A DNA stretch of 64,000 nt, taken from Trichosphaerium sp. ATCC 40318. Lineage: Eukaryota > Protista > Tubulinea. Below, piece after piece: positions 1 to 64,000 of this stretch (position 1 is its first letter; every line of letters starts with the position of its first letter). A program made the translations under genes and the position numbers. Below the pieces are notes generated by a model. That model saw only the letters and a program-made list of their open reading frames with translations, was not told where the DNA came from and did not search any database. The stretch lies in the NCBI GenBank assembly GCA_038496445.1, contig JALMLS010000642.1, forward strand, positions 1 through 64,000, given 5' to 3'.

Positions 1-829
1 TGACGAGTATAAAAGAGTATTTAGAACATTGTACATAGTTACATCCTATTGTAGTGATGGTAAACGACTAGAGTCGAGCCGAGTTAAAATCAACTAGTCG
101 ACTTTAATTTGTTGATCAACCCACTCAGTGGCTGAGAAATTGAATAACTTTCAGAAAAAAGCGGGAAGAGTATCACCTTGAGCGCTATGATGACATTGTA
201 TTGCTAACATTAGAACAGGCTATATTTCGTTTTTAATGTAGATGTTCTTTCAAGAAGTGTTGACGGGAACAGCATATTTTTTACCTTGTCAAAGGGAAGA
301 CAGTACCATAGACGTTCAGTGGCTCAGTTGGTCGAAAGTATGGCGTTAGTCGACTATTTAACATCACGTCCATATTGGAGATCCTTTCAAGGTCCTATAA
401 CTAGAACGTTGAATTCACAATTCTGCTTTGTAGCTTGTTATACCAAGAAATACCACTTGTAACCTAGATGTACTCAAATATTCCAGTACAATAAAATGTG
501 TTGTCACGCCAACAAGCAGTTTTTTTGCTAATTCTTGGAAGGCTTTATTTCTACCAACTTCAACAAAACTAGACGCTTACAACAGATCGAAAAACTCTGC
601 CGCACCCAATTTATAAGGTGCTCAGCTATTGTAGCTTTATATGAAACTGACGTTGACCAAATGTCTGTAACAGAAAAAACACGTGTCTTGCTACCAGCAA
701 TAATCTTAAACTTGATGGCATCAAATGGCATCAAAACGAAAGGCACATCATCTTCACCTAAAACTGTCACTGTAAACGTTATTCTAATGAAATCAATAGC
801 TAAACGAAACAACGTTTGATTCCTGTAGG

Positions 830-1450
830 TTGCTGCACCTCCCAATGGAACTACAGCTCTATATCATTGATTTAGAAAGCGAAATAGATTACAAGTGGCC
901 TTTGCTATCAAAATACACGGCAACAACAACAAGATTTGATAGAGACTTGAAAAAGAATGCAAAGTGGATTCAGAAAGGACACCGTTTCAAAATCCTTGTT
1001 ACTTGGAGTCATGGTCAAAAACATGGAGAGTACAAGAGTTGGTACCTTAATAGTGATCAAGTGTATGAGGAATACCAGCATGTTAATGGTAAAATTGAAG
1101 GAGAGTACAAGGTATGGTCTTCTCGTGGTGACTTATACAAGAAGTGTCATTATGTTAGAGGTCTGCTTAGTGGAGAATACATAGAGTACGACAAAGGCTC
1201 ATTGAAAAAGCATTGTCATTTTTTAGATGGTAAGGTTGAAGGAGAGTACAAGAAGTGGTACAAGAAAGGACAGTTGCAGGTGCATTGCCATTTTGTGAGT
1301 GGTGTAAGGCACGGAAAGTGCAAAAAGTGGTATGACAATGGTCAGTTGCAGTTTACTGGTTCATATGATAATGGCAGAGTGGATGGAGAATGTAAGTATT
1401 GGCGTAGTACTGGTCAGTTGACCAGAGCATGTACATATAGCAATCGGTAG
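830..1450 (+). CDS. F-box-like N-terminus plus MORN-variant (MORN_2/YwqK-like) repeat protein; true start probably in a short upstream exon
   Basis: LLHLPMELQLYII F-box-like motif followed by about six 23-25 aa repeats of the form GKxEGEYKxWYxxGQLxxxCxYxx. No intron in the repeat region. Paralog of the 15.3 kb and 43 kb genes. Confidence 0.8.
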   Translation: MLHLPMELQLYIIDLESEIDYKWPLLSKYTATTTRFDRDLKKNAKWIQKGHRFKILVTWSHGQKHGEYKSWYLNSDQVYEEYQHVNGKIEGEYKVWSSRGDLYKKCHYVRGLLSGEYIEYDKGSLKKHCHFLDGKVEGEYKKWYKKGQLQVHCHFVSGVRHGKCKKWYDNGQLQFTGSYDNGRVDGECKYWRSTGQLTRACTYSNR

Positions 1451-1554
1451 ACTGAGCAAACCCTTGCGTTACAGTGGACGACAAAGACTTTCCTCTTCAA
1501 AAAAGAGATGACAGTGCATAAAATTAAAACAAGTTTTGGTTATTTTTTCTCCAT

Positions 1555-4500
1555 TTATTTTTTTGATTCAACTTCACTAAGTTGCTCAGTGATAGATTCC
1601 TCTGATTCCCATTTACGATCCCTAAAAGAGGGAATTAATTCACCATAATCTCAACAGTAGTTGACCAGAAAAAACAGAGAAAATATCAAACTACAAAGAT
1701 AAAAAAAAACGGTCGAAAAAGTGAATCTTTGCTTTACCTCTTTGATGCTCGCTTAGTTATAAGCTTTCTACTATCCTCTTCATTTGATGCTCTAGAACTT
1801 ACAATACTGCTCACTAATGATGAGCTTTTAAAATGTCTTCTTTTTTTACTTCTGGAGCTCTTTGAAGAAAACAGTTTAGAGTTTTTGTTTAAAAGTGATT
1901 TCTTGTCTTACCCTCTTTGAAGACTGCAACGTAGTCTCTGAGTTTGTTAAGTTATCTGTATCCACGTTAAGATTAAGTGTATCTGCAGCTGTTCTCATTG
2001 GTGCTTTTACATTCGTTGTACGTGTTGAATGAGTTCGTTTTCTTCTTGAGCTGGTACTAATACCATTTTTCAAATCGTTTCCTTGTCTTGAAGCCAAAGA
2101 TATTTGTCGCACGTGTTTTTGTTGTTTCTTAGATCCCAATGATAGTCTTTTTGATTTTTTAGCTATTTCAGCTGACTGCTTATCGACTTGTATGTTCATT
2201 GTTGCACTACAAATAAAATAAATAAAATAATGAAGACATCAAGTCAGTAAGTAAAAACACTCGTTCAACTTTACCCTGCGCTGTTTTTTGTTGGTGGCCA
2301 GTTTCGTTTTGGTGTTGGTGAAGTATTAATGGTGTCTAGATCTTCCACTGTAGCTCTTTTAACTCTAAAAAAAACGAAATAATTAGTCTCCAACGAATGG
2401 CATAAGGACTTGACCGTTTGGTCTTCTTTTTGAAAGGTTTTTTAAATACGTACTTCGGGCTTTCTACTGTAGTTTCTAGTGTTGCGTTTGGGTCAAGAGT
2501 ATCAGATCGTATGGTACTATGCGTATTCGATGCTATGCCTATATCCTCTACAGTACTTGTACCATTTGGAGAAAGTACTGAGCGGATACCAGAGTCAAAT
2601 GTTCTGATAGGTGATATATCAGGGTTGCTTCCTGAGTTCTGAGTGACGATTTTTGAGGTGTACGATAAGAATTTTGATATGAATAAAATACCAATAGTTG
2701 TAGCGGACCATATCATGATACCTATGAAGTGTCAGCGAAAAAAGAAAAATAGGAATAAAATAAGAAACAAAACTGGAAAAAAACACAATCTGGCGTGGGC
2801 TAACAACAGAACAAAGAAAATTGAGCACACCCATAAATTTAAGTATTAATAATATCCTATCAAAGATATCTCAGGCGTTAATAGATACTTGGTGATGAGT
2901 AATCACTGTGGTTTTGTAAAAGTAATCGAAATCAAAAAGTTTCATTTTCTTTTGAACGTACAAACAGCATAAGCGATAAATGTTGACACAAACTCATCTT
3001 GCCATAATGCATACAATACCCCCGATGTTATAATAAACATAATAATTGATACCAAAGTCTTAAACCAGGTCAAAAAGAACCAAGAATAAAAAAAAAGTAC
3101 AAAAAATTAACATACAACATATCCAAGGTATCTCGGCTCTCTTGCCCATAAATCTACTGACCTTGCGTACCAGCTAAGTGCAGCATTGCAGACAAGTATT
3201 AAACTCTACTTCAATTTAGCTCATATGCTCAAAAAGAGTGACACATACCAAAGCAAAGGCAAGAATCGCAAACCACGTTGCCATTTTCGAATGATAACAA
3301 GAAAGTGAAACTAAAGGTTCTCCACTTCTCTCAACAATAAACTGCTTTGGAGAAAAATCATCTGCTGTAGACGCTACCAGTACCTTCATAACGTAAATTA
3401 AATATAGCTCGCCCGCATTGACTTACAAGCAAGATTGGATAGAGCGTAGCTAAAGCAATAACACAAGCCAAAATTTGAGGAATTATTTTCTTTTGAACAT
3501 CTTTGCTGTACAAGGCCACTATTAATCTGCCACCTACAGCCCTAATATCATTGTTAGATAAAAATAAAGGAATAGTATTACCCCATGCTCAAAGTAAAAC
3601 CGCATACTGATAACCAAAGACGAAGGCTACAAGTGAACGTAGTAACTTCTAAATACCTACAAAATTACTTAGCTCAAATCTACTATAATTTGTGTCACGT
3701 GCCAGAAATATATTGATATTATTAATAGAATTGTACCGTTGCAATAAGTGAGCAAAAATACTCCGGATTCGCCAAAGGATGTACGTAATCGTAAGAGAAT
3801 GACCTAATTGAAAAAAAGAAACATTTAGTAAAGTTTCGCCAATTGCTCAAATGTCTGTACCATGCAACAAACGGAAAGTATGCCAATTAGCCATATGGTA
3901 ATAAATACTAACATCACTATTCCCTCCACTCTTTCTATTAAAGTATACTCTACAGTAGATTTCAGTGAACTATTAAGAAAGCTCAAGTGGTTTAAAAGTT
4001 CACGTACCATCAAGGGTTCCATAACCAATATTATTCAAAGTAGTCGTGAGAGGATTGTTGGATCCAGTAGAAGATGTTAACGTCCATTTACCGTCATATT
4101 GGGCAGCCTTCATCCAGGCACCGTTAGACCGGTCAAAGTGCCACATAAAAAGTCCGCTCCATTTTAAAGTCAGTCAAACTGTAAAAATTCCTTTCACCGT
4201 TTGGTACCTTAATCTTCTACTGTCGTTTAAATTTACATGACCACTTTTCCCTTCAATAGATACGCTATTTAAGGCAATTATTGGATCCTCACCAGCCTAA
4301 CTGTGTAAGCAAAAAAAAAATACCAAAAGGAATCTTTTACTTGGTTTTTAAACATCTCATCTAGAAGCTGAATTGTATCATACAGATACCCATACTCGCC
4401 GTTTCTACAAAAAACATTAAAATTGACAAAAGGGAACATCTTAAAAATATCGTACACATCGTCGAAGTTATCTGCGAAGTCACTAAAGTTTTTGGAAAGA

Positions 4501-5664
4501 ACTTCAGTACCAATAATAAGTACATTCTGTAAATCATCTTGGGTTAATGTATTTTCCGCTAAAAGTGACTGTCCTTTCATGCGTTATAAATAAATGAAGT
4601 TGTCAAAACCATCTAACCTATTATTGCTTCAGCTTGTTGACAATATACAACCCAAACATAGTGTTTAGAAGTGAGCTCCAAATCTCTAAAACAACAATCA
4701 AAAATTTGGTAAATAATGTAAGAACAATTTTATAGAAACACCCTTTACCGCACCTTGCTACTCTCAATATACTCAAAAATGCCTGTACATCGTCTGCGAT
4801 TACTACTCTTATACGTGACTGCGCTTTAATGGATATTTCAAGCGCTTCAATAACGTCAGAATCTCTGACTTCGTCAGTGTAAACTACATGCTTTATATTC
4901 TCTTTTATAACGGCTTGGCTTGAATCAAAGCGTTCTATAGCCACTACCAGAGTGTTAATATAGTGCTTACAGCCATAAAAACACAAAATACGTCTTTGTT
5001 CAAAAAACGTGACTAGCACGTGCCTTCGCCTGTATTGGGGTATTTAAAAGCAGTTATCACGAACGGTATTCTCCAACCCATAAAAGATGTAAAACTACCC
5101 AAAGAAGCCGCAGTATCAAATAAAGTAGGTGCTACATTGAAGTAGGAATGGTTTTGATATAATTCTATACTCTGTACAATACTCCAAGGTATCTATTGAG
5201 AAAAAGGAAAAAAAATAAGTTAGGAATCCCAAAAGAAGATTTTATAAACTTGTAATGTCCCACTGCGTACTGTAAGTCTATTGAGTATTTGGACAATTGA
5301 CGGCAACCCCTCTACTCTACTATGTACAATCAAGGCACTGCTGTCATTGGCAAAGTCTGAAATTACTCCCTGAGTACGTATGAGGTCATTTTCTAAAAGT
5401 ATTTAAAAAAGGACAAGGCGAATTGTTCGAAAGAAATATAGATGTAAACCGGGTAAGCTTGTATTTGTGCCAGTGTTTGTTATTTGTACCATCTATTTGC
5501 CAACAAGATATGTTAGAGTTTAATTCAGCGTTCAAATTCGATACAATAGCGACCCAGGGCGAAGAACCAGAGCAACTTGTTGCTACGACACTTATTGTTC
5601 CAAATGCACGTGCGGTTGATATGTACAGTAGGAAATAAGCCGTAGCTATAAATATGGACGCCAT
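1555..5664 (-). CDS. Class C (GABA-B/Grl-like) GPCR, multi-exon: signal peptide, Venus-flytrap-like ectodomain, 7TM, long basic Ser-rich tail
   Basis: Signal peptide MASIFIATAYFLLYISTARA; ectodomain segment SRIRVVIADDVQAFLSILRVAR; TM3-like TCSLRLWLSVCGFTLSMG; class C TM5-ICL3 motif AALSWYARSVDLWAREPRYLGY at about 3120-3205; terminal exon ending EVESKK*. Confidence 0.75.
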
Positions 5665-6199
5665 ATCACGTCGTGGTTGGGCTCTTTAATAGTATTGTGC
5701 CGCTTAAAATGTGCGTAAAGCAAAACACAATTAAGACGGGAAAAAAAATGGTAATAATAGATGACGACACATGTAAAGCGTGGATTTATGGTAGTTCCAT
5801 AAAATCTGACGCTATCTACTCTTAAAAAACTTGTGGAAAGGTAGAATTGCGATACATTTATACTGAAACAAAGTAAGCGCTCGTACACTTGCTTTCAAGA
5901 TGCAAAATGCAGAGTGTCAACCATAACTGTCAACCCAACTATTGCCCCATGACATACACAGAGGCCGCAAGACCAGGCGAAAAAGCATATAGATGCCTAG
6001 AAAGGCGTACCATGATCAAAGTACACCAAACGTTGAGAAAAAGACCACTGAAGTTAATTATATTCGTGTGCAAGCCGCAAGGGATATCCTACGTTAGTTA
6101 TTCAGTAAAATAAGCATTACTTAACCGTTTGGTGGCAAGACAATTCAATAAAGTTCCGTGCGCTCTAAACCGCAACGTAATAGCATAATTTCGCGCAAA

Positions 6200-7463
6200 A
6201 TGGGTATGAATTTGTGCTGTGACGTTGCGTTCTAAAAAATTCTGTAGGTTCGCTTTTCGGTAAGTTGTTTGATGGTATCTGGGGTAACAAGGAAGTGCGC
6301 ATATTAATTCTAGGCTTGGATAGCGCCGGCAAGACTGTAAGTTGTTCAAATTGAGCCAAACTGATTAGTTTAGACAATACTGTATCAATTACACTGCGGT
6401 GAAGTGGTCACAACAATACCTAGTACGTTTTTACAATTTACCATTAACAAACTTCGCTAATCGCGTCTTTAGCCATAGGATTTAATGTGGAAACGGTGGT
6501 GTATAAAAATATAAAGTTTCAAGGTAAGCAGACAATCCATCATTTTTAAAAACACTAACGGGCAATAGTTTGGGATCTTGGAGGGTGCGTTGTACTTTTT
6601 ACCTACAAAACATACAACACGTTGTCAAATAATCAAAATCTTCAATTTATGCGTAAACGCTGTAACAGCTAGCACTTGCGCTTCGTATACTTCTATTTGC
6701 TAAACGAGCAATTAGCCAAACAAGTATTCGCCCTTATTGGCGATGCTACTATGAGAACCAACCGACACATGGTATAATATACGTTATTGATAGTGCAGAT
6801 ACTGATAGGTTGGCAACGTCGAGAGAGGAGCTTCATAACTTATTAGCTGTACGTTTTTAACATGGATTTGTCTTGGACGTATTTTTTTTGGTTCTTTCTC
6901 TTTGAAATGGAGCTCTACACGACTTTTTTTCTTACACATACCTTGTTTGTTTAACTACAATTAATGCTGATCGTATGGCATTAAATTGAATAGCTGACGA
7001 GCTCTTGATATGTTTTTTTACGAAAGATTGTGTGAAATTTATTCATGTTGACATTTCTTTATTAGGAGGAAGAACTACAAGGTGTCAAGCTACTTATTTT
7101 TGCTAATAAACAAGATTTATCTGGTGCTATGTCAGTAGCAGCTGTTAGTGAGGGATTAGGTCTAACAGAAATAAAAGACAGGCAAGAGATTATTTATTTT
7201 CTGCTCTTCGACAAAAACTAAAAAAAATCAGTCACTCACGCTTTTAATAGGCAATGGGCAATTTTTAAATCATCTGCAATTAAAGGTGAAGGTCTATATG
7301 AGGGTTTAGACTGGTAAGTTTCGCGTATAAATGACTAAGAGTGACATTGGTTTTTTTTTTTTTTTTTGAAGTTTTTGAAAAAAATGACTTATACGACGCG
7401 ATTACGTCCTGATTTTTGCGTTTTAGGATGGTAAGCGCTATAAACAATACTATTAAAAGCTAG
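6200..7463 (+). CDS. ARL1: ADP-ribosylation factor-like GTPase 1, multi-exon
   Basis: Spliced translation [82 protein letters not shown]...FANKQDL...[31 protein letters not shown] is the ARL1 signature. Confidence 0.95.
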
Positions 7464-7964
7464 AAAAGCAAAAGCACCCACTCAGATTAATTTTCTGTCT
7501 TTTGTTCAAAAAACACTAAAGAATTGCCACCATCCACTTCCAGACCATCGATGAACACTAAATTTATGGTTTTTATCGTTGATACCTAACTCTCTAATCA
7601 CGTAAAATATGCTCTGTAAAAATAAACAAAACACAAATGTTTGTCACAGTAATACAAGCAGCTTGTTTCGTTTAGTATTCAGTACCAACAATTCGCAACT
7701 GGAAATTAAACGAAGCAATCTAGAAAAGGATTTCTACGCCGTAGTAAGTGGTGTATATGCGTCACAAGGCTCCCGCTGTTTGGTAACCCTGAGAATACCT
7801 TTCTTGGCCGGTATCTTGTAGTTTCCCTGAGAAATATTGGAGACGTGTTATCAAACGCTTATTGGGCGGCTAACGAGTTGCATATCCATTTTTGTAGTTT
7901 GCTTAACGGCTTTCTGTTAAGGAGTTGGGAAATGTCATTTTCCAGTTGATAAACAACGTATAAA

Positions 7965-8912
7965 ATGCCAGCAAGCGCAGCAGAACTAGAAAATGTCAAA
8001 ACAGTTAATAACGCTGTTGGTTGGTTAAATTACTTCCTAATGACGCTTTGCTTTGTCGCATTGATCCAATCACCACTTTGTACAGCGACTATCGTCAACG
8101 TTATCTTACAAACACTTGTTTTCTTGTACTGCGCTGCAATTCCATCCTATCGCACTGGTATAATGTCGTGGGTCGATCTAGCATGGCCTTGGGGCCTTGT
8201 AGCCATGGGCGTACAACAGATATTCTGGACAGCCCAAAACGGTCATTTTGCCAAAGGATACGTTTTCTCTGCCTGTTACCTTCTCGCTGGACTAAGAATG
8301 GGTTTACCTATGCGAGGGTATGTTGTTTACAGTAAAGGGAAGATATCAGAGTTCAAGAGATATCAATTTCATAAAATGTTATGGAAAGAAGAGCACGGAG
8401 AAGGATTTCTTGATACATTCCAAGGAAAAATGCATATGCAAAAAGACATTTGGTATCAAGCTTTATTGAATATCACTCTGTTGGGATTGCCAAGCTATAT
8501 CATTGCTGCTGATACAACAACTAATTTTAGCACATTCGAAATGGTTGGTATTTTTTTATGGATTTTCGGTTTTGCTTTTGAGCACGTGGGTGATTTACAA
8601 AAGAAGGCTTTTATAAAAAAGAACCGCGGAGGCATTTGTAATGTTGGTTTGTGGAGGTATACTAGACACCCAAACTATTTCGGAGAATGGATGGTTTGGA
8701 ACGGACTTATCATCGCTTCAATACCTTCTGCCTTACGGTTGTTAAGTGGATGGCAAGGCGCTGTCATTGCTGGTTGTTTGTTTTATGTTAGCCCAGCTAT
8801 TTATCATATTCTTGTATACTTTACAGGCGCTTTTCCTGCTGAATATATGTCAAAAAGAGAAGGTTGGGAAGAGTATAAAGCAAAGACCAGTATGTTCTTT
8901 CCAAGATGTTGA
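7965..8912 (+). CDS. DUF1295 / steroid 5-alpha-reductase-like membrane protein, intronless
   Basis: 315-aa ORF with several TM segments and motifs WVDLAW, FEHVGDLQKKAF, GLWRYTRHPNYFGEW, EYKAKTSMFFP. Confidence 0.9.
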   Translation: MPASAAELENVKTVNNAVGWLNYFLMTLCFVALIQSPLCTATIVNVILQTLVFLYCAAIPSYRTGIMSWVDLAWPWGLVAMGVQQIFWTAQNGHFAKGYVFSACYLLAGLRMGLPMRGYVVYSKGKISEFKRYQFHKMLWKEEHGEGFLDTFQGKMHMQKDIWYQALLNITLLGLPSYIIAADTTTNFSTFEMVGIFLWIFGFAFEHVGDLQKKAFIKKNRGGICNVGLWRYTRHPNYFGEWMVWNGLIIASIPSALRLLSGWQGAVIAGCLFYVSPAIYHILVYFTGAFPAEYMSKREGWEEYKAKTSMFFPRC

Positions 8913-10043
8913 AAAAAAAAAACCAATAAACTCACACCAATTTTTTTGTCTACCCATGGTTGTTGCGTACTCTTAACAATCTATAAATTATTAGTTAGTT
9001 TTCCATTTGTACTGAGCATAACGTTGTAAGAAGTTGTAGATTGCTCATTACAGATGGAAAACTAAGTTGTTGCTTTCGGGTTTTAGTTGTGGTATAGTAA
9101 CGGGTAATGTGAGTTTACAAGGTAACTCACGTTTTATAAATCAGTGAATTGTGTGTTCAGTAAACTTAGTCTTCAATTCAAGGCAATCGTAGGCATTGGC
9201 TCACATCTGATTTATTCCCTAAAGATGGTATGTTGTGGCATCCAGTAATCGATAATAAGTTGTGGGACAATGGACTTAGCTGGAATCCAAAATCTGGAAT
9301 TTTTTTAGTAAATGGTGTATTGCTATACAAATATTCCTTGTCTAGACTGCGCTTGTAATTACAATTGCGAGAATAGTCTTATTAAACGGTATTTAAAGAA
9401 TGAGTTAAACTAAACTTGCTTGCTAGTCACTAACAGCTTTCCAGTAAGCACAGATTTTTACATTGTGTACAGTTTTCTTAAATCACGTGACATTTCAGGC
9501 GTTTGAACGGGCTGGAATGATCCAACTAAGCCAAGCAACCACCCAAAGCACTTTATACGATAGCAAGCAGAAATCACCACCCGACCACTTGAAAACTTTT
9601 CATTTGAAAAAAAAACTACAACCTTTGTTGTTTTTGAGCAAATATCGTCTTGCAAAGGATTGGTCTAAACACTGCAGGTAGTATACAAACCACTCAAGCA
9701 TTATTATTGTACAATGTGATTAGTTAGTACATGCAAGTAAGACAAGTTTCAAAGACAATATTAAGATTCATTCATGTTCTTTATTTTCACATTGAAAATT
9801 ATGAGAATACCGAGATTCTTAGAACGCCTCTCGCAAAAACACTGTCCCGAACATCAACTTTTCCTACACCAACATCAAATTAGTCTATTTCGTATTATAA
9901 TACCATGGTAGTGCTGTACACAATAACAAGTAATAGTGCATGGTCGAGTTATACTTTTAATGTCTTAATTCACATGAAAATGAAGAACATGTGAACGATT
10001 GAGTGTTGTGTTAAAACCAAACAAACCAAACTGCAAAACAACA

Positions 10044-11137
10044 ATGACCACTAATCCTATTCAAATACCTCTCGTATTGATCCTGCTTTCTTCCTTTGTG
10101 ATTGCTTCAATTGCTGTACGAGAAATACAATGTTATATCTATACCAATCACTCCATTGTAGGGCTCGTGCAGCTGTAGCGTCGAATCTAACATGTGTTTA
10201 CCAACGTCTTTCACAGACAGCTGTGATACAGGAGAAGTACCAGTTTGTATTGGCGATCCACCAGGTACTTAATACTGTCGTTGGAATGCTTATTATTATG
10301 TAGGTGATCCGTTCAAGCGATCTAAACGCGAACCTATTTGCAGATGTATATGTGTAGAAATTCCTAATCCGCCACCAACAAAAGCTCCAACACAACCACC
10401 GACTCTAGCTCCGACACCAGATCCATTTGCAAGCCATGACATCTTGAAGATTGATACAAGTTCGTATGATCTAAGAGGGTACACTCCGGTAGGAAGGTAC
10501 TTCAGCCGCACGTGTGACCCTGAAAGTACGTGATAGTATTGTGCCAAGAATTGCCTAATGTTACAACAGCTGACGGCTTATTCTCCGTTAATTCGTACTT
10601 GAGTACACTCATGAATGATCGTCAATTCTGGCCTAATTGTATGTCAACAATTGGAAACATTAGGTTTCTTCACTCTCATTCTTTCTGGTTCAACAATGTT
10701 AACGATGTGAAAAAGTATTTCTCATTCACCTGTCCTTACAACCACATAATTACAGGTACAACTTGTCTGTTTTTGGTGTCATTCTAGCTAAACGTGTCTT
10801 ACCACATCAGGTATACGTTCCACGTTTTATGCCAATGACAATGATCGGCGTTTCAGCTTTCAATGTGCCCCATTAAAGAATAACTATGCTGTAAACGATA
10901 CCCCAAGATTCAGATACCTTACAATTTGGTATTCAAGTTACAATTTTGTCTAGGTAATCGAAACAACTTAGTTTGACTTTTTATAGGGAAACTCAAAGAG
11001 GTTCTTGTGTGCATCCTGGAACCGGAAAATTTGGATTCATTGTTGGTGTCTCTAGTTACTACTCTAATGCTGTCGGTGATCGCCGTTTTGGATTTCTATG
11101 TGCTCTAATTGAAGATGTTGATAACGCACAACAATAG
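10044..11137 (+). pseudogene. Secreted dermatopontin-like protein, copy 1 (six exons); premature TAG at end of exon 5, so truncated or a pseudogene
   Basis: Signal peptide MTTNPIQIPLVLILLSSFVIASIA, Cys-rich domain, Pro/Thr linker, then NDRQFWPNC / FSFTCPYNHIITGIRS...NDRRFSFQCA / GDRRFGFLCA repeats. Exon 5 ends gtc TAG|gtaatc, 2 nt shorter than intact paralogs. Confidence 0.75.
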
Positions 11138-11922
11138 CAACCTACATGTTCTTGTAATAAATTACTATCTTCCTTCGTCTACTTGAACTTTATAGTGTGA
11201 AGTTACTACTCGTTTCTATTTATTTGAGTTTGTTCACACTTATGTGCGCATGCAAGGTTCATTAAGTTGCTATGAGTTTTTCAGTTGGAGGATAAAATAT
11301 GGGAATATGTGGTTGCAACTGAATATTCCTTGAGATTTAAAGTTAGAAGCTCGACGCTTTCAGGAATCCTTAAAAACATTTCTTTTCGGAGCTAGTGCTC
11401 CTCTAACACAAAAAGTGTATCTCGAACTCTAACAATAAATGCTACAAAGCGTTAAGTCATACACAACAAAAACAAGTGAAACGTTTCCGGTTTTTTTTGG
11501 CTCTTCACGTGAATCTGAAAAAGTACAACGTACCTTGTTGAGACTTTGTAAAGTGTACAAACTTTACAATTTTGCCATTTTGCTTGTGGTTGCTCAATTT
11601 GATTCACGTGAAGAAAGAGAACTATCCAATAATTATCAGAAACGTTCTCGAAAATCCACTTCTCTCAGCATCTATGGATATCAAATTTCAGACATTCTTA
11701 GCTTTCTGTCCTACAATTTTATTCGAGTTTTTCCTTGTTGCTTTGCGCATTACTGCAATAATCTTTGATACGTTCGACAGTTAATAAATAAAACAACCCG
11801 TGATTTGTCGGGTTAACAGTTTCGAGTCCTAATTCACATGAAATGTATGTAATCTATGAACCATGGACAAAAGTATATGAACGTCACTGTTTTAAAACAA
11901 TCTAACCTACTACCAACCAACA

Positions 11923-13090
11923 ATGACAACTTCTGTTATTCAAGCATTGACAGTCTTTCTGCTTATTTTTAAATTATTCATCAGTACAGTAATTTCGGTA
12001 TGGTAGCAAAGCTGTACATGCGTTTCTCACAATAGATTGATTCTAGGGATCGTGCACCTGCAGTGTTAAAGCCAACATGTGCCTACCAGATTCTTTATCG
12101 GACGCTTGTGGCTATGGTGAACGACCAGAATGTATTGGAGACCCACCAGGTATGTATAAACTAGAAGGTATTACATAGCTTACATTAGCAAAGGTGATCC
12201 TTTCAAGCGTGATGAGATATCCAAACGTAGTTCTATTTGTAGTTGCGTTTGTGTAGTAATACCTAATACTCCACCTACAAAAGCACCAACACCCTCGCCA
12301 ACAAGAGCTCCTACAACAGATCCAACAGCTCCACCAACCATTCCACTTTCAAGCTATGACATCTTATTGGTTAACACAACTGAAGTTGATGATAGAGGAT
12401 TCACTCGCGCGGGCATGGACTTTTATCGCTCCTGTGATTCTCTTTGTAAGTAAAAAGACGCTACCATGTTGTGATTTACCAGTATTTAGCATATGGATTT
12501 GTATCATTTTCCTCGAACTATGACTCAAACTTAGAAGATCGCTCTTTTTGGCCTAATTGTATGCCAGCCAAACAGAATACACACTTTCATAAAAGTGCTC
12601 GGCATTCTGCTCCAAATCATTTTTATTTTAGACGTGTCAATGAATTGAACCATTTTTTCAGTTTTGAGTGTTCTCCGGGTCATTTGATAACAGGTACAAT
12701 AAAACCCATTCTTTTTCTGAATTTTTTCTGATTTGAGTCATGTTCCAGCTATAAAAGGAGAGTACCATTCATTCTATAAAGATCGTTATTTCAGCTTTCA
12801 ATGCTCTGAGTTAGAAAATAGTCCGAATAGATTCAGATATCTGGATACTTGGTGGACAGGGTACAAGAATGAGTACTTGTAAGTCACTCATGCACACACT
12901 GAACATTGGAAGATATGTTAATTTTCGTTCTAGAGAATCTCATTCAACTGCATGCTGGCACGCAGAAACTAGAAGATATGGTTTCATTGTCGGCATTAAT
13001 AGTAGTCACGCTTATAATCGTAATGATAGGCGTTTCAACTTAAAGTGTGCTCTCATAGAAGATGTTGATAATGCTCAAGAATTCGTGTAG
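11923..13090 (+). CDS. Secreted dermatopontin-like protein, copy 2 (intact, six exons)
   Basis: Open after splicing: MTTSVIQALTVFLLIFKLFISTVIS|GSCTCSVKANMC...EDRSFWPNC...FSFECSPGHLIT...KDRYFSFQC...GFIVGINSSHAYNRNDRRFNLKCALIEDVDNAQEFV*. Confidence 0.85.
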
Positions 13091-13536
13091 TTGTTAATAA
13101 ACAACCTTGGCTTTTTTTTTCAAGTTGTTCTCAACTGCCTCTAATTAGTCAATGGTCAACCTTCTCTACTAAAGGATTCCTTGGTGTACACGACGTTTTT
13201 TTGTACTAATAGATATTCTGAATGTTTGAGTCTTTCAGTAATGCGGTGATTTATTGTAAAGTAGGCTTTTACACAAAGCCGTTTGGATTCACGTTGATGT
13301 TATTTCATAGTGTTTTACAAAAAAAAAAACCGTTTCAACATGCAGACCTTAAGAGTTCTCAGCGCCATATGCAACGGTTTAGTTCTACATTATTTCAACC
13401 CCATCTAAGCTACAAAGAATTCTACTATAGTTCAATAGCAATCTTCGAGATGCATAGTGTTTTAAAAACTAGGTTGAAATAATGGAATGTGTCCTTTAAA
13501 TAATGTGTAGCATAGAGCTTAGTTTATGTTATTACA

Positions 13537-14652
13537 ATGTTAACCCGTGGCATATCGAGTTATCAATCCAGAGTCTACACTTCTCCCGTTCAAGTTTTTC
13601 TCGTTCTTCTTTCTTCATTTGTGGTTGCCACCTTTGCTGTACGAGAGCTATTCTAGGTAGAATCTCATCTAAGCTTTTATTAGGGCTCCTGCAGCTGTAG
13701 TACTCAGGGTAACCTGTGTCTACCATCTATTCCAGATAGTTGTGATTCTGATGAGAGGCCAGTGTGTTTCGACAATCCTCAAGGTGCTTATAATTTCTCG
13801 TGTCATTACTGATTGTAATGTTGATAGGTAATCCCTTGAAGCGAAGCCTAGCTAAACGAGCACCTATTTGTGCTTGCGTTTGTGTAAAAATCCCTATTCC
13901 ACCGACTAAAGCTCCAACATCATCGCCAACACCTGATCCACTGTCTACCTCTGACATCTTGATCGTTGATGTTTCTACATCAAATTATAGAGGATACACA
14001 GAAACAGGAACGATGTTCACACGTGAATGCAAACCTGAAAGTAAGTCACATTAAAAACCAGATTGGGTATTGACTTTGATCTTTTACAGCACATGGATTT
14101 TACAAGTTCAGTTCATTCTTTAGCTCTGTAACCAACGATAGGGCGTTCTGGCCTAGAGTTGTTGGAACGAGGACAAATATTAAGTTCATTGATTCTAATC
14201 CAGTATGGCACAATCACGTTGGCATTTTGAGACAAGATTTCACTTTCGAGTGTCCTAGCAATCACTTGATAACTGGTACAATGAGTCTTTGTGAAAACAC
14301 TTGTACTCATTTGTAATAGGCATGCGTTCGTATTTTTATCCAGTTATCTTTGACCGCCGTTATGATTTTCTATGTGCTTCATTAAAGAACAGCGATGGAA
14401 ATGTAGCACCAAGATTCAGATACCTTACTACTTGGTGGACATAATGATTACAGGTAAGACGCCATGTATGTAAACTGCTTGTTAAACTTGCCTTTTTGCT
14501 GTAGAGGATCACACAACACTCTTTGCCACCACGCTAGTACCAGAAGGCATGGCTTCCTTATTGGTGTAAGTAGCGAATACTCTACCATTTATGGCGATCG
14601 ACGTTTCAAAATTAAGTGTGCTCTAATTGAGGATGTTGATGATACTCAATAA
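13537..14652 (+). pseudogene. Secreted dermatopontin-like protein, copy 3; 8-nt deletion gives TAA near end of exon 5
   Basis: Same six-exon layout. Exon 5 reads ...YLTTWWT-TAA-TGA, where copy 4 has aca agt ttt cgt aat gat. The last exon (14505-14652) is still an open frame. Confidence 0.75.
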
Positions 14653-15304
14653 ACGCCAAACCCTTGTACTGCGACTGCAATAAATCGCTTTCCTTAACGC
14701 CCTATCACGTGATAGTACACCGCACGTGTTTTATGAATGAAGATGTGGACCATTTCAAGCGTTTGGTTGGACTGATCGAGACTATCAATATCGAAGGACA
14801 CAATAGGAAACAACAACAACAATTGCGAGCAGCAATCAAAACATCCCCTCACCCTCCCTAAAATCCTTTTTCTTTTTTTTGTAAAAATTATTTCTTTATT
14901 TTTCCTTCAAACACATTTGCAATTCACACGAGTGTTCTTAAATGTAGAATAAATCCGCTCGTGTGGCTACGCTAGAGCCACCAAAGACTGAGCGTCTTTC
15001 CTCCCAAGCGCGTCTCCCTTATATTGACAATGTTGTCCAATCTAATGTGCTAAACATCAGTTGTCACATTAGAAGGCTAAAACTGTATTAAGTTGTTGTG
15101 GCCACTATAAATTGGTAGGGTATAACAAGTACACATCTTTTTTTAGCCTAAAGAATAGAAACGGACAAACATGGCTCATGAAGATACCAAAGCCATAAAC
15201 TTGGTGATTTGAAAATGGAATTGAGGTTGTTAAAAACACTTGCTAGGCCTTGTTAAAGATTACTTCACTTAAAACAAACTAATTGATGTGTTGTTTTGCT
15301 CAGA

Positions 15305-15983
15305 ATGCTCACTAATACCAATGCTGTCTTAAATCTATTAAACCTTCCAGTTGAGATTCAGCTGGTTATTATCGATTTGGACTCATTTGTGTATTTAAAG
15401 TGGCCGCTTATTTCAAAACGCACAGCAATGACCACAAGGTTCGATAGTGAGATGAACAAGCATGGAAAGTGGCATGTAATGCAACAGTACTGGTAAACAT
15501 GGTATACAAGATGGAGAATGCAGGACATACCACGACAATGGCAAATTAATGAAGCTGGGTACTAACGTTGATGATGAACTACATGGAGAATATAAGAAGT
15601 GGTATGACAATGGCTGCTTGAGGGAGCAGTGTACGTACATCAATGGGATTTAGAAGGAGAAGTTCTGAATTGGAGTAAAAACGGCAAATGGAGGACCTGT
15701 TGTGTCAATGGTGCACTAGAAGGAGATTACTTAATATAACAATGGGAAATTGTTGGAGCAGGTTAATTACAGCAATGGTAAGAAAGAAGGAGAGTACAAG
15801 CGATGGTATAGCAATGGCTACTTGAAAGAGACATGTACCTACATCAATGATAAGCGAGAAGGAGAGTACAAGTATTGGTATAAAAACGAGCGTGAGATGG
15901 AGCACTATAATTACATCAATGATGAAAGACAAGGGAATACAAGACAAGTAACGATGACAATGACAAAGTGTAGTATAAATTAG
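15305..15983 (+). pseudogene. Frameshifted F-box-like/MORN-repeat gene
   Basis: NLLNLPVEIQLVIIDLDSFVYLKWPLISKRTAMTTRFD aligns with the 830 ORF. MORN repeats (HGEYKKWYDNGCLREQCTYING, EGEYKRWYSNGYLKETCTYIND) continue across frameshifts near 15495, 15650 and 15935. Confidence 0.85.
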
Positions 15984-16278
15984 AATAATATTTTCATTTT
16001 CTAAGGGACTGTATTGGTTCTGTTGATTGCTTGGGTTATACTAAAATGTCGAAATAAAAGTCGAGCAAATGTCGAAGATATTGAACTGTTCGCCACAAAG
16101 GGAGACAACTGGGTTATGGCGCTCAGTCGCCGCTAGGCTCTGCCCCGCCAAAACCCCCTAAAAGGGCTTAAGTTTGGTCTTATTTTGCTATCTCTAATTC
16201 AGAGTCAGACCGTTGCTGACTTTCGTTGAAAGGTGGAATTGTGTTGTGGTAATTTATAAGACGTCAACTATAACGTTA

Positions 16279-18258
16279 ATGCACTGCAAGCAGGCTATTA
16301 GGCAAATTATTGAATCTTTGACACCTCTTCCATTCGATACAACGCTTGACTTTGATGTAAACCCTATACCAGCTATATTGAACTCCTTAATCGAGATTGC
16401 GCCATTAAACAGCAAAAAGAAGTACATACTGAAGATTGGAAGCCCAGAGTGGACCAAAAGCAAGACTGATAATGAGGGAAGCATATTACACACGTTATTA
16501 CGCGTAACCAATGGTGTAGGTTGCTGTACTGGAATTTTTAAGAGAAAAAGGATGTCAGCTGGTACGGACAGCTTAAATATGTCGCGTTACTAATAAAAAT
16601 TAGGTACCACGCGTCATAGGAAGTTGTACGATTGCTTCAATTTATCCCTTTAGGATTCACGTTTTTACAGGTTCAGACGCGTCAAAATACACTCTGGGCA
16701 CGCCATTACATCTACACTGAGGCTCATGGTTGTTTTTATAGGTAGAGAATGGATCTTAATGGAGCGCATGCCGGTAGGTTTCACTAATGTTAGATGATTA
16801 CTAAAAAGCATTGTAGGGGAAAGTACTGTCCGTAGAGTGGCCGAAAATGGACTTGAACGAAAAAAAAGAGTACCTAACACAACGCAAATAGGTTTTAACA
16901 ATACACTCAAGAGTAGTTCAAAAGTTGGTTGACTTTATGGCTTTTAAACAACAATTCAAGTTCCCTCGCATTGGCAGTTTTTCAAAAGAAACAGCGTACG
17001 TCATTAATCACAAGAAGTATCTTTTTCATGGTTCTTTGTACAAAAATCACGTGCAACAATGTGAACACCAAAGTGTCTCTTTTATTTTCTGAATAATCTT
17101 GCTCTAGGGGTACTTTATCAGTGCGTAACATAGTAGCGCTAGAGTGGTTACCTCAAAAAGAGATAGAGACCGGTAAATCAGTGCCTATCCATGGTCCATT
17201 CGACAGCTTTGGTGCCTATATTGGTAAGCGTAAAACAACAAAAAACTTCACCCCAAAAGCATTTCTAGTTATCTTGTTTATACTGGTCTTTTGGAACTCA
17301 TTGTTTTAGCCGAAAGTATCCTAACTTATTTATAATAGAGGCGTACTTAGAACGTCATGTGCCAATGCTAGAGAGTTCAATAGCTGCTCAAATCCCTCTT
17401 TTAGAGCGATTCCGGGAAGAAGTCATTAGAGGTTCTCTGCAAAGTATAGAAAATAAAGATAGCATTGTACTTGTTCACGGAGATTTAAACGCCTCAGTAC
17501 GTGCTCGGAACTAAGGATTTACAAAACCTCTATTGCGCTCTGTTTTGTTCTTTCTTTTTTTCAACGAAAAAGGTTTTGAGATATCTGACTTTGGTTTAGA
17601 ATATTCTTGTTCAAAGGTCAGATAAAGGAATAAAACTTAATATCGTGGATTGGGAGTTTAGTATTGCGGCGCCAGGAATAGTTGATTTTGCACGTGGGCT
17701 TGAGTTTATCAGAAAATCTGACGTAAACGATTATTTTCGTACATTGGCTCTAAAGGCTGCTATAAACGGAATAAATGATGGATCTCAGCATAATCAACTA
17801 AGAGAAGATATTTGCTTAGTTGAACGGTTAGTAAGGTACAATGATAAGCACACTTTAGAAAGTCCTTAAAACTTTTTTTTGACTTCTTTGAATGGCTATG
17901 AATGCGAAAAAAAATGAGAAAAAATTTACTGCAGCAAGGAAGCACTGGATATTCCCTAAAGTGAAGCTTGTCCTCTGTTGTAGTTAGTTAACTTCAAATT
18001 CTCTTATTGTAGATGGTTTTAGAATATGGTATTTATCGTACGATTTCACACCATCTACAATAAGAGAATCCCATTTGTCACCTTCACAAAAAAAGTGAAA
18101 TACAATTTGTTGGTTTTTATTGAAACCTAACTCTTTATCTTAGCCGGTTGGTCAGCGCTAATATATGGATAAAAGATCCAACTGAACGTCGTGAATTCAA
18201 AGACAGCCTTGTAAAAAAACTAAATTGTACATTAGCACGTTATATACCAGATCCCTGA
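16279..18258 (+). CDS. Aminoglycoside phosphotransferase/choline kinase (APH)-family kinase-like protein, multi-exon
   Basis: KYILKI...NEGSIL, VPRVIG, WILMERMP, catalytic loop VLVHGDLNAS|NILV and IVDWEFS. Probable last exon about 18144-18258 followed by AATAAA. Confidence 0.8.
17998..18069. repeat. Perfect 20-bp inverted repeat with 32-nt spacer (hairpin), in the predicted last intron of the APH gene
   Basis: attctcttattgtagatggt (17998-18017) is the exact reverse complement of accatctacaataagagaat (18050-18069). Confidence 0.9.
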
Positions 18259-18349
18259 AATAAATAAAATGTTACTAAGCTGTTTGTTACAACGCTTCTT
18301 GGTAGAATACTGGCTGGTTTGTTGAAGTCGCAGTACCACTGTTTGGCGT

Positions 18350-18725
18350 TTATTGAGTATTGTTGACATCCTTAATAGCACTGAATTTGAAATAGTGATC
18401 ACCATAGGTGTAGTACTTGCACCAACGAGGAATCCATACCTTGGTACCTGTGTTTGTTAGAAGTACATGCGCTCCTTTGCAAAAGGTCAAGATGAACATG
18501 TTTTTATAAGCAAGCCTTACCTAATCATTACGAAAACTTGTCCAAGTAGTAAGGTATCTGAATCTTGGCGCTACATTTCCATCGCTGTTCTTTAATGAAG
18601 CACATAGAAAATCATAGCGGCGATCAAGGACAGCTGGATAAAAATACAAACGCATACCTAATACAATAATGAGTACACGTGTAGCCATTATTTTACCTAA
18701 GACATTTGTAATTGGCACTCGAAAA
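18350..18725 (-). pseudogene. Dermatopontin-like copy 4: 3' fragment, an inverted partial duplicate of copy 3
   Basis: GMRLYFYPAVLDRRYDFLCASLKNSDGNVAPRFRYLTTW is nearly identical to copy 3 exon 5. Shared 3' end actcaataaacgccaaac. The last exon is decayed and the 5' exons are absent. Confidence 0.85.
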
Positions 18726-18796
18726 ACTACAGGAACTAAGTTCCTATGGTCAAAACCCGTCAATTCTAAATATCACGCTTGGAAAGAGCACCCACA

Positions 18797-21040
18797 ATGG
18801 GAAATGGACAATCTGAAGGAGTTATGGACCAGGAGTATGACATAGTACTCGACATAGATGACATTATGAACGGTAACGGTTTTTTTTCAAGGCATCGTCG
18901 AATCTAAAGCTACTGAAGGTGATAAAGGATGGCCTATATTCGTTTCTGAGCGAATGTTTAAAATACAACAAAAAATATTGGCAGCTACCCAAAAAACGGA
19001 TGAAGAACTTGGCTGATGCCCTCATGGCAAAACTGGACATAAAAAAGCCAACACTTGTACGTTTTATGGGTAGCTGTTTCTAAACAGAAATTAATGACAA
19101 CTTAGGTCGCAATCTTAGGTTTGTTCAACAAGGGCAAGACCTTTTTAACTAATAAACTGGCAAATTCCAATCTTCCTGCTGACAGGAAGGTCAATACGAA
19201 GGGAATCAGTTTTCTTCTCCCATCTAGCGAAGAAGTGGTACATGATATGGTGTTTATGGACACTGCTGGAACAAACTCACCGTTGGAAAACTGCACGTGC
19301 TAATTGTTTTGGTGTTAAATCACGTGACGTTTTTGTAGTTAACGCAGATTCTGAAATGTTGGTTCGAAAAAAGGCAACAGAGATGTTGCTACGGGACCTA
19401 ACATTCTATTTGGCTACATGTATTATTGTGGTTGTAAACGAGCTCACGTGGATGGACCAGCAATACATTGAGTCGCTCTACAGGAATATAAAAGGTAGAG
19501 CGACGACTGTTAGACAATTCTCGAACGAAATCTGATTTTAAGATTCTGATGTTTCTTTTTTGTTCGCCGTGGTTAACTCAACTATAGATGATCCAGAGAA
19601 GCAAAGCGCCAAGATATTTGTTGTCCACAATTTCAATATGACCGAGACTGAAAAAGATTTGTTGGCCATGTGGAGGGTGAGCTCTTTTTTTTTTTAAACT
19701 GTTCTCAAATGGGTTAGGGTGTATTACTAGCGTACAATGGCGAGCCTACATATGCTGTAATTGCTACCGATGAGAAAAACAGAAAGCTACCTTACTTGAC
19801 AACACACGACGCTAGAGTTTACCATACCTTTATTGCAAAAGAAGGAAGTACAGCAGGGAAAAAATGGAACCCGCTCGTGTATTCTTTTTTACGTCAACAA
19901 TTATCTGCGATCAAAGTTGCTGAACGAGGTGGGCTACAAAAGCTACTTGTTGTAGGCACCTTCAAGGCCCTTAGAAAGTACTGTAAAAATGTACGTTAGA
20001 TACTCCCAACATGTATACTAACACGTGTTGCGACAATAGGCTAAAAATGTTAATATGCGCCCACAATTAGAAGCCATGAAAGCAACATACAACAACAGGC
20101 AAATACGATCTTTGGAAGTAAAAGTAGATACAGCCATTAAGAAAAAGCCTGCAAAGTCTATTCCTGACGAAGCTTGGCGCGAAAGACCTCCACCAAGAGC
20201 CGCTTCTGATGACTTGAGAAAGGTAAGAGCATACGACATCACATTGTATTTACACGCTTAAGTGTGCAAGCTTTGTTCTACAAGTTGATGAGCCCTTGGA
20301 ATTGACATCTACTGAAGTCATATTTGATGGCTACAATATCACACTTGCTGAAGGACCGTTCACACCAAAGGTAGTAGTTCATTTACTGCTGTTGAATTGA
20401 TAGGTTTATAGTGCACTGTTGTTCGTGTTAATGAACCCGGAAATAATTCTTGGTCAATTGAAGGAGCTTTTCGACAACAAGTCGTCATTGTTGATCTTCC
20501 TGGTGTATCTGCAAATGCAGATCTAGAAAAAGATTACAAGGATGGAAGAGTACTACGAGGAGGAACAATCTCAGCTACCATAGAGGTACTGCATTCATAG
20601 AATCGTTGCAAAGTTAACTTAAAAGTAGCATGGTCAACGTGGTGCTGTATTGCGCATTGTTGGAGAACGTATTAAATTACTAAGAGGATTGTCAGAAAAA
20701 TCAACAGACAATGAAATAGTTCCTACAAAACCAGTACGAGAAACAACTATTCAAGGAAATACTCACCAGAAACAATCAAGATGAGATGTGATACAAGTCA
20801 ATACAAAGAAGAGCGAAAGGATGGACCTTTTTCAAGAGTGTTTGAAATTGACGGTAACATTTATGGCACGTGAACAGAATGAAACAACACAAGGCTACAA
20901 AGTACTTATGTTCTTACGTAGACTTGAATACTCCTCCTACAATCTTTCAAGCAAATGGTGTTGCTTATGTTTGTGTAAAAGCAAAAGAAAAGTCCAATGA
21001 GGCAGTTACAAAACAAGTAGCGAATGATCCATGGGCCTAA
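18797..21040 (+). CDS. TRAFAC-type P-loop GTPase with C-terminal HSP20/alpha-crystallin-like domain; the 5' part has unresolved frame problems
   Basis: G1 GLFNKGKT, G2 region TKGISF, G3 DTAG, IIVVVNE, FVVHNF. C-terminal VDLPGV...LRIVGER...ERKDGPFSRVFEI...NGVAYV. N-terminus MGNGQS is a myristoylation-type motif. Confidence 0.75.
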
Positions 21041-21456
21041 CTTTGCAAACAAGGTAAGGTTTTTCACTGACTGGCTGCGGTGTACAAGCTTTTAGGCGTC
21101 AATAAACTATTCATACCAAACCTCCACTGACATTGCGTTTCATGAAATGCTATAATTTTGAAAGCAGCTAGGATGCTTGCAAGCAACTTTATTGCTCAAT
21201 ACTTGATATACAAATGTCACACGTGTATTCTTGAGAACAAGAGCATGTTGATTTTACCTCAGAAAATGTTGAGCTGACCAAAATTTTACAAAAAACCACT
21301 ATCCGAGTGTTGCTCACAGCAGTCCTACAAAGAGAAAATTCCTTTGTGACACCAGTTCCTAACTCGGGTTGGGTACTTTAAAGACAATTATCGGGTTAAT
21401 GTGAACTTAAGCATAGATTAAGTTGTATTTTGTAGTAGGTGACAAACAACAACACA

Positions 21457-24400
21457 ATGGCTTATAAACTGAAGCTTACAAGTACGTATTCGATATGTTG
21501 GCATAATTGAGCGCATTTACGCTTCACCAAAAGAGATTTATTATTTTATCTAACGCGCCGTTAATAGTTGAGAAAGCCAAGGATTTGGCTGCTATGGATA
21601 AAGGCGTTTCGTCTGATCCATACGTTAAACTTCACATGAGATCCAAAACAGCAAAGCACCCGTCAATGAAAACAAAAGTAATCAAAAAGACTCTAAACCC
21701 ATCTTGGAAGGAGAAATTTGTATTGTAAGAACTTTCAAGCTTAAAATTTACTGAACTAACAACTAACAGCGAGAAAGTGACAGAAAACGATTCCCTAACC
21801 CTCAAAATGTATGATAAAGATAAAGTAAGTGCACAACGCAAGTCAAAATTAAGTTTAACATTAAAGGTTGGCAAAGATGATCCTATGGGCGACTTGCATA
21901 TCCCTATTAAAGATCTAAGCGATTTATTCGTACAGGTACATAAATAGCGTTTAAATTCTTGTTTTTGTTGTTGGCTGTTGAAAAGAAGGCGTGTATGGCT
22001 TACTCTACGCAAGGGAAATGATAGCAAGTGGTTTACACTTGATAACATTAATACTGGTAAAATATTCATTCATTTCGAATTTGATCCACCGCCAAACTCC
22101 TCAGGTACCTTTTAATATAGTTTTAAACATAAACAGGACCGAAACAATGATTACTGATTCATTTAAAAGCCGCTCAAATACAGAAAAACGTTACAGCACA
22201 AGTGTCAACTTTAAATGCGCATGAACCTTCAAAGGCAGCGTCATTCTTCAAGCGTAAAAAGTCAAAATCTAAAGATGATGTAAAACGTACGTGTATATAC
22301 TCAAAACAAGGCGATTAACACAAACACGCGTTCTCCTTTAATGTGAGAGGCTTCTCAGTATGTTCTGATCGGTTTTCTTTAGAACAGGAACGAGAAGCTG
22401 ATGAGATACAATTTAGCGTCAAAATGTCAAATTTCAGGCTTCGTGATATTCCAGCTATGGATATAAATGGCCTCTCTGATGCCTACATAAAAATAGAATT
22501 TGATAATAAGTCATTCCGCACTGAGACAGTGCCAAAATGTACAAATGCATATTTTCTTTTTTTTTTCTTTGTTCGTTTACCTTATGTTGACTTTTGTAGC
22601 ACTTAACCCTGTTTTCAAGTTCCAAAAATCGTTTACTTACGACTGTAAAATAAAGAACGGACTCTATGCACTTGATTCAAAGGAACTGGAACTCGCAATA
22701 TACGATAAAGATAAGGTAAGATTTTCTTAACAATCAATTAGTTAGTGTCTCGGTTTATGTCTTGCTGACGCTTGTCATAGATGGATAAGGATGATTTGAT
22801 CGGTAAAATAAAGATTCCACTTTCGGTAATCGCTGAGGGAGCACAACATCAAGTACATGATATCTCGGGTATGCTAAAAATAAGAATCAATGCTTATGAC
22901 TCGGCTTATTTTTCTTCAGGTTCAAAGAAAGGAAGATGCTGCTTTGATGTTGAAATGGTAGAAGAAGGGACTGGAGGGAACTTTAAACAAACTTCTAGTG
23001 CAGTACAATTCAACGACGGCAAGAAATAACAGTTTTTCGCTTAAAATCTAACCAAAAAATTTTGGAGCTTCGTTAACATCTTTCTTATCTTTCTCTATTG
23101 TAGACCTATTATTCATGAATAAAACACCAAAACCTGGTTTCAGAAAGACATCTGTTAATCAACAAAATTACATTTATGCAACACCACAACCGTGCGAACA
23201 GTTTTCTTGCTTTTTTCTGGTTTTTGTGGGATTTTTTTTGGGTTTATCAGTACTTTTAATTTATCTGGTTTAGGTTAAATCAATATCTGTCAGATAATAA
23301 CGCACAAGATGCTATTCTCAAAGCGATTACAGAAGCAAAAAAGTACCACAAAACGCCAAGAACCGAGTTTTCTCTTTCTTAATTTTTTAACTTTTAGCGA
23401 CCACAATATCATCTTGGTCTCTTTACAAGCATTATCTAACATTGGTAATTATACAAAGTTATTGCCTTTATTGAAGTATTAATGGTCCCATTTAAATAGG
23501 TGGGAAATTGTCAACAGTTAAACCAATATTACAAGCAATACAAACAAAGTCAAAAGATGCTAAGTTAGTGCAGGTACAGCTTTGGAGCTACAAGCCTGTC
23601 TACTAAAACATTTATGTTACCTTAAGGCTGCTCTCAACGTTATTGCTACTCAAGTACAACACCACTATGCTGACATAATATCTTCAAAAAAGTACGATTC
23701 AAAGTCAACAAGCTTAGAAAAAAAAGCCAACTTTAACTCTTTTTTAGTACTATGGACATTGTGATGGATTCTCTTTCTAAAGGATCCGTTATACCTCAAG
23801 ATATACAATTACAAAACAGTTGCACACAAGTATTTATCGCGCTATGTAGTACTAGTACGTGTTACTGAATACATTACTTCATTGAAAAACCTCTGATTCT
23901 TATTTTTTTCTTTAGATGGTGCAGGAGGTCGTTTGAGTGAGTATGATGTAAGTAATTACTTTGAACCTTTTGAATTACTTTGTATAAAATACTTATATTG
24001 ATTATAGCCGGTGAGAGTTTGCTTTGACTTACTGATGCAGAGTGGTGATCCAGAATCAGCTTGTGCTATATTATATTCAATAACAAACTTGATTGAGGTG
24101 TGTACTTGCCACATACCTTTTCTTTCTTGCCAGTTTACTACTCTAGTAGTACTTGAAGGTTTTCTTATTATGTTTAGGACAAAAAATGTTTTAAAACTTG
24201 GATGTACGACTTACAACAAACTTTGTAAACATGAACAACTTCCTTAACATAATTTAGAGATATGAAGGCCGATAATGCAATATCTCAATTTGTGAAGCAG
24301 AGAATGGGTAACAATCAAGTAATATCAGCATATTCCAGAGCTCTTTCACGGCTTTCAAGTGGTACATTAATATCTATTCGTTTTCCTCTATTTTTCTTAC

Positions 24401-26536
24401 CTCTTTATGCAGCTAAAATTGAAATCATGTACGATGTACATATGCCAATAGTAATAGAAACAATGGGTGCCATGATGTCTGATCCTAAAGCTTTATCTGG
24501 ATGCTTAAAATTTATGGCGAACACTTCTGAGAGTGAGTAGTTTTTTGTTCTAGCTAACATCCTAGCTTAACCGGTTTTTTTGCTAGATATAAAGATGGAT
24601 CGTAAAGGATTATCAGACTTAGTACATGATACACTTGTACAAGTTTTGAGTGATATTGATTCAAGAGACTCAAGTAGGAAAATTGCATTTCAAGGAACTC
24701 GACTCTTGGCCAGTTTGCCTTCATACAGTACGGAAAAGAAATAATGTTGAGTTTGATACTTTGCACGTGTACTGACATGCCGTTTAGAGTCTAATAAGGA
24801 TATAATATATGTTATACTCACTATGCTTCGTAAATACCTTGATAAGGTTACAGAACTTAAAGCGATTATACAACAAAAGAAGGGAAACAAAATGAACTAT
24901 TCACAAGAACAAAAGCAATTATCTGAGTTTGAGAAAACTTACACGTTTATCTGCAAAAAAGGTTTCACAATTTTATCCAAAATAATTCTATCTGATGGTA
25001 TGTATACATGGCATTTATGCCCTAGAAACAGTCATTTTGCCAATGATCACATAGCCTATAATGCATTTTAATAACAATATTACTCCTAGATTCTGCCGCT
25101 GGTATTGTCGCCAAATCAGTATCTAGTGAAGATAAACTGCTTATTCAAGACTTGTTGAAAGAAATGGAATCTACTCACGCTGATGGTAAGATATGGCTTA
25201 TCTTGATTTTCGCAGAGCAAATAAAGAGTTCAGAGCTAAGATCACGTTGTTTTGTTAGCATGACTTCCTTAAGTGGTAAGAACACATCTTTTTTCTTAAT
25301 TTATTTTGCTAACTACTTCCAAAAGAAGATAATGGTGATTTGGATGATAAAGTACTTCCTCTTGCTATCTCCAGCTGTGAAGAAATACTTCAAGATCAAG
25401 ATTGTCCGATATCTTTATTAGCACCAACGTTAGACTTTTTCGTCACTCTCTTGCAATGTATGTGAACAACTTTTTTCCTGTATTTTTCTTAAAACAAAAC
25501 CATGTTTTTAACGTGCTGAATATGCTCACTGGCTGTTGATACCAGTATACTTCGAACAACCTATATTCTGGATTATCTTAATCGGTTTTCTTAGTGATGA
25601 ACGATGGCAATAAAAGCACAATTATACAAAGCTTAATGGATCAGTTGGAAGTTAGAAGCAGAGAAAACCCTGTTCCAATCAAAACATTAACGAAACTACT
25701 GTATTCACTTAAAAGTATTATAAGTGCCAAGGAGGATGCTATTGTTGCGTTGAGTGAACGTTCAGGTATGTAACTTCAGACTACCTTCGTGGGTAGTCAA
25801 AAAAAAAAGACACAAAAATGATTTCTTTTGAAGGCACAAAAGAGTTATTGAAGACATTGCTTGAGATTTCGTTGAAATCAAAAAAGAATAAACACCCGTG
25901 CAGTGATGTTGCAGGAATAGTTCTTGATTTGATGGGATCTTTACATAGCGTTGGTAAGTACTTTAATTGTCACAAAAAGATGACGACATTCTTATTTATT
26001 TCTTCTTTTTTTTAAGGTGTTGTGTTGGACGCGAATTATCCTTTGTTTGTTTTCAAATGTGTTCAAGCTTTTACTTTATACAAAAACAACTTGCTAGTTG
26101 CATCAGGTATTACTTGGTTTGTAGTTTTTAGAAGCTATTCTAACTAGAAATCTAGGTGGACTCAAACTCTTCAGCAGTCTCTTGTCTGATCGTAAGTTTT
26201 GCTTCTCTTTTAATATTCTCTTTGTTCTTCTATAGAAACTAACTTCTATGGTTTTAGCACAATGTAAGATGGTATTGTTAGAAGAAAAAGTAGTTGAGGT
26301 AGTCGTTAATATGCTTCAAGAAAACCAGCACCGGATGTAAGTTTCTTTGTGCTTCTTTATTTATGTCAACAGCTTTTTCAAAAAAACCATGTCAATAGCT
26401 ATTTCTCAAGAATACAGTGCAGTGCCACTTTTGCACTGCGTTTGTTTTTCACAATTTTGTATCAGTTTGACTAAACGTGTTTAGGTTGGTTGTTGCAATG
26501 GTTGGATTTTTAGGTTCCTTTGCACAACAACAATAA
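21457..26536 (+). CDS. Tandem C2-domain protein with a long ARM/HEAT-like helical region, many short exons
   Basis: C2a: EKAKDLAAMDKGVSSDPYVKL...KTKVIKKTLNPSWKEKF. C2b: DIPAMDINGLSDAYIKIEF...IYDKDK|MDKDDLIG. Downstream exons are Leu-rich amphipathic helices; the repeat type is inferred. Confidence 0.7.
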
Positions 26537-26805
26537 GTAATGTTCTTATAAAGTCAATTAAAATACATGTTTAATTCATGCTTTAAAGCAAAACTAATAA
26601 AGTTCTAAGTGAATTATTACAGTAGCCACTTAGTATGAGGTCAGTGATGAAAATTAAGTTAGAAAACATTGGAGGCGCATGTAGGTTGATAGTGTGCACA
26701 TCAAATTGCTTCCTATACTCGCTAAGAAGACCACTAGAAATGAAGAGTCACGGAGCATCGAACAATGCTTAATTACAGTGTTTATTAGTTAGTGTCCACT
26801 TCAGT

Positions 26806-27420
26806 TTACAAAATACTGAACTGTGTTGATGGTTCAGTTGGAGGAGCAACAGTTGGTTGTAGAGTTGAAATGGTTATTGGAAATGTTGGAGCGTTTGTAG
26901 GTACTTCTGTTGGCGAGGTTGTTGTAGGAAGTGTTGGTGGTAGTGTTGTAGGAGGCAGTGTTGTTGGCACAAGTGTTGTAGGAGGAAAGGTTGTTGGCGC
27001 AAGTGTTGTAGGAGGAGGAGGAGGCATATTGAAAATGCATGATGACGTACCAGTAGGAATAGTCTGGTCAGGAATATCAAATCTAGAACATAATGTTAGT
27101 ATTCAAAGAATTAAAAGCTATCCAACTAACCCGAATGAATTTGAAGTAAAGATAGGTTCTGTTGGGTTGGTTGGAAAATCATATGATTGTAATGTAAATC
27201 CTACAATAAAAATTAAGATAACAACATGAAGGTAAAACGCTAGAAAATAGCAACAACTAGTTTTGCTTTGTATTTTTTTTTCCTTTGCCTAGCTACCTGT
27301 AACGACTGGAGAATCAAATGTACAATTTAGAATGTGTATACCATTAGTTTCAAATGGGGCTGTCGCAAAAAGAGTGAGGGTAAACGTTGTTGTGTCAATG
27401 TTAGCTGTCCAACTCTCCTC
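26806..27420 (-). other. Spliced fragment encoding a beta-rich segment and Pro/Thr mucin-like stalk; no start exon found
   Basis: Three exon-like pieces with canonical splice sites ending in MPPPPPTTLAPTTFPPTTLVPTTLPPTTLPPT (15-bp PTTLP repeats). Confidence 0.5.
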
Positions 27421-27524
27421 CTAAAAATGTAGCTACGATCTCGTTGGAATTATCAGACACTACGAAGTTTGTTGCGGAGCAAACACGTGTAAATATTGTT
27501 GACAAACGATCGTATTTACTATTG

Positions 27525-28989
27525 TTACACTTGTTGTAGTATTTTGAGCCACTCTGGGGCTAAATCAGTCTTTAGTTCATGAGCAATCGGCTTCTCCAAT
27601 AATCTCAACTCAAAAGGTCCTTCTGTCAGCACTTTCCTGTCTTTCTCCTACAGCAACAAAATAAGCAAAACGGCCGTCCAAAAAAATTATCATTTTCAAA
27701 GTTAATCGTATCACATGACACAATTCAAGGACATTTACTCCTTACCCAGTCAAATAAACCAGAACCTGTGCTATCTGCGTATTGGTTCAGTTCAAGAACA
27801 TGTACTTTGTCTCCATGCGCTATAAAATCAATGACATAATCTGATGTACCAAGATCTTTTGTTTCTTTGTTTGAAAGCAATCGAGCTTTAAAGACATCAT
27901 TATAAAATGTCAATATGAGTTTTCTCAAGTTTTCTCTTTGTTCAAGTAACTCAGGAAAGAAGCACTGTGTAAAGTATTGTGATACAGCAGTAAGTTCTCC
28001 TTTGTGGACAAAACCTACAATGTGGCGCATCAGTCAACTTGTTTCTGATTTAAAATTTGGCAAGTTTCGTTTCGTACCTCTGAACTCTGCGCTCAACGGA
28101 ATGTCTAGCCATGGCCTTATGATTATTTCAGTTGTGAAGTCATCAGGAAACTTCAAGTCAAGTTCAATATCAAACAAAATTCGCTTACTGAGAACAAACA
28201 ACTCAAGCGCTTCTCTAAAATTGCTGACCTAAAAACGCAATCAAAGAATGTTGCACTTGAAGACCTTACCTTCATGCAATCAATCTGCGCTTTATATAAC
28301 GCGCACAACTTACTGTTTGCTCTTAAGACTTTGTCTTCTTCATCCTTCTTGGCGCTTGGGTTCTTGTTAAACAAGTTGAAAGTCTTCGGATGTCTAAAAG
28401 TCACCTAAAAAAACAACCAGTAAGCATTTGACGATATCCACGTGACTCACATCTTTAGCACTTCTGCATGACAATTTTATCATTACACCAGAACAATCTC
28501 CAAGCCTTTTATCATTAACAAGAATATCAACGTCCTTCTCTAGCTTTGACAAGTGTTCATCAAATTTTTCTTTCGACAGGTCAACTTCTTTACTTTTTTG
28601 GTGTTGTTTACAAAGAGCCAGTAACGATTTTCCTTCTTCGACCGTAAGAGGACGTGATAACGTTGTAGGCGTCTCCTAAGCGATATTAATATCAAATATC
28701 TATTTTTGAGTCCGCGCCTCGGGCTGTTTGAACAAGAAGACCCTGGAAAACGTATGAGTAGTCATTGGAGAGTATTATCGTACCATTTCTCCATTGTTGT
28801 GTTGAAATAGCTCTCTTTTAGTTTTTGAACCTCTTCTGGCGTTTGTATATTACTCTCCACGCGCATTGGAAGCTTTTTAACTACCTAAAGCGTAATTTAA
28901 GCCAATACGAATCCTACACCCTTTGTATGTACCGTTTCCACTTTATTTTGCGTCATCTTAGCTCTCTTTAAAGCGCTGGCATTAAACAT
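27525..28989 (-). CDS. Cdc123/D123-like ATP-grasp protein, multi-exon
   Basis: KLSCRSAKD motif, DIPLSAEFR|GFVHKGELTAVSQY, DYVIDF...VLELNQYADSTGSGLFDW|EKDRKVL. Confidence 0.8.
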
Positions 28990-30693
28990 TGCTTGTATTG
29001 TATGTTTTACTTGTTTGTGGTACCTAACACAAGTTTTGACTTCGTTGAAATTTCAGCGTATTTTGGGTAATTTCTTTCGCTTTGTATTGTTTCTCTGTCA
29101 ATAAGTCGTTATATCATCCTTCTAGCAAACAGAGCTAGAATGAGGAGATAATATTTCTCTTCGATGACTTCACCACAAGCGGATGTACAAAACCTTGGTC
29201 AAGTACGAAAAATGTGCTCCCTTTGTTTTTTAAAATTAGGGACTATTTTTGTAAGCGGTTCACACATCTTATATCAATGCTTTAGCGTGTGTTAATGTAT
29301 CTCTAGAACGAATGGCTCTATTGTTATGTTCTAAGTGTGAAATAAATTATTTACTTTTTTACATGTTTTTTGGCGTATTTTTTTAATACATAGCTAAAAA
29401 AGCTTCAATCGAGCTTCATTGAGAATAAACAGATGGTTCGAGCCTGGAATCATCATAAACGGCTCTTGCAAATAAATTTATGCGTTATGGGCTAAAATAA
29501 AGCTTATGGTACCACAATATGAACGTGTATGTACAATGTACCTTTAAACGACGTTTATCGCTCGGAAAACGCTTAAAACGTTGGTTTGCTGTGTTAATAT
29601 TGTAGTCAAATCGAGTTCCCCAATACCGATGTAGGGCAAGCGTGTACAAGCGTTTAAATGGCGTACATACATTTAATAGCTATTTGACATATGTTAAGAA
29701 GGGTTTCAAGTCTGTACAGCCTTGCGTAATCTGTAAATTCCAATATTCCGTACTCCATTTACCTTAAGCAGTTTTACATTTTATGAAATACCATGAGTTA
29801 TTGAAGGTCCTGTACTCTTTGAAAGTATAGTCCATACACTGTATATGATACAGCATAAATTTCAGCAATAGTTAAACAATTGTAGCAGCATAGTTTCAAA
29901 GAAACTGTTTTTGGTAAGTACTGAAGTATCTCCATGTAAAAAGTAAGTTCTGTCTCTAAAACTTCTGTAGTGGTAAAACATAACTACAGCAAGCTGTATG
30001 GACCTCTGATTCAATAAAATACCAAGCAAGAGTGAGTATTTTGACATTTTCATTTAAATATTATATTCATCAACTTCTATGAAAAAGTAACCTCCGTGTT
30101 TTGATACCTAAATTATCAAATACTCTATAACTGCTGATAGGTAGACAATGGTTTATTGAGCACCTGCTTCCAAAAGGAAAGATTTGAAAAAGGTATCTGT
30201 GGGTTAGAATGATTGTTCAAAACAATGACCAATTTACAGCAATCAGGTATAGAGACTGGTGATGATAGCTTTATGTGGAACACTAAAAGTGATAAAAAAT
30301 GCATGAAACGACAGAATGTAATCCTTAATCACTACGGTGTTCTAGAATTACCTGCAAAACATGGTGGTGTTAGAGGAGAAGAATATGATCCCAGGCAGAA
30401 AAAACTCGTTTTTGGATTCAATGAAATAGTTGATTGAAGTACACTATTAATTACCAGCAAGTTCTGGTGCAACCAAATTGTAGACACAAATGTGCTCTGA
30501 AGCATACCCAAAATTTGGCCAAAAATAACGTTTTTGAGGTGTGCTAGACTTTTTTTGAAAGTGTGAACTGCTTACAAAAATCGTCCCTAGTTGTGTTTAT
30601 TTTACATTATTTACTTTTTACCATAAAGGTTTGTCCATCACAGTATCCTATTTATAAATAAATTACAAAGCGTTCTTTATCAATAAAAAATTA

Positions 30694-33609
30694 CTAATTA
30701 CTAACCTCTAGAGGTGACCATATTAAGTTCGGATCATCTAGGCTAGGACCAACTGAGTCAACATTGAAACCATCTTGAGATGTATAAGGCATATTTGATT
30801 CAGCGCCTTCTTGAGGTGTATAAGGTGTATTTGATTCTCGGCCATCTTGGGATGTATAAGACATAGGTGATACTGGATAACCACCAGGTGAGGGCATGAG
30901 AAATGGTGGAAAGAACTACAATGCTTCTGTTAACATACTTTTTCTACAAATTTCAAAGAATAAATGACAGACATCATTTGTACCTCAGTTTCGTTTTGTG
31001 GTATTAAGCTTAGTGGTGGGGATTGTGGTAGTACTATTTGATTACTCATGCTCGGCACGTTTGCTATAACAGGTTTTGCATGAACACAGAAGCAACCAAA
31101 AGGTATGAAAATAGCATCTTGCAATGCGATAAGTTTTTTGATTGCTTCAGGTGAATCGATAACACCAGGCTGATAAGACTCTGTGACAGTACAATTTCCT
31201 TCTCTGTCTAGTTTACGTAATAAATCGCTAATCTTGGTACCTTCCCAAAACATAAAATGAGGGCAGAACTCATCACCCTCCTTATTTATATTTGGAATTC
31301 GAGCCAAAATCATATCATGTTTAGGCCTCTGGTATTTCATGCTCAAAAACAACTACATGTATGTTAGTATTATATTCTAAAACGTGATGTTTTAAATGTA
31401 ATTTAAACATACCCTGAATACCATTCTTGCCAGTGGCCATCTTTTTTAAAGGTAAAGTTAGATTCATGTTTATCAAAAAAAAAGTTGGTTGTGTACTTTT
31501 TCGCCGAGGCTTTGATGTGGTTTAGACAAAATAAGAATTCTTCTGCTGAATCGAGCTGAGCAAATGTCTATAAAAAAACCCAGTCAACAACAACGTTCAT
31601 AAGGGCCAATTGAGGCTGAACACAAAATTACTTCATAAGCAAGGTTCTCGCTTGTTTTCATATCCTTACTAAATATGTGCTTATGCACGTACCTCAATAA
31701 GTAACTTGACTGCAAGAAGCATTGAAACTGCGTTCTTATTTACTTCACTTAAGTACTCTACACCTTTTTTGGCAAGCTGAATAGTAAAGTAAACAAAAGC
31801 ACGTGAAGTAAAATTAATCGCAAAAAACAAAGGTTGACGTACTTTGTATGCTTCTAAACGATTTCCTTCGCATAAAAGAAACTTGGCTTTAGACAAGTGG
31901 GTCATTATGTTAATATGAATACCCATATGACCAGTATTAATTGATTGGACTTGCATTAATCTCAACTAAAATAGTTTTTTAAGTTAGCATGTTACGCTGG
32001 TTTTATGCCATCTGTATCGTACCATGCAATGCGACTTTTGAGAAAAACTCAGTGGTTTCTTTGCCACCAAAGCATTGGATGTCTGTTAGAAAAGTTAAAT
32101 GAGGTACAACTTAATAAAGAAGAAGTAGAAACTATTTTTCTTCTTTTATTCTTACTTACCTTAATATAAACTTTGGTGAGCAGACATATGACCAGAAGCT
32201 GCTTATCAACCAGAGAGAGCCGGCTTACATCACCTATCAACTATGTTATAATTCCAACCGTATTACGTTTTTTAGGTATACCTCCACAAGAAGCTAAAAT
32301 ATCTGTAACTGTTTTTTCAAACAATTTTTTGCGTTTTACAATGCACATGAATTTACGCTCTTGCCACATGATTACACGAAGTAAGGTCCGTTCTTCTTCG
32401 CATGTAGGATCTAAGACGTTTTATAAGTACTATTTTAAGTATTTGATCTTGTGCAACACACCAAAGGAGTTTGATTGTTTACAAAGCTCAATAGTTTGAC
32501 TTGCTTTTTTTGTAAGCGCATTTGCTTTAGTATGCTCTCCGTTTAAAAAATACATCATGCTCATAACCGTCTCCCCAGCTATAATAGACTGATTAGTAAA
32601 CGTAATCACATAAGATTAAAATTCTACCTGCAACATCAGGGTGAGCAGTCAGTGTCAACTTATTTTTGAAGTCGTTAGCCATATCCTCGAATTTTGATCT
32701 TGCTGAATGATCGCCTGTAACAAACGCACCCATTGCAGCAGTTGCAAAAGCATGATATGAAGTTGGAGACACTAAAAAAACATTTTAGGGCAATCTCCTT
32801 TAGTTGATTGTAAAACACGTGATAATTGACTATTACACAGAATAAAAAAAAATTAGTACCTTTTCTAAGTGGGTTTTTGCTTAGACGAGTTGGAAGCAAC
32901 ACATGAGCGATTATAGAAGATTGACTACTATGTATAGCGTCTATATAATGTAATACAATAGATGAATTCATCTTTGAGGATTCATAAATTAGTTTAACAA
33001 TAAACAAAGTTCACACGTGATTTTGGTAACGTAAGCAATCAATAAACAATTAAAAAAGAGAAAAGAATGTGTACCATTTTAAACTCGTTTATAGAGGGAG
33101 ACCTTGTTACTAATGTAGTAATAGGGGATGGTGAGTCTTTTAACTGCGTTATCTCTTTTTTTTGTTCTTCTATTAACTTCTCTAGCAGCTTTATCTTATC
33201 TTCATACTTCTTACGGTAACCTATTAAACAATTAAACGATAAGTCTTATACCCCAAATTTTTCTGTCTTTAGAAAATAAACTTTGGTTGAGAAACGTGTT
33301 GTTAACGTTAAACAACAACAAAACACTACATATTGGGTAAAAAAGCTGTTTGTTCAGCAGAAAACAATCGATCACCTGGACGAGGCCCGCGTTTCTTTAG
33401 AGGTACGTAAACGCATTTAGTATCAGCACGCCAACAATTACAACAAGGTTGCCCTTAAATACCCATTAATGCTTTGAGTACTTATGATAAAGCGTGATTT
33501 ATGGTTAAAAAGTGCCATTACCTCCATCACACTTTTCATGTTTTTCGCGGCACTGTAAACATGTTTTCTTTGGTGCTCTTTTCCTTTTCGAAACGCTTTG
33601 GACAATCAT
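30694..33609 (-). CDS. Zn(II)2Cys6 binuclear-cluster transcription factor, multi-exon (start may lie up to about 140 nt further upstream)
   Basis: KRKRAPKKTCLQCREKHEKCDG|GQPCCNCWRADTKCVYVPLKKRGPRPG, followed by a coiled coil, a helical middle region and a Pro/Ser/acidic tail. Confidence 0.85.
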
Positions 33610-34008
33610 AGAGGACTTTCTCTGTACTACTGACGGTTTAATAAATATCCGCAAGCTACCTTAATCTATATACCCGATTAAGTCTCTCGGGTTTCCATAA
33701 CGAGTATAGCGTTATATCATACCACATGTGTCGGTTGTCTGACATTTATTGTCTTTTTTTATTAACAAGGACACAAGGCTCTAGGTACGTAAGACTCAAT
33801 AACACAACGCACAAATCACTACACCTGAAATCGCTTCAAATTATCAGAATACACTAAATCATGCTCTTTTTTTGAATGAGGTTAATTTATTACGCTATTG
33901 CACTGTATATACAATAAAAAAAAATCAATACTGATTCTAATGACTTCTGATGAGCCATGATGAGGTTGCTCTGTCATAGTTTAAGAATAAAACTTAAAAA
34001 ACGTTTTT

Positions 34009-35258
<1,250 letters not shown>

Positions 35259-35446
35259 CGGAGCTATAAAGGCAAGCAGTCTCTTGGCAGAAGTACTCGT
35301 AAAGTCAAGCAAGTGACAATTCTACTCAGTTACTCTTCAGTTAAGGATTTTTTGCGCACGGAACGCATGAAAGCGTACTCTACATGAAAATTTAAATACT
35401 ACAAGCGTTATCTTAGCTCAAACCCGGACATATTTAACTGGGAAGT
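35259..35446. promoter_or_regulatory. Compact bidirectional promoter region between NUDT21 and the RBR ligase
   Basis: Divergent start codons are only about 190 bp apart. Confidence 0.55.
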
Positions 35447-36842
35447 ATGGAAAAAGAAACAAGCAAATCCGACGTATCGGACGCTTCCTCCATGCATGGG
35501 AGCACAAAAAGTGACACCGAAGAGTCGTTAATAATTGACATGAACACTAACTCTGAATGCCCTATTTGTTGTTTGGAACCCGAAAACGGACTTATAAGTC
35601 TCACCTGCGATCATAATTACTGTAATGAGGTACAACAATAATTCTGTTTTTAACTACGAAGCAATTAACAGTACAAAGTGTCTGAGCGTATTCGTGCGTA
35701 TAAAATACAGAGAAGATAACGTTCTAGACATTCCTTGCCCAGACCCTACATGCAAACATTTATTAACAAACGAAGAGGTGCGGTAAAACCTTTAGAATAC
35801 CAGAGGTAACAAAGGAAATAGGTAGCGCCGTATTTAGGTGAACAGGAAAACAGAAAGTTTAAAATGAAGCGAAAACGGCAGCATATGCGCACTAATCCTG
35901 ATTGTAAATGGTACCAAAGCGAAATAATTCTGTTTACGCTTTTTTTCAAAAAACGCGTAAAAAATTTTCCAAACCAACCTTTCAATACATTGAGTACTTA
36001 CAACATACTACCCAGGTGTCCTGAATGTGACATGGAAAATTTAAAGGTAGATAATGAACGAGATATTGAGTGTGCCTATTGCGAAACATCATATTGTTTT
36101 CAATGTGGTTTAAAGTCTCATCCTGGTGAACCTTGTGATGCTGACGAGATGTTTGAGCAGTATGCCAGTGAGATGAACATTAAGAAGTGTCCTAAATGTG
36201 GCCTGGCGTACGTTGACATGCGTTGTTTATTCAACGATTAATTATAATTTGTCTTGCAGTGATATTTGCGTTTGAATGCGTTTTTCGCGTTTTTACCATA
36301 ATCACTTTTTGGCGGTTTATTTCTGCATTTCTTGTCTTGTTACTTGCTTATTATCATCACTAGAACTCAAAAAAATAGTGGATGTAATTCTATGGATTGT
36401 AAAAGGTGTGGCGCCGAGTGGTGTTGGGTTTGTGGTGATGAGATAACAGATCCATTTACGCACTACAGAAAAGGTACGATTTTTTTTTTGTTGAAACACT
36501 TTTCTCATAAACCCACGTGATATGCACGCTTTTGTGTTTAACGTGAAGCGTATTGTTTCAAAGTGTATTTTAACAAAATATTTAGGTGCTTGTAAAGGAA
36601 AATCAGGGCATAGTTCGGGTGAATGGATAGGTATTTGGTCTGTGGCTATTTGTATTTTGTGTGTTGGTATTATTTGCCTTCCAGTCACAATCATTGCTAT
36701 AATAGTTTATGCGTGTTGTTGTGCGAAAAAGAAGCCAGCTAGAAAGCCTCTTTGGTCTGCAGATGATGACACAGTTATTATTGATACAGAAGCAATACAA
36801 GAGAATCTTCCTCACGTGGAAACACGTGTGGAAACTTTGTAA
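35447..36842 (+). CDS. RBR (RING-IBR-RING) E3 ubiquitin ligase with C-terminal TM helix (RNF144/RNF217-like architecture)
   Basis: RING1 CPICC...CDHNYCNE|C...CPDPTC; IBR CPEC...CAYCETSYCFQCGLKSHPGEPC; RING2 KKCPKC...GCNSMDCKRCGAEWCWVC; hydrophobic segment IWSVAICILCVGIICLPVTIIAIIVY. Confidence 0.9.
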
Positions 36843-37130
36843 AAAAAAAAAACTTAATTCGAGAAAATCAAAGCGGGATGCCTGGAGAAACCTCTTGAAC
36901 CCTTCCGACCGCCTTTTTTAAAAATGTACAGAACAATATTATTTTTGTAAACTGATGTTATTGGTTTATTTTCTTCTTGGGGTTAGCGTTTGAGGCTTGT
37001 TTCTAAGGTGGAAAGAAATTTGTAGAGTGAGATTTTGTTGGAGTGAACAGAAATTGTAGAATGCCAAAATGTGCGTCGTAGCCGAGTTTGGTCTTTGTCA
37101 GTTGACTATTCTTGGGCTTTATAGTTTACA

Positions 37131-39161
37131 ATGACTCGTGTTGGCTTTGTTTTGCTGGCTGTTACGTTTCTTTGCTTGTCTGATGCTCAAATACTTAGTA
37201 ATATCACTCAGATTATTAGATCTGAAGGATACGTATGGTTTTTTGATTTCAAGCGCTTATTGTTAACGTATCTACTAGCCAGCAGAAATACACAAAGTGC
37301 AAACAGCGGATGGCTATATCCTTACCATGAATGTACGTCTTACAATACATACAAGCCGTTAACGGCACTTGGCCAACATTTACAACACCGAACTTTCCAT
37401 TTCCTCATTTTTTTTTTAAAATAGCGCGTGCCTCACGGGAAATCATCCACTAAGGCGTCTAAAGGAGCTGTATTATTTCAACACGGATTATTCGATTCAT
37501 CGCACGTTTTAAAGCTATTAATCACGTTCTTATGATGAAGTTAGGTTCGCAGGTGTATGTAATCCTCCTCCTGAAGGCCTTGCTTACTTTTTCGCTGATG
37601 CCGGATACGACGTTTGGTAAAGTCTTTCCAGAAGACCCAAGTGTACTTACCGGATTGTTATAAATAGGTTGGGTAATAATAGAGGGAATGGTATTAGTAT
37701 GGAACATGTGAAATATACACCAAAGGATAAAGAGTTTTGGGATTTTTCGTACGACAATTTTGTTTTTGATTGTAATTTTTTTGATCTGACATCCTTCAGG
37801 TGGGATGATATGGGTCAATATGATCTTCCAGCACAATTAGATTATATCATTAAAACAACCGGACAAAAGAAAATACCATACATGGGCCACAGTCAGGCAC
37901 AAAGACTAAAAATAATCAAGATGTATTAATTTTATATGCAGGGAACCGTTCAAGCTTTTTCCGGGTTTTTGAACCCATCAACTGCTGAAAAGGCTTCCAT
38001 TTTTGTTGCTTTAGCACCTGTTGCTTGGGTAAATCATATAACAGCAAAGCTAATGAGAACTCTTGGTGAATTAGACCTCAGCCAACTACTTGAGGTTTTA
38101 GGGTATGTTTTTTATTATTTTTTTTATTCTTACGACCACGTGTCTTTCTTCTTACGATTTCTCTACATTATAGAGTACACGAAGTTGATATCCCTACGCT
38201 TATACATCACTTTTTCCCTGATCTCTGCGACGTTGATCCATCGTGAGTTTTTCGTCAAGTTTCTTTACACTGAAGTTTTGAATGAAACTAACTTTTATTT
38301 AGCGCATGTGAGTTCGTTTTAATAGCTTTCGCTGGTGACTTTACATACAAGAATGCTAGTCAAATTCCATTTTATGTAAATTTTGAACCTAGCCCAACAT
38401 CAACGAAAAATTTGATTCACTGGTACGCTTTTCACCTCTTAACATTTCTTCGTGTTAACTAAAAAATCACATGATATTGATGAGTGATGAACTACACTAT
38501 AAATTCGAGCTAAGGATAGCTCTTTTTTGGTTATTTATTACGTGCAAAATCACGTGTTGTGTTCGCTCGGAACAGAGTTACATTCGGTTCTGGTTTTTTA
38601 TGTTGATGTTCTAACTTGTTTATTATTTAGGACTCAAGGTGTTAAAGAGAATGTATTTCAAAAGTATGACTATGGCGACCTTAAGAACTTGGAAAAATAC
38701 CATCAACTAAGACCGCCTGCTTATGATCTATCTAAGTTTCCAACAAGTCTACCTGTCGCTTTGTTTACAGGAAGTATTGATGCTTTGGGTACTATCTTAA
38801 GCGTTATTTAAGTCTATTTCTTCTAATTGCTCTAGCTGATCCAAACGATGTCAAACAGATTCTAGACCATTTACCAATAAAGCCATTTGTCCATAATGAA
38901 CCGGTACGTCTTTTCATTATTTTCGAAAGTACTTTGCTTCCAAATGCGAACAAGATCAATTCAAGATGTTGACTATCTGGCTTTGTTTCATTTTTTTGGC
39001 TTCTTTTTTTTTGTTTCATTTTTCTTGGCTTGCTAACAATATTGTAGACTTTCGGTCATCTTGATTTCACTCTTGGCTATACAGCGTATGAGAAGGTTTA
39101 TTCAGTTGCAATGAAACAGATTGAGGCAGCGAATGCTAAACTTAAAATTAGCATTGAATAG
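37131..39161 (+). CDS. Lysosomal/gastric acid lipase family (alpha/beta hydrolase), secreted
   Basis: Signal peptide; TADGYIL, QHGLFDSS, LAYFFADAGYDVWLGNNRGN, FWDFSWDDMGQYDLPA, catalytic GHSQ|G, D-A-L-A-D and FGHLDF. Confidence 0.95.
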
Positions 39162-39319
39162 TGCTTGTAATAAAGAACGCCTACGAGTTAAAAATGGTAT
39201 GTGTTAAGGAATACGCTGTTTTGGGCACCTATTAAAACCAGATTCTGGCGTGTTTAATACTAAGTTGATTTTTAAAACATTATATTTATTGCGGAGATAA
39301 AACAAGTAATGAGATAGCC

Positions 39320-40522
39320 TTAAACACTTGCATTATCGATGTCTTCAACAAGAGCGCATTTGAATCTGAATCGGCGATCACCATATGTACTGGAGTAGTA
39401 GCTACTCATACCTATGAGGAATCCTAACTTTCCTAGTCCCACATGCCTGCATGGAGTCGTTTGCGCTTCCCTTCAAAAAAAACTGTGAGAACACGTAAGT
39501 CGTTTTTGATATTGTTACCTGTAGTTACTCTGATATGTTGTCCACCATGTTGTAAGGTATTTGAACCTTGGTGTGTCATTGACAGCATAACTGTTTCTCA
39601 ACGAAGCACATTGAAAACTGAAACGGCGATCATCAGCATCTGAGTAAAAGTAGGAACGCATGCCTATTACAAAAGTGTCATGTCAGTTCTGATTAAAAGG
39701 ATAAGCAGAGGATTTTTTCATACCTGTAATCAAGTGATTGTGAGGACACGTGAATGAGAAATACTTTTTCAAATCATTAACATTGTTGAACCAAAAAGGT
39801 CGATTATGGAGGAACTTAATATTGTCACGGGTTGCCATACAATTAGGTAAGAATGCTCTATCATTAATATTTGGATCAAAAACTGAATAGAACCAGTGAA
39901 TACCTTCAGCTATTGATACACGTTGGTTAGCCACAATTAGAATATCATTATTGATAACGTACTTTCAAGCTTGCACGTCCTACTGAAGTACCTCCCAACT
40001 TGAGTGTATCCCCTAGTATCTGTATCGGCGCCAGTCATCAAGACATCTCGATTTGAAAGGGGATGCGGTGTTGGAGGGCTTGTTGGCGCTGGTGTTGGCG
40101 GTTTTGTTGGTGGAGGTGTTGGAGGTTTTGTTGGCGCCTTTGTTGGTGCTTTCGATGGTGGTGGTGTATTAGAGTTTCCTACACAAGAGCAGCCGCACAC
40201 AGCACGTTTTGAGAGATCACGTTTGAAAGGATCACCTTGTTTAACAGTTAATAAAACTCAACATTGGGTTCTTTCATAGATGATATGTATGTACCTGGTG
40301 GATCTCCAGAGCATACTGGTATTTGTCCAGGATCGCAAGATGAGAATGAAACTGGTAAACACATGTTAGATTGAACACTACAGGTACATGAACCCTAGAA
40401 CAATCCTATTGTCAGACAGATTTTTATGTTACTTCTACTATCATATGTACCGCAATTGTAGCAATCACAAATGAAGAAACGAGAATCAATACGATAGGTA
40501 TTTGAATGGGAGAAGTGGTCAT
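39320..40522 (-). CDS. Secreted dermatopontin-like protein, copy 5 (intact, six exons)
   Basis: Open after splicing: MTTSPIQIPIVLILVSSFVIATIA|GSCTCSVQSNMC...NDRAFLPNC...FSFTCPHNHLITG|MRSYFYSDADDRRFSFQCA...YGDRRFRFKCALVEDIDNASV*. Confidence 0.85.
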
Positions 40523-43044
40523 CGTTGTTTGAAATGAAGTGGTTTATATTGATTTAGTTCAATACAATTTCATGAGACGCTGACGATTCGATGTGTTCAC
40601 GTGAAATTGCAGAACAAAAGTTCACCTTTTTCCACCTTGGCTTCTCTAAAATCCGTTCATACAAGTTATATTAGGCTTAGAGATTCCATACCTAATACCC
40701 AAAATGCATCATGCATTTATAAACAAACCTCATTCAAGCGCGAAAAAAATACCCACTGATACAACTGAAAATCATGTTAGTGAACTGTTATCGTTTGTAC
40801 CATTGTTCAGTTTCAGTAAAAATGCTGACGTTGATGACAACGAACATAAATGAAACGAAGCGTTACCTAATGGATTGTGCTAACTCGCTTCTTTTTTCTT
40901 ATTGGCAGCAAAGAAATACAAAGAGCTGAGTTCAAGCTTGAACGAGTTTTTTCGAGAGGCATTCGTAGAACAACTTTCTTTCTCATAATTTTCAGAAAAT
41001 AATGGTTGCTAAAGCACTACACTTTTAAAGCAAAATTATTCGTGCTCTTGACAATAGTTTTAATGATTGAAGCTTTATATTATAGTAGCCATACATACTA
41101 TGAAATACTTACCTCAAGTATTATATTCAAGTCTAGTGATGTAGTCTACACCAACTCTAAATAATAAGTTAATTTTTTTTGATACTTTTATACATGGTGT
41201 TTAGCTAAACTATGTCAACTCATTGCACATATTTTCATTTTTGTTATTGTCACTTTGTATAGATGTAAATAGTTGTATTTAATAGCATCATTGGTCATTA
41301 TTTAAAAGTAAACTCCAATAGAGTACCTCATATGTGGAGTTTGTTACTGAGATTTCTACATGTTTTTTCTTTACCAATGAGTATGGTACAATACCACTAT
41401 ACATGGCAATAGCGTTTGTGGCAAAGCAGGCTTAAAAAAGAACATGGCTTTAACTATTAGAAGTAAATAGGTACCCAGACACTGTTCGAAAATCATTAGG
41501 GTTTTTTCAAAAAAACCGCAACTACGGAAGTGCTAGGCCTAGCAACAATAAGTGCGATGTTTTTATTGTGTTTGAGAACATGTTTTCCTTTTGCAGATAC
41601 GAAATTTGGTTGGCACTTGACATAATGATGTAGCCTTATCTAGTTCTGTGATTGTGAAAGTGACTTTAAAGACTTACACTTCAAAATAAAATCTCGTCTC
41701 GCCTCCTAAATGGAGGAGCAGCGTTTTTATGGCATGTGGTGTACGCAGTGTCAGTGTTTACACCGTCCTAGGGCAGGTTAGGGAGGGTTATTTTTTTAAT
41801 ATGGCTGGCTTACTCTGAGCAAAAAAAGCAAAAAAATTGATTGTTTACATCATAGTGCCGGAATAATATTCTTATTTTGAAACGTAACAAAGGGTCAAGA
41901 GTCTTGTAAGAAGTCGTGTAAAGTAAAGAAAGCGACCACTGGTATAGTAATTTTGCTAAATGTTTTATTTTAGGTACATTCAGAGAACACATATTAACGA
42001 CGATTAATGACATTTATTAACGATGTAGTTAAAACCAGTCATTGAATGAGAGTAAAGGCTTTGAGTGTTACATATTTTGAAGCATACATTGCGATTCTTG
42101 GTTTGCATGCGGAGGGGTGTTGTTCAAATCCACATGTAAAAGTATTGCTGAAATGTAACGATTTTGCAACGGCATCCTGCGGTGTCTATACTTTCGTTTC
42201 ATGACCGCTATGTCATTTACATGCGTCAACAGTAGCGAGAAGGCGGAGAAAGTAGATTCTGAGAAATCGCCAAAACCTTTTTTACAATGGTAGAAATCAC
42301 TATTGTTTCGGCAACTATACGAACTCTACACCACTTGAAAGGGAGAAAATATATATGGTAAAACGTTTTCACTTTCAAAATCGTTTTTGGCAGGCTTAGC
42401 TGGCCGCTAGAGACAAATCACATAAAAAAAAATTGTGTTGAATTTTAGCGAATTTTCTGATTCTGCTAGTAGTTTTTCTATTTATAAATCTAAAACACGT
42501 GAAAGGTACGCTGCCAATAGGATGTCCATAATCTAACTAGCAAAATTAGGACGTGCCCGTAAAGCAAGAAGGCTTAGCACGCACATAAACGAATACGAAG
42601 GCTATATTGCTTTTCGTAGTTGTTAACTGGTTTGATCTAACGCATTAGCCATTTACCGCGTTAGTAAGCTGTATTTTAGCATTATCAATCGATACACGTA
42701 AGTTAAACAAACGAGAGCCTTCTGGAACAAGAAGCCAACTGTGTGGTGAATAAGCTCATATTTTTTACCGCTGTCCACTTAAATCGTTTCCGGGACAACA
42801 TTTGCTGTCAATTTTTTCGACATTTTGCAAACAAAAACTCTTGCCGTTTTGGGTTTTTACTTTCGCTCAATGCCTCTTGAAACACGTACAAATATAGTCA
42901 CTCTTGGCTCTTGTGCACAAAAGGCTGTACAATGGGTAGAAATTTTTAAGTGGATGCAAACATATTCTGTTTGACAAAAATATGCCCTTGTAAGTGGTTT
43001 TCTAATGTTGGTTTTTTTTAGATTTGTTTGTTGGCGTACAAAGG

Positions 43045-44637
43045 ATGTCTTGTTCTACAAATTTACTGGATCTTCCTTGCGAAATTCAAGAGTATATTTG
43101 CACTTTTGGTATTGAAGCATTTACAAAATTTCATACGCTGAGTAAGAGAGCAGCAGTTAATACACATTACAATAAAGAATTAGAAAAGAAAGGAAAATGG
43201 ATAAGGTGGTACAAAAGTGGCAAAGTACGGGCTCATGAATATGTAAAAAATGGACTATCTGAAGCATGGTATGAAAGTGGAACACTTGAGAGCCAGTGCA
43301 ACATGGTTAATGGTAAAGCCAATGGCGAATTAAAACTGTGGTATGAAAATGGACAACTCAAAAAGCAATATGTGTATGCTGATGGTAAAATCAATGGTGA
43401 ATTCAAAGAGTGGGATGAAAATGGACAACTCAAAGAGCAGTGTGTGTATGTTGATGGTAAACTCAATGGTGAATTCAAAGAGTGGCATGAACATGGACAA
43501 CTCAAAGATCAATATGTGTGTGTTGATGATAAAATCGAGGGTGAATCCAAAGAGTGGTACAGTAACGGACAACTCAAAGATCAATGTGTGTATGTTAATG
43601 GCAAAATCAATGGCGAATTCAAAGGGTGGCATAGTAACGGACAACTCAAACAGCAGTGTGTGTATGTTAATGGTAATCTCAATGGTGAATACAAAGAGTG
43701 GCATAGTAATGGACAACTCAAAGAGCAATATGTGTATGTTAATGGTAAAATCAATGGTGAATTCAAAGAGTGGTACAGTAACGGACAACTCAAAGAGCAA
43801 TATGCGTGTGTTGATGATAAAATAGAGGGTGAATCCAAAGAGTGGTATGAAAGTGGACAACTCAAAGATCAATGCGTGTATGTTGGTGGTAAAATCAATG
43901 GCGAATTCAAAGAGTGGCATAGTAATGGACAACTCAAAGAGCAATATGTGTGTGTTGATGGTAAAATCAATGGTGAATCCAAAGAGTGGTACAGTAATGG
44001 ACAACTCAAAGAGCAATATGCGTGTGTTGATGATAAAATAGAGGGTGAATCCAAAGAGTGGTATGAAAGTGGACAACTCAAACAGCAGTGTGCGTATGTT
44101 GATGGTAAACTCAATGGTGAATTCAAAGAGTGGCATGAAAATGGACAACTCAAACGGCAACTTCAAGTAAAGGTTAAGTGTGTTGCTAATGGTAAAGCCA
44201 ATGGTGAATACAAAGAGTGGTATGAAAGTGGACAACTCAAACAGCAGTGTGTGTATGTTAATGGCAAAATCAATGGTGAATACAAAGAGTGGCATGAAAA
44301 TGGACAACTCAAAGAGCAATATGTGTATGTTAATGGTAAAGTCAATGGTGAATTCAAAGAGTGGTACAGTAACGGACAACTCAAAGAGCAATCTGTGCGT
44401 GTTGATGGTGAATTCAATGGTGAATTAAAAGAGTGGTATGAAAGTGGACAACTCAAACAGCAGTGCGTGTATGCTGGTGGTAAACTCAATGGTGATTCCA
44501 AAGAGTGGTATGATAATGGACAACTCAAACGGCAACTTCAAGTAAAGTTTAGATATGCTGATGGTAAAATCAATGGTGAATTCAAAGAGTGGGATGAAAA
44601 TGGACGACTCACAGCGAAGACTTTGTCAGGAAACTAA
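43045..44637 (+). CDS. F-box-like N-terminus plus 18 tandem MORN-variant repeats, intronless coding region
   Basis: ATG at 43045. NLLDLPCEIQEYIC F-box-like motif; repeat consensus GKINGEFKEWYSNGQLKEQCVYVD. Confidence 0.9.
   Translation: MSCSTNLLDLPCEIQEYICTFGIEAFTKFHTLSKRAAVNTHYNKELEKKGKWIRWYKSGKVRAHEYVKNGLSEAWYESGTLESQCNMVNGKANGELKLWYENGQLKKQYVYADGKINGEFKEWDENGQLKEQCVYVDGKLNGEFKEWHEHGQLKDQYVCVDDKIEGESKEWYSNGQLKDQCVYVNGKINGEFKGWHSNGQLKQQCVYVNGNLNGEYKEWHSNGQLKEQYVYVNGKINGEFKEWYSNGQLKEQYACVDDKIEGESKEWYESGQLKDQCVYVGGKINGEFKEWHSNGQLKEQYVCVDGKINGESKEWYSNGQLKEQYACVDDKIEGESKEWYESGQLKQQCAYVDGKLNGEFKEWHENGQLKRQLQVKVKCVANGKANGEYKEWYESGQLKQQCVYVNGKINGEYKEWHENGQLKEQYVYVNGKVNGEFKEWYSNGQLKEQSVRVDGEFNGELKEWYESGQLKQQCVYAGGKLNGDSKEWYDNGQLKRQLQVKFRYADGKINGEFKEWDENGRLTAKTLSGN
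43312..44634 (+). repeat. Coding tandem repeat, 72-bp unit x18 (two units extended by 12-15 bp)
   Basis: Near-invariant cores aaagagtgg and ggacaactcaaa recur every 72 nt. Units 12 and 17 share an RQLQVK insertion. Confidence 0.95.
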
Positions 44638-45474
44638 CTTCCCGCTACACAGTGGAGTCAATAACAAACCATACAATGTTAATAACATTAAAGTTTAGAT
44701 TTAGATTTTGACATATCAGCTGTTTGGCATTCTCATTTATTTCCACCAATGTGATACAAATGAAAAACATATTTGAAATGTACCTGGAGCGCACCCTATA
44801 AAACGGTTTGAAATAATCAATTTTGCGGCTAAAAGCCACTCACTGGAGTTTATGCTGAAGAGTCTAAACCTTAGTGGAATTAGTTTTGATAAGTGCAGGT
44901 GCGCTAAGCTCCATACCATGTTCAGTTTGTAGAAATGAGTGGATGGGTACTTCAGAAAAGTGTAATAACGTAACATTGTCATAGCCTATTAGTAGCGTAA
45001 AGAAGGCCTTAACGGAGTTTGATAATGTTCGACCTTGTTAGGTTTTCGGCTGTTATTCCTCTCAAAGATAATCTAATCGTGACAAATGTTTAAATTTGAA
45101 ACTGTACCCACCTCGTCAATGAAGTCTTGGTAGTGAAATAACGGCTACGACGGTACCACGACCACCACCACCTCTACAGTTGTTTCCACTACTCCTACCT
45201 TTGTTTTCACGTGGACAAAGAAATTTCTGTTGGTGCTCGTGATTGCGAGTCAGCTATGTCAGTTTTTTTTTATTGAAAGTGAAGTTAACATATCAGATAC
45301 CCCCCGTATTAAGACCATAATGATTGGAGCGATTTGACCGGGATGCATCATGCATTTTGAAAAAAGAGAAAAATAAGTGAACTATCACAATTTCACATGA
45401 CCCACGTGAATCGTCAGTTTCTCATGAAATTGTATTGAACTCTTTTAATATAAACCACTTCATTTCAAACAGCA

Positions 45475-46622
45475 ATGACCACTTATCCCATTCAAATACC
45501 TATCGTATTGATTCTCGTTTCTTCATTTGTGATTGCTACAATTGCGGTACATATGATAGTAGAAGTAACATAAAAATCTGTCTGACAACGGGATTGTTCT
45601 AGGGTTCATGTTCAATCTAACATGTGTTTACCAGTTTCATTCTCATCTTGCGATCCTGGACAAATACCAGTATGCTCTGGAGATCCACCAGGTACATACA
45701 TATCATCTATGAAAAACCCAATGTTGAGTTTTATTAACTGTTAAACAAGGTGATCCTTTCAAACGTGATCTCTCAAAACGTGCTGTATGCGGTTGCTCTT
45801 GTGTAGGAAACTCTAATACGCCACCACCATCGAAACCACCAACACCGGCGCCAACCAAACCTCCAACACCTCATCCGCTGTCAAGCGTTGATACGTTGAG
45901 AATTAATCACGGAACACGTGATAGAAGGGGATATACACAACCGGGACTGTACTTCAGCCGTACTTGCAATCCTCACAGTATGTGCACTACATGTTGATTA
46001 ACGTTTCTTTCTAACGCACGTTTCTCAACAGACCAGGGTATATTTTGGTTCTACTCATACTTGAGCGCAGTCATGAATGATAGAGCATTCTTTCCAAGTT
46101 GTTACGGAACTTTTGGAAGTGTTCATTTTCTTCACTCCGATCCGTTTTGGTTCAACAATGTTAATGATTTGAAAAAGTACTTCTCATTCACGTGTCCTCA
46201 CAATCACTTGATTACAGGTATGGAAAAATCCTCTGCTTATCCTTTTATCAGAACTGACATTGACGCTTTTGTAATAGGCATGCGTTCCTACTTTTACTCA
46301 GATGCTGATGATCGCCGTTTCAGTTTTCAATGTGCTTCGTTGAGAAACAGTTATGCTGTCAATGACACACCAAGATTCAAATACCTTACAACATGGTGGA
46401 CAACATATCAGAATGATTATAGGTAAATACGCTTCATCTTATGTATGAACATTATAATTAAACCCTTGTAGGGGTGACCAGATAACTTCATGCGTTCATG
46501 CACAAACAGGAAAGTCAGGATTTCTTATTGGTATCAGTAGCTACTACTCCAGTACATACAGTGATCGCCGATTCAGATTCAAATGTGCTCTTGTTGAAGA
46601 CATCGATAATGCAAGTTTTTAA
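45475..46622 (+). pseudogene. Secreted dermatopontin-like protein, copy 6; 11-nt deletion in exon 2, rest open
   Basis: Reads ggttcatg^ttcaatctaac where copy 5 has ggttcatg-tacctgtagtg-ttcaatctaac (near 45610). Exons 3-6 remain in frame to ...EDIDNASF*. Confidence 0.8.
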
Positions 46623-47134
46623 GGCTATCTCTCATTACTTGTTTTATCTCCGCAATAAATACAACCTTGTCAGTTGAGTAATTCTTTATTTATGAAAAAA
46701 CTTTGAATATTAGCCAATTTAGCTACTAAACTAGAAAGGCTACAGAGAAAGGGCGGTAGCTCAACAGCACGTTACAGTTACATATAACTCTTTGTATTGT
46801 GATGAGAACAGGTAGTCCCCGCTGCTAAAAAAATGGACGACCCACCAGCCCAAACCGCAATTGCGCCTTAACTTCTTTATCAAGAAAATTGTTCAGAAAA
46901 ATTTATAAAGACTCTACTTTCTTGTAAACCCACATCTTCAGTTGTCCCTCACACATGTTTGCTTCTGACTGTGACTATGACTGTTGATGTATAGTACGAG
47001 GTGTGTTTCTCAGAAACTGGCTTAAGATGGATTCACAAACGTCTGCTAACCTGTTATTTATTTGCCAATTCATAAATTGTACAATTACAGGTTTTCAAAT
47101 AGTATGTAATAGAATAAGATAAAAACAGTTCTTA

Positions 47135-49689
47135 TTACAAATCTAACGTTACTGGTTCATAGGCCATTATGCTAGAACTAGCTGAGTAAAGGGGATTCTT
47201 CGATATGAACTCAATTGCAGCTTGACGTAGCTCTGTCATGCTCTTTGCTTTATTCTTTAATCCCTAAAATGTAAATAAGAAAAAAAGAAGAAAAACAAAG
47301 TTGCCAAAAGGATTCTTAGTTAACGTACAAGATATTCTACAGCATGAGCAACAAAAGCATTTTTGTCATCTAGTTTGTCACTTTCAAGAACAAACTTGTA
47401 CATTTTGAGGCTATGATAGATAAGAAAAAACCCAGAAAAGTATTACTTCAAAAAAAAAAAAATTCAGTTGGAGCATACACAAGTGTACTATATCTAGTAT
47501 CTCGTTCTTTTATGTATGTAAGTACTTTCTCCTTTTTTACACTTATAAGATCACCTATACTTTATTACCTAACTTTTCAATACTTGTAGGTACAATAAGA
47601 ATACGTACTTGCTTCATAAACACCATTTTCAATAAAATGATTTTCTTGGTTTAGCAATGTGTCTTCCCAATTAGTCTCATTTTTTGAGATAGCTTCAAGC
47701 ACTGGGGTCATTTGGGCTATGTCTTGTATCCTTAATCCAGGGTCTTCACCCTTGTACCAACGCCACAGAGAATTTTCGGTATTAAGGCTATTCGTCATAA
47801 ACGCGAAACGAAATACATGTGCTATGATTGCCTTGAAAAAATGGTAAGAGGACATTAACTGAAGGCTAGTGGTAATACCTTCGTAAGTTTTAGGTATTAA
47901 AAGTAAAACAGATAAGTAGAATAAAGTATACATGATAACAATAGTATAAAAATAGAAATAAAATAAAAAAGAGCTCTTACAATAAATGATGCAGATTGAG
48001 GATCAAAATTTGGAACTACAGAAAGGTACTCCTTAACATAATCCATGAATGGTATATTTTTCTCAGCTTTAGCACCTTGACGCCCTACACAAGGTAATAT
48101 TAGCAATGTCTAGATCAAACAGTATGATACATACCAAGCTCTTCAGCCATCCAAAAACACTCTGAATGACTATCACGTATTCCTACCCAATCACATTTTG
48201 GAACCTCATACTACAAAGAATTAGCCACTCATACTCTTATCCTAAGTATACCTCCAATATTTTTGGACTCCTTAAAGCTCTGTTGGGACCTATAGATTCA
48301 AATTATAAGGGAAAGTATTGCTGATGCAGTACGGTTGTTTTGTATGTCAAGTTTTCCAACGTGATCACTTGTTGCCCCAATGTATCCAACAACATCATAT
48401 TTAAATGGCTGCTGTCCAAAGTTTATACTACAACACGAACCAGCTGATTGAAAACCTATGGTGGTATGGTACGCTTCTCCGTTATTAACACGCTACAAAC
48501 AGTAAACCAATGGATATCTAGTTACACAAGCAACGTACTGGAGTAGCATACAACCACTTCCCATTCTTTGTAAAGAAGAAAACATTGACTAAGAAGTCGT
48601 ATCCACACCCTATCACATCACCAACAGTATAAGGTTCCCTGTACACATACGTCCAAAGATTCTCTGAAAAACAGAAGTTAGACAACAAAAAAAACAGTAA
48701 AAATGAAAACATCTCACCGTAGTACATTCCGCCCTGTATACTAGAAACAGATCATTAGTAAATATGATGTATTAACAATATAGTGTGTACTTGTAGTATC
48801 CAAAAGAAAACTTTTCCCATCCAGGCATAGACATGCTTTTTGAGAAAGAATTAAGTGCTGCACCAATGCACATAGTCCTGAAAATAAAACTGTTACACGC
48901 AACAGACAGTGAAATCACCCTTACCCATGCCCAATCACTGTTACTTCAGAGTATGCTACTGATGCAATATTTCCTACGGGAAGTGGTTTCATAGGATGTG
49001 ATACTTGACAACTCTTTAAAGTCACAAAGTTAGTCAAAAAAACAAAAAAATAACATTAACAATACCAGAACTTGACGGTTATTATCGTTGATGCATGTAA
49101 CCTCTGTACCATCATCTGAAAATGAAAAGAAACCTTCGTGATCTTCTAGAAGGTATTTTTCAGTTACTATTTGCTTCGTATGATCACAAGGACACAAGGG
49201 CGAGTAGCATTTTTGCTACAATGCCAAAAACGAATTTCTCCGCAAAACGCTAAAAAAAGCTGTTTTGTTTTTTTTCAATGGTACCTTCTTTTAACAGTTT
49301 CAGTTTATTAGCGTGTAACTGAAGTGGGTATCGTTCCATAAAGAGTTCTTTCCAGGTCATTCCTTTTGGAAGAGTCTTAACCCATTTATAACCGCTACAA
49401 ATAGTGCCCTATACAGTAAACAAGCGTATGAGTATATTTAGATGCCGTAAAACAGTTGTACCCACAGAGAATCAGCATTGTACAGCTTATTCCATTTCTT
49501 AGATACGAACGGCACCAAAACTACTTCTTTTAGCGTTGAATATGAATAAAACGACGTGTACAAATATCACTGAGCTGATTTAACGTAAATATCATGTGTG
49601 CAATCTAAAAGAAGTTAAAAATGAATTAACGAGCGTTTAACGGCGACCTCCTGCGGAACTTGAGAAATATAATTGGTTTCTGGCTCCAT
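47135..49689 (-). CDS. F-box plus SPRY domain protein with helical C-terminal region, multi-exon
   Basis: ISQVPQE|IAHMIF...STLKEVVLVPFVSKKWNKL...LW F-box; SPRY motifs MPGWEKFSFGY, PYTVGDVIGCGYD...FFFTKNG, INFGQQPFKYD. Confidence 0.85.
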
Positions 49690-50325
49690 CGTCGTTTTTC
49701 GTGCTGACTTTTGGCTTAATAGACTTTTTCTTAAGTGCGCCTACTTTGCATAATTTCCAAATCAAGTTCAGTGGAAGTTATGCTCTTGAAGGAGTTCAAT
49801 TGCATTTCTTGTGATCAACATAAGTGAGGTGTAAGGTTTAAGAGATAACGTAGCCGAGATTAGGAGCGTTACATGAGGATGGAATACCTATCGCCGATGG
49901 TGGTGAACAGCACTGGTACCAATTGCATTACTACTTTTTGGAGCAGTTTATCGACATAGAATAGTTGTAATTGAACCACACTACTTTTCCTGTCAGCGTG
50001 TTTGTGATTCTAGTGACTATTCAACGCAAGTGTATATGAGATTGAATTTCACTTACGTATAAAGTCATTGGCTAGTGTATAGTAGATTTAACTAGTACCA
50101 AGTGACAGAGAATTGAATGCAGTGTGATTCCATGCCATTCTTGTAGCTTGATATGCTTTCTGTGTAGAGGTTGCTGAAGTTCAACAAGACAGCTCCTGAG
50201 TATAAAAAGTTAATCGGACTTCAGGGTACGTATAAGTGATTTGGAGCAAAGACTATCTTTAACAAAGATATTTATTTACAAAGTTGGTTTTCTTTTCTTT
50301 TTTGATTTTTCTTTTTTTTCTTTCT

Positions 50326-53300
50326 TTATACAAAGTGGATATCACGTAAAACCCTTGTGATCTTATTCAATGTATCATTATCCTTACAATTCTCCACATG
50401 AACCACAAGTGCTTCAAGCATTGATTCAACCCTAAAGTATAACTGTTGCATAGCAGCAACACCGAAACTTTTTTGTTTCTTTGATGAAGTTCTTATATCA
50501 ACAGGTAAAGTCAAAAGAACTTTCATCATAGCGTTAAGCCTAGAATGAGCCTGTGCTTGACTAACAGGGTTCTTTGAACGAGCTTCTTTACTTGTAGTAT
50601 GTTGAAGACGTTTAAGTTCTTGGTCGAGCATTTGAAGAGCTTGTGCACGTTTGGCATTAAGAGCTTCAGGTGTTGTTGCTCTATCAACCTATTTTAAAGA
50701 AAAAAATAAGAATTCACGTGATATCATAAGAGAGAAAAAGTACGTACACGTATATGTGAAAGACTACTATTATCACTTGCAGCAGTCTTTTGTCTAAACA
50801 TTTCTAAATGAGCTGAAACTACAGCACATTCTTGAAGAACAACAATAGATTTTCTTCGCCTCTAAACAAAAAGTTAAAAACAATAAACGAAAGTCACCTT
50901 CGTTAGTTTGTTGTACGTACACATCTAACATCGCCAAGGTCTCTCATAGATGAAACTGCTTTAATAGGTCTCTCTGGACTATTTGTTTCTGTAAGTCCTC
51001 CAAGAGATAAACTAGCTTTATGACCAGTCATCTTTCTTGTATCTGGTGGCTTCATCGCCATGGGACTACTACTCGTTCTCATATTGTTCGATCTTGGTCT
51101 TTGTATATCTGACTTTGATCTCTGAACTTCAGCATCAGTGTCCGCAGCTGATTTTCTTCTGTTATCACTAGGTGCAGTTTTTACAAGCTTTGCTAGTGTT
51201 GGGGCAGTTGCCGATTTTTCTATAGTAGATTGCTTTTTCTCAGAAGGTTTCTTCTCCGAAGGCTTTTTTTCAGCAGCTTGTGAAGGCTTCTTCTCAGAAG
51301 GTTTTTTCTCAACAGCTTGTGAAAGTTTCTTTTCAGAAGGCTTTCTTTCACCAGCTCGCGAAGGCTTCTTCTCGGAAGGTTTTTTCTCAACAGCTGGTGA
51401 AGACTTTTTCTCTGATGGCTTTTTCTTTGTATTATTGGAACTAGCCTTTGATGTTTTTTTGGCTTTCATCAAGTCACTGCGTGGCTCCATTATATCACTG
51501 ACATCCGGAATCCAGTCGGTGTCTTTTTGAACGGGATCATCCGCAGATACAGTGTTCCTAAACAAAAACAACGTGAGTAATACTACACTCAACTAACAGT
51601 GGAAAAAAAACCAAAAAAATCTTACCGTCGTCTTTTACCATCAGCTTTAACGTCAATAACTGGTCTTGAGTTACCATGATATGTGTCTGTACGTGCAGCT
51701 CTCGTTTCTGGTTCATCAATAAACGTAATCTTACTACGTAACCGAGAAGATTCCTTAATTCTACCAGAACCCTTTCCTGAGCCAAACACGTCCGTTTTCC
51801 TTCTAGATTTTGGAGACAAGCTTCTTCTTGGAGACCTATCCTTTTTATCCTTTTTCTCTTGTACTCTAACATTCGATACGCCTTGGTCCGAATTGCCATC
51901 TAAACAAGTAAACAACAAGAAAGAAAATAAAAGCTAAGCCAGTAAGATTTGTCACGTGCCTTTTTCTTTCCTAGGACTACCAACAAAAGAAGCAGCAGCT
52001 GCTGATAAGTCTGAAGCGCCACCACTAGAAGTGTTCCTCTTTCTGCGGCTGCTCTTTTTCTTTTTCTTCTTCGATCCACCTCTAGGTGACGAATCCTTCT
52101 TAACTCTAAAGCAAAGTAAGAAAAACATCAAGAAACGAAAACAAAAAAAAAATAAAAGAACATACCTTGGGCTCTTCTTCTTATCCTTAGATCTCTTAGC
52201 TTTTAAGCTCTTACGAGATGATCCAGCAGTACTTGACTGAGAATCAGACAATGCTGCGGCTATATCAGACAGGTTACTGCTACGAGCAGAGTCAAGGTTG
52301 CTTCGCGCTGAGTCAGGGTTTTCGCTGTGTGAATCCTCGATATTTTGTAAGAACGACAAAAACTCGTTTGGCTCCACCTTCTGAGACTTCTGTATGCTCC
52401 TTTGTGTTTTTGTTCCAAATGGCATTATTGAATCAGGGTCTATCTTTTTACTACGTCTTCCACCTCTTCCTTTAAACGAAGAACGAGAATCACCGGCTAA
52501 GGTGAGTTCGGCATCAGATGAATCAGCACTCATGATAGAAATACTGGTGGATGCATCCAATGTGTCTTCATCGTCACTAAACACTCTAGATCCAATCACA
52601 TGAGGTGACTTACGACCTGGGGAGAGCATGTCTAACGATGATCAGTGAAGAAGAGTTTTAAAGCAGTATAACGAACGAACAAACAAAACCAAAGAAAAAA
52701 AAAGGTGACAACTCAGTTTCTTTTGTTCACGTACCCGCTGATTCTCTTGGTGTTGTTAGTGACCACAACGCATCTGTTTCGCTTGAAGGAGCTGATTGGT
52801 TGACTGGCGAATTATTAGAAAAGGAAATATAACAATGAAAAGATAACACATACCAATTACAGCTGATGTCTTTAAACGGTGTTCGAAATCAGCAAACCCT
52901 TCTTTAAGGCTATCCTGTAATTCTTGTTGGCGTGATTCAGGCTCATACGAAGCGGCTATATAAAGGAGTAAGATCCTAATTCAGAATCTGATGAAACACT
53001 AACCAAATATAGCATTAACAGCAAGTGCTTTCTTTAGCGAATGTGCAAAAAGTTTAAACTCTGCAGCAAGCAATTGTATCTGTTCGTATGGCCACTTGGA
53101 TGCTGTATCATTATCTAAAAATGCGTCGAATATTGCCAATGGCCCTGCATGGACCTCTGACAAGAGTATTAGAAGCGAAGAGCATAGCAAAAACAAAGAA
53201 TAACTCCAGGTTCACCCAAAAAATAAAATTCCAACTAAAACCAGAGACGCACGCAACAGAAGACATCCAGAAAGGATTTGTTGTACTGTTTGTATTTGTG

Positions 53301-56300
53301 GTTCTTCTTCACCTAGTATTCTACCAAGTTCTTTGACTTTCTCTCTAATTTGATTGATTGCAACACCAAGAGGTGAAATCTCCGAAGAAACAGTTTCAGA
53401 AATTACAGACCGAATACTCATTAGAGGGAACGCTCGCTCTGTTTTATAGACAGTACGTCTGACGTATTGTTCTGATACTTCATTTGTTTGCGACTTTCCA
53501 GAACCTTTTGTAAAAGGTAGCTCAAGGCTGAAATCACCTAGAAAAACAGTCAATATAGTGCAGAAAAAGGTACAAAGTACAAGCAACGTAAAACAAAACA
53601 AACAAGAAAGATACATACGCATGTTGTAGTTACGTTCAAACTGAGTTGTATGATGACTATCTTCAGGTGCACTATTATAAGTACGTACAGATGCAACCTT
53701 ATTAAATGTTATTAAAACGTTGGAGTTGCAAAGGAGTATTCAAACGTACCACAAAGTAAAACTTTTTAGGATCAATGTCGGGTGATTTTGTCAATGTACG
53801 AATAACCACAACGTTCTCTTTACCAAATTTTCGTTCAAAACGTCCTTGTAGCTTAGCTACAACATCGCCCAATGTAATAAAGTTTGAATATCTGTAAATA
53901 AATTCTTTCCCATCAAGTTCAGGAGCCAACTCTTTGCAATGGAATCTAACTAACCAATACGTTCTCTTAAATCTTGATACTTGCTCAGGATTGATTATAT
54001 TAGTGCACATTGTTTGTAAATCACCGTAGCATGCTGCAAGAGACGCATAGTCCTCACGACGTTGATATATAGGTAAGAGAATACTGTAAAGCTAAAAAGT
54101 TGTGAACACGTGACCAAAATAAAGTTGAGTCGAGCAAGCTCTGAAGCTTTTCCTTACCTCAACAGCAAGTTCCCAAGCCTTTGCTTTGCGCAAGCAATTT
54201 ATAGCATCTGTGACAAGTTTCATCCAACCATCTAGAGTAAACTCACTTGAAAGACAGATTTCGTCCTTTAGATTTTGTAACGTTGATAAAACTGGCAACT
54301 TTTTTGTTTCTACAATCAAAGTAAACGAAAACCAGCAAACTATAAAAAAAGCAACATACCTTCAGCTGAATTTATCTTTGGACATACAGAATCAAGAGCT
54401 TCAGTTATTTTATCATCATGAGCAAATAGCCTTCTTCCAAGAATACTCAAGTATTCTTTTACGAGTATAGCTGCCATTACTCTAGCTTGAGCAGCTTCCT
54501 CATAGTACTCATGCTAAAAAAAGTTACAACAAAGCGAAACCAAAGCACTACATAATCACGTGATTGAGGAAAAAAACGTGCCTGATTCAGAAAAGAGTAT
54601 AACTTTTGTAACCAAGCAATACGTGCATCGGGAGAGTCTTTCAATCGCCTACTAAGACCATGTACTAATGATGCTACTGTCTCTGGATCATACTCATAAT
54701 TTATCATCATATCATAATCAGCAATGAGCTTATCAGCTTTATCTTTAAGTTCTTGAAGGTGCGTAGATATAAGAATGAATGAATTATCATGTTCATCGTC
54801 ACTTTGAGAATAGTGTTGATGAACAAAATTCAAGCCAGCCTTAAGATTAGAGTAATCTTTCTATTAAAAAAAAAGACACTTAGTTTTTCAAACCTTGTAA
54901 CAACGTTACCTTAAGATCACTTCCACCAATGAACTTTGTAATGGCCAATATTGTTTGCAACTTGACACGAGAAATATTACCTCGCTCCTTTAAGTTACCC
55001 TATTGAGAAGAAATTAGTTATTAGATATTTCTACTGGTGTCTTCTTATTATTTTACCTTTAACAGTTTTATATACAATGTCAATGCTCTCATACGTGTAT
55101 CAGCAATATTAGAGTTTAGTTTACTAACAATCTCATAGCATAAATCTCCAATAATTGGAGTGACTTGCTTAAAGTACATATTTGAAAATCTATCAATAAG
55201 AGATGCCATGTGCTTAAAGACAACAGCGTATATGAGTTTACTCTGAGGTCTTTCAAGAACAGCATTAAATGTCTCAAAGACAACATTGAATAGCTCCACA
55301 TTATCGTCTAACAAAGTCAAAAAGAAATGGCTCAAGAGAACTCTGAAATGTAAAGTTTCCTTTTGAGGGTTTTGTTTTGCGTACCGAACTTTTCCTCGTT
55401 GTTCTTTATATAATTCAGAGTAACATCAACAATGACAAGACTAACACTCTCATTAAATAGTTGCTCTTTCTTTACTTCAGCGTTAAGCAATTTAGCTTCA
55501 AGCTTTATGGTATCATCTGGTTCTTCTTCAAGTTTTGTAGGGTTATTCATCATCAAAGAAAGTAGCCTTGATGTTGCTACTCTGGAAACCTTTGGTATAT
55601 CACTTGATTCCTTAGCTTGGTGTTTACTAAAAAAAGAAGAACGGGTAAGTACAAGAGTGCAAACAATCCGGAAAATCCATTTTCAATAAAAGTAAGCAAC
55701 TCGATTTTTCAAAAATCAAAACAACAACGTTTAACTCAACGTGTTGACACTTGCTCGCTGCTCAAGAAGCGTGACATAAATATATGTTTTCTAGTGCAAT
55801 ATCTTATTAAAATAAAACAAATTACCTTGCAGCACCACCTCTCCCTCTTCGTCTATTCTTCTCACTTACCACTATTTTTTGAATATCTGTTTTTTCTTTT
55901 GTTGAATCATTTAAGTTATACTTAGACGTAGCAACACTTCTTCGTTTCCGCTTTGTCTCAGCCTTGCCCTTATACTACATAAAAGTAAGTTGCATATTAC
56001 ACAGTACCATCAATGGACAAACGAAGCCAGTAAACGCACCCAAAAGAAGTCCTGTGAAACTCTTAATATTTTGAAAAAAACAGCAAATGCGTTTGGTGTT
56101 AGTGAGTCCAGGAACTGTAATCGCAAGGATTCTGATAGATTATTGATAATATATAAGAAACAAACAAGCATAGCACGCATAGTGTCCTTGTGTGCTTTTG
56201 TCTGTGTTCTTGTCTCTACTTGATTAAAATTCGATAAAACCTACAAAACACGTGTTAGTCCCACCTGAAGATTCTAGAATAGCATCGCAGATGCAAAAGT

Positions 56301-59300
56301 ATGGTAGACAAATAGATGCCTGTTTAAAAGTATACAAACAAATGCAAAGTTTCACGTACTGTTGTGAGGTATGGAATGAACATTGCTACTATTCTACGCC
56401 TTGAAAAGTCACTTTGATAACGTTCATCACGATCTAACCGCCACAAAATATTTCTACAAAAAGTCAGGTGATCTAGACAATCTTTTGACCCTGGCCACGT
56501 ACCGCAATGAGTACACTGCAATTTCAATGTATTCCATAGTGTTATCATGCATAGCGATAGACAATTTAACAACTTTGAGAAGTGTACCAATGAGGAAATG
56601 TTTTCGCCTTTAAGAAACAGTGAGATTACAATAACCAAAATTACAAAATAAAGCTATTTAAACAAACTGCCTCTAAGAATCTTAAAATAACGTACTCAAG
56701 GTCATTTATCGATAAAAGGGATGTTGTAGTTGGTAGATTCAAAGGAATAAATAATGGATGCTCCACCAATAGCTCCATGAGGAGAAATTTTAACAGTACA
56801 ACTTTAGGGTTATCATTTTTCAAATTATTTACAAAGCAGTGCAACTAGGAGCATAGTGAGTTAGTATAAATACAAATATGTTTTGATAAACTTACGCATT
56901 GAAAAGCAACACCACGGTTGATAATAGATAATAAATCACCCAAGAACTCTCCAAGGTTTTGTACAAATAAACGTAAAATATCACGATTAAATTCACCAGT
57001 TGTCAAATGCTCATATGTCTTGCTTGCGAATGACTTAAATAAATCAAAGAGAGCTCCTCTGAGGTCATCTCCAACAGGTGCAAATACTTTAGGCGATTGT
57101 TGCGCTACAAGAGTTGTCAGTAACAGACACTGGTTCAACACTTCAATGACGTGATTTCTTTGTACTAAAACTACGTACAATAAGCGGCCTCTTTGTCCAG
57201 TACAATAGACTTTACAATAAGTCTAAAGAGGAATCCTGAATTGAGTAACAAGTTTTTTTCTGATTCTCTATCTAAAGCGCTCACAAATTTGACTCTAATA
57301 GAAAACATAAGTAAGCTGCAACGATTAAAAAATAAATAGCAAAAACAAAAGACTTACTTGTAGTTCAACGCAGCGTTCCATTTTTGAACAAGTTTAAGAT
57401 GTAATCCCTCTGGAGGCGTGCAAACATATTCAACATATGATTCTACTATACTATCCTGAACAGCAGATCCATCTCTTGCCCTACACAAAGTTAAGACGAA
57501 AGCTCAAATAAAAGATAAACATCACATGATTAGGACTTACATTGAAACAACGTTTACGAGCGTAATAAGTGCATCAACTGATTTTCTTAGCGGTTTTACA
57601 GCGCATACGTAATAAAGAACCAGGTCTACAATCATAGGAAAGAATAATACAATTTGGGTATGAGAGGCTCTAGCAAGACCTTGAATAGCCTAAAAACAAT
57701 CCGATTAACAAAAGTCAAGGCAACCAATAATGTCGTACACCATGAATCTCATCTGCGTGGCTACTTGGGCTGAGCTTTATAGAGTTCAAAAAAGAGCTGA
57801 CTAGCGGATCAGTAGGCAATACTGAAGATTGTATTCTTGTTGTGTAAGTGAATAACAGTGATTGGCCTTCAAGCCACTCAACATCTTCTGGATCGGCTGA
57901 TAAATAATTTGAAGGTAACTTTTTAGCAATAGGCAGAGATCCACCAGGAAAGAACTCACTACATCAATACACAATCAGATAACTAAATAAAATAACGAAA
58001 TACTTACGTAGTCTCGCCACTAAGAGGAATAATACTATAACCAAGAGCAACCTAAGCTTGGAGTGAACACTGAAATATGATCAAAAAAAACAAAAAACAA
58101 TTGTCTTGTGTTTCGCAGGGCGTACTCTGAAAGCTTTCTTTGTTTCCTTCTTTGGATTTATGTGATGAAAAGTACATAGTAAATGTAATTTCTTACTGCG
58201 AACAGCAGGTAAATCTATCTTGAATTCATCAAAGAATCGAGGCTTTTTCCTGTGATAAGAAACAGAACTTTGTACAATAGACTGTCTTGCTTCAGTTGTA
58301 CTACCACCATAAAATAAAGGTAGCCCTTTAGCAAGTATGTCGTTATCATCTTCAAGAAGGCGAACTTCAATGTATATATTCTTCTTGCCCATAAACTCTA
58401 CACGCTGTGGATAGAAGTACAATAGATTCCTGTAGGCGCAATGTGGGTATGCATCTAAACAAAGAAGAAATAAGCACACAAATTTAAAAACATTATTTTT
58501 CAATCACGTGAGGAGTAAGTATTTCACGTGTTAAATTAGTATTAGGTTTTTTATCATTACGTACCAACGCCCTCTCTTATGAACTCCTCAGCTTCTACTA
58601 CCACTGGATTTTTTGCAGAAACAATAGGTAATAAAGGAGCATGCTGAGAATCTAGTGTCGCTGCAGTTGCAGCTTCGTCATCCTTTCTGACTCGCAACCG
58701 AAGTTCTCCATAAACAGACTTGCTCTTTTTATTTATCCTTATGTCTTCTAATATTTCTATAATTCAAATTAGAACACTAAACTCTTGTGCAGGTAGCTAC
58801 TGGTAGTTCCAGAGACAAAAAAAAAATCAAAAGAAAAAATGTACTTGCCTTGTATATCAGATCGTACAAGCCTTATTTTTTGTAAATTGACAGGATCTTC
58901 TGTATCACCAATAAAAGATCCATTGCTATCAAATAGAGGATGATTTGCACACATAAAATGTTGTTGAAATTCACGAAGATGAACAACAGAATCAAAAATA
59001 TCATTAACAAATTTTGACTTTTCTTTTTCTTTCATCTACTTAGAAATTAATCATCTTATTACTAAAAACGCTATATAAATATACGTACGCCTGGAGCAAT
59101 AGAATAAGGCTCTGACTCAACCGCACCACGAAATACGCGGTCAATAAAGACTAATAAATGCAAATTTTCCATTTTATCACGTGGTGTAATATGAAAGACA
59201 CATTGCCTTGAAAAAATGGTTAAATACGTTAATGACAGATCTGAAAAATTGTATACAAGCGTCAGATTCTTTTGAAAATAAGTATAATCAAATAAATGGA

Positions 59301-60544
59301 CACAGTTCGAATTTGGAATTTGTGGTTCAAAAAGGTGGTAAAAAATTAAGCTTCCACAACAGTAAATTCACATGCTTTATGTGCGCCATATAACCAGTTT
59401 GAAGGATGAAAAAATCAAAAACAATACAGAAAAAATTCGTTTACCTTGCACGTCCCACGTGAGATATTTGAGCAACTTTATCTGTAATACCAATAGCAGA
59501 TAACTGTTCGCTACTATTCATCTGGAACTGGAAGTCTTCTGAAACCTTTTCTTTGGCTGCTATATCATAAATAGCAGCAGTACAAAAAAAAGGTTCATGA
59601 ATCCCAAACTCAAAAGAAAGTCCAAGTGCTTGTAAAAGAATAGCATGTGCTCCCCTGATTTGAAAAAGAAACAGTTAGTACTACCAAAAAAAATACAGAG
59701 GTCTCATTGCAGCCGAGTTAAACAAGACTAGGAAGAACTATTGCAAGTGGCACGGTAGCGTATTAGAACATTAAATTGGCAATCATCGGTTTTAACTTGA
59801 ATGCAACGGACAATATTCCGGAAGGAAGGTATAAGAAGGAGCTAAAATACCTCCAAAAAGAGCAGTTGATGTACTTAAAAAAGACGTACAATTTCGCTTT
59901 ATAACTTCGAAGATTTGGTGTTGCGCGTAATGTTTCTGGTTCACTAAAAAACTAGTGTCAATAGATGCCCGTTGCACTGTAGATGTGTGTTTTATTTTTT
60001 TTACCTCATATGGTGACTCCATAGTAATGCACGTTTTACTTTTGCCTAAAAGTAATAAAAAATAAGTAAGCGTGCTCGTAGTGTAATTCACATGCGTGAA
60101 CGCACCATTCGTTTATCATTAAAAGTGTTTAGGTCTAGTAAGTCCAAAACTTCTTTACTGGCATCTCCTTGGTTAGGACTCTCGTATTCAGGCGTTGGTA
60201 GCTTTGAAAAAAGCGCTTTGGCATTTTTGATAGCTGTTGTCCTACTAACTACTGAAACAACCTTCCATGTATCCACAGAGAAGTGAGCGAGTAACCGACC
60301 GATGTGTGACTTTGTGCTTTTCAATTCTTCGTCCTTTGTAGCAAATATTTAGGCACAGGGCGTGTACAATTGTTTTAAAAAGGCGTACAAACAAGTTATT
60401 GTTACCAACACTCCGCCTCACTCGTGGTGTGTTCGTAATATCAACGAAAGTGTCTGATACTGCCAAGTTATGTTTTATGAGCGTTTCTGAGCGCTTAGTG
60501 CCTGTTAGGGCTTGCTCATAGCTGTTAAAGTTTGGTTGACTCAT
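50326..60544 (-). CDS. DOCK-C/D (zizimin-like) Rho-family GEF with DHR1 and DHR2 domains and a long low-complexity C-terminal extension
   Basis: GIHEPFFCTAAIYD; DHR1 YRNLLYFYPQ...FFDEFKIDLP...HLLCTFHHI; DHR2 SPDARIAWLQKL, YEEAAQ, LDGKEFIYR, FSLELPFTKGSGKSQ...RRTVYKTERAFP, VHAGPLAIFDAFL. Confidence 0.92.
51225..51430 (-). repeat. Coding minisatellite, about 39-bp unit (EKKPSEKKxSxAx), about five copies, in the DOCK tail
   Basis: KKPSEKKSSPAV-EKKPSEKKPSRAG-ERKPSEKKLSQAV-EKKPSEKKPSQAA-EKKPSEKKPSEKK. Confidence 0.85.
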
Positions 60545-60871
60545 GATCGCGTTATTTGTACTACACAAGCATTCCCCAGCCTTCGAAGTACTTTCGTGCA
60601 CGCGTGAAATAGTGTTGACTACAAAAAGGTCGCAAATACTTCCAAAACAAAACGACTATAGTAAAAAGGCTACAAACGAGCTTCAATGGTAGAAAATAGC
60701 CATGAAGGGTCAATACAATAACAAAAGGCGTTATAGGTCTGTAATCAATGTTTAGCTAAAAGAACGCTTACGAAGGGATATAATACACTACGCGCTTCGT
60801 AAAACGAGCGCTAACCGCTGATCTACATAATTTCCATAATTTTTATTTCGGAAAGTCAAAATAATGATGTT

Positions 60872-63800
60872 CTACGACTTTTGAAGCTGGCGACTCACTA
60901 AAAAACAATTATTTACAAACAAACAAAAATCAAAAAACTGCACTACTGGTTTTCTTGTTCAAAAAAGTTGGCGTACCGAGCTTAGTGTATAACCCTCCTT
61001 TTGCTAATAATTCTGTATGTGTTCCCCTTTCTACTACTCTACCTTGATCTATAACTACAACTTCATCCGCTGTCTTAAAGAAGAAATCAGAACCAAATTA
61101 TTTATTTTTCTTTGTTTATCGAGAATTATTAACGTACTTGAACCGTACTCAGTCTATGTGCTATTACAAGTACTGAGCGGCCTTCTTTGTCTCTTAATAA
61201 TTTATCAAGAGCCTCTTTAACAAGATACTCGCTTTCTGAATCAAGAGCACTTGTCGCTTCATCCAGCAGTAAAATTTTTGGATCTATAATTATGATTTAG
61301 AATGTATTGACCAAACTGGGAAGTCATCTTTTAATACGTACTTCGTATCAACGCTCTAGCAATAGCTACACGTTGTTTCTGTCCACCAGAGAGGCGCACA
61401 CCGCGTTCGCCAACCTTTGGAAAAGACTAAGACAAGAACACATATTTTTCTCTGTTTGTATATTACCTTTGTATCATAGCCGTCTGGGAATTCTAATATA
61501 AAGTCATGTGCATTTGCCATCTTGGCAGCCGCTACTACACGTTCTCTTTTATCTGCCTCATCTCTGAAAAAGGATTCTGGCATGCCATACGCGATGTCTG
61601 TACACAGGCATCAACAAAAACGTGAAAAGAAAAAACGTACTGTGGTCGATGGTTGTACTGAATAAATCAGGTTCTTGTGATACAAGTGCCATATGTTGAT
61701 GAAGTTGCACTGGATCTAATGATTTTGTGTTCGCACCATCAAGTAATATTTCACCGCTCTTAGGATAGTAGAAGAGCTAGCATTATTTTATTAGTATGCT
61801 ATTGAAAAAAGAGAAAAACTAATGTTCTTTTTACCTCAATTAAATTGGCAATAGTCGATTTTCCACCACCTGAACGACCGACTAGTGCTGTGACCTTTGC
61901 AGGACGGAGTTCTAAGTTAATACCATGAAGTACAGTTACATCTTTACGAGTAGGATATGCGAATTCAACCTTGTTAAACTTAGTTTATAAAGAGCAAAAA
62001 AATAGAAAAAGAAGGTACATTATCAAACGTGATTTCTCCATTCATATCGCTGACAGGAATACCTCCCTTAATACGAACTTGTGGTTTTCTGTCCATAAGT
62101 GCAAATACACGTTCACTTGCACCAATGGCCTACAGACTGACTCAGTTTTTCAAAAAAACTTTCGATTCTTACCTTCATAAAGTCTCCATACAACCCAGCG
62201 ATTCCACCAAAGGAGAATGCAACTGTCAATGTATACAATATAAAACTTGTAAGGGCACCAGGTGTCATCTTTTCTTTCACTACTAATGTTCCTCCATACC
62301 ACAGAACGCCAGTAATAGCTAAATTAGCAAGAAAAGCAGCGGTAGCCTAAACAATTTATCAATAAGCACGTGACTTCGGTTTCTTTTTTTTTTGGTAGTA
62401 AAGGTTTGCTGCGTACCGCAAATCCTCCTTGGAGCCATGCTCTTGATTTTGCGAGTTGGTATGACTCTTCAACTGCGCCTTTGTACTTTTCTACTTCATA
62501 GCTTTCTCCTGCAAATGCACGGACTGTTCTAACGTTCGCAAGTGCATCTTCAGCAAAAGAAGCAGCCTGTGATTGAGTTTTAAAATAGGGGAAAAAGAGT
62601 ACATTACGTACGTTTGCAAGTGCATCTTGAACTTTAGTTGAAAAAACTTTTATGTATTTTCCATAAATGAAAGCGCCAACAAATATGAGCGGAAGTACAC
62701 CTAACATTACCTAAAAAATATATATGAGCTAACACTGCTGATAATTTGTAGCGTAAAGTTGTCTGTGATGACACGTTACAGCGGTCAGAAAATCGTTTTT
62801 TTGCGGTTTTTTTTTATTTAACGGTTTTTTTCTCGTACCAGTGTCAAGTTCCATGACAGATAAAATAAAATACCTATGCCGCCAATACAATTTGCGCTAA
62901 ATCTTAGTCCCATTGATACATTTGCAGTACAAGTATTTTGTAATACAGACTAAAAAGAGAAATAAGAATAAAATGAGAAAATCTAAATGAAAAATGATTC
63001 TTGAAGATTTAAGAAAGCCACGTACACAGTCTGATGACAAACGATTTATCAACTCACCAGTCTTCGATTGATCAAAGAATCCTATCTCTTGAGAAAGAAT
63101 ACGCTCAAAAAGATTTCCACGTAAACGAGCAACAACACGTTGTCCTTTCAAAAGAAAGTTAGTCTGAGTTCAAAAAAACAGCAGATTTAGTTTTTCCTAA
63201 GTGACATATGACACTATGCTTGTCAAAGTTTGGTGTTGTAAGAGCGTACCAGCTATATTAAACAATGAAGCACGCAAGAATGTGAATACTGAGCCGATCA
63301 AAAAGAAAATAATCAAACCTATTGCAGCTTCGCCTAGTAAGCCCGACTACGCGTATTGTTAGAAGAAAAGTGCTCAAGGTACATTTACTTTTACCTTTTT
63401 CTGAACCATAACTGAATCTATAATGTTCCCCATTACCTTTGGGATCACCAAAAAACTGCCTGAACCGATTAATAATGAGATTGTGCCACCAAGAATCAAA
63501 AGCCATTCTTTCTTCGCTAATCCAAGTATACGCATGAACGTAGCGTGGTTCACTTTTTTTTTAGGTTCTTCCGCCGTTTTGTCATCTTTTTGTTTTTTCG
63601 AGCCGTTTTCTCCGTTCTACGCCGAGTTAACTAATGTTATACAACGCTACGCCATTTAAAGTGTAATACGGGTTTCGGATAATTCTTTTTTCCTAAACAG
63701 CGAAACGTACCGAATACCGTTTTAACAATGGTGCATCATCTTCATCACTCTCCTGCCAACTGTCATGAGCCATATTTCGACATTGTAAGCGAAATAGCGT

Positions 63801-63877
63801 ACCGAGTCATCGTGCCCATTTATAGGCGTATTCCGAGGTTCCAGAGGAACAACTACAGAGTCTGAACTTGTTGCCAT
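60872..63877 (-). CDS. ABCB half-size transporter (ABCB10/MDL/TAP-like), multi-exon
   Basis: [38 protein letters not shown], Walker [19 protein letters not shown], signature [15 protein letters not shown], Walker [21 protein letters not shown]. Confidence 0.93.
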
Positions 63878-64000
63878 GCTCAAGACAAAATGTCAATAAG
63901 TATTACTTGAAAACTGCGACTTTTTTAGGTTTGCCCGCTGGAATGTCCACTTCCGCCTCCGCAAACATGAAATGGCGTTTATTTCCATAGTACTCGTGTA

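Follow-up and report, generated by a model that had tools for sequence, protein, structure and literature searches.

The window, by which we mean the whole 64,000-nt stretch of DNA analysed, contains six copies of one gene family. Copy 1 (10044–11134), copy 2 (11923–13087) and copy 3 (13537–14649) lie on the plus strand. Copy 2 is intact and encodes 306 amino acids. In copy 1 (the nearest outgroup to copies 5 and 6) a frameshift and a stop lie at the exon 5 end, as does a frameshift in copy 3. Copy 4 (18310–18700, minus strand) is a decayed 3′ fragment (exons 5–6) and the inverted partner of copy 3. Copy 5 (39323–40522, minus strand) is an intact six-exon gene of 308 amino acids, with an open frame and GT-AG borders at all introns (exons at 40451–40522, 40295–40394, 39963–40235, 39724–39909, 39519–39663 and 39323–39470). 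Copy 6 (45475–46619, plus strand) has the same six-exon layout (45475–45546, 45603–45691, 45750–45977, 46032–46217, 46278–46422 and 46472–46619) and has lost its reading frame through an 11-nt deletion near the start of exon 2. In total, 4 of the 6 copies in the window are broken and 2 are intact, and all except copy 4 have their own 5′ end.

Copies 5 and 6 form inverted arms around a spacer of 4,778 nt (40610–45387), for which the initial annotation had given 4.6 kb. Its only long open reading frame is an intronless F-box-like/MORN-repeat gene (43045–44637, plus strand; PF07661, E = 3e-77), a passenger in the spacer. Relatives of this gene were found at 830–1450 and, in decayed form, at 15330–15950. 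Exact look-ups of the MORN and DUF1295 proteins gave no record, and a DUF1295 homologue search returned matches of only 38–43%, mostly bacterial.

A dermatopontin-like gene family

The copy 5 protein consists of a signal peptide, a Cys-rich segment, a Pro/Thr linker and a three-repeat dermatopontin domain (PF14704). Domain searches were run exon by exon or with unspliced natural sequence; translations joined across exons, in which X or N marked each break, served for local alignments, for tblastn on the window and for a local profile of database hits. PF14704 was matched in exons 4, 5 and 6 of copy 5 (single exons, E = 6e-6 to 3e-4), and the 46034–46420 segment of copy 6 scored 52.9 bits against a curated cut-off of 28.3. 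The three dermatopontin repeats are present, with their DR-x-F/W motif and cysteines. The family resembles dermatopontin in its signal peptide, in three repeats with S-x-(H/Y/F)...D-R-x-F-x-x-x-C motifs and in its conserved cysteines, whereas the Cys-rich N-terminal segment and the Pro/Thr linker are additions of the amoebozoan copies.

When the 46034–46420 segment was compared by phmmer with 1.84 billion representatives, no ortholog was recovered, only distant dermatopontin-domain proteins and repeat noise, and the best database relatives were just 29–40% identical. Our literature search found no description of dermatopontin-domain proteins outside animals, and the word dermatopontin was not found in the supplement text of PMC10521059. 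The signal peptide and the dermatopontin domain suggest that the copy 5 product is probably a secreted adhesion or glycan-binding protein. A toxin reading was dropped: the match to a Vip3 domain (Z 7.6, rmsd 3.7, 9% identity), made with a model of a database homolog, indicates only a beta-prism-like fold. An alternative genetic code was ruled out, since the lesions are frameshifts and the TAA and TAG ends are normal.

Alternating blocks in copies 5 and 6

Self-BLAST and global alignment confirmed that copies 5 and 6 alternate near-identical and strongly diverged blocks at the places first proposed (below, minus-strand positions of copy 5 are followed by plus-strand positions of copy 6). Block A runs from the promoter to the exon 3 linker (40114–40590 and 45407–45871); the alternation sits where it had been placed, but this block extends to 40114/45871. 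Its mismatches amount to 13% in the promoter part (40523–40590), 1.1% in the core (exon 1 to intron 2) and 5.7% in the tail (5′ part of exon 3). The first diverged block, V1 (39802–40113 and 45872–46139), covers the linker end, dermatopontin repeat 1 and intron 3, and shows 40.5% mismatches together with a 48-nt indel in the Pro/Thr linker. Block B (39530–39801 and 46140–46411; repeat 2, intron 4 and the start of repeat 3) has 2.6% mismatches. V2 (39414–39529 and 46412–46528; intron 5 and the middle of repeat 3) has 40.2%, and block C (39283–39413 and 46529–46661; the end of repeat 3 and the 3′ UTR up to AATAAA) has 4.6%. Overall the arms are 1.3 kb long, interrupted and ∼85% identical (mean divergence 0.15), with identical runs of 72–109 nt inside blocks of 260–480 nt.

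Introns 1, 2 and 4 are near-identical (96, 98 and 93%), as had been claimed, and intron 5 gave no significant alignment between the two copies (P = 0.72). Intron 3, also described as unalignable, does align (63% identity, with a score reached by 0 of 1000 shuffles). Differences between the copies are clustered far beyond chance even when only intron and fourfold sites are counted (0 of 100,000 permutations): such neutral-like sites differ by 4–5% in blocks A and B and by ∼50% in V1 and V2. Synonymous and nonsynonymous divergence are high in V1 (dS 1.38, dN 0.43) and V2 (dS 0.84, dN 0.38), which are 52% identical in amino acids between the copies, and the 69 codons of block B show no amino-acid difference. 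V1 and V2 show no excess of amino-acid change (pN/pS 0.54 for both together, CI 0.39–0.73).

The near-identical blocks are unequal in age (chi-square, P = 4e-5 with the promoter and 0.04 without it). Sites common to copies 5 and 6 against copy 1, relative to the two other patterns, were 97:2:3 in block A, 77:3:3 in block B and 27:4:1 in block C, and 38:37:45 in V1 and 20:12:14 in V2. Trees grouped copies 5 and 6 with support of 96–100 in A, B and C, and this grouping was unsupported in V1. Among the six copies of the window, V1 and V2 of copies 5 and 6 have no tract in common with any other copy.

The 11-nt deletion of copy 6 was found as claimed, after about 45608. It leads to a stop at codon 30; downstream of the deletion the frame stays open throughout. 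Short direct repeats flank the deletion, and on its two sides lie identical runs of 103 and 106 nt of block A; it is young and lies inside a tract recently swept by conversion.

Probable ectopic gene conversion and competing explanations

The argument that one duplication followed by drift could not yield this mosaic is supported by these data, which indicate repeated exchange between copies 5 and 6. We consider it likely (probability roughly 80%) that the two arose long ago by inverted duplication and have since undergone ectopic gene conversion again and again, a process that has ceased in the segments that evolve fastest. The duplicate is old, since synonymous divergence in V1 and V2 equals that to copy 1. 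An old, full duplication is also expected to leave the weak homology that extends 60 nt past block A (P = 0.006) and an intron 3 that can still be aligned.

Inverted arms 5–7 kb apart could pair, and break repair would repeatedly copy tracts of tens to a few hundred bases from arm to arm, a mechanism that we infer from the footprint. Conversion would persist where the arms are alike and cease where divergence outpaces copying: past the repetitive Pro/Thr linker, which carries the 48-nt indel, across repeat 1 and near intron 5. A patch above a divergence threshold would no longer be convertible, which would leave islands of old divergence between freshly homogenised blocks. These segments are also those that change fastest among the other paralogs. 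In copies 1–3 alone, V1 and V2 are less conserved (0.42 compared with 0.55; P = 0.007 by site permutation and 0.056 by circular shift). Islands and background variability are only modestly linked. The inverted pair of copies 3 and 4, both dead and copy 4 a fragment, shows a weaker high-low-high pattern in the same places (93% identity in the exon 5 core, 70–75% across intron 5 and the beginning of exon 6, and 83% at the end).

A neutral toy model with divergence-dependent conversion produced at least two islands in 16–41% of runs over a band of rates, with a mean divergence similar to the observed value. The model has free parameters and mosaics arise only within that band; rates below the stable range gave none. 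Copy 6 was probably functional through most of its history and lost its frame only recently, by deletion between short direct repeats, which is the common fate in this birth-and-death family.

Theory for conversion and islands of divergence between duplicates is available (PMC3924837). Like the cases of Fawcett and Innan 2011 (PMC3924837) and Osada and Innan 2008 (PMC2588116) and the red/green opsins, the amoeba genes are old paralogs with sharply bounded diverged coding patches, in which introns and synonymous sites are homogenised over tracts tens to hundreds of bases long. Unlike them, copies 5 and 6 are inverted head-to-head, contain two islands, include one copy that is now broken and come from a single strain.

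The same conversion may, with lower probability, have been combined with selection that holds the islands, V1 and V2 giving different binding specificities and converted alleles being removed; this possibility would add to patchy conversion. It follows the peak-of-divergence model known from exon 5 of the red/green opsins (PMC3924837, PMC2588116). Consistent with it, V1 coincides with one structural repeat of the beta-prism-like domain, both versions retain frame, cysteines and DR-x-F motifs, and the unchanged protein of block B contrasts with the divergence of V1 and V2. However, pN/pS is well below 1, the toy model makes islands without selection, copy 6 has since been lost, and the island edges coincide with the linker indel and with an intron.

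It is unlikely that unregulated homologous recombination inverts the spacer at a low rate, leaving both orientations and chimeric alleles to segregate between nuclei or between strains. The identical runs within the blocks would allow it, and crossovers between inverted arms invert the spacer in mammalian palindromes (PMC8327919), but the arms here are short and interrupted and the assembly holds a single orientation. Primate X/Y palindromes likewise have inverted gene copies around a unique spacer that conversion keeps alike and a crossover would invert, although their arms reach tens of kb at >99% identity (PMC8327919) and the amoeba pair is known from one assembly orientation. With patchy conversion, an arm-to-arm crossover may invert the spacer occasionally, as with any inverted repeats, but such an event would be accidental rather than regulated switching.

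A recent whole-gene inverted duplication, followed in one copy by replacement of V1 and V2 with sequence from a third, distant paralog, would fit the lack of any similarity past block C, where the likeness stops sharply at the polyadenylation signal (AATAAA). We regard it as very unlikely, given that block divergence ranges from 1% to 13%, no donor is present among copies 1–4, and two conversions from a 40%-diverged donor are themselves unlikely.

Still less probable is an assembly artefact, in which amplification chimeras or cross-mapped polishing made the identical blocks or the deletion. The probable source assembly comes from MDA-amplified nuclei and was made with Canu, Pilon and Redundans (PMC10521059), MDA forms chimeras at short overlaps (PMC9984789), and the deletion sits between short direct repeats. 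Nevertheless, every block retains differences specific to each copy, with about as many derived in copy 5 as in copy 6; sequences that are 60% identical cannot be merged by polishing, and nearby long open reading frames are intact. An artefactual origin of the near-identical blocks is hardly plausible; for the copy 6 deletion alone there is a small chance of one. MDA amplification of the probable source genome would also fake flipped reads at such repeats, so MDA reads cannot settle orientation.

Possible spacer inversion and the switch reading

The initial annotation had proposed an inversion switch or conversion cassette with one variant expressed at a time, and a programmed switch of this kind is exceedingly improbable. 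The geometry is correct. If a crossover fell in block A on the downstream side of the deletion, the spacer would flip and the unbroken 5′ half would become linked to the 3′ part of copy 6, whose frame is open past the lesion. The promoters of the two copies are also alike. Beyond the geometry, nothing supports a switch or a diversifying cassette (no sites, no recombinase, pN/pS 0.54, two variants). As had been stated, no recombinase is visible among the unspliced open reading frames of the spacer or the window. No 6-mer is common to three block edges, no edge has a dyad of ≥7 bp in either copy, and a switch would have only 2–4 variants. The lesion is recent and of a kind frequent in the family, a similar but weaker pattern is seen at a dead pair, and neutral conversion also produces such mosaics in the toy model. 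Exclusive expression of one variant hinges on that single recent deletion, and a one-variant-per-cell logic is blurred in the probable host, whose cells are multinucleate (PMC10521059).

Bacterial shufflons and the Hin/Gin/Cin invertible segments rely on a site-specific recombinase and short recombination sites. Inversion at the amoeba locus could, as a matter of formal geometry, likewise link a single 5′ part with different 3′ parts; unlike those systems, it has no linked site-specific recombinase (unspliced open reading frames, window) and no short sites at the block edges, and its homology is long and degenerate. Trypanosome VSG mosaics and avian immunoglobulin genes arise by segmental conversion from a large donor archive into a single expression site. 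Segmental conversion among paralogs, pseudogenes included, is shared with these systems, as described in a preprint (bioRxiv 10.64898/2026.09.05.749481). In contrast, the amoeba pair converts the constant parts and does not exchange V1 and V2, and the window holds neither a large silent archive nor a single expression site.

We see a very slim chance that block A mediates inversion of the pair often enough to be useful, without a dedicated recombinase, different nuclei expressing the copy 5 or the copy 6 binding face. If true, a free-living amoeba would possess a phase-variation switch driven by homology, a single unbroken 5′ half feeding either face, and only a demonstration of frequent inversion and chimeric mRNA would make the locus notable. 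On the reading that we favour, recurrent patchy conversion, the pair adds another clear case of such conversion between inverted neighbours, and a dermatopontin-domain family outside animals is of modest side interest.

Mosaic structure of copies 5 and 6

Self-comparison of the window revealed an inverted pair with arms at 39283-40609 and 45388-46661, and six-exon models with GT-AG introns (48–60 nt each) suited copies 5 and 6 of the dermatopontin-like gene alike, with frame breaks read as X or N only. Copy 5 has an open reading frame of 308 codons. The 11-nt deletion reported in exon 2 of copy 6 is present, early in the exon, and leads to a stop at codon 30; downstream, with the break read as X, copy 6 is open to its end. 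One base after this stop lies an in-frame ATG (45617-45625), which is ancestral and also occurs in copies 1, 2 and 5.

Self-comparison and per-block mismatch fractions bore out the initial annotation's block map, in which near-identical blocks (A, B and C) alternate with strongly diverged ones (V1 and V2). Mismatches in block A amounted to 1.1% from exon 1 to intron 2, 5.7% at the start of exon 3 and 13% in the promoter, compared with 2.6% in B, 4.6% in C and 40% in V1 and V2. At 382 intron and fourfold sites, A and B differed by 4–5%, as against about 50% for V1 and V2. This clustering was matched by 0 of 100,000 permutations, so protein constraint alone is insufficient to explain the mosaic. 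Introns 3 and 5 had been described as not aligning; intron 5 is indeed the sole unalignable intron, but intron 3 aligned at 63%, scoring above 1000 of 1000 shuffles. Intron 4 of copy 6 (46218-46277, 60 nt) has no in-frame stop, so that exons 4 and 5 form one ORF; the copy 5 intron carries a stop.

Probable recurrent conversion and alternative readings

Between copies 5 and 6, dS was 0.05–0.11 in A, B and C, 1.38 in V1 and 0.84 in V2, and 1.06–1.56 for either copy vs. copy 1. In V1 and V2 the two are as distant from each other as each is from copy 1. Site patterns against copy 1 were star-like in V1 (38:37:45) and dominated by 5+6 in A (97:2:3), B (77:3:3) and C (27:4:1), with consistent trees (5+6 supported in A, B and C, not in V1). 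Together with the unequal divergence among near-identical blocks, faint homology of the arms reaching 60 nt farther upstream and about equal numbers of derived changes on both copies since the last exchange, these patterns point to an old duplication followed by several later conversion tracts. A pN/pS of 0.54 in V1+V2 shows purifying selection on average and a copy 6 that was functional for long. Its deletion is young, because the sequence on either side of it is identical between the copies over 103 and 106 nt.

The pattern is real and its cause ordinary: as old inverted paralogs, the two copies most probably underwent recurrent ectopic gene conversion that left islands wherever it stopped (probability of roughly 0.8). 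Conversion would recur between copies 5 and 6 and cease in V1 and V2. The islands coincide with the most variable parts of copies 1–3 (identity 0.42 vs. 0.55; P = 0.007 in a site permutation and 0.056 with circular shifts), and V1 starts at a 48-nt indel within a repetitive linker. In theory, conversion stops at substitutions or indels that disrupt pairing (PMC3924837). Two or more islands arose in 16–41% of runs of a neutral toy model using an exact seed of 20 nt, at conversion/mutation ratios of 60–100; the model's parameters are free, so this shows plausibility only. Selection on repeat 1 of the dermatopontin domain, encoded by V1, might help to keep the islands in addition to conversion, a tentative suggestion.

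Copies 3 and 4 form a second inverted pair, tail-to-tail (14297-14684 vs. 18318-18682), copy 4 being a dead fragment. Their identity is 93% in exon 5, drops to 70–75% around intron 5 and recovers to 83% at the end, and a conversion-like tract of their own covers exon 5. Between them lies a decayed F-box/MORN gene (15330-15950), and between copies 5 and 6 an intact one.

Occasional unregulated inversion of the spacer (40610-45387) is unlikely. Crossovers between inverted arms invert spacers in other systems (PMC8327919), and the geometry of the proposed inversion is valid, but nothing specific in the spacer genes, block edges or unexchanged variable parts indicates a switch. The published genome derives from MDA-amplified nuclei (PMC10521059), and MDA chimeras are mostly inverted, at reverse-complementary overlaps within 10 kb (PMC9984789), so flipped reads in the published data would be no proof of inversion. 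The copy 6 deletion, which is flanked by short direct repeats, may itself have arisen by error during amplification or assembly. A programmed switch with one expressed variant at a time is highly improbable: the only gene in the spacer is the F-box-like/MORN one, which has relatives in other parts of the window; no 6-mer is common to the block edges, and a dyad site is absent from both copies; exclusivity would hinge on a recent lesion, which the same conversion could remove or propagate; pair 3/4 shows its graded identity with one partner dead; and diversifying conversion exchanges variable parts, whereas in copies 5 and 6 these are the unexchanged ones.

Genomic surroundings

GC content is about 37% in the window, and this value fits Trichosphaerium sp., as do the short introns and the scattered F-box/MORN genes; such genes are described there as giant-virus-derived (PMC10521059). 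The intronless F-box-like/MORN gene at 43045-44637 (530 aa) consists of about 72-nt units with about 80% mutual identity. An intronless DUF1295 (steroid reductase-like) gene (7965-8912), whose named best matches are bacterial (about 40% identity), is a possible lateral transfer. Neighboring exons at 27725-28030, 35864-36241, 58081-58503 and 62324-62707 match D123, IBR, DOCK-C2 and ABC_membrane, respectively, and these surroundings are ordinary housekeeping. By eye, a putative lipase-like gene seems to end near 39160, tail-to-tail with copy 5.

The gene family and its product

The predicted product starts with a signal peptide, followed by a Cys-rich segment, a Pro/Thr linker and a dermatopontin domain of three repeats, which spans residues 134-298 in copy 5. 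Within this domain, B encodes repeat 2 and the first part of repeat 3, whose middle falls in V2 and whose end falls in C. Exons 4, 5 and 6 each separately matched Pfam DERM, and the natural read-through of copy 6 (46034-46420) exceeded the curated cut-off. A phmmer search with this read-through found no close relatives in the databases, and a paper search for dermatopontin and amoeba found no description. The structure predicted for a database homolog (pLDDT 85) has an all-beta fold in which three groups of strands are alike; it weakly resembles beta-prism domains (best Z 7.6; jacalin lectins, about 3). Such modeling suggests a possible binding role.

Two of the six copies in the window are intact (2 and 5); copies 1 and 3 carry a frameshift at the end of exon 5, copy 4 is a decayed fragment and copy 6 is broken in exon 2. 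In copies 1 (10951-10953) and 4 (18521-18523), exon 5 closes with TAG just before the donor and lacks 2 nt to stay in frame; in copy 3 the shortfall is 8 nt and lies a few bases farther upstream. Three of the six copies are broken in the final 20 nt of exon 5, and block B ends at the same spot. Re-initiation at the copy 6 ATG would yield a product without a signal peptide. The genes at 10044-46619 constitute a dermatopontin-domain family in a non-animal eukaryote.
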